This document shows, piece after piece, positions 1-64,000 of a stretch of 64,000 bases of DNA. The position numbers and the translations under genes were made by a program. A model generated the notes under the pieces. The model had not been told where the DNA came from. It saw only the letters and a list, made by a program, of their open reading frames with translations, and searched no databases. Numbering within the stretch: position 1 is the stretch's first letter; the number at the start of each line of letters is the position of its first letter. Source of the DNA: Candidatus Latescibacterota bacterium. GTDB lineage: Bacteria > Latescibacterota > UBA2968. The DNA lies in the NCBI GenBank assembly GCA_965222605.1, contig OZ244960.1, positions 5,805,280 to 5,869,279 of the forward strand, given 5' to 3'.

Positions 1-133
1 GCTCGGGACTTTTTTCTAACTCGGCAAAACGCACGAGCCGGTCTCGCGCCGCTTCGTATCTGGGCGAATTGACTTCGACGAGAACCGTGAGGTCGCTCTG
101 GATGATGAGGGGATTTTCTGGGTTATAGGTCAT
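1..133 (-). CDS. N-terminal fragment of an XPB/ERCC3-like DNA helicase; gene continues past the left edge
   Basis: Not in ORF track (runs off edge). Reverse-strand ATG at 131-133 reads MTYNPENPLIIQSDLTVLVEVNSPRYEAARDRLVRFAELEKSPE, resembling the conserved N-terminus of bacterial XPB homologues (PLIVQSD.T.LLEV...FAELE..PE). Only 44 codons visible. Confidence 0.4.
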   Translation of the reverse strand, partial: MTYNPENPLIIQSDLTVLVEVNSPRYEAARDRLVRFAELEKSPE

Positions 134-138
134 ATTTT

Positions 139-1827
139 TTATTCGCGCTCTACCGTCACGTAATACGCACCGGCGAGGCGATTGCCTTTCGCGTCTATCC
201 ACCACGTTTGCAAAGTCGCGGGACCACTCGACAAATCCACTGTAAATGTTACGGATAGGTCATCTGGGCGCACGTCCATTTCATGTTCAGAGCCGCCGAT
301 CTGCATCCACGCCCGATCTACGGGGAGCGCTTTTCCAGCCATCAATGTACCGTCAACGCCTTCCATCACGGGAGCCGGTGCTGTAATTGCGAGATTCGAT
401 TCTCGGGGCCAGCGCCGCAAGGTGATGTCGTATTTTCCGGACTGTGCAACCGCAAGTTGCCAGATACCGCTGTCCATCACACACCCGCGCACGCCCCCGG
501 GATTATCGCAATAAACGCCCATCCAATCGCAACTGGACAATCGCGAGGAGTTTTCTTCGTCTGTCCCGATGGAAATGGGGAAGTAAATATCGAGATTTTC
601 GCCAACCTCCTCCCACCACGCATCGTAATGCGCCCGCATATTTTGCACGACATTGGGGTGTTGGTCGGCGATGTTGTGTTCTTGTGCGGGATCGCTGTCG
701 AGGTGATACAGTTCGGTATAATCCACGAGACGCCATCGATTCCACAAAACTGCGGCATTGCCTTTGCGCGTGGTTCGATTCCCCTTTGGGACATTGTGAC
801 CGTATTGTACGACGAGCATCCGATCTTCCAATTCTTCTCGTTCGCGCAAGAGGCCGGTTAGAGAAACGCCATCACAGGCAGTGTCCTGGGGTTCGTCGAG
901 ACCGCAGAGGGAGATCAGGGTTGGCAACACATCTGTACCGTGCGTGGGATCGGGTATATCACGGGGGTCTCCCAACTGCCCTTTGGGCCAGCGAATAAAG
1001 AACGGAACGCGGTGACCGCCTTCATAGAGCGTGGTCTTTTTTCCGCGCATGCCGGCGTTGTACACCGTTTCTCCGTTTGCCGTCCCATTATCGGTCATAA
1101 AAATCAAAATGGTATTGTCGCGCAGTCCGGTTTTGCAGAGAAAGTCGTCGAGTTTGCCCATGTTTTCGTCGATATTGGCAATCATTCCGTAAAAACTGGC
1201 GACATTATATGCGACATGCTCGAGATAGGGCTGGCGGTATTTGTCGGGAACCCACAGCGGGGTATGGGGTGCGTTGGTAGCGATGTAAGCAAAAAACGGC
1301 GCGTCGCCCTGTTTCTCGATCCAGTTCATAGCTTCGTCAAACCACACATCTGTGCAATACCCTTCAAAAGCTTTAATTGTTCCATTGTGCCGATAGTAGT
1401 CGTCGAAATAGTCATTTCCAAAATAATCCGCAGCGGATGTAATTCCCCAGGCGGGATGGTGAATCGTTTCGTGAAAACCCCTATCCTGTGGGCGGTAGGG
1501 ATAATTGTCGCCGAGGTGCCATTTGCCAAAATGCCCCGTGCGATAGCCATTCATGGCGAAAATATCCGCCATGGTCGGCAATTCGGGATTCATCAACGAC
1601 CGCCCCATGCACACAAATGTGGCGCCATTTCGGAGCGCGTCTTGGCCTGTCAACAATTCGCCGCGCGTTGGCGTACACATGGGTGCGACGTGGAAATCTG
1701 TGAATCGGATGCTCTCGTCGTGTAATACATCTAAATTCGGTGTTTTAATGATCGGATTGCCATGGCAAGCGAGATCGCCATAGCCCTGATCATCGGTGAG
1801 AACAAAAACCACATTGGGTTTGTTCAT
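139..1827 (-). CDS. Cys-type sulfatase (arylsulfatase family)
   Basis: 562 aa; VFVLTDDQGYGDL metal-site motif and formylglycine signature CTPTRGELLTG (C-x-P-x-R). Confidence 0.9.
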   Translation of the reverse strand: MNKPNVVFVLTDDQGYGDLACHGNPIIKTPNLDVLHDESIRFTDFHVAPMCTPTRGELLTGQDALRNGATFVCMGRSLMNPELPTMADIFAMNGYRTGHFGKWHLGDNYPYRPQDRGFHETIHHPAWGITSAADYFGNDYFDDYYRHNGTIKAFEGYCTDVWFDEAMNWIEKQGDAPFFAYIATNAPHTPLWVPDKYRQPYLEHVAYNVASFYGMIANIDENMGKLDDFLCKTGLRDNTILIFMTDNGTANGETVYNAGMRGKKTTLYEGGHRVPFFIRWPKGQLGDPRDIPDPTHGTDVLPTLISLCGLDEPQDTACDGVSLTGLLREREELEDRMLVVQYGHNVPKGNRTTRKGNAAVLWNRWRLVDYTELYHLDSDPAQEHNIADQHPNVVQNMRAHYDAWWEEVGENLDIYFPISIGTDEENSSRLSSCDWMGVYCDNPGGVRGCVMDSGIWQLAVAQSGKYDITLRRWPRESNLAITAPAPVMEGVDGTLMAGKALPVDRAWMQIGGSEHEMDVRPDDLSVTFTVDLSSGPATLQTWWIDAKGNRLAGAYYVTVERE

Positions 1828-1843
1828 ATCCTCTCCAGAAATA

Positions 1844-2857
1844 TCATTTGTCTTGAAAAAACGCGCGGTTGATTGTAAAAGATTTGGCGACGAGATCTAC
1901 CCGTCTCAAGATGGGAGCCTTTTTTTTATTGGGCGCGTAGAGTCCTATATCGATAAAGAAAAGTCGGTTGAGATCGACATCGACAAAAGCATAGCTTTTG
2001 AAGGGACCACCTTTCCACTCGGCTTCGTTTTCCCAAAGGCCCTGAAGTACTACGGCGAGTTTGCCCGCAAATTCGACCTGCCGAACAGTAACTTCGCCCA
2101 GGACAATGCGGTCGCCGCCAAACCACTGCCCCATGATGTCGTCGCGCTTTTGAATAACCCAGTCTTCGGTGAGTTGATCGGGGTGTACATCGTCTTCCCA
2201 ATAAACGGAAAGCCAGCGGTTGGGGTTGTCTCTGGCGAGTACGATAAAGTTGGGATAGGTTTCGAGGATGCGATAGCCAAAGGGCACACGCACATTCCAA
2301 CCATAGGTCTCGGCGAGTTCCTGGGTGACATCTTTGCGTTCGCCAAAGCTGTAAACATTTTCTCGCACACTGTGATCAACGGCATTTTCCAGAGTGCTAT
2401 ACAAACGATCAGATTCCACATAGAGGTTTTCAACGGTGGTCTCTATATCTTTTCCCGATACGATATAGAGGGTTTGATCTTTGGCCCACACGTCTTCTTT
2501 CCAGGTTACACCCGCGCGACCGTCCAAAATGGTTTGTTGCACTTCGGGGCTGAGTATTTCTTTGACGAATTGCGCGGTGGGGTGATTGGCATTGAGGGGC
2601 GCGATAACCATGAGGCTTTTGCGCTGGTCGTGTTTGTGTGCCCTGAGGAAATTGACATCGCCCTGTGCAATTTCATAAACGCGTTCGGCCTGGGGCGTAT
2701 AGATAACGGTTTCAAAAATTTCGCGGAGGGGGTCTTCCAGGGTTTGCCAATCGGTGGAATCGGCCAATACGATGATTTTGCGAGCAGGACCGAGGGATTC
2801 GGGTAAGTGGTCGCCACATCCGATGCACAAGAGGAAAAAAAATAGAAAAAGGCGCAT
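1844..2857 (-). CDS. Lipoprotein of unknown function (DUF4837-like by eye)
   Basis: ORF track 1844-3010 overlaps alr; internal Met at 2857 begins MRLFLFFFLLCIGCG (lipoprotein signal plus lipobox Cys). Confidence 0.6.
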   Translation of the reverse strand: MRLFLFFFLLCIGCGDHLPESLGPARKIIVLADSTDWQTLEDPLREIFETVIYTPQAERVYEIAQGDVNFLRAHKHDQRKSLMVIAPLNANHPTAQFVKEILSPEVQQTILDGRAGVTWKEDVWAKDQTLYIVSGKDIETTVENLYVESDRLYSTLENAVDHSVRENVYSFGERKDVTQELAETYGWNVRVPFGYRILETYPNFIVLARDNPNRWLSVYWEDDVHPDQLTEDWVIQKRDDIMGQWFGGDRIVLGEVTVRQVEFAGKLAVVLQGLWENEAEWKGGPFKSYAFVDVDLNRLFFIDIGLYAPNKKKAPILRRVDLVAKSFTINRAFFQDK

Positions 2858-2937
2858 AACAATATCGAAAAAAAGGTGGTTGAGTATAACAAAAAATAAA
2901 GATAACAGGATTTGGAGACAGAAACAATGTTCAAGTT

Positions 2938-4053
2938 TTACGGAATATAGTGCCGGGGAAGACGCGCGCCGAGCAGAGAAACAACTTCGTGTGAAATACA
3001 ATTTCCCCATTGGGCGAGGTCGTTCACGGTGATTTTGCGGTTACCCTGTTGTCCGAGGAGGACGACTTCTTCGCCGACGGAAACGGGCGGTATATCGGTG
3101 ACATCGATCATGATGATGTCCATGCAGATTGCACCGACAACCGGGCAGGGTTTTCCGCAGATGAGGACATGGGATTTATTGGACATGCGGCGGTTGTAGC
3201 CATCGGCATACCCCAGGGGCGCAAGGGCGATGCGAGAGGGGCGCGCGAGTGTGTATGTGCCGCCGTAACTGAGGGTTTGGCCGGTAGAAAAATTTCGCAC
3301 TTGCGCGATCCTCGCTTTGATGGTTAGCGCGGGAGAAAGCGAGAGCACGCCTACACCTTGCGTGGGGGGAATGCCATAGGTGAGCAATCCCACGCGCACG
3401 AGATCAAAATGCGATTCGGGCATGTGAACGGTCATGGCGCTGTTGGCGGCGTGGCGCCAGGGAACCGAAATGTCTGTGAGTTTGGACAGGCATGAGGCAA
3501 ATGTTTTTATTTGATGGCGCGCCTTGTCCATGTCTTCTGCGCGTTCCCATGCCACATGTGTTGTGATACCCTCGAGGAATAAGTAGGGATTTTCGGCGAT
3601 TTTTTTTACAAAGGCGGGGACCTCGTCGGATAATAGGCCAAGGCGCCCCATGCCGGTATCGACTTTGAGATGTATGCGGGCGCGTGTATTGTGGCACTTG
3701 GCCGCGGCTTCCAGCGGTGGTATCGCGGCGGGATGACCGATGGTTTGAGACAGGTTGTGGGCAACGATGCTGTCGGCCTGTTCGGGCATGGTGGGGGCGA
3801 GTACGACAACTGGCGCTGTGATGCCCGCACTGCGAAGGGCAACGCCTTCTTGTAGCAGGGCAACGCCGAGTGCAGATGCGCCGCCTTTTATGGCTGCTTT
3901 TGCAGCGGGTATGAGACCATGGCCGTAGGCATTGGCTTTGACAATGGCCATGACCTGCGTTGTTGGCGAGACGAAATGGCGGACTGCGGAAATATTGTTC
4001 GCAATGGCCGATAGATTTACTTCGAGCCATGCGGGTCGGTCGGGTTGGGGCAT
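2938..4053 (-). CDS. alr: Alanine racemase
   Basis: 371 aa; PLP-lysine motif AIVKANAYGHG near N-terminus; length typical. Confidence 0.92.
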   Translation of the reverse strand: MPQPDRPAWLEVNLSAIANNISAVRHFVSPTTQVMAIVKANAYGHGLIPAAKAAIKGGASALGVALLQEGVALRSAGITAPVVVLAPTMPEQADSIVAHNLSQTIGHPAAIPPLEAAAKCHNTRARIHLKVDTGMGRLGLLSDEVPAFVKKIAENPYLFLEGITTHVAWERAEDMDKARHQIKTFASCLSKLTDISVPWRHAANSAMTVHMPESHFDLVRVGLLTYGIPPTQGVGVLSLSPALTIKARIAQVRNFSTGQTLSYGGTYTLARPSRIALAPLGYADGYNRRMSNKSHVLICGKPCPVVGAICMDIIMIDVTDIPPVSVGEEVVLLGQQGNRKITVNDLAQWGNCISHEVVSLLGARLPRHYIP

Positions 4054-7000
4054 TTAGTAGAGTACCTCAAAGCGCGATCCCAGATCGGGATATTTGGTGA
4101 CTTCGATGCGTACGGGAAATGCCTGTTTGAGCGATTCAATGTGGGTAATGACCAAAATTTTTTCAAAATCCCCGCTGATGGCCTGTATGGCTTCCACAAG
4201 GTGGTCGAGTCCTTCGGCATCCTGGGTGCCAAAGCCCTCGTCAATGACCAGGGTTCGCAGGCGCGTGCCCGTGCGGCGGGCAAGGAGTTTGGACAGGGCA
4301 ATGCGGATAGAAAAGTCAATGCGAAAAGCTTCTCCACCCGAATAGAGTTCGTAGCTGCGTTCGCCGAGTTCGTCGCTAATTTTAATGTCGAGGGTTTCGC
4401 GCGTTCCCCCGGTTTTGAGATCCCGCAGAGATTCCAGGGCGATTTGGGTGCGGTTGTCTGTCAGGCGCGCGAGAATGCGATTGGCTTCTTCTTCGATTTC
4501 TGGAATGGCTTGTTCGATGATGAGTGCCTGAATGCCGTCTTTGCCAAATGCGGTGGTCAGTTCGCGGTAGATGCGGATATCGCGTTCGCAGGATTTGATT
4601 TTTTCTTTAACTGCGTTTTGTTCTGCGCTGAGTGCATCGCAGTGTTCAATTTGAGATTGCAGAGCGGCATTTTTTTGTAGCAGGCTGTCGCGTTGGGCAC
4701 GCATCTGTGCAATATTTTTTTCCAGAGTATTGGCTTCTTCAAGGGTTGATTCGGCGCGGTTGATGGCTGCGGCGATTTCTGTCAGGCGTTGCCGCGCTTG
4801 CTCGTTGCGCTCTGTGAGTTCCGAGAGGCGTTTTTGGGCGGTTTTGAGTTGCGTTTGTGCATTTTCGAGGTCGCGTTCGGCTACTTGAAGGCGTTCGTAT
4901 TGTGCTGGGGCATCTTGCAGGGCGGCGAGTTGCTGAGAGATGCGCTGGTGGTGTTCGGCATTGTAATTCAGGGTGTGGATACGATGGCGCACCTGTTCGC
5001 GTTCTGCCCGTTCATTGGGCGCGTATTTGGCTTCGTCCAGCCATTGTTGTGCGAGGTCGCGTTTTTTGCGAAATGTGGGCAATTCCACGAGGATTTTTTC
5101 TTTTCGTTCTTCGGCGAGTTGGAGTTGGGCATTTTGCGCTTCAACAGAATCGAGTGCTTTGAGTTTTTCGCGCAGGGTGCGGTGTTCGGCCGGGTTATAG
5201 CTCAGGTTTTCAAGCGCACTGCGGGCCTGGGATAGGGCACGTGCATCCGGGCTGTTCTGGGTTTGTTCGCGCAATTGGATTTTAAGGGCGCTGATTTCAG
5301 CCGACAATGACTCGCGGGTTTGCACGGCATTTTCGGCTTCTTTTAGTGCGGCTTCGGCTTCGGCGAGGCGTTGGGCGATGCCTTCGCGCTGTGCGAGTTG
5401 ATTTTTAATCTCTTGATAGCGATGTCTGTGTTGTTCGCGTTCTGCTTCGGCTTTTTGAATATCCGATTCCAATTTTGTGGTCAACGTCTGTTGTTCTCGC
5501 AACTGGTTTGAGAGTTTTGCAGCTACTTCTTCGCGGTGGGTCTGGTCGAGTTCGCTGCCGCACAGGGGACACGAAGCGTCCTGAACATTTTGCAGAATTT
5601 GCTGCTGTTGGGCGATGTCTTCACGGGTTTGGCGCAGGGTGTTGAGGCGATCGAGATCGTTTTCGATCTGAATTTTGAGGGCACTGCCTTTATTGCGAAT
5701 CCCATCGCGTTCTGCTTCGAGGGATTGGATTTCTTCGGCTTGTGCGCGGAGAGATTGCCGCGTTTCTCTGCGCGCTTCATCGTCGGCTATCAGTACATCG
5801 GTTTGCTGTCTGTGATGTGTGCGGGTGTTGATATCTACTTTTATATTTTCAACAGCACTATCTATTTGTCGCTCGAGGTCTCGAATATTGCGTTCAATGC
5901 GCTCTCGGTTTTCGCGTATGTCTTCCCATTCGCGGTCCTGTTGCCTGGCTTTGTGCAATGCTTCGACCTGGGTTTGAATGGTTTGGCGATCGGATAGAAG
6001 TACTTCTGTTTCTCGCAATGAGCGTTCTGCATCCCCAATGCGTATTTGCCATTCGCCGAGGCGGCGTTCCACTTCGTGACGCTGGTCGGCGATTTTTTGA
6101 TCGAGTTCTCCTGCGCGTTTTTCAAGCGGTCTCAAGGCGTGTAGTTTTTTTTGCAGGTCTGCGTCTTCTTGTTGGAGTGTCCGATATTTTTCGGCGGCGT
6201 TTGTGACTTCGGCGCTTCTGTCGAGGATTTCGCGATAGGCCGACACGTCTTGCCGCGCTTTTTCACATGTGGTTTGTTGTTCCCGCATGTCCGATTCGAT
6301 GCGGGATACATCCTTTTGAAGGGCCTCGCTCTCGGCTTCATGGCGTTCGCGTTGGGTGCGTATTTTTCTCAGTGCTTCGCGGCGATTTTCCGCGCTTTCC
6401 AATTCGCTATTGCAGGTATGGAGTTGTGCGTTGACGCTATCGCGCTGTGCTACAAATTCATCGCGTTTTTCAATGGTTTGCGCAATGTCATCTCTTTTTG
6501 CGCGAGCAGTTGCAAGTTCTATATCTCTCTTGCGCGCGTGTTCTCGCGCAAGAGAAGACAGGTCGTCGTAATGCGATAAACCGAGAATGTCTGAGAGGAG
6601 GGCTTTTCGCTGGCTCGCTTTGCAGCGCGTAAATTCGTCTGCGCGACCCTGAAGCAGAAAGGCCGAGTTGATAAAGGTCTCGTATGTCATTCGCAACAGG
6701 GTATCGATGCTGGCCTGTGTTTGGCGTATAGCACTTTCTTCCGAGAGGGTTTTGTATGCGTTCGTTTCTGGGGAGTAAATTTGAAATTCGAGACGAGTGG
6801 TCGCGCTTTTGCCAGTTTTGCGAAAGCTGCGGCTGATGCGATAGCGGTCATTTTCGAGGAAAAATTCAAAATCGACCCGCATTTCAGTGGCGCCAATCCG
6901 CAGCAGACCGTCGCTGGGACGACGTTCACTGCCGGATTTGCGGGCTTCTCCCCACAGTGCCCAGGTGATGGCATCGAGCAGGGCAGATTTGCCGTGCCCA

Positions 7001-7104
7001 TTGCGTCCAGATATACAGGCGACGTGAAAGCCCGAAAAGTCGAGCGGGGGCACGTTTTCGCCATAGCTGAGGAAGTTCTGGAGGGAAAGGCTTATGGGAA
7101 TCAT
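4054..7104 (-). CDS. sbcC: SbcC/Rad50-family DNA repair ATPase
   Basis: 1016 aa; Walker A GRNGHGKSALLDAI, long coiled coil with zinc hook CPLCGS, ABC signature YSGGE, Walker B LVIDEGFG; overlaps sbcD stop by 4 nt. Confidence 0.9.
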   Translation of the reverse strand: MIPISLSLQNFLSYGENVPPLDFSGFHVACISGRNGHGKSALLDAITWALWGEARKSGSERRPSDGLLRIGATEMRVDFEFFLENDRYRISRSFRKTGKSATTRLEFQIYSPETNAYKTLSEESAIRQTQASIDTLLRMTYETFINSAFLLQGRADEFTRCKASQRKALLSDILGLSHYDDLSSLAREHARKRDIELATARAKRDDIAQTIEKRDEFVAQRDSVNAQLHTCNSELESAENRREALRKIRTQRERHEAESEALQKDVSRIESDMREQQTTCEKARQDVSAYREILDRSAEVTNAAEKYRTLQQEDADLQKKLHALRPLEKRAGELDQKIADQRHEVERRLGEWQIRIGDAERSLRETEVLLSDRQTIQTQVEALHKARQQDREWEDIRENRERIERNIRDLERQIDSAVENIKVDINTRTHHRQQTDVLIADDEARRETRQSLRAQAEEIQSLEAERDGIRNKGSALKIQIENDLDRLNTLRQTREDIAQQQQILQNVQDASCPLCGSELDQTHREEVAAKLSNQLREQQTLTTKLESDIQKAEAEREQHRHRYQEIKNQLAQREGIAQRLAEAEAALKEAENAVQTRESLSAEISALKIQLREQTQNSPDARALSQARSALENLSYNPAEHRTLREKLKALDSVEAQNAQLQLAEERKEKILVELPTFRKKRDLAQQWLDEAKYAPNERAEREQVRHRIHTLNYNAEHHQRISQQLAALQDAPAQYERLQVAERDLENAQTQLKTAQKRLSELTERNEQARQRLTEIAAAINRAESTLEEANTLEKNIAQMRAQRDSLLQKNAALQSQIEHCDALSAEQNAVKEKIKSCERDIRIYRELTTAFGKDGIQALIIEQAIPEIEEEANRILARLTDNRTQIALESLRDLKTGGTRETLDIKISDELGERSYELYSGGEAFRIDFSIRIALSKLLARRTGTRLRTLVIDEGFGTQDAEGLDHLVEAIQAISGDFEKILVITHIESLKQAFPVRIEVTKYPDLGSRFEVLY

Positions 7105-8342
7105 TCGCTACCTCTGAGTTCGGCTTCGAGTCGCGCGCCGTAATTCTGAAGGTCTTTTTCCATTTCTTTGAGGTCGGGGTGGTTTTGCAAGTATGCGTGG
7201 AGCGCGTCTTTGATGCCCATATCTTCTGAAATGCTGGCTCTGCGCTGCTGTTTTTGGACTCTGGGCTTGGGCGCAATGCTGGCGATCATGAACGCGTCTT
7301 CGAGCGCGTTTTTGACGGCTTTGAGGTCAACGGTATCTGTGTGGTCGCCGGGCAAATCGTAGATGACGCGCACAATAGCATCGGTCAGGGTGTGTTTGTC
7401 GATGGCTTCGAGTATGGCTGTTGTAGGGTCCTGATCTGGGGCGATATCAACCGATATCGTGGAAAAGGGACGGGCCGGTGTGCGTACAAATTTGTAAGAT
7501 GTCGTCCTGCCTGTCTCCTGAGTCTCAATTGTGACCATGACGACGCCTTTGGTTTCTCGCTCTTCGCCAAAATCAATGCGTTCAATGCTGCCGGAATACA
7601 CGACAGGGGGTTGAGCATTGGGGTTGAGGTCCTGAAATTTGTGGATGTGGCCCAGGGCGATGTAGTCAAAGGCGAGATTGGCGAGTGTGCTGGTGAGAAA
7701 AACGGGATCTCGCCCAATTATTGCGGTTTGTTCAGAGCCGGATAAGGTGGCGTCGGCAGCGGCGAGATGGCCCACGAGAACGGAGGGGATAGCGGGATTG
7801 ACCTGTGCGGACAGACGGTCAATCAGGAGGGCACCCAGGTCTTGAAGTTTTTCGACAACTTCTTCTTGCGACAGGTTGTGATAGGGCCCCTGGGTTAACA
7901 GGCGGCTGCGGTGCAGCCAGGGCAAGCAGGCAACTTGAATGGGGCCAGATTTTGTGTCAATGTCGATGAGGCGGTCTCCAGAGGCAATATAGACGCCTTT
8001 AGTGCCCAATGTGCCAAAGATGTCAACAGATGAGGCTTTGCCATAAGATACGGGGCTGTCGTGGTTGCCGGTGATCATGACGATGGGTATGTCGCGGGCG
8101 CTGAGCATGTGAATGAGGGATGCAAATTCGCGCTGGTGCGTGGGCGTGGGATCGCATGAGCGATAGGCGTCACCGGCGAAGAGGACGAGATCGACCTCTT
8201 CTTTCAGTGCTTCTTCAAACGCAAACCGAAGGCTTTTGATAAAGTCTTGCAAGCGCGTGTGAAGGCCCGTGCCCGAATCGAGACGGCCGTAATTTTCAAC
8301 GCCAATATGGGTGTCAGCAACGTGTAGAAATTTGATGGACAT
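7101..8342 (-). CDS. sbcD: SbcD/Mre11-family nuclease
   Basis: Start moved to MSIKFLHVADTHIG (Met29 of track ORF); phosphoesterase motifs DTH, GDAYR, GNHD, GH present. Confidence 0.9.
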   Translation of the reverse strand: MSIKFLHVADTHIGVENYGRLDSGTGLHTRLQDFIKSLRFAFEEALKEEVDLVLFAGDAYRSCDPTPTHQREFASLIHMLSARDIPIVMITGNHDSPVSYGKASSVDIFGTLGTKGVYIASGDRLIDIDTKSGPIQVACLPWLHRSRLLTQGPYHNLSQEEVVEKLQDLGALLIDRLSAQVNPAIPSVLVGHLAAADATLSGSEQTAIIGRDPVFLTSTLANLAFDYIALGHIHKFQDLNPNAQPPVVYSGSIERIDFGEERETKGVVMVTIETQETGRTTSYKFVRTPARPFSTISVDIAPDQDPTTAILEAIDKHTLTDAIVRVIYDLPGDHTDTVDLKAVKNALEDAFMIASIAPKPRVQKQQRRASISEDMGIKDALHAYLQNHPDLKEMEKDLQNYGARLEAELRGSE

Positions 8343-8425
8343 GGTAGATAGGTTATTATGGGGAGGAAGAAGGTAGGGGAAATTTAAGGAAGAAATAGGA
8401 AGGTGAAAAGAGCAAAGTGCTACCA

Positions 8426-10243
8426 CTACGGTCTTACCTCTGGCGAGAGTTTTACTTTAATCTGCAGAGTTGTGACGTCTGTAAAGTGAATCGCCAGTTT
8501 TCTGCGGCCTGTGTTATCGGCTTGTTTGGGATTGGGGGAGGTGGGCAAGGGGGTTGCGTCGAGAACTGTGAATACGGCTTCTGATGGTGATAAAATTTCC
8601 GCTTTGAGATGCTTGCCCCTGCGCGTTAGAAGGGCGGTTTGACCGTCGAGTTTGACGCTGGCTCTCGTGTGCATAAACCACCAGAGTTCAGACGGAGATT
8701 TGGCTTCAATGTCGTCGGTAATCACGACATGATTTTGGTCTATCATCTCAAAGGTGCGCTGTGCGCGCGTTGCATCATCGGCATAAACGTCGGTGAGGTC
8801 GAGAATAGCCGTCGCGTGATTGGCCTCGGATTTGAAGGATGTGATGGGGCATTTGGCTTTGGGATTCTGATCCGGGCCATTGCCGGGGTTGAACACGAGG
8901 GTGTTGTGCCCTTCGGCGCGGATGCGATAAAATTCCCACCGTTGGCGTTTGTTGCGATGTCTTTGATAGGTTTCGCGTTCCGTGCCCGAGTCGATAGCCC
9001 ATCGCTCGCCAAGTGCTTCAAGGATGAATGTGCCTTGATCGAGGTGCCGGTGCATGCCCAGATTGTAATTGCCGCCAGCCTGAATGCCCAGGACCAGCGC
9101 ATTGGGGTCGGTCCACGATGTGCGGAGAGTGGCAACATCAGCTTTGCGAAAGTGTTTGTTGAGGGGGAGGGTGCTCGGATCAAAGTCTTTTGCGCGGTCA
9201 TCGAACCACAGCAAGTCGAGCACAGTTCCCCTGCCGTATTGTCTGAGCGTATCGTAGCGAAACCAACTGTAGTGTTGTATGTCGTAGTGCTTGCCCATCC
9301 AGAAGTGCATGGGGGAACTCACGCGCCGAAACCCGCAATCGGCAAAGTCAAAACTGTAGCGATCTGCCCCCGAAATGTAAATCTGATAATCTCCGCTTTC
9401 TTTGAACCCGGGGGTGGCTGCGAGATCAAAATCTGTGCCGAGTGCGCTGAACAGGCTGGACAAAAAGAGCACGTTGTAACGCGCACCATAATCCCAATAG
9501 GTGACGCCTTCGATACCCGCGCCATCCGGGGCGTAAAAATGCATCGCCAGAGGAATGCTTTTGACGCCCGCGTGGAGAATTTCGCCGGCGAGTTCTGGTT
9601 CTTCATCGGCTATGACGAGCGCGCCCATGCCAAGTCCGCCGTTGCAGACCTGGTTCCAATTGTTGTGATTGCGCGTCCACCAGGCGTTTTCGCGATAGGC
9701 CATCAAGCCGGGTTTGAGACCCTTTTCCGCTATGGCTGTGCGAAGCACGCGCCGCTGCTCTTCTGTCCAATGGTTATACAACCAGTCGTATCCAACGGCA
9801 AAGGCATAAGTCATTTCTGCGGTGTCGAGAAAGTGATCGGGATTCCAATCTTTGAATTGCGCTGCGGCTTCGAGTTCGGCCCAGGCGCGTTCCAAATGGC
9901 GTTGTTCGCCCTCCATGAGATAGAGAAAGGCGAGTTGTCGCACCCGCTCTTTCACGCGGCGGCTGGTGGAGAGCAACCGCCTTCCATCCGGGATGCTGTA
10001 TTCCGAAGGTTTTTGCGTGAGTATTTTCTGGGTTTCTCGCTTGATCCTGCGATAGATTTTTGCGGCAACAGTGTCCTGGGCAATTTGTTTTTTGATGCGT
10101 ACGAGGGTGTTTGCATCCATCATCAGGCGCGGGTGGCCAGGTTTTAAGGTCATTAGAATCTGATCCCTATCCGGAGGGGTGAATGCTTCTGCGTGAGTTT
10201 GGATACTCAGTGCGAGGATGATTATTGAAATGATTGATTTCAT
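8426..10243 (-). CDS. Heparinase II/III-like (polysaccharide lyase-like) secreted protein
   Basis: Start at MKSIISIIILALSIQTHA (signal peptide); motifs NHNNWNQVCNGG and HRHLDQGTFILEALGERWAIDSG typical of heparinase II/III-like proteins. Confidence 0.75.
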   Translation of the reverse strand: MKSIISIIILALSIQTHAEAFTPPDRDQILMTLKPGHPRLMMDANTLVRIKKQIAQDTVAAKIYRRIKRETQKILTQKPSEYSIPDGRRLLSTSRRVKERVRQLAFLYLMEGEQRHLERAWAELEAAAQFKDWNPDHFLDTAEMTYAFAVGYDWLYNHWTEEQRRVLRTAIAEKGLKPGLMAYRENAWWTRNHNNWNQVCNGGLGMGALVIADEEPELAGEILHAGVKSIPLAMHFYAPDGAGIEGVTYWDYGARYNVLFLSSLFSALGTDFDLAATPGFKESGDYQIYISGADRYSFDFADCGFRRVSSPMHFWMGKHYDIQHYSWFRYDTLRQYGRGTVLDLLWFDDRAKDFDPSTLPLNKHFRKADVATLRTSWTDPNALVLGIQAGGNYNLGMHRHLDQGTFILEALGERWAIDSGTERETYQRHRNKRQRWEFYRIRAEGHNTLVFNPGNGPDQNPKAKCPITSFKSEANHATAILDLTDVYADDATRAQRTFEMIDQNHVVITDDIEAKSPSELWWFMHTRASVKLDGQTALLTRRGKHLKAEILSPSEAVFTVLDATPLPTSPNPKQADNTGRRKLAIHFTDVTTLQIKVKLSPEVRP

Positions 10244-10341
10244 GATGCCTTTTATTTTTAACAACAACGAGTTCGCCCAGTCTCCACTGAGCGAACTCGT
10301 TTGGTTATGATCTGAGATTTTCACAGGTATCTCATTTGTCT

Positions 10342-11112
10342 TTAGTCCATGGACTCCATGGCGTCCATGTTTACCTTAACGCCTTTTTTCTTCAAGGCGG
10401 CAACATGCGTGTTCATTGACATGTCATTCAGAGCATTGCGCCTGATATTTAGTGTTGCCAGGTTGGCCAGGCCCGCGGCTGGCGCTATATCCATGACTTT
10501 GTTGTTGTTCAGCCCTAAGGTTTTCAACTCAGCCATGCCCGACACTGCCGAAATATCTGCGACTTTGTTGCCGGAAAGATTCAGATTTCTCAGTTTGGTC
10601 GCCTCAGAAAGTGCCGAAATATCAGAGATGTTGCGGTTCACACTGAGATTCAGTATTCTCAGATTTTTCAAACCGGAAAGTGCCGATATGTCGGATACAT
10701 TATTGCGGGTCAGATTTAGCGTTCTCAGTTTTTTCAAACCTGAAAGTGCCGAGAGGTCAGAGACGGCGTTGCTGTTGACGACCTTGTTTTCCACGCGCGT
10801 AGCACCAAGATTCAGTAATGTCAAATTTTTGGCATGCTCGAGGCCGCTCAAATCGCTGATGTTTGCATTTTGCGCAACAAGACGCTTCAGTTTAGCCATG
10901 TCAGCCGTGGTGATCACCGCATCGCTCGCCATGCCCAGAGAATCTGCAATGACTGCGCGCAAATTGGCGTCGGCAATCATGACTGGTTTTGGCTCCATTT
11001 GTTTAGCGCTTTCGCTTTTTTGCTCGTTGGCTTTGTGATGGGCGGCGTCACTCGCGCCATAGCTGCATGCAACGAGGAGTGCGAGAATAAAGAGAAGATG
11101 TCGATACGTCAT
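10342..11112 (-). CDS. Secreted leucine-rich-repeat (LRR) protein
   Basis: Signal peptide MTYRHLLFILALLVACSYG; repeated LSGLxxLxxLNLxxNxISDISA units; C-terminal NTHVAALKKKGVKV tail shared with paralogues. Confidence 0.8.
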   Translation of the reverse strand: MTYRHLLFILALLVACSYGASDAAHHKANEQKSESAKQMEPKPVMIADANLRAVIADSLGMASDAVITTADMAKLKRLVAQNANISDLSGLEHAKNLTLLNLGATRVENKVVNSNAVSDLSALSGLKKLRTLNLTRNNVSDISALSGLKNLRILNLSVNRNISDISALSEATKLRNLNLSGNKVADISAVSGMAELKTLGLNNNKVMDIAPAAGLANLATLNIRRNALNDMSMNTHVAALKKKGVKVNMDAMESMD

Positions 11113-11177
11113 GGGTAGTTCCTCCAAATGGATTTTTCGTGTGACGGTGAATGGAACTGTGAACTTCTCACAGATAT

Positions 11178-12053
11178 TTAGCTGTCGGTATTTACCTTAA
11201 CGCCTCTTTCTTTCAAGGCGGGAATTTGCGTGTTCATTGATGTCTCACTCAGCGCGTTGCGCTTGAGATTGAGTGTTTCCAGCTTAGCCAAACCGGCGAT
11301 CGGCGCGAGGTCCGCGACTTTGTTGTTGTTGAGACTCAAGGTTTTCAACTCAGCCATGCCCGACAGTGCCGAAAGGTCAGAGATTTTGTTGACATTGAGC
11401 GTCAGTTGTCTCAGATCGGTTAGACCCGATAGCGGCGCGATATCCGAGATGCCGGTGTTGCTCAGACTCAGGTTTCTCATCTTGGTTAAGCCCGATAGAG
11501 ACGAAACATCGGCTATCTTTTTGTTGGCGAAAAACGACAGTACTCTCAACCTGGTCAAGCCCGACAGGACTGAGATGTCAGATATCATGTTGGCACCAAG
11601 ACGCAGTTGTCTCAGATCGGTTAGACCCGATAGCGGCGAGAGGTCGGATATTGAGGTGGCGCGTTCAAGGTCCAGGTTTCTCAGCTTGGTCAAACCCGAC
11701 AGCGGCGAGAGGTCGGATATATCATTGCTGTTGACGGCCTTATTATCCACACGCGCAGCACCGAGGTCCAGATGCATCAGGCCGGTTGCATGCTCTAAGC
11801 CAGTCAAATCGCCGATGTTTGCATTTGGCGCTACAATACGCGTCAATTTTGCCATTTCAGCCGCGGTGATCGCCGCATCGCTCGCCATGTTCAGGGAATC
11901 TGCAATGACCGCGCGCAGGCTGGCATCGGAGATGGTCACTGTTTCGGTGCTTTCACTTTTTTTCTCGCTCATTTTGTGATGGACCGCATCACTCGTGCTA
12001 TAGCTGCATGCAATGAGGAGGACAAGAACAAAGGGGAGATGTCGATACATCAT
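11178..12053 (-). CDS. Secreted LRR protein (tandem paralogue)
   Basis: Start at MMYRHLPFVLVLLIACSYS; same cap (LRAVIADSL...AEMAKLT), LRR units and NTQIPALKERGVKV tail as neighbour. Confidence 0.8.
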   Translation of the reverse strand: MMYRHLPFVLVLLIACSYSTSDAVHHKMSEKKSESTETVTISDASLRAVIADSLNMASDAAITAAEMAKLTRIVAPNANIGDLTGLEHATGLMHLDLGAARVDNKAVNSNDISDLSPLSGLTKLRNLDLERATSISDLSPLSGLTDLRQLRLGANMISDISVLSGLTRLRVLSFFANKKIADVSSLSGLTKMRNLSLSNTGISDIAPLSGLTDLRQLTLNVNKISDLSALSGMAELKTLSLNNNKVADLAPIAGLAKLETLNLKRNALSETSMNTQIPALKERGVKVNTDS

Positions 12054-12260
12054 TGAAATTTCCTCCAGAAGAGGGTGAATGAGACACGCAAAGTGCCCGT
12101 GCCAAATGGATGTGATATTGAGCACAACAACTTACGAGAGATTTCCTCCTTTCTGTTGTGGGTGCGTGTTCTTGTGTGCTCTAATCTGAGGTATGATAAT
12201 ATAAAAGCGGTTGATTAGTCAATAAAAATAAGAGGTAAAATGTAAGAGAAGAGGGGATGG

Positions 12261-14009
12261 CTAACGCTTGAGGTCGAGTTGTGCTGACCACGAGGAGGTG
12301 CGGTGGTGGCTGTAGCGCGTTGACAGGCGGAAATGCGCGTTTGCCCAGGTGAGGCGCAAGCCGCGATTGGTGCCGTCTCCTGAGAGGGTGAGCAGGCGTA
12401 TGCCGCCCCAGACATGGGGTTCAATGTCGTAGATACGCGCGTTGTAGGATGAGATTTTGTGGTGGGTGGCCCAAAGTGCGAGGGAAAAGCCCGTTGATTT
12501 GCCGAGTTGCATGCGAAGTCCGGCGGCGTTTCCCGAGGTACCGGCGTGAGCGCGCTGGAGCCATGCGGTCATGGTGCGTGCGGGGCGTTTGTAGATGAAT
12601 GCAAGGCGAAGACTTTGGCGGGGTACGCGATTTGTGGCACTTCTGGCATCGGCGGTTAGACGTGCAGAAAATCCCCTGCTGAAGCGGTGGGTAAAATTGA
12701 GCCGCAAGCGAGCACCTCGTTCTGGCAGTGCGCTTTTCTCTGAAAGGAGATGGCCGTAGCGGTCAAGGGCGATATCGAGGCGTTTGCGTTTTGATACGCG
12801 CCAGGTCAGGCCAAAAAATGCGCCCCATTCGTTGTTTGGGGGGGAGCCGTATGCGGCATAGGGTGCGCCGTGCAAGCTGTGAAAACTGGTACCATAGTAT
12901 CTGCCAATGAGGTGGAGACGCAGGATAGGCGTACCGGCGACGAGGCCGGTTATAAAAGCTCTGGGGGCGATTTCACCAAACAGGGCGATACGGTTGGTGC
13001 GGTAGAGGCCGTTCAGGCTGAATAACATGCCTGCCTGAGCAGTGCGCGGTACGGCGGAATCACTGGCTATGTCAGACGCGATGGGTGTAAAGGCCGTGTT
13101 GAGGAATGCCAATCCAATGTGTTTTTGCGAGGAGCCAATGGCTATGTTCGCGCCTGTGAGGCGTTCGCGGAGTGCGTTTTTGCGCGCTTGTGAGGTTTCG
13201 GTGTGGTGAAGGCCGCTGGTGTAGATGCGCGTGTCAGAGCCAAAGGTCGCATCCCATGTCATTCGGCCATACATCAGGCTCCAGAACAAATGAGTGTGTG
13301 AGCCGCTCAGGTAAATGCCGCGCAGGGCACCGTGTTCTGTGCTGGTGCGATTGCCCGATTGCGTGGCAGTGCGGGCGCGTGCATAGCTCAAGCCGGTCGC
13401 GCTGCGGGTGCGGCGAGAAAAGAGCAATCCCTGTCCCCATTCTGGACGCACATCTCCGAGGATGATATCGATGTGAGAAAGGGGCAGGGCAATATATCCG
13501 GTGACGTGATCGGTAAGGGTCGGTTCTTCTGGGTCGCGTTCGGTCAGGAAAAAGGCAGAGAGATGTGCGGGTGAAGAGATTTCGAGTCGTTGATAGAGGC
13601 GCATGTCGCCAAAGCTATTGGCGCGTTTAGAAGGGCGCGTGACGCGGGATGTATATTGCAAACGCCAGGGGCGCGAGGGTGCGATGGACAGATAGGGCGC
13701 GATGAGGTCGATATGTTCTTCCGATAAACCCTGTACCTTGGCGAGTTCTGCAAGGGCGCGATAGGGGCGACGGGCGATGATCCGCCGGACGAGTTCTGGG
13801 GTGAGACCGGGCAAAATGAGCAGGTCTTTCGCGCTTGCGCGATTGAGTTCGAGGCTTATGCCTTCGAGGTCGCGCAACAAGTCATTATACGCTTCGGCTT
13901 CGTTTTCGGTGTAGATGGCGGGCGGTTGCGCGAATAGGAGCGCGGGAAGGCACAGGGTGAACACAATGTGCCATGCGAGCGTGCGGATGTGAAAGATGTG
14001 TTCTGGCAT
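12261..14009 (-). CDS. Helix-hairpin-helix domain protein with large C-terminal beta-rich (possible outer-membrane) region
   Basis: 582 aa; signal-like N-terminus; ComEA-type HhH segment LNRASAKDLLILPGLTPELVRRIIARRPY; rest unassigned. Confidence 0.5.
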   Translation of the reverse strand: MPEHIFHIRTLAWHIVFTLCLPALLFAQPPAIYTENEAEAYNDLLRDLEGISLELNRASAKDLLILPGLTPELVRRIIARRPYRALAELAKVQGLSEEHIDLIAPYLSIAPSRPWRLQYTSRVTRPSKRANSFGDMRLYQRLEISSPAHLSAFFLTERDPEEPTLTDHVTGYIALPLSHIDIILGDVRPEWGQGLLFSRRTRSATGLSYARARTATQSGNRTSTEHGALRGIYLSGSHTHLFWSLMYGRMTWDATFGSDTRIYTSGLHHTETSQARKNALRERLTGANIAIGSSQKHIGLAFLNTAFTPIASDIASDSAVPRTAQAGMLFSLNGLYRTNRIALFGEIAPRAFITGLVAGTPILRLHLIGRYYGTSFHSLHGAPYAAYGSPPNNEWGAFFGLTWRVSKRKRLDIALDRYGHLLSEKSALPERGARLRLNFTHRFSRGFSARLTADARSATNRVPRQSLRLAFIYKRPARTMTAWLQRAHAGTSGNAAGLRMQLGKSTGFSLALWATHHKISSYNARIYDIEPHVWGGIRLLTLSGDGTNRGLRLTWANAHFRLSTRYSHHRTSSWSAQLDLKR

Positions 14010-14156
14010 TGGGCGCGTTTGCGATATAAAGGTCTGAATTTACAGTAAGTTGCTTTGTTGTTGCAATAGACCTTATGCAAACGGTATGCCAGCACAGTGA
14101 ACTGGTCTGGACTGCGACCAGTCATGCTCGATTTACTCGCCTTCATACACCGATCC

Positions 14157-16001
14157 TCATTTTTGATACAGTTCTATTCTGCGATTGCGGATGGTGAGCA
14201 TATACATCCATGCATTTTCCCGATGGCCTTTGCCAAAGGATATTTGGCCGGTTGCACCGGGTATGTCGGTAAGGGTTTCAAGGCGGTCTCGCAGGCGGTC
14301 TCGGGTGGTGCCGCCCGCGTTTATACCGTGCAGGATGGATAGCATGGCATCGTATCCGAGGGCGGCAACGATATTCTGTTCTTTGCCAAAGCGCGAGCGG
14401 TAGGCGTTGACGAAATTTTGCACGGATTCGAGGTGGCTCTGGTCGTAATATTTTGCGACAAAAACAGCACCATCGACATAATTGCCTCCGTCGCGAGCCA
14501 CTTGATCGTGGTTCCAGCCATCGCTGCCGAGTACCTGCGAAGAGACGAGGGCGGAGTGAAATTGAGGCGCAATGAGTAAGATGTCTTCTGCACCGCCCGC
14601 AATGAGGATGCCGTCCAGGGCTTTGACAACTTCGAGTTGCACTGTGTCGGGGTCAACTACGACGGGCGGTGGGGGGGCGATGTGTATGTTGCCGAGGATT
14701 AAGGAGTCAATTTCCGAAGCGAGACTGTCGGGTACTTGAAGTGCCAGTCCCGCGCTGCGGATGCGTTCAAATTGGCGGCGATAATCCGTGGTGCCCGGTT
14801 CATACCATTCTTGAATGAGCACTTCGGCACCGAGATCTTCGGCTCTGGTGGCAAATTCACGGGCGATGGTCCGGCCATAATCATCTCGAGATGCGAGTGA
14901 GGCCAGCGTTCGCAAGCCCTGTTTATTCACGGCGTGTTCTGCAATATGCCTGCCCTGCGCGCCCGGTGTTGCGTTGACTTGAAAAACATAGGAACTGAGG
15001 GATGCAATGCCATCGTCTGAGGCTGTTGGAGCCACCAGAGGCACTTTTTTGGCACTGAGCATGGTTGCGATAGGCGTGGTTTCCGCGCTTGTGAGAGCGC
15101 CGATGATGGCGAGTACTTCGCGTTCTTCAACAAGGTGCTGTGCCGCGCGTGCTGCGCGAATGGGGTCGCCTTCGGAATCTTCAAATATTAATTCGATCTG
15201 GTCGTGAGATACGAGTGCATTGCGGTCTCTCGCAAGTGTGATACCGTTGCGAAGGTTTTCGCCGTTTGGGGTGCCCAATGGGGCGATGACGCCAATTTTA
15301 TAGCGCGCATTTTTGGGTTCTGGAGCGGGTTGGGACGATGGAGTAGCGCGCGCGCGTATGAGGATTTGGCGCGCGTGTGCGGCAAATTGTCCGTTTGGAT
15401 GGTGATCGAGAAAGAAGGACAGGTGTTTGTTGCCCGTTTTGAGGTTGCCGAATTTTATGTGCCAGTGCGCTTTGCCAAAGGCAATGGCTTCATCGATGAT
15501 GGCGCGATTAAAGTCGATTTTCAGATTTTCGACCTCTGCATCGGTCAAGTTTTCGCTGCCAGATAATTGGCCCAGGCGGTCGGCTGCACGCGCTTTGGTG
15601 CGTATGTCGGCGCGGCTGGTGAGTACGCGCACATATTGTGTGGCAGCATTGTAAATCTGGTGCTGGTGAAAATAACAGTCGCCAATGATCAGGTCGGTTT
15701 CGGAGACGTATCGGCTGCGCGGGTAGTGATGTTGAAGCGCGATGGCCTCGTCCAGAGCCAGATCGTAAGCTTTCAATTTGTAGTGCGATTTTGCCAGCAG
15801 AAATCGCGCGGCAGAGGTGCGCTGGTTGGGGGGGTGTTGTTCGATAAGTTCGATAAACCCATTCCGGGCGTCTGATAATTTGTCCTGGTTATAATGGGCA
15901 AGTGCGCGTTGGAAAAGGGTTTCCGCTTTCTGACTGAAGATCTCACCCGATATTTGGGCAGAGAAGAGCAGGATAAGAAGGAGTATAGATAATTTTTTCA
16001 T
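14157..16001 (-). CDS. TPR-repeat plus type-1 periplasmic-binding-fold (LivK-like) protein
   Basis: 614 aa; signal peptide; N-terminal TPR-like helices, then YKIGVIAPLGTPNGENLRNG... typical of branched-chain-amino-acid-type binding proteins; ATGA overlap with upstream gene. Confidence 0.7.
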   Translation of the reverse strand: MKKLSILLLILLFSAQISGEIFSQKAETLFQRALAHYNQDKLSDARNGFIELIEQHPPNQRTSAARFLLAKSHYKLKAYDLALDEAIALQHHYPRSRYVSETDLIIGDCYFHQHQIYNAATQYVRVLTSRADIRTKARAADRLGQLSGSENLTDAEVENLKIDFNRAIIDEAIAFGKAHWHIKFGNLKTGNKHLSFFLDHHPNGQFAAHARQILIRARATPSSQPAPEPKNARYKIGVIAPLGTPNGENLRNGITLARDRNALVSHDQIELIFEDSEGDPIRAARAAQHLVEEREVLAIIGALTSAETTPIATMLSAKKVPLVAPTASDDGIASLSSYVFQVNATPGAQGRHIAEHAVNKQGLRTLASLASRDDYGRTIAREFATRAEDLGAEVLIQEWYEPGTTDYRRQFERIRSAGLALQVPDSLASEIDSLILGNIHIAPPPPVVVDPDTVQLEVVKALDGILIAGGAEDILLIAPQFHSALVSSQVLGSDGWNHDQVARDGGNYVDGAVFVAKYYDQSHLESVQNFVNAYRSRFGKEQNIVAALGYDAMLSILHGINAGGTTRDRLRDRLETLTDIPGATGQISFGKGHRENAWMYMLTIRNRRIELYQK

Positions 16002-16507
16002 TGAACAAAGTTGATAAAATCTTCTGGATGCAGTTTTTGGAGTCGCTGTTGAAGGCGTCCGGGGGGGTGTTTTTTGGATAGTTCGGCACTTTTTTTCATC
16101 ACTTTTTCATCTATGTAGATTGGCGCGTCAAATTTGAGTGCCATCAAGATCGCGTCGCTGGGGCGTGCGTCGAGTTCCAGAGGGGTTCCAGGGGAGGTGA
16201 GATGCAATTGCGCGCGATAGATGTGGTCTATGATGTCTGTGATGAGTGCGTGTTGAACGCTGGCTTGCAGGTTTTTAATGACTGTTCTGATCAAATCGTG
16301 TGCAAATGGACGCGGCGGTTTGTAGTCATCGCCTGAGATATGAAGGGCAAGTGAGAACATTTCGCCCATTTGAATCCATATTGGCACGCGGTGGTCGCCG
16401 TCTTTTTCTTTGAGCATAATGACCGGTTCTTCGAATTGGCGGTCGATAAATATGCCTTCGATTTGGGCTTCATAGACCATGGACGCGACCTCTGTGAGTT
16501 TTACCAA
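15998..16507 (-). CDS. Bifunctional nuclease family protein (DUF151/BFN)
   Basis: 169 aa; EPVIMLKEKDGDHRVPIWIQMGEMFSLA...PRPFAHDL matches BFN-domain pattern. Confidence 0.75.
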   Translation of the reverse strand: MVKLTEVASMVYEAQIEGIFIDRQFEEPVIMLKEKDGDHRVPIWIQMGEMFSLALHISGDDYKPPRPFAHDLIRTVIKNLQASVQHALITDIIDHIYRAQLHLTSPGTPLELDARPSDAILMALKFDAPIYIDEKVMKKSAELSKKHPPGRLQQRLQKLHPEDFINFVQ

Positions 16508-16589
16508 ATATAAAGGAGGGCAATGGAAGGGTCAAGCGGTCAGTCTAAACATACCGAGAATGATGCGGTAGTAATTTTAAGACATTTTT

Positions 16590-17036
16590 TTAGACATCAA
16601 CGGTTTTTGGATGAGTTTGTGGATGTTCTTTGCGCCATTGGTCAATTTTCTGTGCATCTGCTTCTGTCAAGACAATATGCCCTTTCGCGCTGTTTGGGAG
16701 GCCAACCCCAATACCTGCTTTCGCCATGGATTTGATAATTTTTTTAATGGTGTGAGGGGAGACATTCCAGGATTTTGCCAGGCTCGATACTGTGAAAATT
16801 TCTGAAGCCTGTCCGTTAATCGTATTTTCAGGATTTTGTATGATGTCTGACAAATTCACAGCCTGGGTCGCTGCATCAATTGTGATAGATACGAGCCTCC
16901 CCTGATCGTCGTATGAAAAGAGAATATTGTCATGTTCACCATCAACACCGGCATTTTCGGTTTTGGATACGAGGCCCTGAGCCAGCGTAATTTCCAGGGT
17001 ATCTGAATCGGGGAAATACATAAATGGCTCTTTCAT
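16590..17036 (-). CDS. DUF2283-domain protein fused to a C-terminal helix-turn-helix-like segment
   Basis: MYFPDSDTLEITL...DDQGRLVSITIDAA is the DUF2283 pattern; C-terminal FTVSSLAKSWNVSPHTIKKIIKSM looks like an HTH. Confidence 0.55.
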   Translation of the reverse strand: MKEPFMYFPDSDTLEITLAQGLVSKTENAGVDGEHDNILFSYDDQGRLVSITIDAATQAVNLSDIIQNPENTINGQASEIFTVSSLAKSWNVSPHTIKKIIKSMAKAGIGVGLPNSAKGHIVLTEADAQKIDQWRKEHPQTHPKTVDV

Positions 17037-17229
17037 GGTTTACTCCATATTTCCACTGTCAACTGCATCGATAATTGTCCGCAAATTTCTCAGTGTTTCA
17101 GGATGTTTTTCGAGCAGCACGGTGACAAAATAATTCGTGACGTTCATGCTCCAGCCTTGTAGCAAATTTACGCAACTACGAGAGTTATGACAACTGTAGA
17201 TGGGATGTTCGCAGATGTGAACGGCACAT

Positions 17230-17874
17230 TTAGTCCAAAACGAGTGAGACGGCGAGCCAGCCGCCTACGGGTATGATGTTGGATATGAGTTTGGGGTGGT
17301 TGGCAACGCGGCGGTTGTAGTCCTGTATGCCTCGGCGACCATCGCCTTCGGATAGTGCGCGGTGTGCGTGCCCGTGTCCATTGGCATTGTCGGCGATGAT
17401 GAGGCCGCCCGGGCGCGTGTTTTCAAGGGCAAAGTCGAGGTATTTGGGATAGCTTTCTTTGTCCGCGTCGATGAAGATGAGGTCAAAAGGTCCGTCCTGC
17501 GCCGCGTTTTTCATGAGTTCTGCGCCGTCGCCCAGGCGCACGTCTGTTCGGTCTGATAGCCCGGCTTTTTCGTAGTTTTGCTGCGTGACCTCGGCGTGTT
17601 TGGGCTCAATTTCCAGGGTGATGAATTGCCCGTTTTCGGGCAGTGCGCGGGCGAGCCAGATACCCGAATAGCCAGCGAGCGCGCCAAATTCGAGAATTTT
17701 TTTTGCGCCGATTGTCCTGGCGAGCAAATACAGGGTCTGCCCGGCTTCGGGGCTGACGGAGATTCGCGGAATACCCTGTTCGGCAGCGTTGGGCATGATG
17801 CTTTTGAGCAAGTCGTCTTCGCGGGCAAATACTTCCCGTTTATATGTGTTGAGATCGGGATAGGTTTGTTGCAT
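17230..17874 (-). CDS. Class I SAM-dependent O-methyltransferase (family 3, caffeoyl-CoA OMT-like)
   Basis: 214 aa; SAM motif ILEFGALAGYSGIW and FDLIFIDADKESYPKY. Confidence 0.85.
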   Translation of the reverse strand: MQQTYPDLNTYKREVFAREDDLLKSIMPNAAEQGIPRISVSPEAGQTLYLLARTIGAKKILEFGALAGYSGIWLARALPENGQFITLEIEPKHAEVTQQNYEKAGLSDRTDVRLGDGAELMKNAAQDGPFDLIFIDADKESYPKYLDFALENTRPGGLIIADNANGHGHAHRALSEGDGRRGIQDYNRRVANHPKLISNIIPVGGWLAVSLVLD

Positions 17875-17901
17875 TGGATTATCCTTTCACTTTTCGCGCT
17901 T

Positions 17902-18945
17902 TTAGAATGTGATTCTTCTGCCTTCTTTAGCGGATTGATACGCGCCGAGGATCATTTCGACGGAGATGCGCCCCTCTTCTGGGGAGACGCGCTCATTGCT
18001 CAGACCGCGGATATAGTTGATAAATGGACGGGGTATGGCGGCGATGCGCTCGCCCTGCCCTTTGGGTATGTCCATTTTGAATTCGGTCCAGCGATCTTCA
18101 CCGAGGCGGATGTATTTGAGTGGTACGGCGTCTTCTGGTCGCGGTGCAGAGGTGGAAGGCGCGTCGCCGTAGTCCTGGATTATGGTTCCCTTGTCGCCGT
18201 AGATTTCAGTGGTGTTGACGCCTGCGACGGTGGTGGAGCCGTTGAACAATATGCCCATCATGCCAGTTTCAAAGCGGAATATTGAGACGCCGTTATCATC
18301 GGGCGCAGTATCTGTCACGATGTTGTCGATTTCGGCCATTACTGAGACGGGGCGGCCAAAGATCCAGTAGAACCAGTCGACGGCATGGGTGGCGTCGTCG
18401 AAGTACATTCCGATATTGGCAATGGGGTCGAGGTGCCATCTGGACGCGCCAGTGACAAAGTGGGGATTGAGCAGTACCGGGATGCAATGTCTTCGGCGAA
18501 CAACCGCGATATTCCCCACTATGCCTGTGTCAACGAGTTCTTTGATTTTGCGGTTGACCGGGTCCTGCCGCATCTGAAAGGCCATGCTAAATTTGACGCC
18601 CGATTTATTTACGGCCTCAATGATACGATCGCAATCTTCAAGGGTGGTGGCCATGGGTTTTTGGAGCAGGATGTTTTTGCCCGCCTGAGCGGCCATCAGC
18701 GCGTATTCTGCGTGGCGATTGGTTTCGATGCCGATCATGACGGTGTCGATGTTTGGATCGCCGAGTACAGCGTCTAATGACGTGCGAAATTCCATGCCGA
18801 ATTTGTCGGCGTTTTCGCGCCCGCGGTCTTTGTTGTCGTCCCATGTGGCGATGAGTTCGACATCGTCATAATGCTGCATTTGACCACAATATGCGTTGAT
18901 GTGTCCGTGTGCGTGGCTGATTACGCCAATATGAACTTTGTCCAT
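17902..18945 (-). CDS. Gfo/Idh/MocA-family oxidoreductase
   Basis: 347 aa; N-terminal Rossmann segment, EKPMA-type motif (LLQKPMATT). Confidence 0.85.
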   Translation of the reverse strand: MDKVHIGVISHAHGHINAYCGQMQHYDDVELIATWDDNKDRGRENADKFGMEFRTSLDAVLGDPNIDTVMIGIETNRHAEYALMAAQAGKNILLQKPMATTLEDCDRIIEAVNKSGVKFSMAFQMRQDPVNRKIKELVDTGIVGNIAVVRRRHCIPVLLNPHFVTGASRWHLDPIANIGMYFDDATHAVDWFYWIFGRPVSVMAEIDNIVTDTAPDDNGVSIFRFETGMMGILFNGSTTVAGVNTTEIYGDKGTIIQDYGDAPSTSAPRPEDAVPLKYIRLGEDRWTEFKMDIPKGQGERIAAIPRPFINYIRGLSNERVSPEEGRISVEMILGAYQSAKEGRRITF

Positions 18946-18953
18946 AAATATTC

Positions 18954-19946
18954 CTATTTCACGTAAACAACGGTTTCGTTGTCGAGCGATTCAATTGCTG
19001 CGGCAATGACTTTTTGCACGGCGAGGCCGTCTTCGCCCGAGCCGTCGATGTCTTCGGGGGCAACCCCGTCTCTGACCTGGTGGAGAAATGTGCCGATGCG
19101 GTCTCGAAAGGTGTCGATAAAGTCTCCAAATCCCCCAAAAGCCGGGTCTGTGTACACGGTTTTTTCGAGGTTGCCCGCCGGGTAGAGGGTGAGTTCGTAC
19201 CACATGTCTTCAAGGACGAAGCGACCGCCTGTTCCGGCGACTTCACAGCGTTCCATGGGATGCCCGCGTTCGATGTCGTAACTGCCCGTGAGTGAACCGA
19301 CTACGCCATTTTTAAAACGCATGTTGAATTGCGCGGTGGACCATATTTTACGCCCCGGTGCTTTGGTGGCGAAACATTGAACCGCTTCGATATCGCCGCA
19401 GAAATAGCGCATGACGTCAATGGTGTGTGGGTGGAGCGCTTTGAGGTGATAATATGGCGAACTTTCCGCCGGGTTCATGATCCACATCGCCATATTGATA
19501 AAGAGCAGATGGCCCAGGCGACCTTCATTTACCCATTTTTTTGCAAGGCGAGCAGCAGGGGTAAAGCGGTGGTTGAGATCAATGCCATAGCAGACGCCCA
19601 TTTTTTTTGCTTTGGCGACCATTTCTTCGCCGTGTAAAATATTATTTGAGATGGGTTTTTCACCCAAAACGTGACAGCCGGCTTCGAGGGCTTGTATTGT
19701 GGGTGCGTAGTGATCGCTGCTGTATTCATATCCGCCCGTGGCTACGCTTACCACATCGGGTTTGCGTTCTTCAAGCATTTTCTGAACGTTGTAAAAAGCG
19801 GTGACGCCCAGGCGCTGTGCGGCCGTATTGGCGCGGGTTTCGTCAATGTCGCATACGCCTACAAGCTCGGACAATGGGTTTTCAACATAAATGTCAGCGT
19901 GCCGGTTGCCAATTGGCCCCAGTCCGATGACGCATACACGTAGCAT
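18954..19946 (-). CDS. Gfo/Idh/MocA-family oxidoreductase
   Basis: Track ORF extends to 20393 but overlaps the CNNM gene; true start MLRVCVIGLGPIGNRH at 19946; GEKPIS motif. Confidence 0.85.
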   Translation of the reverse strand: MLRVCVIGLGPIGNRHADIYVENPLSELVGVCDIDETRANTAAQRLGVTAFYNVQKMLEERKPDVVSVATGGYEYSSDHYAPTIQALEAGCHVLGEKPISNNILHGEEMVAKAKKMGVCYGIDLNHRFTPAARLAKKWVNEGRLGHLLFINMAMWIMNPAESSPYYHLKALHPHTIDVMRYFCGDIEAVQCFATKAPGRKIWSTAQFNMRFKNGVVGSLTGSYDIERGHPMERCEVAGTGGRFVLEDMWYELTLYPAGNLEKTVYTDPAFGGFGDFIDTFRDRIGTFLHQVRDGVAPEDIDGSGEDGLAVQKVIAAAIESLDNETVVYVK

Positions 19947-19974
19947 AAAGGTACTCCATATTTGGGATTGGTGC

Positions 19975-21021
19975 TCAATCATCCAGCGTTTGCCGGCGAC
20001 GACGGGCGAGTTCGCGCAGGTCGTCAACGCGGTCGGATTCATCGACGATTTCAGAGCCGAGAATTTCTTCGAGTACGTCTTCAAGTGCCAGAACGCCAGC
20101 GAGTCCCCCGTATTCATCGATGACGGCAAAGAGGTGTTGGCGACGGTCGAGAAACATTTGCAGGATGCGGTCGAGGCTATGCGATTCGGCGACAAAATGC
20201 ACGGGTTGCATGAGGTCTGATAATTTGCTGTGGTCGCGGTCATCGGTAAGTGCAGCCAGGATGTCGCGCCGCAAAACAATGCCGACAATGTCTTCAAAAT
20301 CTTTCTCGAAAACGGGAATGCGGCTGTAAGACCATATTCCGCGCTGGTTGCGGGCTTCTTCAACGGTGAGGTCGTCTTTGAGTGAAAAGACAACGGTTCG
20401 GGGGGTCATGATCTCCCTTGCAGTTTTGGATTTGAGGGAGAGTATATTTTGTATCACGCGCGCTTCTGTGGGGTCTAATGCGCCACTGCGCCTTCCCAGG
20501 CGGGCGAGTGAAATGAGTTCTTCATCGGAAATATCCTGTTCTTTTTGTTCTTTGGCAACCAGGCGCGTGGCCAGGCGCGACAATACAATAAATGGTGCGA
20601 ATATCCAGACCAATAACTGGAGGGGGCGGGCAATGATGCTCGCCAGCGGGCGCGCATAAACCACGCCGATTGTTTTGGGCAGGAGTTCGGATAGGAATAA
20701 GATGGCGAAGGTCATTGCGATGGAAAAGGCAATGCCAGCAAAGGACTCGCCGGCTGTTTCTTCTCCCATAACCGCTGTGGCAAAAAGAAATCCAGCGAGG
20801 CTGACGCCACCGGTGTTTGATATGGTGTTCAGAGATAAGATGGCGGAAATTGGGCGGTCAACGGTTTGGCGCAAGCGTCGCAAGATGAGGCCAGAGGTTT
20901 TGTTTTCTTGCGCGAGGATTTCGATATGGCTGATGGGCACAGAATAGAGTACGGCTTCAAAGAGGGAGCACATGGCAGATATTAAAATAACAGCAGCAAC
21001 AACAATAATAAGCTCGATCAT
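19975..21021 (-). CDS. CNNM/HlyC/CorC-family membrane protein (DUF21 plus CBS pair)
   Basis: Start MIELIIVVAAVILISAMCSLFEA; TM DUF21 region followed by CBS-pair region (REIMTPR...). Confidence 0.85.
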   Translation of the reverse strand: MIELIIVVAAVILISAMCSLFEAVLYSVPISHIEILAQENKTSGLILRRLRQTVDRPISAILSLNTISNTGGVSLAGFLFATAVMGEETAGESFAGIAFSIAMTFAILFLSELLPKTIGVVYARPLASIIARPLQLLVWIFAPFIVLSRLATRLVAKEQKEQDISDEELISLARLGRRSGALDPTEARVIQNILSLKSKTAREIMTPRTVVFSLKDDLTVEEARNQRGIWSYSRIPVFEKDFEDIVGIVLRRDILAALTDDRDHSKLSDLMQPVHFVAESHSLDRILQMFLDRRQHLFAVIDEYGGLAGVLALEDVLEEILGSEIVDESDRVDDLRELARRRRQTLDD

Positions 21022-21250
21022 GGGATTTTGTCTCCTTGCGCAGTTTGGCAAGACTGGGAGGTTTCATCTTTTTATTTAAGCATAAATTTTTTTTCGTCAA
21101 GATGTTTGCGAGGCGGGGTACAACTTTGGCAAGAGTTTAACCTCTGGCTTGCAATAAGGTATTTTTCCTTGCCAAGTGTGTTTGAATCCGCTAAATTACG
21201 GCGTCATAATTTTCGAAATTTTACGGGGATTATCATTTTTACAAAATGCT

Positions 21251-21631
21251 ATGAAACGCGAAAGAATACATTATAACACGGTGCGCGAAGTTTGTTTTGC
21301 GCCGGAAGATCTCGTTCGTCTTTCCGATAATTTGCAGGAAAACGGCGCGCCATGTCATATCCGCCATTTAATGCCCGGGGAGGCAGACCCCGTGCGTTTG
21401 GCTCAGGTCAAAGACGTTATTGAAACGGTACTGACAGGGCGCAAGTACGAGGTTTTGTTGCTGCGCTCGCAGGGCAAGACTTTTACAGAAATCGCGCTGC
21501 TTTTAGAGATTTCAAAAAGTGCGGTGCAAAGTCACTACCGCCTCGCCATACGGCGGGTGCAACGCGCTCTGGGTATAGAACCCGGACAAAAGGTCAAACC
21601 CCCGTCACCATCGCCGTATTCCATGGTCTAA
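21251..21631 (+). CDS. Small LuxR/sigma-70-region-4-type HTH protein
   Basis: Start at MKRERIHY; C-terminal LTGRKYEVLLLRSQGKTFTEIALLLEISKSAVQSHYRLAIRRV is a region-4/LuxR-type HTH. Confidence 0.55.
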   Translation: MKRERIHYNTVREVCFAPEDLVRLSDNLQENGAPCHIRHLMPGEADPVRLAQVKDVIETVLTGRKYEVLLLRSQGKTFTEIALLLEISKSAVQSHYRLAIRRVQRALGIEPGQKVKPPSPSPYSMV

Positions 21632-21655
21632 CTTTCCTCTGTTTGTTTTGTCAAT

Positions 21656-21687
21656 CAGGTTCCGCTTTGCGCGACCTGTTTTTTTTT
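21656..21687 (+). terminator. Rho-independent terminator
   Basis: CAGGTtcCGCtttGCGcgACCTG stem-loop followed by a run of nine T. Confidence 0.65.
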
Positions 21688-21796
21688 GCTCCAAAGCCTC
21701 CAGTCCCTCGCCTTTTTCTAAAAAATGTCGCAGGAGACCCGTGCTTGAGCACGGAGAGGAATGTGACGTGATTGAATGTGGTGTTGCATGTAGATG

Positions 21797-21825
21797 TTGA
21801 CATTCATACCATTTGCAAGTATATT
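21797..21825 (+). promoter_or_regulatory. Consensus-like sigma-70 promoter upstream of tnpB
   Basis: TTGACA (21797-21802), 17-nt spacer, TATATT (21820-21825), about 70 nt before the tnpB ATG. Confidence 0.55.
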
Positions 21826-21895
21826 GGAGTATGATTAAGCTAATAAAAACAATAGTTTGTGTCTATGAATCTGCATTGCGGAGGGTCAATTTTAG

Positions 21896-23134
21896 ATGCA
21901 ATACCTGACAATAAAAGCCCATCTTCGTGGAGAACCTGAACGCTTTGCCATTCTCCGTGACGCAATGCTGTCTGCGACCAAAGTCTATAATGGCTTGATC
22001 TTCCATCTGCGTGAAGAATACGACCAGCATGGGAAAGTCTGTTATTCGGTCAGCCATCTCAACCGTATCGCCCGCGGATTGCCTCGCCACAAGGAATTGT
22101 ACTCCGATGTGGTGGACACCACGCGACAAGAGGTGGGGTGGGCTTTTCGGTCGTTCTTTCAAAAGTGCAAGCGCGACAAGAAGGCACGGCCTCCAGGGTT
22201 CAGGAAGAAGACGTGCCTGTCTCCGCTGCGCTATTCCCACCCCAATAATGGATCCATCAAAGTGATCCACAAACGCGGGATGACATATCTTCGCATGTCC
22301 CTTGGCACCACCCGACAGGACGGTGTGCGCCATATCGTCTTTCGTCTCCACACCCGCCCAGATATTGACCTTCAGAGGTTGAAAAACGTCCAGATCATCT
22401 ACGATACGCACACACGGGATTTCCAAGTCCGTCTGGTGGTCGAAGTGGATATTGTTCAAAAGCTGAGAGAGGCCACCGTTGGTGTAGATATAGGCGAAGA
22501 CTGGCTCATCGCCGCAGATTTCTGTGACAGCACGCGGTATCTGATCTGTGGACGTGAACTTAAGGCCACACGCCGATACTGGCAGAAGGTCAGAGCAAAG
22601 GTCAAACCGCCCAGCCAGGACCATCCCAAGATGTCGAGACGCTATCGCCAGATCGCCCGAAAAGAAGCCCGACAAATCACGCATGCCCTCCATATCGCCA
22701 GCAGACGGTTTGTGGATATGTGTGCCGATAAGGGTGTGGGCACTATCATCCTGGGAGACCTGACCGGCATCCGACAGCACATCGCTTATGGCACAAGGAT
22801 GAATCAACGCCTGCACGCCTGGCCATATGATAGGCTCAGGGCGATGATTGAATACAAGGCCGCACTGTGTGGCATAAAGGTCAAAGTCGTCTCGGAAAAG
22901 TATACCTCGCAGACTTGCCCGCACTGTGGTATAAGAAAGAAATCCAATCGCAAACATCGTGGTTGGTACTCCTGCCTATGTGGCTTTGAAGGTCAAGCGG
23001 ATCTGGTAGGTGCTTTCAATATCCACCGGCAGGTATCTGGGGTTCCCAGTAGTGGGCGTTCGGCACGCCCCGTGGTCTTGGTGTATGATCACCATACGGT
23101 CCACGAAGCTGCAAGTTCTCGAGAGGCAGCCTGA
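21896..23134 (+). CDS. tnpB: TnpB-family RNA-guided nuclease-like protein (IS200/IS605 OrfB)
   Basis: 412 aa; RuvC-I VGVDIGED (Asp198), RuvC-II region IILGDLTGIR (Gly287 where Glu is expected), zinc finger CPHCG...CLCG, RuvC-III QADLVGAFNI (Asp369). Confidence 0.88.
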   Translation: MQYLTIKAHLRGEPERFAILRDAMLSATKVYNGLIFHLREEYDQHGKVCYSVSHLNRIARGLPRHKELYSDVVDTTRQEVGWAFRSFFQKCKRDKKARPPGFRKKTCLSPLRYSHPNNGSIKVIHKRGMTYLRMSLGTTRQDGVRHIVFRLHTRPDIDLQRLKNVQIIYDTHTRDFQVRLVVEVDIVQKLREATVGVDIGEDWLIAADFCDSTRYLICGRELKATRRYWQKVRAKVKPPSQDHPKMSRRYRQIARKEARQITHALHIASRRFVDMCADKGVGTIILGDLTGIRQHIAYGTRMNQRLHAWPYDRLRAMIEYKAALCGIKVKVVSEKYTSQTCPHCGIRKKSNRKHRGWYSCLCGFEGQADLVGAFNIHRQVSGVPSSGRSARPVVLVYDHHTVHEAASSREAA

Positions 23135-23200
23135 AAGTCAGGGCAACTCCCGGAATCCCTCGACTTTAGTCGAGGGAGCACGTCGAGTGTATCTTTGGTG
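23000..23200 (+). ncRNA. Candidate omega/reRNA scaffold overlapping the tnpB 3' end
   Basis: Inferred only from the known position of TnpB guide RNAs, plus the perfect 8-bp hairpin at 23157-23176; boundaries not determined. Confidence 0.3.
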
Positions 23201-23255
23201 TTTATCACAATAGTTGTGAATCGCGTTTTAATTTCATTTTTGAAAGGAGTTTTCC

Positions 23256-23633
23256 ATGGCTGTATTTCTTCATACGCGCATTCGCGTGAGCGATTTGGAT
23301 AAGTCGATCCAGTATTATTGCGATCACTTTGGTTTTGTGCTAAAGAGCCGTTCGGAGAAGTCGCCAGCGGGCAATCAGATCTGCCATCTGGAATTGCCGG
23401 GCAACGAGCATACGCTGGAATTGACGTATTCCGATGATTACGAGTTGAATGTGCCCGAAGATTTGATGCACTTTGCGATCGGCGTGTCCGATTTGATTGC
23501 CTTTTGCGATGAGCTAGAAAAAAATGGACTCGAAATTTGGCCCGGCGATTGGCGAGAGACTTTCCCCACAGGTCGCAAAATGGCGTTTGTCGATGATCCC
23601 GATGGGTATGAAATTGAGTTGTTGGAACGATAA
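23256..23633 (+). CDS. gloA: Lactoylglutathione lyase / VOC-family protein
   Basis: 125 aa; HTRIRVSDLDKSIQYY...HLELPGNEHTLELTY...HFAIGV...DPDGYEIELLE is the glyoxalase I pattern. Confidence 0.85.
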   Translation: MAVFLHTRIRVSDLDKSIQYYCDHFGFVLKSRSEKSPAGNQICHLELPGNEHTLELTYSDDYELNVPEDLMHFAIGVSDLIAFCDELEKNGLEIWPGDWRETFPTGRKMAFVDDPDGYEIELLER

Positions 23634-23640
23634 AAATTAA

Positions 23641-23670
23641 GGGATCGCCTGACTGAAATAAGGCGGTCCC
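23641..23670. terminator. Bidirectional stem-loop between convergent gloA and higA
   Basis: GGGATCGCCT-10 nt-AGGCGGTCCC (one G-U pair), T-rich on the plus-strand side. Confidence 0.5.
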
Positions 23671-23744
23671 TCAAGTTATTTTATTAGTAATTGCCGGGTT
23701 TTATTTTTGAAAGGGGATACAGGATGCGGTGGGATAGATATCAA

Positions 23745-24044
23745 TCAGTCGGATGGTGTAGTGATTACAACGCGCTCAACCTGAATCTCATCGGCCTTCT
23801 GCATGACCTGTGCCAAGTCGTAGGCCGCCTGCATTCGGTACCATGTGATTGCGCCTCCGCCGAAGGCTTTGTCCAGGCGAATCGCCATCTCAGGCGAGAT
23901 GCCAGCCTGGCCGTTCACGATATCCGATAGTTCCTCGTAGTCAACGCCGAGTTTTTGCGCGGCTACAGCCACACTCAGCCCAAGTGGTTCCAGGCAATCG
24001 TAGCGTACTGACAGCCCCGGATGGGGCGGATTCTTCATCGGCAT
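23745..24044 (-). CDS. higA: HigA-family antitoxin (XRE HTH)
   Basis: 99 aa; [30 protein letters not shown]...[12 protein letters not shown] is the HigA pattern. Confidence 0.85.
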
Positions 24045-24053
24045 TTTTTCTCC

Positions 24054-24332
24054 TTAGTGGTAGTCAATCAAGTCCACGTTACGAGCATTTTCTCCTTTAA
24101 ACTGAAACACGATGCGCCAGTTACCCGACACACTGACCGACCAGTATCCCATGCGGTTACCTTTTAACGGATGTAGTCGAAAGCCCGGTAGGTTCATGTC
24201 TCCAGGTACTGTCGCCTCATCAAGGCGGGCTAGAATACGCTCTATTTTGTCAGCGTATTCAGGTTGAACATATCGCCGATTTCCTTCTTCATAGAGGGAT
24301 TTGAGACCTTTGTGGCGAAAACTGAGGATCAT
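24054..24332 (-). CDS. higB: HigB-family toxin (RelE superfamily, killer protein)
   Basis: 92 aa; MILSFRHKGLKSLYE...LHPLKGNRMGYWSVSVSGNWRIVFQF...DLIDYH is the HigB pattern; toxin upstream of antitoxin as usual for HigBA. Confidence 0.85.
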   Translation of the reverse strand: MILSFRHKGLKSLYEEGNRRYVQPEYADKIERILARLDEATVPGDMNLPGFRLHPLKGNRMGYWSVSVSGNWRIVFQFKGENARNVDLIDYH

Positions 24333-24416
24333 AAACCAAATATAACCTATCTTCTTCCAGAATCAAAATATCACCTAAATTCAGCATCGATTGCAGAATG
24401 ACCAGGTCCAGAACTG

Positions 24417-24872
24417 ATGTTACCCAATTTAACTGTGCGTCCAGCGCGGGTTTCTGATAGAAAAGCACTTAATGAATTAGTAAAAATGATTGGACCGCAA
24501 TGCGTTATGGAGTTGCCGGGCGGGCACGTGTCCATAGATGTGGAGCAGATACTTGTGGCCGTGCAGAGCGATCAGGTGATTGGATTTGTGGCATGGCATC
24601 AAGATGAGATGCAGGCCGCGATTGTGGGGCTTGGGGTGTGTGATACGCATCGGCGCTTTGGCGTGGCAACGCAGTTGGTCAACGCGCTGACTGAGCATTT
24701 GCGGGAGGCGGGGTTGCGGTTGTTGGAAGTGGTTGTGCCCGGCGATGGGGTAGGCGCGATGGCCGTTTTTGAATCGGTAGGGTTCAGGCGGCTGGGGCGC
24801 AGTGCTACTGGTGCGTTTACTTTTGAATATCGCTTGTGGGGACGCAGAAATCGGGCAGATGGATTTGCGTGA
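24417..24872 (+). CDS. GNAT-family N-acetyltransferase
   Basis: 151 aa; acetyl-CoA motif HRRFGVATQLVNAL. Confidence 0.75.
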   Translation: MLPNLTVRPARVSDRKALNELVKMIGPQCVMELPGGHVSIDVEQILVAVQSDQVIGFVAWHQDEMQAAIVGLGVCDTHRRFGVATQLVNALTEHLREAGLRLLEVVVPGDGVGAMAVFESVGFRRLGRSATGAFTFEYRLWGRRNRADGFA

Positions 24873-24924
24873 TCTGTTATTAGTTTGGGAGCAATGTCAG
24901 GCAGGTGATTGAGAAAGGTGGATT

Positions 24925-26880
24925 ATGGCCGAAGTACAAACCTCAAATACAACAGATGTAGCAACGCGCGAGGGTATTACGCTCAGGGCTGTTCTTTTTG
25001 GTATGGTCGTGGTGCTGTGGATTGCGTTTTGGAATACGCATGCCGAGTATCTCGCCCATACATCGCGTATGAATATCAGCCATTTTCCAATGGTATTGTT
25101 GTGTACCTATGTGCTGGTGGTGTTGCTGAATCAGTTGGTGCGCTGGATAAAGCCTCGATATGCGCTGTGTCAAACCGAGTTGCTGATGGTGTTGGCGATG
25201 GGGCTTTTGGGTGCGGCCATTCCCGCTTATGGTTTGACGAGTTTTTTTCTGGGCATGATTTCGGTGCCGCATTATCTGGCGACGCCCGAAAATCAATGGT
25301 CGGAATTTGTCCATCCCCATTTGCCCGATTGGCTGGTGCCGAGCAATGAAGGCCACGCCATGCAATGGCTTTACGAGGGCCTGCCTGCGGGACAATCCAT
25401 TCCCTGGGATGTGTGGGTTGTTCCGCTGTTCTGGTGGTTGAGCGTTATTGCAGCCATTGTTCTGGCGTCTATCGCGCTTTCAAGTATGTTGCGAAAACAG
25501 TGGTCTGAGCACGAGCGCGTGGCCTATCCCGTGCTCGGTCCTCCGGTAGAACTGGCCTCGGCTGCCGACGCGCCAAAGCGGGAAGGCATTTTGTACAATC
25601 GGTTGTTCTGGATTGGATGCGGCCTGATTTTTTTTGTTAAAGCGTGGAATATTTTGTCGTATTTCAACCCCGGTATTCCCATTATCTGGTTGGGACAGCA
25701 GTGGTTTTATTTTGCCCGATTTTATCCGCCGCAGCATACAGGGGTGAATTTTTTTACCATTGGCTTTGCGTATTTTGCCAATGTGGATGTGTTGTTTTCC
25801 ATTCTGGTATTTCATGTTCTATACCTCAATGAGATTGCTTTTTTTCGTCGAATTGGGTTCACATTGACGGCCAAAACGGGTCCCGGCGATGCGGTGGCTG
25901 GGCTGCAAAGTGCCGGTGCATTTATTGCTCTGGTCTTCTGGACATTTTGGACGGCGCGGTTGCATTTGAAGGATGTGTTTCGCAAGGCGTTATGGGGCGA
26001 CGATACGGTGGATGATTCGGATGAGTTGATGTCGCATCGCATGGCGGTTATTTCGCTTGGGGTCAGCGTGTTGTTCTTGCTGTTGTGGCTGCGTACTATG
26101 GGATTGGAATGGAATTTTGCGTGTCTGTTAACCCTGGGTTTATTCATCGCTTATGTTGGGCTTGCCCGTGTGATTGCCGAAACCGGCGTGGTGTATATGA
26201 GCATGCCTATCAGCGAGGCCGGTTTCGCAGATCTGTTTTTTCATCCGGCAGATTATTCGGCGGGTGCGAGAACTTCGATCACGCTGTTTTCTGCCTTGCG
26301 TTGCCAGAGCAAGGCAATGTTTATGGTGCCTCTGGTTCACGTTGCCAGGTTGGGCGAGTTGATCCAGCAGCAAAAGGGGCGTTTGTTGATGACCGTGCTT
26401 TTGACACTCATCGTTGGGATCGGTGGGACGGTGATTCTGACGCTTTTTTTGAGTTATACACACGGCGCGTATAATTTTAATGATCTTCCTTTTACGCGCT
26501 ATCCGCCGCGGGTGTACGACGGTCTGGTCAACGCCTTAAAAGAAGTGCCCGAATACAAACCCGAACGCTATTTGTTTATCGGTGCTGGAGCACTCATTTT
26601 TAGTGTTATGAGTTTTTTGCGGTATCGCTTTACATGGTGGCCCCTGCATCAGATTGGGATGATTGTGCCGGTTGGTCACGCGATGCATTCGACTATGTCT
26701 ATTTTGATTGCGTGGAGCGCCAAAGCTATTATTCTTCGCATTGGGGGAGCTTCGCTTTATCGGCGCAGTCGGCCCTTTTTTGTCGGGATGCTGGTGGGCT
26801 ATGGGCTTGCCGTGTTCACGTCCTATGTGGTGGATCAGATTTGGTTTCCCGGGCGGGGGCATCACATGCATTCGTGGTAG
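24925..26880 (+). CDS. Large polytopic membrane protein of unknown function
   Basis: 651 aa; many hydrophobic segments; no catalytic motif recognised. Confidence 0.6.
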   Translation: MAEVQTSNTTDVATREGITLRAVLFGMVVVLWIAFWNTHAEYLAHTSRMNISHFPMVLLCTYVLVVLLNQLVRWIKPRYALCQTELLMVLAMGLLGAAIPAYGLTSFFLGMISVPHYLATPENQWSEFVHPHLPDWLVPSNEGHAMQWLYEGLPAGQSIPWDVWVVPLFWWLSVIAAIVLASIALSSMLRKQWSEHERVAYPVLGPPVELASAADAPKREGILYNRLFWIGCGLIFFVKAWNILSYFNPGIPIIWLGQQWFYFARFYPPQHTGVNFFTIGFAYFANVDVLFSILVFHVLYLNEIAFFRRIGFTLTAKTGPGDAVAGLQSAGAFIALVFWTFWTARLHLKDVFRKALWGDDTVDDSDELMSHRMAVISLGVSVLFLLLWLRTMGLEWNFACLLTLGLFIAYVGLARVIAETGVVYMSMPISEAGFADLFFHPADYSAGARTSITLFSALRCQSKAMFMVPLVHVARLGELIQQQKGRLLMTVLLTLIVGIGGTVILTLFLSYTHGAYNFNDLPFTRYPPRVYDGLVNALKEVPEYKPERYLFIGAGALIFSVMSFLRYRFTWWPLHQIGMIVPVGHAMHSTMSILIAWSAKAIILRIGGASLYRRSRPFFVGMLVGYGLAVFTSYVVDQIWFPGRGHHMHSW

Positions 26881-26899
26881 AGGATGTGCATGAACAAAA

Positions 26900-28354
26900 A
26901 TGGGGGAGGATGTGAGCAGTCAATCTCTGGCAACACGAGCGGTGCGCGGTGCGTTTTGGACCAGTGGCGGGTTGGGCGTGCATCTAATCGTGACACTGAT
27001 TTTTTTTCGGATTCTAAATCTGGAAGATATGGGGTATTTCATCTGGGCACAGCGCGTTTTAATTTTGTTCCAGATGGTTGGTGTATTGGGTTTAAATGAT
27101 GCCCTGGTAAAATACCAGAATGCCTCTCGCGTCCACATTTCTTCTGCTTTTTGGACCTGTCTTTTTGTGGGCGTGGTGCTTTTTGCCGGGTTTATTGCAA
27201 GTGAGTGGCTTCTGATTATCTGGTTGGGGAGAACGCCGAATATTGCGGCGTTTTTTGATATTGCAAAACCCATGGCTTTGATCATTCCCCTTGCATCTGT
27301 TTCGGGCATTGTGAAAGCGATTCTGGCTCGGGAATTGCGCTTTCAATCCATAGCAATAAGTGAAATGGCCGCTGCGTTGATTGCGGCAATTGTTGGCATT
27401 GGCCTTCTCGTTGGTGGTTGGGGCATAAAAAGTGCGGTTTGGAATACAATAGCGAGAGAGATTGCATTGTTGGGCGGTTTGTGGATTGCCGCTGCCTGGA
27501 TGCCGTCGCTGTCGTTTAGTTGGGCAAAGCTGAAGGATCTCCTGCCATTTGGATTCAATGTTTCTGGCGCGAATCTGCTCAACAATATCAACAATAATCT
27601 GGACAAGGTCTATTTTGTTCCCGTTTTACTGGGGCCTGTTGCTGCGGGTATGTACGCTTTTGCCTATCAATACACTATGGTTCCATTGAATCGGGCAAGT
27701 GTTGTGCTTACGCGGGTAATTTTTCCGGCTTTTTCCGTGGTGCAGAGCGATAATCGGACTTTGCGACGGGGATATACGCGCACTATTACTGCGATTGCCC
27801 TTTTGGCCTGGCCCGCGCTCATAGGTGGTTTTATTTATGGGCGAGAGATTTTGTTGTTCGTAAAAGGCGAGGAGATATTGCCGGCTCTTAATTCACTCAG
27901 GCTGTTGGTTTTAGCTGGTATGCTTAAAGCTGTGGGTACGGTTGTGGGGTCAGTTTTTCTCGCCAAAGGAAAGGCAGACTGGTCATTCCGATGGACGCTT
28001 GTAAATCTGATTGTTTTCGTACCCGCGCTCTATTGGGGGGTGCGCTATGGTATCGATGGGATCGCCGCCGTGCTTTCAGCGGCTGCTGCGTTATTTCTCG
28101 TGGTTACGCAAATACTGGTCAACCGTTTGATCAATCTGCGAATGGCCAATTATTTGAAATCATTTGTTCGACCATTGCTGACAACGCTATTGGTCGCCGC
28201 TGCGCTGGTTGCGGTTCGTTTATTGACCGATCTGGGGCTTGTTGAAACTCTGTTGTTGGGAGGAGTGATTGGGAGCATTGCCTATGCTATTGCTGTTCGT
28301 TTGTTTGCGTGGGCATTTGTGATGCGGTTCTGGCGTGATTTCCGGGGGCAATAG
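26900..28354 (+). CDS. Polysaccharide-biosynthesis flippase (Wzx/MOP superfamily)
   Basis: 484 aa; 12-14 predicted TM segments; N-terminal LATRAVRGAFWTSGG typical of PST-family flippases. Confidence 0.8.
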   Translation: MGEDVSSQSLATRAVRGAFWTSGGLGVHLIVTLIFFRILNLEDMGYFIWAQRVLILFQMVGVLGLNDALVKYQNASRVHISSAFWTCLFVGVVLFAGFIASEWLLIIWLGRTPNIAAFFDIAKPMALIIPLASVSGIVKAILARELRFQSIAISEMAAALIAAIVGIGLLVGGWGIKSAVWNTIAREIALLGGLWIAAAWMPSLSFSWAKLKDLLPFGFNVSGANLLNNINNNLDKVYFVPVLLGPVAAGMYAFAYQYTMVPLNRASVVLTRVIFPAFSVVQSDNRTLRRGYTRTITAIALLAWPALIGGFIYGREILLFVKGEEILPALNSLRLLVLAGMLKAVGTVVGSVFLAKGKADWSFRWTLVNLIVFVPALYWGVRYGIDGIAAVLSAAAALFLVVTQILVNRLINLRMANYLKSFVRPLLTTLLVAAALVAVRLLTDLGLVETLLLGGVIGSIAYAIAVRLFAWAFVMRFWRDFRGQ

Positions 28355-28454
28355 ATCAAAAAATAGGCTCGAAATTGTGATTGTGTTGTCATCTACTTCA
28401 TGGCATAATGCAAGCGTTCGGCTGTAAAATGGGATTGTGAATAGGAGGTGCGTT

Positions 28455-29537
28455 TTGAAAACCTATCGCGTGGGCATTATTGGATTGGGACGAATGGGTA
28501 GCACCATTGACGATGAAGGGCATGCTGTAAAACCGTATTCTATTGCGGCCTGTTGTGAGGTGATAGATCAACTCGAACTGGTCGCTGGCTCCGATTTGCA
28601 GGCAGATAAGCGGGCAGCTTTTACCCGGCGATGGGGTGTGGAGGCTGTGTACGAAGATTATCTGGAGATGGTGGATCGAGAGTCGCTCGATCTGGTGGCG
28701 GTGTGTACAACCGCATCGGGTTTGTTTAAGCCTGCCCATGAAGCACCCGATGCCAATTTCAGGGGCGATTCGCATGCGGATTTAACCGTGAGCCTTGCCA
28801 ATGCTGGGGTGCCGATGTTGTATGTGGAGAAGGCCATGGCGAGTTCAATAGCGCGGGCAGATGAGATTTTGGAAGCGGTACGAGCAAATGGCACTGTGTT
28901 TAATACGGGTGTTTTGAGACGATTTAACGAAAGTTATCACACGGTGCGACGCGCAATTGCCGAGGGTGAAATTGGGGAACCCAAAGCAGCTGTTCACTAC
29001 GCGGCCTCGTCTTTGATGCACGGGCATATCCACTCCATAGATACGCTTTCTTTTTTGCTGGGTGACCCGGAGATTGAAGCGGTGCGGGGTGAATTGTTGC
29101 CACGAGATTTTGCGATTGAGAACAATCACATTGCTTTTGATCCGAGCGCGACTTTTCAATTGCGATTTGAAAATGGCATAGAAGCCTGGTCGGTACCCGC
29201 TGGTGGGTGGGAATTTGAGGTGATAGGGACAAAAGGGTGCATCCGGTCGATTAATAACGGCGATGGCATAAAGCTGAGAAAAACTGGTACTATGGTCGGC
29301 AAACGCCAGGGATGGGATGATGCGGAGGTCGCGCCTGTTGTGCCCAAAAGCCATGTGGTGTCGTGTCTCGAGGATTTGATAGACGCTTATGAGCAAGGGC
29401 GTCCAACGCTGGGGCATGTGGAGGTCGCTCATCACATCACTGAGGCTTGTATTGCTGTGGCAGAGAGCCATCGTCGGGGGAGTGCGTGGGTAAATCTGCC
29501 GCTAGAAGAAAGGGATTTGTACATCTTTCACGTTTAA
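28455..29537 (+). CDS. Gfo/Idh/MocA-family oxidoreductase
   Basis: Likely TTG start (LKTYRVGIIGLGRMG) directly after AGGAGG; VEKAMA motif. Confidence 0.85.
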   Translation: MKTYRVGIIGLGRMGSTIDDEGHAVKPYSIAACCEVIDQLELVAGSDLQADKRAAFTRRWGVEAVYEDYLEMVDRESLDLVAVCTTASGLFKPAHEAPDANFRGDSHADLTVSLANAGVPMLYVEKAMASSIARADEILEAVRANGTVFNTGVLRRFNESYHTVRRAIAEGEIGEPKAAVHYAASSLMHGHIHSIDTLSFLLGDPEIEAVRGELLPRDFAIENNHIAFDPSATFQLRFENGIEAWSVPAGGWEFEVIGTKGCIRSINNGDGIKLRKTGTMVGKRQGWDDAEVAPVVPKSHVVSCLEDLIDAYEQGRPTLGHVEVAHHITEACIAVAESHRRGSAWVNLPLEERDLYIFHV

Positions 29538-29557
29538 GCCATTATTGGGAGCAGACC

Positions 29558-30634
29558 ATGAAAACATACCGCGCAGCACTGATTGGATGCAGTCGGATGG
29601 GAGCATTTATCGACAATGAGGTGGACAACACGCTGGCGTATTCCCATGCAGCGGGATACGAGGCATGTGATCGAACGGATTTGGTCGCGTGTTCGGATCT
29701 GCGCGAAGATGTGATGGCGCAGGCGGGCGAGCGATATGGGGTTCCAAAATCGCGGCAGTACACGGATTACCGGGAACTTATCAATACGGAAGAGCCAGAT
29801 ATTGTGAGCGTGGCCACGCAGCCAGAGCAGCGCGCAGAAATTGTGGTGTATGCTGCCGAGCATGGGGCAAAGGCGATTTATGCGGAGAAGGCGATGGCGG
29901 CTTCTATGGCGGATGCCGATGCGATGGTCGATGCGTGTGAGCGCAATGGTGTGTTTTTCAATCTGGGGACCAATCGGCGATGGGATCGAGGGTATGACAG
30001 TATGAAAGCGGTGATTGACAGCGGGCGTATTGGGCAATTGCGGTCGCTGATTATTCATCAGACGAGTTCTCTTTTCAATGGTGCGAGTCACAGTTTTGAT
30101 CTGTTGATGCGCCTCAATAGCGACCATCCCGCATTGTGGGTGCAGGCGCATTTATCACAGGGGGCGGATGAGATTGAGGGGAATATTTTGAAGGCGGATC
30201 CGGTGGGGCATGGGATTATCCAGTTTGAAAATGGCGTGACGGCTTATGCCCTCAATTCCGGACGCGGTTTGGAGGTTGAAGCTGTGGGCGATGCGGGGGT
30301 TGTGACGAGTTTGCAAAATGGCGCGGGGTGGCAGGTGCGCGAGGTGGTTGGGCACGATCACAGGGGACGGAATGTGCTGGGGTTTGGGGATTTTCCAGAG
30401 GTGGAGCCGACGAGTTCTACGGTACATTTGATTGAAGACCTGGCACACGCGCTGGATACGGGCGAACCGACGCGGTGCGGTGTGCGGTTGGCACATGCCA
30501 ATCAGGAATTGATTTTTGCTTTTGTCGAATCGCACCAGCGAGGGGGCGAGCGGGTGCATCTGCCGTTGAAAGACTGTCCCTATCGCATGGATCGCGGTTT
30601 TGCACCCAGGCAACCGAAGTTTGAACGCGAATAA
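29558..30634 (+). CDS. Gfo/Idh/MocA-family oxidoreductase
   Basis: Start MKTYRAALIGCSRMG at 29558 (track N-terminal extension overlaps previous gene); AEKAMA motif. Confidence 0.85.
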   Translation: MKTYRAALIGCSRMGAFIDNEVDNTLAYSHAAGYEACDRTDLVACSDLREDVMAQAGERYGVPKSRQYTDYRELINTEEPDIVSVATQPEQRAEIVVYAAEHGAKAIYAEKAMAASMADADAMVDACERNGVFFNLGTNRRWDRGYDSMKAVIDSGRIGQLRSLIIHQTSSLFNGASHSFDLLMRLNSDHPALWVQAHLSQGADEIEGNILKADPVGHGIIQFENGVTAYALNSGRGLEVEAVGDAGVVTSLQNGAGWQVREVVGHDHRGRNVLGFGDFPEVEPTSSTVHLIEDLAHALDTGEPTRCGVRLAHANQELIFAFVESHQRGGERVHLPLKDCPYRMDRGFAPRQPKFERE

Positions 30635-30645
30635 AGGAGGTTATT

Positions 30646-31662
30646 GTGGAATATCGCGAGTTTGGACAGACGGGTTTGAAGGTTTCGGCAATCGGTTTTG
30701 GATGCTGGGAATTGGGCGGGGGGTATGGGTCTATTGATGACGCTGAGGTCGTTGCTGCGGTCAATCGCGCCATCGATTTGGGGATCAATTGTTTTGATAC
30801 GGCTCAGGGATATGGCAGTGGTACGTCTGAGCGGTTGCTTGCACGGGCATTGGGACCGAGGCGTAAAGATGTGATTTTGGTCACAAAGTTTGGTATTGGC
30901 TATAAACACGGCAGGGACAGCAGCAAAGAGATGGTCCACCGGGCGATTGAGCAAAGTTTGGAGATGCTGAATACGGATTACGTCGATGTGTATCTGGTGC
31001 ATTGGCCCGACCGCGATACGCCTTTTGAAGAGACCATGGGTGCTTTGGAAGAAATCGTCCAGGCCGGGAAGACGCGGTTTGTGGGGCTGTCGAATTTTAC
31101 GCCTCCAGAAATTGCGCGGTGTATGGATGCGCGTCACGTGGATGTGTTGCAATACGGCTGTAATTTGTTCGATCGCCGCCATGTGAAATGGACGTTTCCA
31201 TACGCGGAAGCAAATAATGTGGGGGTGATGACGTACGGTTCTCTGGCTTATGGCTTGCTCGCTGGCGCGTTTACAGAAGATACGGTTTTTGAAGATAATG
31301 ATTGGCGGAGAAGAGGCGGTAGCAATACGACTTTGCGCCTGTTTGATCCGGGTATATTCCAGCGCAATGTTCGGGCGGTGAATGAGTTGAAGAAAATCGC
31401 CGCAGGACTGGGCAAAAATCTGCCGCATATGGCGCTGAATTGGGTGTTGTCTCACCAGGCTGTGAGCACGGCACTGGTGGGTGCGCGAAAGCCGGAAGAG
31501 GTTGAAGACAATATGGGTGCTCTGGGGTGGACATTGGGTGAGGATACAAAGCGGGCAATTGATAGGGTTTTTGCCAAATACGAGATTGATACTGCGCCCA
31601 ATAAGTGGGGCGAAACTGATGCGAGGTGGATAGATATTGATCCCGCGGAGTGGACAGGTTGA
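30646..31662 (+). CDS. Aldo/keto reductase
   Basis: GTG start after AGGAGG; motifs DTAQGYGSGTSE, LVHWPD, GLSNF. Confidence 0.9.
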   Translation: MEYREFGQTGLKVSAIGFGCWELGGGYGSIDDAEVVAAVNRAIDLGINCFDTAQGYGSGTSERLLARALGPRRKDVILVTKFGIGYKHGRDSSKEMVHRAIEQSLEMLNTDYVDVYLVHWPDRDTPFEETMGALEEIVQAGKTRFVGLSNFTPPEIARCMDARHVDVLQYGCNLFDRRHVKWTFPYAEANNVGVMTYGSLAYGLLAGAFTEDTVFEDNDWRRRGGSNTTLRLFDPGIFQRNVRAVNELKKIAAGLGKNLPHMALNWVLSHQAVSTALVGARKPEEVEDNMGALGWTLGEDTKRAIDRVFAKYEIDTAPNKWGETDARWIDIDPAEWTG

Positions 31663-31669
31663 GGAGGAT

Positions 31670-32617
31670 ATGATGGATAACGTACGCGTTGGTGTAATTG
31701 GATGTGGTGGCCGGGGCAGGGGACACATCCGAATCTTGAATGAATTTGAAGATGTGCATCTCGCAGCGGTTTGCGATCCGGTTGTGGAGATCCGCGAGTC
31801 CGTGTGTGATGAGTATGAGATCGAAGGACAATACGGCGATGTTTCCGCGTTGCTCGAAGGCGAGGCTCTCGACGCTGTTTTTGTCGCGCCTCCTGCACAC
31901 TTAAATGCCACGCTTGCATTGCCGTGTCTGGAGGCTGGCGTAAATACCTTTTTGGAGAAACCACCGGGTTTGAGTCTGAAAGAAACCAAAGCGTTAAAAG
32001 CTGCATCTGAAGAAACGGATGCGAAAGCCATGGTGGGATGGAATCGGCGATTTCATCCGATTATTGTCGAGGCGCGCAATCTGGTGCTGGATCGCGGTCC
32101 CGTGACGCAATTGGTGGGGGAGTTCCACAAGAGTATCACGGAGTTGGGCAATTCGGGCAAATTTGCCGAGGTACTGATGGATTGTATGCTTTTTGAAACG
32201 CCGATTCACGCCATTGATACCATCCGCTTTTTGGCAGGTGCTGATGTTTCTGAGGTACACAGTGTGGTGCAGCGGTCTATGTCCGGCTATCGGGATGTAC
32301 ACGCGGCTCTCGTCGCGTTTGAAAATGGCGTTGTCGCGCAACTTATTCACAATTATACGACCAATGCCAGGCTGGAGCGTTATGAGATCCACGGGCACGA
32401 GATTTCGGCTTATATGGAGGGTGTGTCGCGCGGAGAGGTTTTTTGCGATGGTGAGAAGATGGCGTTGAGCGGGAATGGGTCGGGAACAGATGAACAGAAC
32501 CGATTTTTCATCGATTGCGTCAAAGAAGATCGCCCAGTCGCGCTTCCCGCGGCAAATTTGGATGAGGCGATTAAAACGATGGAATTGGCCGAGGCGATTA
32601 TGGCGGGGACGCGATAA
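31670..32617 (+). CDS. Gfo/Idh/MocA-family oxidoreductase
   Basis: Start MMDNVRVGVIGCGGRG after GAGGAGG; LEKPP motif. Confidence 0.85.
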   Translation: MMDNVRVGVIGCGGRGRGHIRILNEFEDVHLAAVCDPVVEIRESVCDEYEIEGQYGDVSALLEGEALDAVFVAPPAHLNATLALPCLEAGVNTFLEKPPGLSLKETKALKAASEETDAKAMVGWNRRFHPIIVEARNLVLDRGPVTQLVGEFHKSITELGNSGKFAEVLMDCMLFETPIHAIDTIRFLAGADVSEVHSVVQRSMSGYRDVHAALVAFENGVVAQLIHNYTTNARLERYEIHGHEISAYMEGVSRGEVFCDGEKMALSGNGSGTDEQNRFFIDCVKEDRPVALPAANLDEAIKTMELAEAIMAGTR

Positions 32618-32633
32618 AACCGGCTTCTTTCTA

Positions 32634-32662
32634 TTGACAATATTTTCCGAATCCCATACTTT
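32634..32662 (+). promoter_or_regulatory. Sigma-70-type promoter for tRNA-Pro
   Basis: TTGACA, 17 nt, TACTTT, ending 11 nt before the tRNA 5' end. Confidence 0.5.
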
Positions 32663-32673
32663 TAAATCAGAAA

Positions 32674-32750
32674 CGAGGTGTGGCTCAGTCCGGTAGAGCA
32701 CCTGCTTTGGGAGCAGGGGGCCGGGGGTTCAAATCCCTCCACCTCGACCA
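32674..32750 (+). tRNA. tRNA-Pro (anticodon UGG), CCA encoded
   Basis: Manual fold: acceptor CGAGGTG/CACCTCG, anticodon stem CCTGC/GCAGG with loop TTTGGGA, T-loop GGTTCAAATCC. Confidence 0.9.
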
Positions 32751-32756
32751 ATAAAC

Positions 32757-32795
32757 AAGGGGTTGTGAGTTTTTGCTCGCAACCCCTTTTGTTTT
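32757..32795 (+). terminator. Rho-independent terminator after tRNA-Pro
   Basis: AAGGGGTTGTGAG-loop-CTCGCAACCCCTT (one G-U) followed by TTTTGTTTT. Confidence 0.8.
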
Positions 32796-33012
32796 GAGGT
32801 GTAGTGGAACCGCTATAAAGGCTAATGAACGGGGCAGGACATCGCCCCGTTTTACACCGCTTGACATTGGGCATCAACGTGGTATTTTCTCACACAGAGA
32901 TAGTGTCAAATGTTGTGGATGGCGTCGCGCGCAGCATTGAATTAAAGCGTGAACGGGCCTGGACCAGTTGTAATCCGTCCCCAATGCAAGCGCGTGATAA
33001 TAAGGGTTTTTT

Positions 33013-36000
33013 ATGCTCAAATCACTTGACCGCATGGGTACCTGGCGGACTTATTCTCTGGATAGCGGCCTTGCCGGGCTGCGCGTTGAACATATCGCCG
33101 AGGACAACGAGGGGTGTATCTGGTTCGCCACCTGGGACAACGGTGTTAGTCGCTTCGACGGGGACGAGTTCCGGAATTTTACCAAACAGGACGGCCTTGT
33201 TAATGATCATATTTATTTTGTTTCACAAGACAGTCAGAATCGATTGTGGTTCGGTACAGAAAAAGGCGTCTGCTGGTACGACGGGGTGGGTTTCCATTAT
33301 TTGAAGGGCGATGGGATCGCAGGCCGATCCGTGCAATCTATCTACGAAGATCGTCAGAGGCGTATATGGTTCGGTGGCACGAGTACCCTGGGGTATTACG
33401 ATGGTACTGTGTTTCACGACATGATTCCGCTCTACCTCCAGCACTACGAGCAGCCTCCTTCTCATCAGTGGGCCATGTGTTGGGGTATTACTCAGGATCC
33501 GCAAGGACACCTGTGGTTTGGCTTTGACCGCCTCATCCGCTTTGATGGTGAATTCTTCCACCGCTATGAAGAGAAAGACGGTTTTCCCTACGAAGGGACC
33601 GCCTATGTCGTGGGCCAGGACCATACCGGCAAGGTGTGGATTGGTCGGTTCGGAAATCGAGATGAACTCTGGTGCTATGCCGATGGTGCCTTCCAATCTG
33701 TTCAGGTAAATTTGGGAGGCTGGCTACGCAAAATTCAGTGTGACCGTGAAGGGCGAATGTGGTTCTGCACCTCGGAAGGGGTATTGTATCAGGACAGTGA
33801 CGGATTCAGCAGGTTTCCCCTTGCCGATGGCTTGTCCCATCCCGCAGTCAAAGCCGTGTTTCAGGATCGCGATCATCAGTATTGGTTCGCCACCTGGAGC
33901 GGCGTTGGACTTTACGATGCTCATAGTATCAGCGTTTTTGACCTCGGTAAGGCTTTTCCCAAAGACAAAGAGCCGAGCGAAATCTCGCAGATCGTACAAG
34001 ATCGGCAAGGTGATATATGGATCGGGTGTGTGTCACCCCTTCTTACTGACCTGCCCCAAAGCGTCGCCCGCTTTGATGGCGAGCACTTTACATTTGTAGG
34101 CTCCGAGCAAGGCTTTGATATCAACAACTGTTTCTCTATGTACGAGGACCACGAGGGGTATCTGTGGTTTGGCGGCCTCAACGGCCTGTTCCGCTACGAT
34201 GGGCAGGAAATAAAAAAAATAAAAATAGCTGCGGGTTCAGGCGACAGGAGTATCAGTACAATTACCCAGGACGCGCAAGGTCAATTCCTTTTCGGCTATT
34301 GGGGAAAGGGCACCTATAAAACTAAAATCGGATTCAAAAAAGAAGAGTTTTCGACCAGCCCATTAGAGATCATTTACCAGCGGGGCGAGGCGTTCCAAAC
34401 CATTTTTGTGGAGGATGAAAAGAAAGATATTTTAGACCGCATTGGCACTGTGATTGCCGGGCGCAACAGCGAGATCTATTTTCATTTGGCCTGCCACAAT
34501 TTCTCAGTTGGCAACAGGGGCTTCGCTCGCTGGCATCCCGAAGATGGCCTTAAATTTTATGGAATTGAAGATGGTTTGATAGACCCCAAGGTCAACGACC
34601 TGCTATTAGACCGCGCAGGCAACCTGTGGATTGCCACTTTGAGCGGTCTCGTTCGTTTTGATGGCTACACTTTCCACACATTCACGACTGAAGACGGTCT
34701 GCCGAACAACCGCATTCGGTGTCTATTCGAGGATCGGCAAGGACACCTCTGGCTCGGGACAGAAGGCGGTGTAGTTCACTACGATGGTCAGCTTTTTCAG
34801 ACCATCAAGTCACCGCATATAGGATCGGTTTCTCAGATATTCGAAGATCGCGACGGAACGTTCTATTTTGGCACTGCTCTGGGTTCTATAATACGCTATC
34901 GCCAGCGGCAAACTCCGCCCCAGATTCGCCTGATTCAGGTTGTCGCCGATCAGGTCTATGAGAACTTAGACGACATCATCTTGTCCACGGCAGGACAGCA
35001 GGTGATTTTCGAATACAAGGGGATGAGTTTTTCCACACATCCGCGCGACATGCTCTATGTCTATCGCCTGAAGGGATACGACTCCGACTGGCGTCCAGCG
35101 ACCCGAAAGATGCGGGCCTTTTACCGGGGCTTGCCGCCGGGAGACTACACCTTTCAGGTCAGGTCTATAGATCGCGATCTCAATTATTCAGAGATCGCGC
35201 AGGTAAGACTCTCGATAACGGCGGACCCGCGTATCGAAGCATTTACGGACATAATCAACCGTCGAGGAAGCCAGAAGTTTATCGGGCATAGCGAGGCTCT
35301 GCGCGAGTTTCTAATCAATCTTGAAAAAATCGCATCTACCAATATAACTGTGCTGATTATGGGCGAGACAGGTGTGGGCAAGGGACTGGCAGCACGGGTG
35401 CTACACGCGCTGAGTAACCATAGCGATGGGCCTTTTATAGAGGTTAGTTGCGGTGCATTGCCCGAGGCGTTGATCGATAGCGAACTTTTTGGTCACGAGC
35501 AAGGGGCTTTTACCAGCGCTATTTCCCGCAGACTGGGCAGGGTGGAACTGGCGGAGGGTGGCACGCTCTTTTTGGATGAGATCGGCGATATGGCTGTGGA
35601 AACGCAGGTCAAGCTGTTGCGCTTGCTGGAAGAGGGCACGTTTGAGCGCGTTGGGAGCAGCGAGACGCTGACGACAAAGACGCGGATTGTGGCAGCGACG
35701 AATCGCAATCTGGAAGAGATGGTCAGCACAGATGATTTTCGGGAGGATCTCTATTACCGCCTCAATGCCTTTCCGATGTATTTGCCGCCGCTGCGCGAGC
35801 GCAAGGAGGATATACCATACCTTGCCGAGTTTTTCAAGAACCGCATGGCGACACATTTAGATAAGCAAATCGGCCCTTTGACAGTAGAGGTTATAGAAGT
35901 GCTGCAAGCCTACCATTGGCCAGGCAATGTGCGAGAACTGGAGCATACGATAAACCGCGCCGTAATCGTGTGTCAGGATTCTCGAATTGACGTTGGGGAT

Positions 36001-36219
36001 ATCGGCCTCATAAGCAGTAGCTCTCCTGTTTTTACAGACCGAGAAATCGTGCCTTTGGCTGAATATGAACGCGATTACATACTCAAAGTGCTCAAAGCGA
36101 CCAACTATCAGATAAAAGGTGTTCATGGTGCAGCGGCACTGCTGGGACTACACCCTTCGACGCTGTATGGGAAAATGAGAAAACAGGGTATCAAACGCCC
36201 AGGTAAAGATCATATATAA
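33013..36219 (+). CDS. Sigma-54-dependent transcriptional activator with N-terminal two-component-regulator propeller and Y_Y_Y sensor region
   Basis: 1068 aa; repeated W/F-x-G-T/S..G propeller blades, Y_Y_Y segment (YVYRLKGYDSDW...GDYTFQV), AAA+ core GETGVGKG, GAFTSA loop, DEIGDM, R-finger region, C-terminal Fis-type HTH; no signal peptide, TM segment or receiver domain. Confidence 0.9.
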   Translation: MLKSLDRMGTWRTYSLDSGLAGLRVEHIAEDNEGCIWFATWDNGVSRFDGDEFRNFTKQDGLVNDHIYFVSQDSQNRLWFGTEKGVCWYDGVGFHYLKGDGIAGRSVQSIYEDRQRRIWFGGTSTLGYYDGTVFHDMIPLYLQHYEQPPSHQWAMCWGITQDPQGHLWFGFDRLIRFDGEFFHRYEEKDGFPYEGTAYVVGQDHTGKVWIGRFGNRDELWCYADGAFQSVQVNLGGWLRKIQCDREGRMWFCTSEGVLYQDSDGFSRFPLADGLSHPAVKAVFQDRDHQYWFATWSGVGLYDAHSISVFDLGKAFPKDKEPSEISQIVQDRQGDIWIGCVSPLLTDLPQSVARFDGEHFTFVGSEQGFDINNCFSMYEDHEGYLWFGGLNGLFRYDGQEIKKIKIAAGSGDRSISTITQDAQGQFLFGYWGKGTYKTKIGFKKEEFSTSPLEIIYQRGEAFQTIFVEDEKKDILDRIGTVIAGRNSEIYFHLACHNFSVGNRGFARWHPEDGLKFYGIEDGLIDPKVNDLLLDRAGNLWIATLSGLVRFDGYTFHTFTTEDGLPNNRIRCLFEDRQGHLWLGTEGGVVHYDGQLFQTIKSPHIGSVSQIFEDRDGTFYFGTALGSIIRYRQRQTPPQIRLIQVVADQVYENLDDIILSTAGQQVIFEYKGMSFSTHPRDMLYVYRLKGYDSDWRPATRKMRAFYRGLPPGDYTFQVRSIDRDLNYSEIAQVRLSITADPRIEAFTDIINRRGSQKFIGHSEALREFLINLEKIASTNITVLIMGETGVGKGLAARVLHALSNHSDGPFIEVSCGALPEALIDSELFGHEQGAFTSAISRRLGRVELAEGGTLFLDEIGDMAVETQVKLLRLLEEGTFERVGSSETLTTKTRIVAATNRNLEEMVSTDDFREDLYYRLNAFPMYLPPLRERKEDIPYLAEFFKNRMATHLDKQIGPLTVEVIEVLQAYHWPGNVRELEHTINRAVIVCQDSRIDVGDIGLISSSSPVFTDREIVPLAEYERDYILKVLKATNYQIKGVHGAAALLGLHPSTLYGKMRKQGIKRPGKDHI

Positions 36220-36324
36220 TCTCAAGGATCATATATGATCTTTTGTTGTTAAAATACTATTATTAAGATACTTAAGTAATACATAAGAGTTAGACTGATT
36301 ATTTTTGAGATCATATACGATCTC
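36208..36324. promoter_or_regulatory. Three related palindromes, candidate activator (UAS) sites
   Basis: GATCATATATAATC (36208-36221, overlaps activator stop), perfect palindrome GATCATATATGATC (36227-36240), GAGATCATATACGATCTC (36307-36324); 100-215 bp upstream of the sigma-54 promoter. Confidence 0.45.
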
Positions 36325-36353
36325 GAAAATATAAAATACAGTCTAACTCTTAT
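36283..36353. repeat. Perfect 15-bp inverted repeat bracketing the third palindrome
   Basis: ATAAGAGTTAGACTG (36283-36297) and CAGTCTAACTCTTAT (36339-36353). Confidence 0.8.
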
Positions 36354-36423
36354 TTTTTTATAATAATTCTATCCTGATTAAAAATAACATCTTACGAGTA
36401 TAGTTATTTGGGTCCATTCACAG

Positions 36424-36439
36424 TGGCACACATATTGCA
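36424..36439 (+). promoter_or_regulatory. Sigma-54 (-24/-12) promoter
   Basis: TGGCAC-acata-TTGCA, an exact match to TGGCAC-N5-TTGCW, 65 nt upstream of the ATG at 36504 in an AT-rich intergenic region. Confidence 0.75.
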
Positions 36440-36503
36440 TTATATCTATGTGTTTAATGCCATAAAGGAGAAGATTTAGACTTCAAAGAAAGGAAGGTAG
36501 AGT

Positions 36504-37346
36504 ATGAAACATTTTTTGGTATTTGTGGTCATTGCAAGTTGCTTGTGGTTATCACATCCGGCGGCGCATGCCGAGTCAGATAGGGCATTTTTGAAGAAGA
36601 CCATTAAGGAAAACTTGGAGGGCGCGAGTTCGTCGGAAATCATTTTTGCCAGGTACGGGCGGCGCACCATCACGTTGAAACCCCTCGCGACCAGCCAGTA
36701 TGAAATGCGCCTGGCACTCTGGACTTTGATGGGCGAGCCGGTTGAACTTTATGAATGCCTCATGCCGCACTTGGGGAGCCTGATCTTTGGAGCGAACGAC
36801 GGTTACGCCAATAGAGTTGAAATTGTCAGCGTCGGTGATAAAAACGAGACTGACATATCATTCTACGGCGATAGCAAAGTGTACGTCAGCCAGGACGTGT
36901 TGGACAAAATCGATTACGTGGACTTTAGCTTTTCGATCGTGACCTATGACCTTTTTGAATTGCCGGACGAGTTCTATTCGAAAGACAATAGCATGCGTTT
37001 TGGTACTTTTAAAGCGTATATCCATTTGAAGAACCCTGGTGTTTTGGCTTCACCCGGCAAATGGGGCTGGGACACGCCAGGAAGTCCTGAATGGGAAAAA
37101 TTTCTGTCGAAGTATCAATTTCCTTTGGATGAAGGTAAATACAAGTTGCCGGAAGACCATTACATGGACGAAAAGCAGGCTAAGGAGGCATTTCGCCGCA
37201 TGCGCTGGCGTTACCACAAAAAACAGGACTTATTCGTTAAAAACTGGTTCGATATTCATCATTTGCGCGTGAATCCGGACCGTATCCTGGACCTCATCCG
37301 CAAACACAGTCCTGAAGCCTACGCCGAGATCATGGAAAAAGAATAA
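36504..37346 (+). CDS. Secreted protein of unknown function (first gene behind the sigma-54 promoter)
   Basis: 280 aa; signal peptide MKHFLVFVVIASCLWLSHPAAHA; GGAAGG RBS; no recognisable domain. Confidence 0.6.
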   Translation: MKHFLVFVVIASCLWLSHPAAHAESDRAFLKKTIKENLEGASSSEIIFARYGRRTITLKPLATSQYEMRLALWTLMGEPVELYECLMPHLGSLIFGANDGYANRVEIVSVGDKNETDISFYGDSKVYVSQDVLDKIDYVDFSFSIVTYDLFELPDEFYSKDNSMRFGTFKAYIHLKNPGVLASPGKWGWDTPGSPEWEKFLSKYQFPLDEGKYKLPEDHYMDEKQAKEAFRRMRWRYHKKQDLFVKNWFDIHHLRVNPDRILDLIRKHSPEAYAEIMEKE

Positions 37347-37532
37347 AGCAAGTGAGGTGGAATATGAAACGTTTTTGGTTGTGCTTGAGGTGGATTGATG
37401 ATTTGCATTTTTCTACCTGGCTTGTGCAACAGAAAGGCGGTTTACTTATGAGAGGTCAAAGCATAAGTAAAGCAAGTTATCAGTACAAAATAAGACGTGC
37501 CTGTTTTTAAGACTACAAGAAAGGGGTTCAGT

Positions 37533-38303
37533 ATGTGGCGCATGTTTGTCGTCTTGGCCGTTGTGGTGAGTTGCTGGACGGTGTATTCTGTGTATTCCGA
37601 ACCGAGTTTTCCAATGCCTGAGATGGTGATGATTCCGTCGGGCAGTTTTCAGATGGGCTGTGTGTCGGGTAGGCGCTGCTCGGACGCTGAGAAACCTGTG
37701 CATGAAGTGATGATAGACTCGTTTGCCCTGTCGAAGTATGAGGTGACCTTTGAGGAGTATGATGCATTCACCGATGCGACGGGACGCGAGCGGGCAGACG
37801 ATGAAGGTTGGGGGCGTGGTCGGCGTCCGGTGATCAATGTTTCGTGGTTTGATGCGATGGCCTACACGCAGTGGCTGTCGTCACAGACGGGCAAGACCTA
37901 TCGTTTGCCGAGCGAGGCGGAGTGGGAGTATGCAGCGCGCGCGGGAACTGAGACGATGTTTAGCTGGGGGAATGATTCTGGTTACAACCGCGCCAATTGC
38001 AATGGCTGTGGCAGTCGGTGGGATAAAAAACAGACGGCACCAGTGGGATCATTCGAGGCCAATGGCTGGGGCCTTTACGACATGCACGGTAATGTATGGG
38101 AGTGGGTACGAGATTGTCGGAACGAGAGTTATAGGGGCGCACCGACAGATGGTTCTGCATGGATTGGAATTTGCTCTGAGCGCGTGTTGCGTGGTGGTTC
38201 GTGGTACTTCAGCCCGTGGGTCTTGCGGTCGGCGTATCGCGACTGGTACCCCTCCGGCTATCGGGACGACGTCATCGGTTTTCGAGTTGCCCGGTCTTTT
38301 TAG
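37533..38303 (+). CDS. Secreted FGE-sulfatase-fold (C-type-lectin-fold) protein, non-catalytic; DGR-target-like copy 1
   Basis: Start MWRMFVVLAVVVSCWTV (signal); MVMIPSGSFQMG, RPVINVSW, YRLPSEAEWEYAARAG, GLYDMHGNVWEW, RGGSW...GFRVARSF; no Cys pair after GGSW. Confidence 0.85.
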   Translation: MWRMFVVLAVVVSCWTVYSVYSEPSFPMPEMVMIPSGSFQMGCVSGRRCSDAEKPVHEVMIDSFALSKYEVTFEEYDAFTDATGRERADDEGWGRGRRPVINVSWFDAMAYTQWLSSQTGKTYRLPSEAEWEYAARAGTETMFSWGNDSGYNRANCNGCGSRWDKKQTAPVGSFEANGWGLYDMHGNVWEWVRDCRNESYRGAPTDGSAWIGICSERVLRGGSWYFSPWVLRSAYRDWYPSGYRDDVIGFRVARSF

Positions 38304-38326
38304 CTCCTGATTCTTTACATCTTTAC
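38277..38326 (+). repeat. Conserved 3' block, copy 1 (last 8 codons, stop, 23 nt non-coding)
   Basis: GGTTTTCGAGTTGCCCGGTCTTTTTAGCTCCTGATTCTTTACATCTTTAC; 49/50 identical to copy 2. Confidence 0.9.
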
Positions 38327-38426
38327 TTCATTTGTGGGGCTGGGGACTGGCGGGGGTTTTACGATTTTTTTAGCGACCACTATGATTGCACTTGAGTCGG
38401 TGAACAAGTATCTAAAGGAGGCATCT

Positions 38427-39163
38427 ATGTGGAACCATATTATGTTGACCATTTGTTCGGTGTTTGTGTTGACAGGTCCGGCATCGACTGGAGACATGAC
38501 CCGTGACCCGGACAAGGACTTCAATAAGCTAAGCACCGCAGGAAACCAACGCCCTCAAGGGATCTGGTCGAACGGAACGACCATGTGGGTGGTGGACTCC
38601 TATGACCAGAAAATTTATGCCTACAACCTGAGGACCAAAGCCCGTGACTCGAACAGGATGATAGCTGGGACCGCGAGAATCGTCCTGTGATGAATGTGAG
38701 CTGGGAAGATGCCCAGTCTTATGTTCGCTGGTTGTCTGGCAAGACGGGAAAACCCTATCGTTTATTGAGTGAATCGGAATGGGAGTATGTGGCGCGTGCA
38801 GGTACAGAGACGGCGTATAGCTGGGGGGATCATATTGGTGAAAACCGTGCCAATTGTGATGGTTGCGGCAGTCAGTGGGATGGTAAGCAGACGGCGCCAG
38901 TGGGATCATTCGCAGCCAATGGCTGGGGCCTTTACGACATGCACGGTAATGTAAGGGAGTGGGTGGAAGACTGCTATCATGGCAGCTATGCGGGCGCACC
39001 TACTGATGGAAGTGCACGGGAGTCTACGGAGGGGTGCTGGCGCGTGTTTCGTGGTGGTTCGTGGGACCTCGAACCGAGGAATTTGCGTTCGGCGTATCGC
39101 AGCAGAGGCACCACCGATGTTCGGTACTACAGCATCGGTTTTCGAGTTGCCCGGTCTTTTTAA
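38427..39163 (+). pseudogene. Two-frame chimera: signal peptide plus one WSNGTTMWV..KIYAY blade (38427-38690) joined out of frame to the C-terminal 60 percent of an FGE-fold gene (38648-39163); DGR-target-like copy 2
   Basis: AAGGAGG RBS before ATG 38427; FGE homology (DDSWDRENRPVMNVSW) starts about 38651 in the +1 frame; stop of frame 1 overlaps GTG/ATG at 38687-38692. Confidence 0.5.
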
Positions 39164-39186
39164 CTCCTGATTCTTTACATCTTTAC
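39137..39186 (+). repeat. Conserved 3' block, copy 2
   Basis: GGTTTTCGAGTTGCCCGGTCTTTTTAACTCCTGATTCTTTACATCTTTAC. Confidence 0.9.
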
Positions 39187-39195
39187 CTCTTTTGT

Positions 39196-39243
39196 GGGGG
39201 AGGGTGGGGGGTGGGGGCTTGGGGGTTGGTTTTAGACGGGGGG
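39196..39243 (+). repeat. G-tract cluster (potential G-quadruplex) downstream of copy 2
   Basis: G-runs of 5, 3, 6, 5, 5 and 6 within 48 nt; a shorter version sits at 38336-38356 after copy 1 and GGGGG at 39834-39838 after copy 3. Confidence 0.7.
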
Positions 39244-39343
39244 TTTTACGATTTTTTTTCGAGGGAGGGTTTACGTGGTATGTTCGAAGAATTTTCCCCA
39301 TTGAACAATCCTGTTATAGGATAGGATATCAGGAGTTAGGCTT

Positions 39344-39802
39344 TTGAATGACCAGTCAAATGCTCGGGCACGTCAAACTGGACCGGCATTAGAGGCACAT
39401 TACCAGTTCATTCTGTGGCTGGTGCCCACCCTGGAGCGATTTCCCCGCAATCAGTGGGATGCAGAGAAGACAGCTCCAGGGGGCTCGTTTAGTGCCAACA
39501 GATGGGGTCTCCACGACATGCACGGTAATGTGGCAGAGTGGGTGCAAGATTGTTGGAACTGGGATTACAAGGGGGCACCTGCAGACGGTTCTGCGTGGGA
39601 GTCTGGGGACTGTTCTGAGCGCGTGTTGCGTGGTGGTTCGTGGATAAGCGAACCCTATTCTGATTTCAGTCTTGCTATCTGCTCGGCATGTCGGGCCAGC
39701 ATACTCCTCAAATCTCGCCAAAGAAGGATTTTCGGTCATATAGTTGGAGGTGAAATTTTCCGAAGTAGCACCGTCGGTTTTCGAGTTGTCCGGTCTTTTT
39801 AG
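39344..39802 (+). CDS. Chimeric ORF: Avd/four-helix-bundle-like N-terminal 37 codons fused in frame to the C-terminal part of an FGE-fold domain (copy 3)
   Basis: TTG start after AGGAG; ALEAHYQFILWLVPTLERFPRNQ then WDAEKTAPGGSFSANRWGLHDMHGNVAEWV...RGGSW...GFRVVRSF; may be a non-functional fusion. Confidence 0.5.
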   Translation: MNDQSNARARQTGPALEAHYQFILWLVPTLERFPRNQWDAEKTAPGGSFSANRWGLHDMHGNVAEWVQDCWNWDYKGAPADGSAWESGDCSERVLRGGSWISEPYSDFSLAICSACRASILLKSRQRRIFGHIVGGEIFRSSTVGFRVVRSF

Positions 39803-39825
39803 ATCCTGATTCTTTATTTTTTCCC
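39776..39825 (+). repeat. Conserved 3' block, copy 3 (diverged)
   Basis: GGTTTTCGAGTTGTCCGGTCTTTTTAGATCCTGATTCTTTATTTTTTCCC. Confidence 0.8.
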
Positions 39826-39853
39826 TCTTGTGTGGGGGAGGAAGGAGAAAACC

Positions 39854-41509
39854 ATGCGTAAACGAATCACGACTGTTGTTATCATCGTCACCACGCTTTT
39901 GATCTATCCGCTGTCTCAGGTTCCTGGGAGTAGTCACGATACATGTGATACGCCGCCTAACAGGGCCCCTATGGCGAAGGGCACCATTGATCCTGTGACG
40001 CTGGGTGTTAATCCTGATACTATAGATGTATCGGACAAATTCAAGGATGATGACGGAGATACGCTGACATACAAGGTATTAGTGAGTGCAGACGCCATTG
40101 TAAAGGCGCATATGGATAGCAGTAAAGTGATAATCGGTCGGGACAGTGTGTTCCGTGCGACAATTACCGTGGTGGCTACAGACCCAGACAGTTTGAAGGC
40201 AACGCAGACGATAGCAGTGAAGGTGAATCAAGCTCCTTTGGCGGTGGACTCGATTGCTTCCGTGATGCTGGGTGTTGATCCCGACACTGTGGATGTATCG
40301 GACAAATTTAGCGATGCGGACGGAGATACACTGACATACAAGGCGACGGTGAGTGATACAGCTATTGCAACGGTGAGTATGGATGATGGCAAGGTGACCA
40401 TCAAGCCTGGGACGAAGGAGGGCAATACGATGGTGACGGTGACAGCGGAAGATCGGTGGGGATTGCAAGCAAAACAATACATTGCTGTGGTACAAGTGGA
40501 TCCGATAATCAAAGTCATTGAACACATAATCATTGTGTTTGTAGTAACTGGAATTGGAGCTTTGCTTTTAAAATTCGCCTTTAAATTTAATTTTAACTTT
40601 GATACTCGTATAGGTGAAAAAGGTAAGGTTCAGGAAAATAAAGATGCGCTTAGGAGGCTCCAGTATATCGTCGGAGTTCTGGGTATCGGACTGCCGCTTC
40701 TCCTGCTCATTGCATGTCTGTACGATTACGGGTCTAATACTATGATGGTAGAAGATTTCAGTAAGTGTGTCAAAAATTCAATCAGTGCGTATTACGATAG
40801 CGCGAGTCGAGACGTATTCGTTGGGATTCTATGCGTAATCGGTGCATTTCTGTTTGCCTATAAAGGCTATGACACTCGGGATGACCAGGCGAGCCATCTC
40901 GCGGGATTGTCGGCGTTCGGAGTTGCACTCTTCCCCGCGACAAGCAACAACAGAGCGGTAGAGGCGATGCATTACTTGTCTGCCATATTGCTCTTTTTGA
41001 CGCTGGCCTATATTTCGCGGTATCGTTTTACAAAATCGAAATGTGAGTCTATACGACCAGGAACGCTCAAGGCGAAACGGAACCAGGTGTATAATTGGTG
41101 TGCTTATATGATGATATTTGGCCTGCTTGCTATCGGTGCATTTAAGTGCTTGAAATTGCCCGCGATGAACGACTACAAGATGATGTCCGCCGCCGTGCTA
41201 CTTTTGGTACTGACCTATTTTTTAATAAATGCCTATTTTTCATGGCATTCTACAGAAAAGGCTAAACAGAATAAGAAAAGCGCACATGTGATAACATTTG
41301 GCCTCTTCGCTATTGGAGTTGGGGTTTGGACACAATATTATCTGACTTCGTTTCCCTTTATGTTTGTGACCGAAACCGTGCTGTTTTTAGCGTTTGGCAT
41401 TTCGTGGTTGGTCAAGAGTGACACATTGATATTATTACGCGATAAAGATGAAAATGATGTCGATGATGATCAAAATGGTGCCGATGACGATGAAAATGAT
41501 AGTGCGTAG
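39854..41509 (+). CDS. Secreted/membrane protein: two tandem Ig-like (cadherin/Big-like) domains plus a C-terminal polytopic membrane domain and acidic tail
   Basis: Start MRKRITTVVIIVTTLLIYPLS; two ~95-aa repeats each with D.DGDTLTYK; then at least 6 hydrophobic segments; tail DKDENDVDDDQNGADDDENDSA. Confidence 0.65.
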   Translation: MRKRITTVVIIVTTLLIYPLSQVPGSSHDTCDTPPNRAPMAKGTIDPVTLGVNPDTIDVSDKFKDDDGDTLTYKVLVSADAIVKAHMDSSKVIIGRDSVFRATITVVATDPDSLKATQTIAVKVNQAPLAVDSIASVMLGVDPDTVDVSDKFSDADGDTLTYKATVSDTAIATVSMDDGKVTIKPGTKEGNTMVTVTAEDRWGLQAKQYIAVVQVDPIIKVIEHIIIVFVVTGIGALLLKFAFKFNFNFDTRIGEKGKVQENKDALRRLQYIVGVLGIGLPLLLLIACLYDYGSNTMMVEDFSKCVKNSISAYYDSASRDVFVGILCVIGAFLFAYKGYDTRDDQASHLAGLSAFGVALFPATSNNRAVEAMHYLSAILLFLTLAYISRYRFTKSKCESIRPGTLKAKRNQVYNWCAYMMIFGLLAIGAFKCLKLPAMNDYKMMSAAVLLLVLTYFLINAYFSWHSTEKAKQNKKSAHVITFGLFAIGVGVWTQYYLTSFPFMFVTETVLFLAFGISWLVKSDTLILLRDKDENDVDDDQNGADDDENDSA

Positions 41510-42043
41510 GAGTAATTGTGCAGAAACCGAGCCTGATAGAATGTCTTGCCATTAAACGAAAGAGAAAAATGTAGTTAGAGTTTCGGGATAGCACTCATCA
41601 TCAAGAACCCAAAATCTCCAATGTCTTTTTTCGCTGGCGAATACAGGTTTGTCCTCTAAGCACAGCCACCAATTCAAATAATCCCGGCCCAAACCCAACG
41701 CCGCAAAGTGCAAGGCGCGTTAATGCGTTTGGAACCCAACAGGTCGGGTTCACCAGCCAATGTGTACGTGTGGCGTCGCACGCAACGATAGTAGGCGAAA
41801 ATTGATAAAAGAAGAGACAGCATGCGAAGAGTGATCACAAGTATTTTTGTTCTATTTTTACTGGGATTCTCCACAGTTGCATTCGCCCAACTGCCACCGG
41901 AGGTCATGGTAGATAAACATCTGATGCAGGCAGAACAGCTACTTGAGAAAAAAGACTATATAGTTGCGTTCAACATGATGGACAAAATCATCGCGCTGCA
42001 AAAAGAGCACAGTCTCACATTGCCAGACGAGTTCCACTTTAAG

Positions 42044-42052
42044 TATACACAG
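42044..42052. repeat. Target-site duplication, left copy
   Basis: TATACACAG immediately before the left inverted repeat. Confidence 0.85.
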
Positions 42053-43126
42053 ACGTGATGTGTGACTTTAAATAGCGAAAAAGAGGTTCCTCGGCTATCT
42101 TGAATTGTTCACTAAACAAGAAGCCATTCAACGAAAGGAACCTCCAATGTATAATTTAGACCTTTTTGTCATTGCAATCTACTGTTTTATTGAAGACGAA
42201 CTTTATTCGGCTTTCTGTAAGGTACATGGCAAGCCCCGTCAAGCAGGCTTTGAGCCCGGTCTAAGTGATGCCGAATGTCTCACCATAGAAATCGTGGGTC
42301 ACTTTCTGGGATATTCAAGCCAGAAAAAACTTTATGAGCAGATGAAAGAACACTTCATAGATTGGTTTCCCACTTTGAAAGACCGTCCTGCCTTTGTGCG
42401 TCAATGTGCCAATTTGTGGGTTGTCAAGATGTGGATGCAACAGCGGATTGTTGCCAGCTTGGAAGGGCATCAGGCATCCTGCCAGATCATAGATACGCTA
42501 CCCTTACCGATCTGTAAACTGGCAAGGCGACATTATCGCAAGATATTTACAAGAGAGCCAGTCTTTGAGTTCCCACCCCCTTCAAAAGGCTTCTGTGCTG
42601 CCAAAAGCGAAGCGTATTTTGGTTTTAAGGGTGGCCTGAGGATCACGGATTATGGCCTTATTGTCCACGCGCCGATCTTGAAAGCGTATGGACACGACAA
42701 GAACTGCCGAGAGGCACTCCTTGATGGCACAATGGGAGATACAACCGTCTTGGCCGATGCGGCCTTTATGGATTTGGACTGGCAAAAAAGGTGCTTTGAT
42801 ACCTACCGAATACGCATAAAGACACCCTTAAAGTCCAATATGAAAGACAATCCTGAACGCACCCCTTTCATTTTGCCCAAAGCGAAGAAAGCCACAAGGC
42901 GATTAGTCGGAGCGGTGTACAACTTCGCAGAAGTTCAACCGTTTATGCACAATTGACAGAACGCTTGCATATTGCCCGCATGAAAGTGCGAGATGCATGG
43001 CATTTATTGAACTTGTGGCATACCAAAATCTTAACCCATACTATGTGTGTCTTTCTCAATATCATCAATTATCGAGACCCTCTTGATTTTGATGGCCTCG
43101 TGCAATTTTGAAGTCACACATCGCGT
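42053..43126 (+). mobile_element. IS982-family insertion sequence (1074 bp)
   Basis: Terminal inverted repeats ACGTGATGTGTGACTTTAAA (42053-42072) and TTTGAAGTCACACATCGCGT (43107-43126), 18/20 complementary; 9-bp direct repeats outside. Confidence 0.85.
42147..43111 (+). pseudogene. IS982-family DDE transposase with a frameshift near 42900-42950
   Basis: MYNLDLFVIAIYCFIEDE...LSDAE...IIDTLPLPIC...GFCAAKSEAYFGFKG...LADAAF in frame 1 (stop 42956); conserved C-terminus STVYAQLTERLHIARMKVRDAW...continues in another frame to a stop inside the right IR. Confidence 0.75.
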
Positions 43127-43135
43127 TATACACAG
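43127..43135. repeat. Target-site duplication, right copy
   Basis: TATACACAG immediately after the right inverted repeat. Confidence 0.85.
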
Positions 43136-43267
43136 ATTGCCTTTTCAACAGGCTCGATGCAGACCGCTGTGAACGGCAGGGAGCAGGAATGATGACAGAC
43201 GAGACGGCGGAGCTTGGCCCGTAGTGCCTTTATATGGGAACCGTAACTATCTGGGCTAAGATGTGCG

Positions 43268-43513
43268 TTATTTGGCGCGTTGACGCCATCCTCTTATTCT
43301 TTCTCTCTGTTGTCTGACAAGTGTGACGACTTCTTGCGTAGAGATGTCTGCCTCGATTGAAGGAACATCCAGTGGTGACCCGGAGAGGCGTTCTGGCACC
43401 AGGGCATAAGTCCTGCCGTCTTTTCTGCGTATAAGGACCTTACCCATTGATTCGGCTTTGTCGAGTACGCTGGAGAGTCTTTGTCTGGCTTCTGAGTACG
43501 TATATACTTCCAT
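43268..43513 (-). CDS. Phd/YefM-like antitoxin candidate
   Basis: Start MEVYTYSEARQRLSSVLDKAE... (Met17 of track ORF), typical Phd/YefM-type N-terminus; begins 1 nt after the vapC stop. Confidence 0.6.
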   Translation of the reverse strand: MEVYTYSEARQRLSSVLDKAESMGKVLIRRKDGRTYALVPERLSGSPLDVPSIEADISTQEVVTLVRQQRERIRGWRQRAK

Positions 43514-43514
43514 C

Positions 43515-43913
43515 TCATTCCTCCAAATTAACGAGGTTGATACCGAGTGCATCTGCGGCACGTTTAAGTGTTCGATCCAGTGTTAATAAGGGTGCTGCAT
43601 GCCGCAAGGCGCAGTCCAATAAGTACGCGTCGTATGCGTATGCGTTTACCTGAGCCGCGATGGACAGAACATTTGCCATGTCAATGTTCACGTATTGCAG
43701 GGGGATGCTATCGAGAATCTCCAGCCCCCGCTGTGCATCCGCGACGCTGATGCGATGTTGCTTGATCATCGCAGAGAAGGCATTTCCGATTTCCCAGGGA
43801 ATGGAACCGGGACCGATAAGTGTGTGACCCGATGTGGCTGCGATAATCGCGTCTCTTTCAGGTTCAGCTACGATCACCGCAATGATCGCTGACGTATCAA
43901 TTACAATGTTCAT
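43515..43913 (-). CDS. vapC: PIN-domain toxin (VapC family)
   Basis: 132 aa; MNIVIDTSAIIAV (first acidic residue), later YDAYLLD and LTLDRTL. Confidence 0.8.
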   Translation of the reverse strand: MNIVIDTSAIIAVIVAEPERDAIIAATSGHTLIGPGSIPWEIGNAFSAMIKQHRISVADAQRGLEILDSIPLQYVNIDMANVLSIAAQVNAYAYDAYLLDCALRHAAPLLTLDRTLKRAADALGINLVNLEE

Positions 43914-44123
43914 TATGGTCTCCTCAAGACACTATCAATTGTACAATTGTCTGAAGAAATGTCAAGGGATATATACTTCAAAGGTGCCTCGTGCTGAAAG
44001 AAATTGACCAGGAAAAGATAGGTGTAGTATGAAGCGTCTTTGTATCGTGCTTGCAGTCGTTGCAAGTTGTCTATGGGTATGTTTGATCAAAACGGCGTAA
44101 TACCAAAATAGAAGGAAAAACCA

Positions 44124-46442
44124 ATGCGTAAACAGATTCTGTTTCTCTTATCAACACTCGCGCTTTTGATATATCCGCTGTCTCTTTCGGGACAGAATAG
44201 TACGGCAGGTGATCAAGACCTTACCCCGGACTTTGATGGGGATGGTCAGGTTGGCTTCCCTGACTTTTTGGCGTTTGTGGGTCAGTTTGGGGCACGTGAG
44301 GGGGATGGGCGTTATGATGTCAGATATGATCTGGATAGTGATGGCGAAATTGGATTTTCCGATTTTCTGCTCTTTAGTGCCAGCTTTGGCAAAGGGGAGC
44401 CTGCCTCTGGCGGTGATGGTGCAACGATGGTTGCTATTCCGGATGGGAACCTGCGTGCTGCTATTGAGGCTATTCTCAACAAGGTGAGTGGTGCGCCGAT
44501 CACTCAGGGTGAGATGGCGGCCTTGACGCGCCTTGATGCCCGGAATGCGAATATCAAGGACTGGGCCGGGCTTGAGTTTGCGACTAACCTGATAGATCTG
44601 AATCTTGAAGACAACAACCTCTCGGATGTATCTGCGTTGTCTGGCTTGACTCGTCTGGAAGTGCTGAATCTTGGGTCCAACGACCTCTCAGATGTGTCTG
44701 CGTTGTCGGGCTTAACCAACCTGACATTTCTGAATCTTTCTGACAACAGTATCTCGGACCTCACGCCCCTATCGAGTTTGACTAACCTGACAACGCTGGA
44801 TCTTTCCGGCACCGGCGTCAGGGATTTGTCAGCGTTGTCTGGCTTGACCAATCTGGAATCGCTGGATCTTGCTAACAACAGGATCACGGATGTATCTGTA
44901 TCGTCATTGTCAGTTTTGACCAATCTGAGGTCGTTGGAACTTTCCTCCAACTTCATTGGTGATGTATCTGCATTGTCAGTTTTGACCAATCTGAGGTCGT
45001 TGGATCTTTCCTCCAATTTCATCAGGGATGTGTCCGCGCTGTCTGGCTTGGTCAATCTGACGGATCTGGATCTTTCCTTCACGAGCATCAGTGATGTGTC
45101 AGTGCTGTCTGGCTTGATCAATCTGGAATCGCTGGATCTTTCCTTCACCAGTATCAGTGATTTGTCAGTGCTGTCTGGCTTGATCAATCTGGAATCGCTG
45201 GATCTTTCCGGCACCGGTATCAGGGATTTGTCAGCGTTGTCTGGCTTGACTAATCTGACAAGTCTGAAACTTTACAAAACCAGTATCTCAGACCTCGCAC
45301 CTCTGGTCGCAAACACGGGATTGGGCAGTGGAGATGAGATTGATGTGAGAGAAACTCCGTTGAGTGACACATCACGCAAAACGCATATTCTATCCCTTCT
45401 GCGTAGAGGAGTTGAGATTTCTTTTTATGTAAGTATCCCAGATATTAATCTGCACGCTGTTATTGAGGATAGTCTCGGCAAGGCGCAAGGGGCACCAATT
45501 GCGGTAGCTGAAATGGCGGCCTTGACGCGCTTTAGTGCCCGGGATGCGAATATTAGGGACTTAACAGGGCTTGAGTTTGCTGCTAATCTGGTATGGTTAC
45601 ATCTTGGTTCCGGTGTGATTGATCCGTTTTCCAACAGCAACGAGATATCCGACATCTCGCCCCTTTCTGGCTTGACCAACCTGACTTATCTGAATCTTTT
45701 TCTCAACGATGTCTCGAATATCACCCCATTATCAGGCTTGACCCGTCTGGAATGGCTGAATCTTGCCAACAACAGCATCAGTGATGTGTCCGCGCTGTCA
45801 GGCTTGACCCGTCTGGAAGGGCTGAATCTTAACAATATGAACATCACAGATGTGTCAGCACTATCGGGCTTGACCCGTCTGGAATGGTTGCGTCTTACAT
45901 TCAGCGACATTGTTGATGTGTCCGCGCTGTCAGGCTTGACCAACCTGACTTTTCTGTTTCTTGGTTACACCAACATCTCGAATATCACACCATTATCAGG
46001 CATGACCAATCTGGAAGAACTGCGTCTTAACAATAACAACATCAGTGATGTGTCCGCACTCTCAGGCTTGACCCGTCTGAATTACCTGGTGCTTACCCGC
46101 AACAACATCAGTGATGTGTCCGCACTCTCAGGCTTGACCAATCTGGAACAGCTGTGGCTTTACAACAACAGCATCTCGGATCTTGCGCCTCTGGTGGCAA
46201 ACACGGGATTGGGTACTGGAGATGTGGTTGGTGTGCAGAATAATCCGTTGAGTGCCATATCGCTCAACACGCATATTCCAGCCCTTCAAGACAGAGGAGT
46301 TGAGGTGCGTTTTGGCGCGTTGAAGCCCGCGGTGGAGAAGGAGGAATCCTCAGGGCTTGAGGAGTGGGAGGCAGGAGATTATATTTTTCGCAGGCAGGTG
46401 GAGAAGGGAAAGGACGCGCTCAAATCCGCGACAGAGCAGTAA
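44124..46442 (+). CDS. Secreted dockerin-like plus double LRR-module protein
   Basis: 772 aa; signal MRKQILFLLSTLALLIYPLS; two EF-hand/dockerin-like DxDGDGxVGFxDF repeats; two LRR modules, each with the cap LRAAIE...EMAALTRL and tail ...THI..L..RGVE. Confidence 0.8.
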   Translation: MRKQILFLLSTLALLIYPLSLSGQNSTAGDQDLTPDFDGDGQVGFPDFLAFVGQFGAREGDGRYDVRYDLDSDGEIGFSDFLLFSASFGKGEPASGGDGATMVAIPDGNLRAAIEAILNKVSGAPITQGEMAALTRLDARNANIKDWAGLEFATNLIDLNLEDNNLSDVSALSGLTRLEVLNLGSNDLSDVSALSGLTNLTFLNLSDNSISDLTPLSSLTNLTTLDLSGTGVRDLSALSGLTNLESLDLANNRITDVSVSSLSVLTNLRSLELSSNFIGDVSALSVLTNLRSLDLSSNFIRDVSALSGLVNLTDLDLSFTSISDVSVLSGLINLESLDLSFTSISDLSVLSGLINLESLDLSGTGIRDLSALSGLTNLTSLKLYKTSISDLAPLVANTGLGSGDEIDVRETPLSDTSRKTHILSLLRRGVEISFYVSIPDINLHAVIEDSLGKAQGAPIAVAEMAALTRFSARDANIRDLTGLEFAANLVWLHLGSGVIDPFSNSNEISDISPLSGLTNLTYLNLFLNDVSNITPLSGLTRLEWLNLANNSISDVSALSGLTRLEGLNLNNMNITDVSALSGLTRLEWLRLTFSDIVDVSALSGLTNLTFLFLGYTNISNITPLSGMTNLEELRLNNNNISDVSALSGLTRLNYLVLTRNNISDVSALSGLTNLEQLWLYNNSISDLAPLVANTGLGTGDVVGVQNNPLSAISLNTHIPALQDRGVEVRFGALKPAVEKEESSGLEEWEAGDYIFRRQVEKGKDALKSATEQ

Positions 46443-46507
46443 TTCAAAGAAAAACAAAAGGCCGTAAGTATTGCTCAATTGCAACAAAAACTTACGACCC
46501 AAAAAAT

Positions 46508-46581
46508 TGGTTGCCCCTCAGGGATTCGAACCCCGATACCTGGAACCAAAATCCAGTGTCTTGCCATTAGACGAAGGGGCA
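46508..46581 (-). tRNA. tRNA-Gln (anticodon UUG), CCA encoded
   Basis: Manual fold of reverse complement: acceptor TGCCCCT/AGGGGCA, anticodon stem CTGGA/TCCAG with loop TTTTGGT, T-loop GGTTCGAATCC. Confidence 0.85.
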
Positions 46582-46764
46582 ATAACTTGTGTTGAGGGGT
46601 AAATATAAATTTTTAGCCGATTACTGGCAACACACTTTTTAGAAATTAGCAGTCAGCGGTCAGATAGAACCTTCTGGGATCGCGGCTAAGCATGCCCCCG
46701 TAGTGTTTTTATACGGGGATCCTGCCGCGATGACGCACGGGACAGCACGGGGGCCGTCCCCTAC

Positions 46765-48450
46765 TTACTTTTTATTACCACTTCTCACTCTCGCCCATGT
46801 GTCGCGCAGAGTAATTGTTCGGTTTAATACGAGCTTTTCATCTGATGAGTCTGTATCGACACAGAAATAGCCCAGGCGCTCAAATTGGACTACGTGACCA
46901 ACTTCTGCCCCTTTCATGCTCGGCTCGACATAACAGGTGGGACGCACTTCCAGTGAGTCGGGATTTAAGTTGGCTGTGAAGTCCTCTCCATCTTTGGTTC
47001 GGGTTGGGCTTACAGTCATGAACAGCCGATCAAATAATCGCACTTCGGCCTCCAGTGCGTGTTTGGCCGATACCCAGTGCAATGTCGAGCGAACCCGGCG
47101 TTTATCGGGTGTTGTTCCACCTCGGCTTTCGGGATCCCAGGTACAGCGCAGCTCGATCACGTTGCCGTCGTCGTCCTTCACGGCATCCTGGCAGGTGATA
47201 TAACACGCCGCGCGCAACCGCACTTCGCGTCCAGGCGCAAGACGGTAAAATTTGCGCGGGGGATCTTCCATAAAATCTTCCCGCTCGATGTACAGTTCCC
47301 GCGAAAAGGGAACGGGGCGCGTGCCCGCATCGGGGTCTTCGGGATTGATCATCGCTTCAAATGTCTCTTCTTCGTCTTCGGGATAGTTTTCAATGACCAC
47401 TTTTAAGGGATCGATCACGCCCATTACCCGGGGCGCGACTTTGTTCAGGTGCTCGCGAATATAGAATTCAAACAAATCTATTTCTGCCGTTGTATCCCGC
47501 CGGTTCATTCCCACGCGCCAGATAAAATTCACAATGGCTTGTGGCGGTATCCCGCGCCGTCGCATCCCCGAAAGCGTGGGCATGCGCGGGTCGTCCCATC
47601 CGTTTACGAGATTGCGTTCGACCAGTTGGGTCAGCATGCGCTTGCTGGTCAATGTGTAGGTGATATTCAACCTCGCAAATTCAATTTGCCGCGAGGGAAA
47701 GATCTCTAATTGCTGGATGTACCAATCGTACAGGGGGCGGTGTTCCGCAAATTCAATGCTGCACAGCGAATGCGTCACTTGTTCAATGGCGTCGGATTGC
47801 CCGTGTGCCCAATCGTACATTGGATAAATACACCACTTGTCACCCGTGCGGTGGTGTGACGTGTGTTTGATGCGATACATTACGGGATCGCGCATGTTCA
47901 TATTTGGCGATGCCATATCGGCCTTTGCGCGCAATGTACACGCGCCATCGGGAAATTCTCCATTTTTCATCCGCGCAAATAGATCGAGATTTTCCGACAC
48001 GGTGCGATCTCGATAGGGGCTGTTTTTCCCCGGTTCTGTCACTGTTCCGCGGTAATCGCGTATCTCCTGTGGACTCAGGTCGCAGACATAGGCTTTCCCC
48101 TGCTGAATGAGTTCCACAGCATAATCGTAGAGTTGGTCAAAATAGTCAGAGGCAAAGTACAATCCGTCGCCCCAATCAAAGCCCATCCACTTCAAATCTT
48201 CTTTGATGGACTCGACGTATTCGGTGTCTTCTCGGTCTGGATTGGTGTCGTCAAACCGGAGATTGCACTGTCCGTCAAATTCCTCGGCGAGACCAAAGTC
48301 CAGACAAAAAGCCTTGGCATGACCAATGTGCAGATAGCCGTTTGGCTCTGGCGGAAAGCGCGTTACGATTTTTTTGTGTTTGCCATTTTTTACGTCTTCG
48401 CGAACAATTTCTCGGATAAAATCCGTTGGTGCGTCTTCGGTTATTGCCAT
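46765..48450 (-). CDS. glnS: Glutaminyl-tRNA synthetase
   Basis: 561 aa; [17 protein letters not shown] (HIGH), LTSKR (KMSKS-like), full-length class I GlnRS layout. Confidence 0.92.
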
Positions 48451-48497
48451 TTTAAAACCTTTTGGGTTGTTAGTTGTCAGTCTTCAGCTTTTTCACT

Positions 48498-50210
48498 TCA
48501 CACTTCACACTTCACACGTTCTATCACCTGATCCAGAGGCACATCTGAGCGGTCATCTTCATGTCTCAGTTTCATCTCCACCTGTCCATTGGCCAGGCCG
48601 CGCGATCCCACGGTCAACCGTATTGGAATGCCGATCAAATCTGCATCATTGAATTTTACGCCTGCGCGTTCATCGCGGTCATCGAGCAAGACATCCAGGC
48701 CCGCGGCCTTTAGTTGCTCATACAATTTCTCGGCGGCTTCCAGTTCTCCTGCGGGTTTTCGACCCGTCAGAACTACGATTTGTACCTCAAATGGCGCGAC
48801 GGATATCGGCCAGATAATGCCGTGGTCATCGTGATGGGCTTCGATAATACACGCCAATAGCCGGCCCACGCCGATGCCGTAACAGCCCATGACGAGGGGC
48901 TGCATTTTGCCGTTTTCATCCAGGACCTTCGCGCCCATGCTGTCGCTGTACTTTGTGCCGAGCTTGAAGATATTGCCCACTTCAATGCCGCGCGTGCTGT
49001 CGAGCGGGGTTTCACATTCTGGACAGGGCATGCCTTTTTCTACGGCGATGAGGTCTGTGACGATGTCAGGCTTAAAATCGCGTCCGACATTGACATTTAA
49101 GCAGTGATACCCTTCCTCATTTGCGCCCGATACAAAATTTGTTCCTTTTGCGATGGCTTTATCTGCGACTACGATAGCATTTTTTACGGCCATTGGCGAC
49201 GCATATCCCGGTACTGCGTCAACTGCTGTGATTTCCTCATCTGTTGCAGGACGCAATGCCTGCGCCTTTACCACATTGGCCAGCTTGGTTTCGTTCAACT
49301 CGTGATCGCCGCGCAATACCGCAAATATAAATTTGTCTTCGCCATTTATTGTGCCGATTAAAAATACGGCTTTGGCTGTTTTGCTCTGCGGCACATCCAA
49401 AAACGACGCGACTTCTTCAATGGTTTTGCAATTGGGAGTCGCCACTTTTTGCAGGGGTTCTTCGCTATCTGCTTCAATGGCTTCTCGCTTATATGTCGCT
49501 ATCTGTCGATTGGCGCGATAACCGCATGTATCACATAAGAGCAGGGTGTCTTCACCGCCCGGGTTTAAGTACATAAATTCGTGCGCTTCTGTCCCGCCCA
49601 TCATACCCGGGTCGCTTTCTACTGAGATGACGTGATCGCCCAATCCCGCGCGTTCAAATATCCGCTGATATGCTTCGTACATGCGCGGATAATACGCATC
49701 TAAACCCGCCTGGTCGATGTGAAAGCTGTATCCGTCTTTCATCGTAAATTCGCGTACGCGAATCAATCCGCCCCGGCTGCGTGGCTCGTCGCGGAATTTG
49801 GTTTGAAGTTGGAACGCGCTCAATGGCAATTGTCGGTAGCTCTGTACCATGTGGCGCGCCAAATCGGTTACGACTTCTTCGTGCGTCATTGCCAAACACA
49901 TGTCGCGGTCTGCGCGGTCTTTCATGCGCATCATTTCCTGTCCCACATCGTCCCACCGCCCGCTCTCGCGCCAGATTTCCGCGGGTTGCACCACGGGCAT
50001 TGAAATTTCAAAGCAATCTGCTCGTTCCATTTCCTCGCGCAAAATCTGTTCGATGTTCCGCTTCACGCGCAATCCCAGCGGCAAGAAACTAAAAATTCCC
50101 GATGCCAGAGATCGGATCAATCCCGCGCGCAGGGCCAACTGGTGGCTGATCGCTTCTGCATCCGCGGGTACCTCGCGCAGGGTTTGTGTCAACAATTGAG
50201 AATAACGCAT
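48498..50210 (-). CDS. proS: Prolyl-tRNA synthetase (bacterial type with editing insertion)
   Basis: 570 aa; MRYSQLLTQTLREVPADAE..SHQL..RAG N-terminus and class II motifs. Confidence 0.92.
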   Translation of the reverse strand: MRYSQLLTQTLREVPADAEAISHQLALRAGLIRSLASGIFSFLPLGLRVKRNIEQILREEMERADCFEISMPVVQPAEIWRESGRWDDVGQEMMRMKDRADRDMCLAMTHEEVVTDLARHMVQSYRQLPLSAFQLQTKFRDEPRSRGGLIRVREFTMKDGYSFHIDQAGLDAYYPRMYEAYQRIFERAGLGDHVISVESDPGMMGGTEAHEFMYLNPGGEDTLLLCDTCGYRANRQIATYKREAIEADSEEPLQKVATPNCKTIEEVASFLDVPQSKTAKAVFLIGTINGEDKFIFAVLRGDHELNETKLANVVKAQALRPATDEEITAVDAVPGYASPMAVKNAIVVADKAIAKGTNFVSGANEEGYHCLNVNVGRDFKPDIVTDLIAVEKGMPCPECETPLDSTRGIEVGNIFKLGTKYSDSMGAKVLDENGKMQPLVMGCYGIGVGRLLACIIEAHHDDHGIIWPISVAPFEVQIVVLTGRKPAGELEAAEKLYEQLKAAGLDVLLDDRDERAGVKFNDADLIGIPIRLTVGSRGLANGQVEMKLRHEDDRSDVPLDQVIERVKCEV

Positions 50211-50329
50211 TTCTATTCCTTTTGAAAATTCCTGGAAAATATAAACAAAATATGAGGATCAGAGCCAAATATTGTATTCGGTTTGATATTGTGGACGATT
50301 CGGCGTTACATAAAGTTTCACGATAGGCA

Positions 50330-51010
50330 TCATGCACGCCCAAGTGCGATTAACAGATCTGGACGATTTGAGCCGACGGCATCAACCCCCAGATCGATAA
50401 CACGCTGTATCTCCTCAACCGTGTCGGGGTTCCAGGCACGGATCATGAGGCCGTGTGCATGCGCTTTCTGAACGAGCTGGGCGTCAATATTCGGATGCAG
50501 GATGTGTATCGCTTCCGCCCCCATATCGACAGCTTGTTCACACGCATCATCTGGTGGATTCGACCACAACGCACCCAGCGCCAGGCTCGGATTCAACTGA
50601 CGCGCTTCGCGTAGTCGCTCATGGACAAACGAAGTCAGAAGTACCTCGCTTTCCATACTATTTCGCTCAACCGTCCGGACGACAGGCTCGGCGGTGTCGG
50701 GCCCTTTCAGTTCAATCTGAAGAACCACTTTCCCGCGCACCAGATCTATCACTTCCTGTAGCGTGGGAATGCGCTCTCCTTTGCCGGCGTCCAACCGCTT
50801 AACTTCCTCTAACGTAAAGTCGGCGATCGCACCCTGTCCATCGGTCGTTCGATCCACGGTGGCATCGTGAATGACGACGAGGTGCTGATCGCGCGTGAGG
50901 TGCACATCAATCTCGACCTGATCGACGCTGAGATCTATCGCTTTTTGAATGGATAGTCGCGTATTTTCAGGTTCGAGTTCTGCTGCTCCCCGGTGTCCTG
51001 TAAGAATCAT
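50330..51010 (-). CDS. Glycerophosphodiester phosphodiesterase
   Basis: 226 aa; GHRGAAELEPENT and EIDVHLTRD motifs. Confidence 0.85.
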   Translation of the reverse strand: MILTGHRGAAELEPENTRLSIQKAIDLSVDQVEIDVHLTRDQHLVVIHDATVDRTTDGQGAIADFTLEEVKRLDAGKGERIPTLQEVIDLVRGKVVLQIELKGPDTAEPVVRTVERNSMESEVLLTSFVHERLREARQLNPSLALGALWSNPPDDACEQAVDMGAEAIHILHPNIDAQLVQKAHAHGLMIRAWNPDTVEEIQRVIDLGVDAVGSNRPDLLIALGRA

Positions 51011-51043
51011 TTGAGTCCTCTCTGTGGTAATGGTAAAGTAAAT

Positions 51044-51859
51044 CTATCCAATCTCGACCACCAGCCCATCTTCGCCCACCATGACTTCGCCGCCGTATTC
51101 TTTCCGAATCTGATCGCCCATGCGATGCACGGCTTGTAGATCACCCGTGATGTCTTCGATTACCAGATGCTTGATCATCACGCGTTTGACATTGGCCTCG
51201 GTTGCGATTTCCGCGATTTCTGGGGGGGTAATATGCCACGATCCCCAGGGTTGGGTCGCCAAAAATTCAGCCGTGCCCGAACATTCTATGGATAATAAAT
51301 CGGCATCTTGACAGAATGCTGGGAATTCCGCATCGGGATTTCCGTCGCCTGTGATTATGACGCGGTGATCTTTTGTGCCGATGCGGTAGGCGAGTGTGGG
51401 GATGCCGCCGTGATCTGTGAATGTTGCGGACAGTTGAAAATCGTCCGTGGATAGAAATTCGCCTTTTTCTCCGATCTCAATGACTTCTGGATCGAGTACA
51501 CTGTCGTCTTTTCCATGCCCAATCCGACTTTGAATATCCTGCTCAAAGGGCGGGCGAATTACATGTGATACAAAGTGTTTTGTACCGACGGGACCATAAA
51601 TTTGCAAGGGTTTTTTGCGGACCTTTACCCAGCCGACAAATACGAGATAGGGGACATCGACGATGTGATCAAAGTGCAGGTGTGTCAAGAATAGCCGATC
51701 TACATTTTCGCAATTTACACCTGCACGCGCCAAATTTGTACACGCTGATCGACCGCAGTCAAACATCCAGTTTTCATTGCCGATTTGCAATAATTGCGAT
51801 GGTCCACCGCGATTCGGGTTGTCTCGCACCGCACCACTGCCGAGCATGATATATCGCAT
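51044..51859 (-). CDS. MBL-fold metallo-hydrolase
   Basis: Start MRYIMLGSG at 51859; HLHFDH zinc motif. Confidence 0.8.
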   Translation of the reverse strand: MRYIMLGSGAVRDNPNRGGPSQLLQIGNENWMFDCGRSACTNLARAGVNCENVDRLFLTHLHFDHIVDVPYLVFVGWVKVRKKPLQIYGPVGTKHFVSHVIRPPFEQDIQSRIGHGKDDSVLDPEVIEIGEKGEFLSTDDFQLSATFTDHGGIPTLAYRIGTKDHRVIITGDGNPDAEFPAFCQDADLLSIECSGTAEFLATQPWGSWHITPPEIAEIATEANVKRVMIKHLVIEDITGDLQAVHRMGDQIRKEYGGEVMVGEDGLVVEIG

Positions 51860-51870
51860 GATTAAATCCT

Positions 51871-52833
51871 CTATAACGGTCCGTTGACGGGAAATTCGGG
51901 TTTTTGTCCGTTGAGGACACGCACAATATCCGCTGCTACCATTGCCATTTTTTGTATCGATTCGGTCGAGTGGCCGGAATAATGGGGCGATAGAAGTACG
52001 TTGTCGAGTTCGCACAGGGGGTTGTCTGGCGTTGCGGGTTCTTGTTCAAAGACGTCGATGATTGCGCCGCCAATTTGTTTGTTTTTGAGTGCGGTTACGA
52101 GTGCCTGTTCGTCGATGACTGGCCCGCGGCTGCAATTGGCGATGATGGCGTGGGGTTGCATGCGGGCGAGTGTGTCGGCATTGATGAGGTGATGCGTGCT
52201 GTCGAGAAGGGGGACGTTGAGGCTGATATAGTCCGAGGTAGATAGGAGTTCGTCCAATTCTACGCGGCGCACATTCAGGCGGTTTTCTTCTTCTGTGGGT
52301 GCGGGAAATTCATCGGTGTAGATGACGTTCATTCTGAAGCCGAGGGAGCAGATTTCCGCAAGGCGACGGCCTATGCGACCAAAGCCAATAATGCCCAGGG
52401 TTTTGCCGAGTAATTCTGGGGCGTGTACGCGATCTCGAAACGCCCAGTCGCCAGAGCGGGTCGCGGTATCGGCTTGACCAATTTTGCGCGGCAGGGCGAT
52501 GAAGGACATAGCGAGATATTCGGCGACAGCTTCTACGGGTGCGCCGGGTGTATTGACGACATAAATACCGCGCTCGGTGGCGGCGTCAACGTCGATATTA
52601 TCGACGCCAATGCCGTGGCGACCTATGACTTTGAGACGCGGTGCGCGATCCATTACAGGTCCGTCAATAATGCCGCGCGCGCGTGCGAGAATGCCGTCGG
52701 CGTGTTTGACCGAGGCGATGATTTGATCGGGTTCAAATCCTTTGGCCCAGAGGATATCGCAGTCGTTTTTGAGAAGGTGATCTTGTCCACAGGGATGTAC
52801 GGGTTCAAAGAGTAGGATGTTGAATTTTGCCAC
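51871..52833 (-). CDS. D-isomer-specific 2-hydroxyacid dehydrogenase family protein
   Basis: 320 aa; NAD motif GIIGFGRIGRRLA; catalytic-region pattern NCSRG...SPH. Confidence 0.85.
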   Translation of the reverse strand: MAKFNILLFEPVHPCGQDHLLKNDCDILWAKGFEPDQIIASVKHADGILARARGIIDGPVMDRAPRLKVIGRHGIGVDNIDVDAATERGIYVVNTPGAPVEAVAEYLAMSFIALPRKIGQADTATRSGDWAFRDRVHAPELLGKTLGIIGFGRIGRRLAEICSLGFRMNVIYTDEFPAPTEEENRLNVRRVELDELLSTSDYISLNVPLLDSTHHLINADTLARMQPHAIIANCSRGPVIDEQALVTALKNKQIGGAIIDVFEQEPATPDNPLCELDNVLLSPHYSGHSTESIQKMAMVAADIVRVLNGQKPEFPVNGPL

Positions 52834-52930
52834 AGTGTGTCCTTTCTATTGTTGTTTTTGTAAAAACATAGTGTATATCCGGAGTGCGATTTTGTCAAGA
52901 TGCGAGAATTTTATTTTTCTATATTCTGTC

Positions 52931-52959
52931 TTGCTTCGTTTTTGGGTTTTGTATATATT
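52931..52959 (+). promoter_or_regulatory. Sigma-70-type promoter for tRNA-Glu
   Basis: TTGCTT, 17 nt, TATATT, ending 16 nt before the tRNA. Confidence 0.45.
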
Positions 52960-52975
52960 TTCCCTTCTATGAGGC

Positions 52976-53050
52976 GACCCCGTCGTTCAGTGGTTAGGAC
53001 ACCGGGTTTTCATCCCGGCAACGGGGGTTCGATTCCCCTCGGGGTCGCCA
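52976..53050 (+). tRNA. tRNA-Glu (anticodon UUC), CCA encoded
   Basis: Manual fold: acceptor GACCCCG/CGGGGTC, anticodon stem CCGGG/CCCGG with loop TTTTCAT, T-loop GGTTCGATTCC; aligns position by position with E. coli tRNA-Glu. Confidence 0.9.
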
Positions 53051-53074
53051 TTAAAATTTAAGTGTATTATTCAG

Positions 53075-53103
53075 GGGTCGTGACTTCACGACCCTTATTT
53101 TAT
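53075..53103 (+). terminator. Rho-independent terminator after tRNA-Glu
   Basis: GGGTCGTG-actt-CACGACCC followed by TTATTTTATT. Confidence 0.7.
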
Positions 53104-53186
53104 TGGTGGATGAATGGGAGATACGGGCTATATTGGGAAACGATTTGTTTATTGATCAGTAATCCCGAATAAAGAAAGGAGTTCTT

Positions 53187-54335
53187 TTGACAATTGCACC
53201 TCTTCTTTCACCCGATGCTTTTGAAGGTATTGAAGGCCTGACGCATCTGTGTACGGGGGGTGAATCCCCGTGGCTTAAAAGTCAGGCTGGGGTATATGCC
53301 GAGTTTGCCAAATTCAAGGGTGGGTCACACAAGGGCCGCGATAAAATTTACGACCGCGGAGAACGCTGTCGCAAGCGCATGGGGCAGCTCTGGAATGTGC
53401 CGGCCAATCGCATCGCGTTTATGCCTTCTGCTGCCGAGGGCATGGGCTGGTTTTCGCGGGGGTTAGACTGGCAGCGCGGCGATAATGTCGTGACCAATAA
53501 TCTCGAGTTTCCCTCTGTGGCGTATGCGTGGAAGCACCTGCGATCCAGAGGCGTTGAAGTCCGATTGGTACCGCACAGGCAGTGGCGGGTGCGCGAAGAG
53601 GACCTGCTCGCCGCTGTTGATTTTCGCACGCGCGTTCTCGCAGTCAGCCATGTGGGGTTTTACACGGGGCAGTGTTTGAATTTGGCGCAACTCTCTGAGG
53701 GCGCGCGAAAAAAAGGCGCGTTATTTGCCGTTGATGCGACGCATTCTTCGGGGGTTTTGCGCGTGCCAGCGCAGTTGACAGATCTCACGGTGAGCAGCAG
53801 TTACAAATGGCTTTTGGCAACGCATGGTACAGCCCCTTGTTATTTGAGCGAACGCGCAGAGGAGCAGGTTGCATCGACGTGTTTTGGCTGGCATAATCTC
53901 AAAGTGTGGCCCGAACAGACTGCCGAGCGCGATCCCGAGGTCGCCGAGCAACCCATGCCGGAAAAACTCGAACCCGGGAATCCGGCTATGCAGGTGATTA
54001 TGCATCTGGATCACGCGCTGGGTGTGATTTTAGATATTGGTCCCGAGAAGATTGAAAATCACGCACGCGATTTGTCCGAATTGGTGTCTCGTGGTCTTGC
54101 GAAGTTGGGTTACGAGGTCATTTCGCCAAGTAATCGAGAAGCGCGGTCGGGGAATACCTGTTTTGCGTGTGAAGATGGTCGCGAGATGGTCTATCGCCTT
54201 GAAGAGCGCAATGTTTTTTGCTGGGGCGAGTTTGGGCGGGTGCGCGTTTCTACGCATTTGTACAATAGTAGCGATGATGTGGCGCGATTGCTCGATGCGC
54301 TGAATGAAGTAATCCGCAGAAAAAAACGCGAGTGA
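53187..54335 (+). CDS. Class V aminotransferase / cysteine-desulfurase-like PLP enzyme
   Basis: 382 aa (non-ATG start); PLP-lysine context VSSSYKWL. Confidence 0.8.
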   Translation: MTIAPLLSPDAFEGIEGLTHLCTGGESPWLKSQAGVYAEFAKFKGGSHKGRDKIYDRGERCRKRMGQLWNVPANRIAFMPSAAEGMGWFSRGLDWQRGDNVVTNNLEFPSVAYAWKHLRSRGVEVRLVPHRQWRVREEDLLAAVDFRTRVLAVSHVGFYTGQCLNLAQLSEGARKKGALFAVDATHSSGVLRVPAQLTDLTVSSSYKWLLATHGTAPCYLSERAEEQVASTCFGWHNLKVWPEQTAERDPEVAEQPMPEKLEPGNPAMQVIMHLDHALGVILDIGPEKIENHARDLSELVSRGLAKLGYEVISPSNREARSGNTCFACEDGREMVYRLEERNVFCWGEFGRVRVSTHLYNSSDDVARLLDALNEVIRRKKRE

Positions 54336-54445
54336 GCGGTGTACAACTGGCCGCCTCTCAGGCCAGTTCATTTGAGCGTTTTTCGCAGATGGTCGCAGAT
54401 AAAAATGTAGGGGCGGGTTTCGAACCCACCCGTTTTTAAGAAAGG

Positions 54446-55285
54446 ATGTTAGCCATGATGAAATTGGGATGTATGTCTCTGAGTTACAAAGATCAGTTCA
54501 GTGCTGGCGAAATCGATATGGCGGGGTTTATCGACAAGGCGTATGATCTGCGCCTGGATGGGATTGATATTCACACGCGCGCGTTTGAATCTGAAGACCC
54601 AGCTTATTTGCGAGATATTCGCATGCGCTGTCTCAGGCGCGGTCTGGCGATTTCGTATCTCGGTGTGAGCAATGATTTTGGCAGGCCCCAGGAAGAATTG
54701 CAGGAGGTGATAGATAGTGTCAAGCACTGGGTCGATGTTGCGGAGTTTATGGGTGTGCCACTCGTGCGGATTTTTGCGGCGTGGAATCGCAATGAAGAGC
54801 CTGAAGAACAGGTGTGGGATCGCATGATTCCCTGTATGCAGGAGGTCGCGGCATACGGGCAACAAAAGGGCATTGTTCTGGGCTTACACAATCACAATCA
54901 CGGGTGTGTTACGCGCACGGGTAAAGACGTGCGTCGAATTCTCGAGATGGTCGATAATCCCTATTTGTCCCATATTCTCGACACAGGGCAATATGTCGGA
55001 TCGCCGGGGTCGAGTGGTCAGCGCGGGACAGAAGATCCGGCATTGAATTTCTATGGGAGTATTGCAGAAACAGCCCCTCTTGCCGTGCATGTTCGCGCAA
55101 AGGTCTATCGCATCAGTACAGGAGAAGAGGTCTGGCTGAATTATCCGCGCATTTTTGAGATTTTGAATGGGGTGAATTACAATGGGTGGGTATCGATCGT
55201 GTATGAAGGACAGGATGAAGAGGCTGAAGAGACGGCGGTTCCCAAAGCCGTGAATTATCTGCGGCAATTTGTGCCGGGTGGGTGA
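54446..55285 (+). CDS. Sugar-phosphate isomerase/epimerase (xylose-isomerase-like TIM barrel)
   Basis: 279 aa; pattern GLDGIDIH...LHNHNH...DTGQ typical of the AP_endonuc_2 fold. Confidence 0.8.
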   Translation: MLAMMKLGCMSLSYKDQFSAGEIDMAGFIDKAYDLRLDGIDIHTRAFESEDPAYLRDIRMRCLRRGLAISYLGVSNDFGRPQEELQEVIDSVKHWVDVAEFMGVPLVRIFAAWNRNEEPEEQVWDRMIPCMQEVAAYGQQKGIVLGLHNHNHGCVTRTGKDVRRILEMVDNPYLSHILDTGQYVGSPGSSGQRGTEDPALNFYGSIAETAPLAVHVRAKVYRISTGEEVWLNYPRIFEILNGVNYNGWVSIVYEGQDEEAEETAVPKAVNYLRQFVPGG

Positions 55286-55380
55286 GGGGATGGCAGTGAG
55301 GTGCAGTCGGACTTTGAGGCCAAAGTGGAAGCGATAACGCGCTGATGGCCTGGCGTGCCGAAGTTTGCAAAAGGGGAGTG

Positions 55381-57150
55381 ATGATCATGCCCTGGGATAG
55401 CGATAGATTGTTGCAGCAAATCGAACTTGGCGAGGACAGCCGCGTCGAGTTCAAGGAAGTTGTGTTTGCTGGTGGTCGCGTGCGGGCACCGCGTCGGGAA
55501 ACCATCGCCGATGAATTGGCTGCTTTTGGCAACACCATCGGTGGCACATTGATCTTCAGTGTGTCAGACGCTGGTGAGGTGTGGTCGATGAACCGAAAAC
55601 AAATGGATGCGTTGGAAGCCTTCGTCAGCGAGAATTGTTCGGACAGCATCCGTCCTCCGTTGGCGTTCGTCACCCAACGGCTGGCCTTGCCAGACGGTTC
55701 GTTCGCGTTGGTCGTCGAAGTCGAACAGAGTGCGTTGGTACACAAGAGCTCCGGGGGATATCTTTCCCGGCAGGGTAGCACCAGGCGAGAGTTGTCGTCG
55801 GAAGCATTGCACCGCCTGTTTCAACAGCGGGGGCGTTCTGGCCTTCTTGGCCCTGACGAAGCGATTGTCGCTGGGACAGGGGCCAATACGCTCGATGCGA
55901 CGCTTGTGGACCGTTTCTTAAGTTCGCGTGCCACTGAGTCCACCGCGGCACAACTCGCAAAGCTGGGACTGGTGCGGGAGGATGACAACGGTGTGACCCG
56001 CGCAACAGTCGCCGGGGTGCTGCTTTGCACGATACGCCCGGATGAACACATACGCGGTGCGGTGATCGAAGCCGTTCGCTATCGCGGCACGGTACTCGGT
56101 CGTGCGAGCCAGCACGACGCGGCGTCAATTACTGGTCCATTGGATCGGCAGATCCGCGACGCCGTCAATTTCGCCAGGCTCAACACGCGGGTGGCGGCGC
56201 GCAAGGACCCCGGACGGGTGGAGGTCCCGCAATTCAGTCCGCGGGCGGTGTTCGAGGCCATCGTCAACGCCGTGGTCCACCGCGACTACTCAATGGAGAA
56301 TACGAAGATACGGCTCTTTATCTTCGACGATAGACTTGAGTTATGCTCTCCGGGTGCCCTGCCCAATACGCTGCCTATCGAAGCCATGCGAAATCGACAA
56401 GCCACCCGCAACGAAACGCTCGCGTCCGTCTTCCGTATGCTTGCAGTAGGGGATATCGTCGGTGCTGGCGACCAGCAGTACTTTTTGGAGCTACGCGGCG
56501 AAGGCGTTCCGATCATCTATGAGCAGACGCGGGATCTGACAGGGCACGACCCGAACTACGAACTGATCGGTGGCGCAGAACTGCGACTGACGATACCGTC
56601 CGCTCGTCCACCGGTAACGGGCATTGAAGGTGAAGTATCCGTATCTGCCGCGGGTCGGCCACTCGCGGGTGCAAAGGTCGTTGTGCTGTATCCCAACAAG
56701 ACCTGGATGGAGGGGGAGACCGATACGTTTGGCCGGGTCGGTTTCGAGTTTCACTCGGAACTCCCCATCACCGTTTTTTGTGCGGCATCGGGGCACACAG
56801 CCCATGTGGAGCGGAATTGGTACCCGCCAGAACTGCTCTCTGTACAGCTTGAGACGCTGCCAATGGGAGGATCAGAGATTTTCACGGAAGGAACAGGTCA
56901 TTTGCCCGATTTGACCGGGCGACTAAATCCGATCCTCGACGATCTAGACCGCATGTATCTTTACGCGATTAACGTCGCTATTGATGAAGGCAAGCAGCAA
57001 CCCGTTTATTTCAAACTGAATCAGCCCTTGCGGCTTACCGATGCCAACGGTTTTGAATGGGTCGTGCGGTTTGTTGAGATGATCGGAAGGTCGGCACTGC
57101 TGGAATACGAGTCCCCGGGCCAAAGACGGAGGACCAATGAACAGAGATGA
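55381..57150 (+). CDS. AlbA_2 (Schlafen-like) plus HATPase_c_4 DNA-binding protein with ~230-aa unassigned C-terminal extension
   Basis: Start MIMPWDSD after GGGGAG; LGEDSRVEFKEV...ELAAFGNTIGGTLIFSV (AlbA_2); AVFEAIVNAVVHRDYS (HATPase_c_4-like); C-terminus includes a beta-sandwich-like GEVSVSAAGRPLAGAKVVVLY. Confidence 0.75.
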   Translation: MIMPWDSDRLLQQIELGEDSRVEFKEVVFAGGRVRAPRRETIADELAAFGNTIGGTLIFSVSDAGEVWSMNRKQMDALEAFVSENCSDSIRPPLAFVTQRLALPDGSFALVVEVEQSALVHKSSGGYLSRQGSTRRELSSEALHRLFQQRGRSGLLGPDEAIVAGTGANTLDATLVDRFLSSRATESTAAQLAKLGLVREDDNGVTRATVAGVLLCTIRPDEHIRGAVIEAVRYRGTVLGRASQHDAASITGPLDRQIRDAVNFARLNTRVAARKDPGRVEVPQFSPRAVFEAIVNAVVHRDYSMENTKIRLFIFDDRLELCSPGALPNTLPIEAMRNRQATRNETLASVFRMLAVGDIVGAGDQQYFLELRGEGVPIIYEQTRDLTGHDPNYELIGGAELRLTIPSARPPVTGIEGEVSVSAAGRPLAGAKVVVLYPNKTWMEGETDTFGRVGFEFHSELPITVFCAASGHTAHVERNWYPPELLSVQLETLPMGGSEIFTEGTGHLPDLTGRLNPILDDLDRMYLYAINVAIDEGKQQPVYFKLNQPLRLTDANGFEWVVRFVEMIGRSALLEYESPGQRRRTNEQR

Positions 57151-57191
57151 GGTTCTGTATGTCATGAGTATTTTTTACGAGGTACATCGTT

Positions 57192-60100
57192 TTGAATAAT
57201 GCATTTTTCGAAAAGCCTGTCCTCAACTCGCCTTATGAGCGGCCTAACCTACATTGGGAACTGGATGGGGCAAGACAGCCAACCCAGAAAATCATCGAAA
57301 GCCGAAGGCAGGTCTCATTCATCACGGCGGTCCCGACATCGAAGAAGCAAAGGGGATCATCCTTGAATCAAGCCTCTCTTGTGTTCGACAAGGCCGCGAG
57401 GGAGCTTGAGACCGATAATCAGCAATACGAGTTGATGCAGACTATCAATGGTGTTCGCCGACAGATTGACCGGTGGCGCGAGCTACCGAACCCGAACCAA
57501 TGGCGTGTGACCGCGGAGACTGCCCGCTTGCTTCGGCACTGGCGGCACCACCAATTCAGTGGTATTCGCCCCTTTTTCTGCCAGGTGGAAGCAGTAGAAA
57601 CCGCAATATGGCTCACTGAGGTTGCGCCGAACATAGGGCAGGTGGGTAGGGGATTCCTCGACCATCTGGAAAACGCTAATAACGACGCCAATCCAGATTT
57701 GTCGCGATTGGCACTCAAGTTGGCGACAGGCGCAGGGAAGACCACTGTGATGGCGATGTTGATCGCCTGGCAGACCATCAATGCGGTCCGCCGACCCCAG
57801 AGCCGCAGGTTCACGCGCGGCTTTCTGGTGGTTACGCCCGGTATTACCATTAAGGATCGCTTGCGCGTGTTGCAGCCGAATGATCCGGATAGCTATTATC
57901 AGAGCCGCGAGTTGGTGCCGAGTGACATGCTTCCCGATCTGGAAAAGGCAAAAATTGTTATCACCAACTACCACGCCTTCAAGTTGCGCGAACGCATGGA
58001 ATTATCCAGAGGCGGGCGTTCCTTGCTTCAAGGACGGGGCGATGCACTAACGACCCTGGAGACCGAGGGACAGATGCTGCAACGGGTGATGCCCGAACTC
58101 ATGGGCATGAAGAATGTCATGGTTCTCAACGATGAGGCGCACCACTGCTATCGGGAGAAGCCGGGTGAGCAGGAAGAAGGCAGGCTTACGGGAGACGATA
58201 GGCAGGAAGCTAAAAAGAATGCGGAAGCTGCGCGGCTATGGATTTCCGGGCTTGAAACGGTGGGTAAAAAGCTCGGTATTAACCGGGTGATGGATCTTTC
58301 TGCGACGCCTTTCTTTTTGCGCGGGTCGGGTTATCGCGAAGGAACATTGTTTCCCTGGACGATGTGCGACTTCTCGCTGATGGACGCCATCGAATGCGGC
58401 ATTGTCAAACTGCCCCGGGTACCGGTGGCGGACAATATCCCCGGTGGCGATATGCCGAAGTTCCGCAATCTCTGGGAACACATCCGCACCCGCATGCCGA
58501 AGAGGGGACGGGGTAAGTCCAAACATCTCGATCCTTTGAGTTTGCCCGTAGAGCTACAAACTGCACTGGAGGCTTTGTACGGGCATTACGAAAAGACCTT
58601 CGCGCTTATGGATGAGGCTGGTATTAGTGTTCCGCCGTGCTTTATAGTGGTCTGTAATAATACCTCGACTTCCAAGCTGGTTTACGATTATATTTCTGGC
58701 TTCCACCGCGAAAACGATGATGGCTCAACGACGTTTGAAAACGGGCGTCTTGGGTTGTTCCGCAACTTTGACGAATATGGCAACCCGTATCCACTGCCTC
58801 GCACCTTGTTGATCGATAGCCATCAACTGGAGTCTGGTGATGCACTGGATAGTAACTTCCGCAAGATAGCCGCTGAGGAGATCGATCGTTTCCGACGGGA
58901 TCGCATCACGCGCACGGGCGACCGCGAGCAGGCTGAGAAGATCACCGACCAGGAGCTTCTCCGCGAGGTTATGAATACCGTTGGCAAACCCGATCAACTG
59001 GGGGCTTCGATTCGCTGTGTTGTGTCGGTATCAATGCTCACTGAAGGATGGGACGCGAATACGGTCAGCCATGTACTCGGCGTTCGCGCGTTTGGAACGC
59101 AGTTGCTATGCGAACAAGTCGTTGGTCGCGCGTTGCGGCGGCAATCTTATGATCTCAACGATGATGGTCTGTTCGATGTCGAGTACGCAGATGTATTGGG
59201 GATCCCCTTTGATTTTACGGCGAAGCCTGTTTCAGTGTCACCTCGGCCGCCGCGGGAAACTGTGCAGGTGAGGGCCGTGCGCCCCGAAAGGGATGAACTC
59301 GAGATTTATTTTCCGCGGGTAGCTGGGTACCGGGTGGAATTGCCCGAAGAGAGGCTCACTGCGGAGTTCAACGAGGATTCAGTGCTGGAACTCACGCCGG
59401 ATATGATTGGGCCGTCGCATACGACGAATCAGGGGATTATTGGCGAGGGTGTCGATCTCAATCTGGTTCACACAGGCGATCTTCGTCCTTCGACCCTTCT
59501 CTTTCACCTCACCCGTCGGTTGCTTTATACGAAGTGGCGCGATCCGGATGAGGATCCGAAGATGCATCTCTTTGGACAACTCAAGAGCATCACCAAACAA
59601 TGGCTTGATGGTTGTCTTGTTTGTAAAGGTGGCACGTATCCCGCGCAACTTATGTATCAGGCACTGGCTGACATAGCCTGCGAGCGCATCACGGCTGCCA
59701 TCACGCGAGCAAAAATCGATAGTCGTCCTGTCAAAGCGGTGCTCGATCCGTATAACCCTATCGGTTCCACCGCGCATGTCAACTTCAACACGTCTAAGAC
59801 CAGTCGCTGGGAGACCGACGCCCGCCGTTGCCATATCAATTGGGTTGTCCTCGATAGCGATTGGGAAGCAGAGTTTTGCCGCGTGGTCGAAGCTCATCCT
59901 CGTGTCAGAGCGTATGTGAAGAACCACAATCTGGGGTTGGAAGTACCTTACCGCTACGGCTCTGAAACGCGGACGTATATCCCGGACTTTATTGTTCTGA
60001 TTGATGATGGCCGTGGCGACGACGATCTCTTGCATCTCATCGTTGAGATCAAAGGCTATCGCAGAGAGGATGCCAAAGAGAAGAAGACGACTATGGACAC

Positions 60101-60260
60101 CTATTGGGTACCCGGTGTGAATAATCATGGTCGCTATGGTCGTTGGGCCTTTGCCGAGTTCACAGACGTCTATGAGATAGAGTCGGAATTTGAGGCCAAA
60201 ATGGAGGCGGTATTTGATGAGATGATTGAACAAAACGCCGCGCATTGCGTTTCTATGTGA
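57192..60260 (+). CDS. res: Type III restriction enzyme Res subunit (SF2 helicase plus C-terminal PD-(D/E)xK nuclease)
   Basis: 1022 aa, TTG start; Walker A LATGAGKTTVMAM, DEAH box LNDEAHHC, motif VI region, C-terminal YIPDF...VEIKGY. Confidence 0.88.
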   Translation: MNNAFFEKPVLNSPYERPNLHWELDGARQPTQKIIESRRQVSFITAVPTSKKQRGSSLNQASLVFDKAARELETDNQQYELMQTINGVRRQIDRWRELPNPNQWRVTAETARLLRHWRHHQFSGIRPFFCQVEAVETAIWLTEVAPNIGQVGRGFLDHLENANNDANPDLSRLALKLATGAGKTTVMAMLIAWQTINAVRRPQSRRFTRGFLVVTPGITIKDRLRVLQPNDPDSYYQSRELVPSDMLPDLEKAKIVITNYHAFKLRERMELSRGGRSLLQGRGDALTTLETEGQMLQRVMPELMGMKNVMVLNDEAHHCYREKPGEQEEGRLTGDDRQEAKKNAEAARLWISGLETVGKKLGINRVMDLSATPFFLRGSGYREGTLFPWTMCDFSLMDAIECGIVKLPRVPVADNIPGGDMPKFRNLWEHIRTRMPKRGRGKSKHLDPLSLPVELQTALEALYGHYEKTFALMDEAGISVPPCFIVVCNNTSTSKLVYDYISGFHRENDDGSTTFENGRLGLFRNFDEYGNPYPLPRTLLIDSHQLESGDALDSNFRKIAAEEIDRFRRDRITRTGDREQAEKITDQELLREVMNTVGKPDQLGASIRCVVSVSMLTEGWDANTVSHVLGVRAFGTQLLCEQVVGRALRRQSYDLNDDGLFDVEYADVLGIPFDFTAKPVSVSPRPPRETVQVRAVRPERDELEIYFPRVAGYRVELPEERLTAEFNEDSVLELTPDMIGPSHTTNQGIIGEGVDLNLVHTGDLRPSTLLFHLTRRLLYTKWRDPDEDPKMHLFGQLKSITKQWLDGCLVCKGGTYPAQLMYQALADIACERITAAITRAKIDSRPVKAVLDPYNPIGSTAHVNFNTSKTSRWETDARRCHINWVVLDSDWEAEFCRVVEAHPRVRAYVKNHNLGLEVPYRYGSETRTYIPDFIVLIDDGRGDDDLLHLIVEIKGYRREDAKEKKTTMDTYWVPGVNNHGRYGRWAFAEFTDVYEIESEFEAKMEAVFDEMIEQNAAHCVSM

Positions 60261-60274
60261 CCGATTGAGGAATC

Positions 60275-60437
60275 CATGAGAGAGAAAGTTTATATTGAAA
60301 CGACAGTGATTAGCTATCTGACTGCTTGGCGAAGTCCACAACTCTTGATGGCAGCACATCAAGAAGCAACGCGAATTTGGTGGGACGAACAGAAAAATAG
60401 ATTCGACCGTTCTTTGTACCCCTCTCGAATTGATTGA
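60275..60437 (+). pseudogene. PIN-domain (VapC-like) gene remnant, frameshifted and truncated
   Basis: MREKVYIETTVISYLTAWRSPQLLMAAHQ, then an extra A in CATCAAAGAAG shifts frame (stop 60398-60400); the +1 frame continues EATRIWWDEQKNRF... to a stop at 60435-60437; a full PIN protein would be about 3x longer. Confidence 0.45.
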
Positions 60438-60448
60438 GGAATAAGCTC

Positions 60449-60625
60449 ATGCGACCAGACCCAATCGTAGAAGAAGTTCGTAAAATACGCGATGCGTATG
60501 CTAAGCATTTCAATTATGACCTGGATGCGATTTGCCGAGATTTACAAGAGAAACAGAGGCTGGGCAAAAGAAGAGTGGTTTCTTTGCCGCCCAAACGCCC
60601 GAGAAAAATGAACGGCAACGGTTAG
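60449..60625 (+). CDS. Small partner protein of the PIN remnant (antitoxin-like)
   Basis: MRPDPIVEEVRKIRDAYAKHFNYDLDAICRDLQEKQ...; basic C-terminus; assignment by context and recollection of similar pairs only. Confidence 0.4.
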   Translation: MRPDPIVEEVRKIRDAYAKHFNYDLDAICRDLQEKQRLGKRRVVSLPPKRPRKMNGNG

Positions 60626-60676
60626 AAGCTGTTTTTAAACTCATTCTGTTCCCATCCCTGCCTATGACCAGGATAC

Positions 60677-60973
60677 GTGATGATGAATAGAGATGAAGTT
60701 CTGAATGTGCTCCGAGCGCACAAGCCGATTCTTTCGCAACGCTTTGGCGTCACAGAACTCGCCTTGTTTGGGTCCTTTGCCCGCGACCAGGCGACGGACA
60801 CCAGCGATGTTGATATTTTAGTGCGGTTCGGCACACCGCTCAATTGGCAACGCTACTTTGGAACGCAAGGCTACCTGGAAGACCTGCTTGGTCGGCCAGT
60901 AGATTTGGCAACTGACCAGGATCTGCGCGTCGAGATACGGCCCTACGTAGAACGGGAGGTGATCGATGTCTAA
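60677..60973 (+). CDS. MNT-type nucleotidyltransferase (antitoxin of HEPN-MNT modules)
   Basis: 98 aa; GSFARDQATDTSDVDILV signature. Confidence 0.8.
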   Translation: MMMNRDEVLNVLRAHKPILSQRFGVTELALFGSFARDQATDTSDVDILVRFGTPLNWQRYFGTQGYLEDLLGRPVDLATDQDLRVEIRPYVEREVIDV

Positions 60974-61019
60974 TGCCGAGCAGGGACCACGAGAGTGGCG
61001 CTTGTATGTGGGGCTATAA
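60966..61019 (+). pseudogene. 17-codon stub of the cognate HEPN (DUF86) toxin gene
   Basis: ATG overlaps the MNT stop as in intact HEPN-MNT pairs; MSNAEQGPREWRLYVGL then stop; sequence composition changes immediately after. Confidence 0.35.
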
Positions 61020-61042
61020 GCTAAATGGACATGGGTTGACAA

Positions 61043-61531
61043 ATGGAGACTTATACTCTATTCTATAATACTTTGTCAATATCAGAAAGGATAAGCCAGA
61101 TACCAGAAGGATCTTTAGCGAATTTAATGGCAAATATCAAAGTCAAGTGGCTCATATATACTGTGCTCGTGGGTGTCATACCTGCTCTCTTGCGAATATT
61201 GATATGGCTTATCTCACAGGACAGAACGATGGATATCTTCAACGCCTCAGACTTCGTGGCGTTTGGATTGATCTTACATATATCCAATATCAATGAAATA
61301 GAGCATTTCAATGATCACGAAAAATCTTGGAAAACAATTCAAAACGGGATCTCAATTGGTTTTATATCACTCTATAGTGTCTTATTCACGGCTTACTTAT
61401 TGGGACAATCTAACCCTGGATTGATCAGGGGTGAGACCATAAAATATATTTCTATGGTCTCCAGTCTTGTGTCGTTTCTCTTGAGTTTCTCCGTATATAA
61501 TAGAGTATCGAAACTGGTTGAGGAGGAATAA
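61043..61531 (+). CDS. AT-rich 4-TM membrane protein of unknown function
   Basis: 162 aa (alternative start Met29 at 61127); four hydrophobic segments; visibly more AT-rich than flanks; possible TTGACA-N17-TATTCT promoter at 61036-61064. Confidence 0.55.
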   Translation: METYTLFYNTLSISERISQIPEGSLANLMANIKVKWLIYTVLVGVIPALLRILIWLISQDRTMDIFNASDFVAFGLILHISNINEIEHFNDHEKSWKTIQNGISIGFISLYSVLFTAYLLGQSNPGLIRGETIKYISMVSSLVSFLLSFSVYNRVSKLVEEE

Positions 61532-61532
61532 A

Positions 61533-61649
61533 ATGTTTGAAACTATCCTTATCATAGTCTCAATTTTGGTTGCAATAATGGGTGTTGGTGTGGCGACCTG
61601 GTCTATTATGGACACGAGAAAACGGTTGAACGATAAATCTGAGGGATAG
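61533..61649 (+). CDS. 38-aa single-TM peptide
   Basis: Not in ORF track (<60 aa). GAGGAGG 7 nt upstream; MFETILIIVSILVAIMGVGVATWSIMDTRKRLNDKSEG. Confidence 0.45.
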   Translation: MFETILIIVSILVAIMGVGVATWSIMDTRKRLNDKSEG

Positions 61650-61783
61650 ACCACAGGTGCTGAAAAGCCCAATTTTTGATTCATAACCGCCCCTTGGCAG
61701 TACGTCTTGCTCCTCTCGCACAGCGAGGGTAATCATGAGTGAGACCGATCCCCTGGGGCTTTTTTTTCGGAGGCTTGAGTTAA

Positions 61784-61966
61784 ATGGCTCGAAGGACGCG
61801 CGCTAGATCCCCAAAGACTGTCGATACTATCCGACACTCGGACGCATCGCGAAAGAACATCCCCATAGCCGAGTATCAGGCTGTAATGGCGGACCATGAG
61901 CGAAGTCCCATTCAGGTCGCGTATGAGCGGCGTAATCAGAGAGAGACCAATGAAGACGACCATTGA
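61784..61966 (+). pseudogene. Diverged duplicate of the first ~50 codons of mod
   Basis: MARRTRARSPKTVDTIRHSDASRKNIPIAEYQAVMADHERSPIQVAYERRN aligns with the mod N-terminus MPRSKRIPKTVEALRHKDASRKNIPTVEYQAVMADDERSPIQVAYKRRN; includes a similar GGAGG RBS. Confidence 0.75.
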
Positions 61967-62195
61967 CATCCACGACGAGTTGCTGACCCGAGCGATACGG
62001 TACGCGAAAAACACCGGGCGCCCATTACATGCCGTAGTAGAAGAGGGCCTGCGCCAAGTGCTTCCCGCGTCGCCCGGTAGCCGCTACCGCCTACCCGACC
62101 TGAGCGAAGGGAAGGCTGGTGCGGACGACCCGCTGGCAGAGTACTCATGGCAGGAGTTGTGCAGAATAATCTACGAAGAACCGGAGGAGCAATGA
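61950..62195 (+). CDS. vapB: VapB-type antitoxin (DUF2191-like)
   Basis: Start MKTTIDIHDELLTRAIRYAK (typical M.TTIDIDDELL N-terminus). Confidence 0.7.
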   Translation: MKTTIDIHDELLTRAIRYAKNTGRPLHAVVEEGLRQVLPASPGSRYRLPDLSEGKAGADDPLAEYSWQELCRIIYEEPEEQ

Positions 62196-62380
62196 TCGCC
62201 ATATTGAAGGACTTTATATGTCGTCCAGGGGTGAGTGGGGGCGTTATACATGATGCCCGAGTTGCTGCCATTTGCGTCGCCCACGGTATTGATGCACTGC
62301 TCACCCGAGATCGCGATTTCTCATTGTTTCCGGAGTTGAAAACACGCAATCCGTTCGAGCCGCCAGCAGGCAGTGGTTAG
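62192..62380 (+). pseudogene. vapC: Truncated VapC (PIN) toxin, only the C-terminal ~45 residues conserved
   Basis: ATGA overlap with vapB; MIAIL then directly ...VIHDARVAAICVAHGIDALLTRDRDFSLFPELKTRNPF; 62 aa instead of ~130, N-terminal acidic residues missing. Confidence 0.6.
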
Positions 62381-62402
62381 AATATTCTGGAGGATATGAA
62401 CG

Positions 62403-64000
62403 ATGCCCAGATCAAAACGCATACCCAAGACCGTGGAAGCCCTGCGGCACAAGGACGCATCACGAAAGAATATCCCCACAGTCGAATATCAGGCTGTGAT
62501 GGCGGACGATGAGCGAAGCCCCATCCAGGTTGCGTACAAACGCCGCAACCGCGACCTCGATCCCCAATTGGTATGGCGTGGCAAGGATGAACAGGATTGG
62601 TCAGATTTGGTGGTACAGGCGCCGCCTCTGTACATTCAAGAGAAGGTTCACCCCAAGGTGCTGATCGACGATTTGATGCGCCAGAGCGAGGAAGACGTTG
62701 CGAGTGAGTCGGGCTTCCAGACCGATCTCTTCGCCGATTTCAATGGCCTGCCTTCAGAGGATGCTAAGACCGAGTTCTATCAGCACGACGCCAACTGGTC
62801 GAACCGCATGATCCTCGGCGATAGCTTGCAGGTGATGGCATCGCTGGCTGAGCGCGAAGGACTGCGCGGCAAGGTGCAGTGCATATACATTGACCCGCCT
62901 TATGGGATTAAGTTCAATTCTAATTTCCAGTGGTCAACCACCAGCCGAACCGTGCGAGACGGCAAAGCCGAGCACATTACCCGAGAGCCGGAGCAAGTGA
63001 AGGCGTTTCGGGATACATGGCGGGATGGGATTCATTCGTATTTGACATATCTGCGGGATCGGCTGGCTGTGGCGCGGGATTTGTTGACGGAGAGTGGTTC
63101 TGTATTTGTACAGATTGGGGACGAGAATGTACATCGGGTGCGGGCGGTGATGGATGAGGTGTTTGGGGAGGAGAATTTTGTTGCAGGAATAGTAATCACT
63201 AAAACGACCAGCGCAACTTCTCTTTATATGGCTGGAATTTGCGACTATATCCTTTGGACTGCGAAGAATTACAAAGCGTTGAAATATCGCCAGCCATTCC
63301 GCGAAAAAAGGGCAGGCGAAGCAGGAGCTGCTTTATACAACCGCATTCAAAGTGCCGATGGGGGAACCGTTCGCGCCTTGTCCAAAGGTGAAGACTACGA
63401 GCGAGATTTTTCAAATGAAGGTTGGTTTCTCGTAACATCTGACAATTTTTTGTCACAGTCTGGGGGACGGACCACACAGCAGCCGTTTTTATTTCAAGGA
63501 GAAGTGTATAGACCATCAAGCGGAGGGTGGAAAACAAACTCGGAAGGAATAAAGCGTCTAATTGCAGCGTCTCGTATAACTAAAGGTGGACGAGCACCGC
63601 GATATATCCGCCGCATTAAGGATTTTCCCGTATCTCCTGTTGCAAATGTTTGGGATGATATGTTGACAGGAAGTTTTACTGAAGAAAAGAGATATGTAGT
63701 ACAGACTGCGGAGAAGATTGTCCAACGCTGTATTCTCATGGCCACCGACCCCAGCGACCTCGTTCTCGATCCAACTTGTGGCTCTGGCACAACCGCGCAT
63801 GTCGCCGAACAGTGGGGACGCCGCTGGATCACGATTGATACCTCTCGTGTCGCGCTGGCGCTGGCTCGTGCCCGCATCATGGGCGCACGTTATCCCTATT
63901 ACCTGCTTTCCGATAGTCGTGAGGGGCAGTTGAAAGAGGCAGAGATCGAGCGCAGAGTCCCCTCAGATGCGCCCACCTATAACAACATCCGCCAGGGCTT
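62403..64000 (+). CDS. mod: Type III DNA methyltransferase Mod subunit (N6/N4 class), 3' end beyond window
   Basis: Not in ORF track (open to window edge). ATG 62403 after GGAGG; motif IV IYIDPPYG (DPPY) precedes motif I DPTCGSGTTAHVA. Confidence 0.88.
   Translation, partial: MPRSKRIPKTVEALRHKDASRKNIPTVEYQAVMADDERSPIQVAYKRRNRDLDPQLVWRGKDEQDWSDLVVQAPPLYIQEKVHPKVLIDDLMRQSEEDVASESGFQTDLFADFNGLPSEDAKTEFYQHDANWSNRMILGDSLQVMASLAEREGLRGKVQCIYIDPPYGIKFNSNFQWSTTSRTVRDGKAEHITREPEQVKAFRDTWRDGIHSYLTYLRDRLAVARDLLTESGSVFVQIGDENVHRVRAVMDEVFGEENFVAGIVITKTTSATSLYMAGICDYILWTAKNYKALKYRQPFREKRAGEAGAALYNRIQSADGGTVRALSKGEDYERDFSNEGWFLVTSDNFLSQSGGRTTQQPFLFQGEVYRPSSGGWKTNSEGIKRLIAASRITKGGRAPRYIRRIKDFPVSPVANVWDDMLTGSFTEEKRYVVQTAEKIVQRCILMATDPSDLVLDPTCGSGTTAHVAEQWGRRWITIDTSRVALALARARIMGARYPYYLLSDSREGQLKEAEIERRVPSDAPTYNNIRQG

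Follow-up and report, generated by a model that had tools for sequence, protein, structure and literature searches.

Genes embedded between res and mod in a Type III-like restriction–modification locus, with toxin-first decay of toxin–antitoxin cassettes

In a Latescibacterota-type genome, the 64,000-nucleotide stretch of DNA that we analysed (the window) carries, at a conserved site of the chromosome, a res gene and a mod gene that are separated by 2142 bp of small cassettes. We consider it likely that these genes form one functional-looking Type III-like restriction–modification (R-M) operon with a tolerated embedding site between res and mod, the content of which would be turned over by recombination and trimmed by toxin-first decay. 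Small cassettes, such as toxin–antitoxin (TA) pairs, Schlafen/AlbA_2 ATPases and other defence-type genes, would accumulate in this spacer in operon orientation. Their exchange would proceed by recombination among related loci of co-resident strains, anchored in the conserved 3′ end of res, the conserved 5′ end and leader of mod, and shared cassettes; frequent deletions would then trim what had arrived. Deletion of an antitoxin while its toxin is active would be expected to be lethal to the cell. The deletions that survive would be only those that take the toxin first or the whole cassette, and orphan antitoxins would therefore accumulate.

The res gene (57192-60260; all features given here lie on the + strand) encodes an intact protein of 1022 amino acids that belongs to the BPTD_3080 family of restriction endonucleases. 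The NCBIfam model of this family, NF046055, aligns residues 6-1003 with profile positions 1-969 of 970 at 1366.6 bits, compared with a curated cut-off of 800 bits, and 80 relatives share 72-92% identity with Res. An SF2 helicase-like ATPase is followed by a C-terminal PD-(D/E)xK nuclease (matches to PF04851 and PF19778). The motifs GAGKT, DEAH and PD...EIK are all readable in the translation, in agreement with the initial annotation, which had described an intact res with Walker A, DEAH and PD-(D/E)xK motifs. The curated Type III Res model NF012027 scores 14.8 bits with Res, under its cut-off of 564, the PADLOC model REase_III scores 20.6 bits and is confined to the nuclease domain, and a sequence search of the PDB with Res gave no match. 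Upstream of res lies an accessory gene (55345-57150) for a 601-residue Schlafen/AlbA_2 plus HATPase_c_4 protein (PF04326 and PF13749). Homologues of this gene with 76-92% identity are located 5′ of res in some related loci (L001-3, L015, L032 and L065; L numbers denote relatives of the window locus) and inside the res–mod spacer in others (L005, L009, L012, L014, L017, L022 and L035).

The mod gene (62403-64000) runs off the window and encodes a Type III-like β-class N6-adenine methyltransferase, the allele of which we call type B. Its frame is open to the window end, with 532 of about 940 codons visible and the 3′ half outside; relatives of Mod are 903-1124 amino acids long. The protein matches PF01555 (111.5 bits) and PADLOC MTase_III (718.7 bits), and its nearest solved structures are the Mod subunits of H. 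pylori and EcoP15I (PDB 6k0w and 4zcf as best matches). DPPY (motif IV) occupies residues 164-167 and DPTCGSG (motif I) lies near residue 450, with the target recognition domain (TRD) in between. Of the two motifs originally assigned to Mod, DPPY is present as stated; motif I is xCGSG and not a literal FxGxG, because DPTCGSG comes after DPPY. The original Type III label is supported by the β-class motif order of Mod and by the ATPase and nuclease motifs of Res, but the gene order is reversed and Res misses the curated Type III Res models, so that ‘Type III-like’ is the more accurate term. The mod-then-res order was found neither in the window nor in any of the 65 related loci with both genes, which span many phyla and all place res first.

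The initial annotation had correctly stated that res and mod are not adjacent, and separation is the usual arrangement in this family. The two genes are adjacent (gap <80 bp) in 18 of the 65 loci, and the remaining 47 contain 150-4631 bp of inserted genes between them. Of 34 spacer ORFs that reach 200 amino acids or more, 33 have the orientation of res and mod (p = 4e-9). When 129 spacer ORFs were compared with Pfam, the census gave HATPase_c_4 (11), AlbA_2 (9), PIN (6), Bro-N (4), MNT (3) and HicB (3), with Fic, GmrSD, BrnT, HepT and others as further occupants; the AlbA_2/HATPase accessory gene is the commonest. The spacers therefore hold embedded genes in the sense defined by Payne et al. 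(2024): non-core, same-strand genes that lie between core genes and recur across homologous loci. Over 8-10 kb upstream, the window shares its gene order with four genomes (L001, L002, L003 and L065) at 90-94% nucleotide identity, and every one of the spacers is different. The occupancy of 47 of 65 loci, the differing spacers of four syntenic genomes and the alternative joints present in the same metagenomes (see below) all support the earlier proposal that the junction is an integration or recombination hotspot.

The cassette nearest to res begins with the remnant of a PIN-domain toxin (60276-60437; 53 amino acids), which we identified by comparison with the intact copies of L014 and L012 (blastn and translation). 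A frameshifted PIN stub with a small partner had been described here. Both genes are present, but the stub is not merely frameshifted: compared with L012 and L014, an internal deletion of 304 bp has removed codons 45-146 of a 157-residue protein, and the 11 C-terminal codons persist in another frame (60409-60441). PF01850 matches the intact L014 protein, and the window stub matches no Pfam family. The partner ORF (60449-60625; 58 amino acids) is intact and 81-93% identical to the ORF located 3′ of the intact PIN genes (L012, L014) and to stand-alone copies (L007, L018, L032). It had no family match in profile searches and is a presumed antitoxin on account of its position. The next gene (60683-60973; 96 amino acids, with the ATG start used in relatives) encodes an intact MntA-type nucleotidyltransferase antitoxin that matches PF01909 (53.8 bits) and PADLOC PDC-S09 (97.5 bits), scores 43.3 bits with NF047752 (under the cut-off of 60) and is 72-89% identical to the MNT proteins of intact MNT–HepT pairs. 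It is followed, as first reported, by a HEPN toxin stub of 17 codons (60966-61019), 14 of which are homologous to the N terminus of the 123-residue HepT (aligned to the intact copies of L007, L015, L018 and L022; PF01934, 99 bits). The truncation junction is common to the window and L003. A complete type VII MntA/HepT module is absent from the window: the stub does not contain the RNRLAHSY motif of the relatives (Rx4HxY).

Closer to mod lies what remains of the 5′ end of an earlier mod allele, type A (61784-61936, frame open to 61966; about 51 codons). It had been taken for a diverged copy of the mod 5′ end, which is right as to its presence and position, but it belongs to a different allele. 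The remnant has 90% amino acid and 87-94% nucleotide identity to the true mod N terminus of L001 and L065, compared with only 78% nucleotide identity to the window’s own mod, and we therefore rejected a local duplication of the latter. At the left junction, where the remnant meets VapB, four genomes (those of the window, L002, L003 and L023) do not differ. The VapB antitoxin (61950-62195; 81 amino acids) is intact, matches PF09957 at 23.7 bits (cut-off 23.4) and is 89-93% identical to its counterparts in L002, L003 and L023, where the VapBC pair is intact. VapC, which has 150 residues in the same three relatives, is reduced to 62 residues (62192-62380) by an in-frame deletion of 264 bp (88 codons) that fuses MIAI straight to LKDF and takes out the N-terminal catalytic part. 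With TIGR00028 (cut-off 73.6 bits), the window protein scores 24.9 bits and the intact L003 protein 83.9 bits. The half-deleted VapC beside VapB that was noted initially is thus real, and a complete type II VapBC module is not found in the window.

Each of the three toxins, PIN, HepT and VapC, has been destroyed by a single deletion, and the PIN partner, MntA and VapB are full length, exactly the pattern of disabled toxins and intact antitoxin-side genes that had first been seen. In relatives, the same cassettes contain intact toxins: PIN in L012 and L014, HepT in L007, L015, L018, L022 and L078, and VapC in L002, L003 and L023. Independent toxin deletions are found in L009, in L014 and L021, and in three loci that have the partner gene only (L007, L018 and L032). 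Among the relatives compared, there are nine cases of an antitoxin without its toxin and zero of a toxin without its antitoxin; this ratio overstates the number of independent events because some of the orphan-antitoxin cases may share ancestry, with at least seven distinct junctions evident. The intact copies, the independent deletions and the absence of orphan toxins in this comparison argue for a purge of toxins after arrival, as had been proposed. Intact toxins in relatives with the same gene order had been named as evidence against that proposal; such relatives do exist, but what they show is that the cassettes are intact on arrival and degenerate afterwards.

Alternatively, the spacer genes, orphan antitoxins included, could be kept for a function, either anti-addiction immunity against toxin-bearing elements or regulation of mod through DNA binding by VapB and MNT, which would make the spacer a curated region and not a graveyard. 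We regard this as possible, though rather doubtful. It would explain why none of the three antitoxin ORFs is shortened and their dN/dS values are 0.07-0.22, why the same VapC-deleted allele is present in four runs of different studies and in RNA-derived contigs, and why partner-only and MNT-only states recur in relatives; the MNT family is also a PADLOC defence candidate (PDC-S09). However, dN/dS is equally low in the toxin remnants (0.15-0.24), so these values do not separate youth from selection and may reflect recent deletions, and whole cassettes are gone in relatives such as L065 and L001.

An AT-rich two-gene membrane cassette had been listed among the decayed insertions. The cassette is present, but it is an intact, conserved module. 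Its first gene (61127-61531; 38% GC) encodes a polytopic membrane protein of 134 amino acids that has 560 homologues, typically of 134-137 amino acids, matches no Pfam family and is AT-rich relative to the host in every context. The second gene (61533-61649) encodes a single-TM peptide of 38 amino acids, homologous to 36-44-residue ORFs behind the membrane gene in L081-L091; elsewhere, a TM peptide of 36-44 amino acids always comes 3′ of the membrane gene homologue. The 134-residue gene is missing from L001, L003 and L065, in each case through a different junction, and the 38-residue peptide is 97-100% identical in these three loci. In other contexts Type ISP restriction enzymes and DUF6414 proteins flank the module, and this uncharacterised pair may deserve follow-up as a case of ‘guilt by embedding’. 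A broader reading, which we think unlikely, would make the AT-rich pair an undescribed defence or abortive-infection module and the spacer of this widely transferred R-M family a cassette landing pad: recombination between co-resident strains would bring cassettes in at the leader or 5′ end of mod, they would be expressed from the operon, and a subsequent filter would let orphan antitoxins persist as anti-addiction immunity or as mod regulators.

Several features of the locus are consistent with turnover by recombination. In mod, sequence identity drops from 90% to unalignable at 63181. The type A mod remnant lies 5′ of VapBC, which is followed by the type B mod. The mod-leader motif GGTTAGAA is kept at the 3′ end of the PIN partner gene, and in L012 this gene directly abuts the mod leader. 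Alternative spacer joints (60253>61023, 61102>61523, 60627>62398 and 60253>60682) are found in the same metagenomes. It is very unlikely that these features reflect a dedicated, integron- or shufflon-like capture site, where each new cassette is inserted at a defined sequence of the mod leader and displaces its predecessors in the direction of res. Such a site could account for the footprint GGCAryGGTTAGAA at the 3′ ends of both the PIN partner gene and VapC, for the same leader behind different cassettes in L012 compared with L002, L003 and L023, for HepT abutting the mod start codon in L014, L015, L018, L021 and L022, and for a 4.2-kb insert in L001 that is flanked by a T7 repeat in the mod leader. 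However, no integrase or recombinase gene is present among the ORFs at 53-64 kb, no attC-like or inverted repeat recurs around the cassettes, and the only recurring boundary repeat found is the 14-nt mod-leader footprint, present twice. Leaders and junction sequences differ among mod alleles, and homologous and illegitimate recombination would account for the mosaic without dedicated machinery.

The gap had raised the concern that res and mod are no longer co-expressed. An 80-bp conserved module within the gap (61023-61102; 10/12 in a promoter scan), which the initial annotation had not mentioned, contains a putative sigma-70-like promoter with TTGACA at 61036-41, a 17-nt spacer and TATTCT at 61059-64, a match to the consensus in a phylum whose promoters are uncharacterised. 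The same element is located directly 3′ of res in L001, L003 and L065, where the hexamers are kept and the spacer varies. Judged by its sequence, the element at 61036-64 may drive transcription. No terminator was predicted across the res–mod gap. One metatranscriptome contig links MNT, VapB, the VapC deletion junction and the start of mod, and both res and mod are represented in metatranscriptome contigs. These contigs are unstranded, may include DNA carry-over and are 95-99% identical to the window; they therefore derive from related strains and not from the exact window locus. Because the promoter-like element is conserved, no terminator is predicted and RNA contigs run from the cassettes into mod, we argue that mod is still expressed. 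It is probably transcribed by read-through in combination with the conserved internal promoter-like element, and its separation from res would therefore not disable the system. The concern also falls because separation is normal in the BPTD_3080-type family.

It is highly improbable that Res and Mod stem from different or defunct systems in a decaying defence island, with an inactive R-M system and mod perhaps an orphan methylase. The 2.1 kb between the genes, the replacement of the earlier mod allele (remnant at 61784-61936), the splitting of mod into two ORFs in L003 and the unseen 3′ half of the window mod could be read in this way. Against this, the res-then-mod pairing in 65 of 65 loci of many phyla, 18 of them adjacent, supports one system, not two; Res is full length (1366 bits), the Mod frame stays open throughout its 532 visible codons, and both genes appear in metatranscriptome contigs.

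The junctions themselves are covered by independent data. Unitigs of run X1 match the window with zero mismatches over 59835-60326, 60476-61557 and 61528-62568, and three runs of other studies, X3, X5 and X7, independently cover the junctions of PIN, the AT-rich block and VapC. The VapC deletion junction is covered by unitigs in X1, X3, X5 and X7, and all deletion junctions are covered across these four metagenome runs. Three of the RNA runs in which the sequence occurs carry a sponge-metagenome label. Given this coverage, there is a negligible chance that faulty assembly or binning of a metagenome-assembled genome created the deletions and the mosaic, despite the metagenomic source and the related strains with alternative spacers in the same samples.

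We compared the locus with known systems. As in degenerate chromosomal TA loci and orphan antitoxins, the toxin was lost first and the antitoxin kept (VapBC, MntA/HepT and PIN–partner). The window differs from these in that three TA families decayed side by side inside one operon, and in that close relatives offer the same cassettes both intact and with independent deletions. The same TA cassettes can be seen intact, singly deleted or as orphan antitoxins, both across syntenic genomes and within single communities, and this decay series illustrates the toxin-first filter and the speed of defence-locus turnover.

In classical Type III systems, Res relies on Mod for site recognition and cleaves DNA in an ATP-dependent manner between asymmetric sites in inverse orientation. 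The locus shares with EcoP1I and EcoP15I its two subunits: in Mod, a β-class N6-adenine methyltransferase, DPPY comes ahead of the AdoMet motif and the middle region is variable, and Res combines an SF2 helicase-like ATPase at the N terminus with a PD-(D/E)xK nuclease at the C terminus. In contrast to the classical enzymes, the order is res–mod instead of mod–res, Mod has about 940 amino acids instead of about 640, and Res matches Type III Res models weakly and in the nuclease domain only, and belongs to the separate NCBIfam family BPTD_3080. Type III mod genes in Haemophilus, Neisseria and Helicobacter undergo allelic and TRD shuffling. The mod gene studied here is likewise a mosaic with a conserved 5′ part and a sharp drop in identity (at 63181), and several alternative mod continuations exist in the population; unlike in those genera, the replacement has left the 5′ end of the old allele behind and introduced a TA cassette together with the new one.

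Embedded genes are found in 62.7% of Hma systems, and 96.7% of those that lie within Hma, BREX, DISARM or Type I systems have the orientation of their system (Payne et al. 2024, bioRxiv 10.1101/2024.01.29.577857). Such genes include PrrC in the Type IC locus EcoprrI, TgvAB in the Type I R-M system of V. cholerae and BrxU in BREX (Payne et al. 2024). The family described here resembles these cases in carrying accessory or defence genes between core genes, with GmrSD, PIN and MNT-type occupants, and in its occupancy (72%, compared with 62.7% for Hma) and co-orientation (97%, compared with 96.7%). The published census comprises Hma, BREX, DISARM and Type I R-M without the Type III-like family, and the window spacer, unlike the published ones, consists mostly of inactivated TA modules and not of working defence genes. 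Published embedding is now extended to a Type III-like R-M family across many phyla, and a gap between res and mod in this family should not be annotated as pseudogenisation. We conclude that the window locus is a clear case of known defence-system embedding, to which ordinary decay of toxins has been added, and does not represent a new kind of system.

The res gene (57192-60260) encodes a protein of 1022 aa that carries GAGKT, DEAH and PD...EIK motifs together with the Pfam domains ResIII and RE_endonuc. With 1366.6 bits (cut-off 800), Res matches the NCBIfam model NF046055, "BPTD_3080 family restriction endonuclease", over its full length; the curated Type III Res models are matched only marginally. 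From 62403, the mod frame is open over 532 codons, up to the end of the window, with DPPY lying upstream of DPTCGSG. Its product matches PF01555 and the PADLOC model MTase_III (718.7 bits), and the Mod proteins of H. pylori and EcoP15I are its closest solved relatives. Looking up the exact Res sequence returned no record, a sequence search of the PDB with Res gave no match, and a literature search for BPTD_3080 found nothing.

Scanning one genome per species yielded 278 stretches encoding Res relatives, of which the best 80 (L001-L080) were taken. Their Res proteins are 72-92% identical to that of the window, and their hosts include Latescibacterota, Acidobacteriota, Gemmatimonadota, Planctomycetota, Proteobacteria, Chloroflexota and others. 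In 65 loci, tblastn gave a long Mod match 3' of Res and co-oriented with it, the remaining loci being mostly contig-end cuts or split tblastn matches. The distance from res end to mod start is below 80 bp in 18 of these 65 loci and 150-4631 bp in 47, with a median of 1023 bp; the 2142 bp of the window rank 58th. This pairing and these distances show that res and mod are one system with the native order res then mod, and that their separation is the usual state in this family. The question, raised in the initial annotation, of whether the uncoupled res and mod are still co-expressed is largely answered, as separation is usual across the 65 related loci.

What fills the spacers is diverse. Among 129 spacer ORFs, a Pfam census returned HATPase_c_4 (11), AlbA_2 (9), PIN (6), Bro-N (4), MNT (3) and HicB (3), and also 23S-rRNA-IVP, DUF1828, ImmA/IrrE with HTH, DUF1016/YhcG, NYN, DUF4411, Fic, HepT, GmrSD, BrnT and DUF4062. 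Among spacer ORFs of at least 200 aa, 33 of 34 share the orientation of res and mod (p = 4e-9). With 47 of 65 loci occupied, and with spacers that differ between syntenic relatives, the proposal that the res-mod junction is an integration or recombination hotspot is supported. Integron-like capture of cassettes at the spacer would be one route of arrival, to which we give low weight because boundary repeats and a recombinase are both absent.

In the window, all elements of the 2142-bp gap lie on the plus strand, and ORF listing, translation and family scans bear out the inventory first proposed for the locus. Following res are a PIN stub of 53 aa (60276-60437) and its 58-aa partner ORF (60449-60625), MNT (60683-60973) with a HepT stub of 17 codons (60966-61019), a promoter-like element (61036-61064), a membrane ORF of 134 aa and 38% GC (61127-61531), a TM peptide of 38 aa (61533-61649), a remnant of a mod 5' end (61784-61936), VapB (61950-62195) and a VapC remnant of 62 aa (62192-62380). 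Unitigs from the metagenome run X1 show zero differences to the window across every junction, and the PIN, AT-rich and VapC junctions are crossed by unitigs from three runs of other studies (X3, X5 and X7). Alternative joints are present in these runs as well: 60253>61023 with 61102>61523, giving a spacer like that of the relative L001; 60627>62398, which places the partner gene straight onto the mod leader; and 60253>60682.

Intact versions of all three toxins were found among the relatives. The PIN protein (157 aa) is intact in L012 and L014, and the window has lost its codons 45-146 (304 bp); a different PIN lesion is present in L009, and the partner gene stands alone in L007, L018 and L032. 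HepT (123 aa, RNRLAHSY motif) is intact in L007, L015, L018, L022 and L078, is reduced to 14 codons in the window and carries different internal deletions in L014 and L021. VapC (150 aa) is intact in L002, L003 and L023 and has an in-frame deletion of 88 codons in the window; no VapC lesions were seen among the relatives in the data set. Across all spacers, nine antitoxins lack a working toxin (perhaps not all independent, with at least seven distinct junctions visible) and zero toxins lack an antitoxin. The intact copies, the further independent lesions and this imbalance support the suggestion that toxins were purged after arrival; decay that begins with the toxin is usual for TA loci. Orphan antitoxins show dN/dS values of 0.07-0.22; since toxin remnants are similar (0.15-0.24), these values are uninformative on ongoing selection for the orphans.

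Over 8-10 kb 5' of res, four relatives (L001, L002, L003 and L065) show collinearity with the window at 90-94% nucleotide identity, and despite this synteny all five spacers differ. Reading from res to mod, L065 has the promoter module, the 38-aa TM peptide and an older mod allele (type A). L001 has the same elements plus a 4.2-kb insert within the mod leader (13395-17665), flanked by a T7 repeat, whose seven ORFs of 68-226 aa gave no match in a Pfam scan. L003 has a HepT-stub fragment, the promoter module, the TM peptide, a type A remnant, intact VapBC and the resident type of mod (type B), and L002 has a 55-bp copy of the mod start, intact VapBC and type B mod. The window has all these elements and, in addition, the PIN-partner pair, MNT and the membrane-protein gene. 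One and the same junction links mod remnant and VapB in the window, L002, L003 and L023, so it arose in a single event. With 87-94% identity to the real mod genes of L065 and L001 and only 78% to the resident mod, the mod 5' remnant points to allele replacement, not local duplication. An in-situ insertion with a long target duplication was rejected because the remnant is far closer to the L001/L065 allele than to the resident mod. At the 3' end of the partner gene are 14 nt of the type B mod leader (GGCAryGGTTAGAA), and in L012 the partner gene directly abuts that leader. The resident mod is 90% identical to its L002 and L003 counterparts as far as 63181; beyond this point, where the variable region starts, it diverges from them. 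Metagenome and metatranscriptome contigs break or diverge in mod at 62671-62768 and 63182 with several alternative continuations, suggesting segmental shuffling of variable regions within the population. In L003, whose VapC is intact, mod consists of two overlapping ORFs (502 and 522 aa; 14324-17280), owing either to a genuine frameshift or to an error in sequencing.

The 134-aa membrane protein lacks a family annotation and has 560 homologues. Eleven loci were sampled from several lineages, including some that are nearly identical to each other; in all of them a homologous TM peptide of 36-44 aa comes next, so the two-gene cassette is real; its description as decayed did not hold, as the pair is intact in the window. 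In every context the 134-aa gene has a higher AT content than its host. A Type ISP restriction enzyme usually precedes the module and a DUF6414 protein usually follows, replaced in one lineage by a lipase-like protein; neither of these two downstream partners was found in the window or L001. The pair lies directly 3' of Type ISP enzymes, upstream of DUF6414 in L088-L091 and of the lipase-like protein in L084-L087, and in L081 beside an 89-aa Type ISP remnant. L001, L003 and L065 lost the large membrane gene via three different junctions and kept the peptide. Judged from this gene context, the AT-rich pair may be an uncharacterised defence-associated module.

The promoter-like element reads TTGACA-17-TATTCT and is conserved just 3' of res in L001, L003 and L065, its spacer bases varying. 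No intrinsic terminator was predicted in the res-mod gap; a T-run at 61760-68 was considered and dismissed, as the scan makes no call there and the fold is unremarkable (z = -1.4). The res and mod genes and the cassettes are all covered by metatranscriptome contigs at 95-99% identity, and a single contig of 1236 nt links MNT and VapB to the VapC deletion junction and the start of mod. Because the contigs lack strand information and derive from related strains, they are only suggestive of expression of the locus.

The R-M system is located inside a wider defence island. A Schlafen/AlbA_2 and HATPase_c_4 protein of 601 aa, identified by family scan, is encoded 5' of res (55345-57150). The position of this gene changes from locus to locus: in some it is 5' of res, and in seven relatives (L005, L009, L012, L014, L017, L022 and L035) it is within the spacer. 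Genes 3' of mod vary and are defence-like, comprising a UvrD-like helicase, AAA and ABC-type ATPases, a reverse transcriptase and a Schlafen-Piwi fusion. In this fusion (L029, 17848-21219), Schlafen/AlbA_2-HATPase_c_4 domains are joined to Piwi. The helicase, of about 690 aa, follows mod in at least ten loci; elsewhere a 329-aa AAA ATPase, AAA_15/21 ATPases or a reverse transcriptase was found, and the gene after mod differs even between syntenic relatives. In L015 and L032, 28 codons of an MNT 5' end are present at 9901-9984, after the Schlafen-like gene and before res, and cassette debris thus also occurs at the upstream res junction. A tRNA-Glu (52976-53050) lies 2.3 kb 5' of the locus, with two metabolic genes between. 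Synteny of the whole stretch is kept in L001-L003 and L065, and the R-M system is thus no obvious recent island targeted to a tRNA.

The UvrD-like helicase or AAA ATPase often present 3' of mod in relatives suggested an Hma system. This was rejected because no Hma model was among the PADLOC matches (both for Res, the best 25 of 46 for Mod) and the top match of Mod was MTase_III. The embedding of accessory genes in defence operons has been published for Hma, BREX, DISARM and Type I R-M, with 62.7% of Hma systems occupied and 96.7% of embedded genes co-oriented (bioRxiv 10.1101/2024.01.29.577857); PrrC and TgvAB are specific examples. That census does not cover the Type III-like family of the window. 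The likeness is close, with 72% of the res-mod spacers occupied and 97% co-oriented here. We conclude that the locus is a well-documented further case of this known embedding phenomenon, in a Type III-like family.
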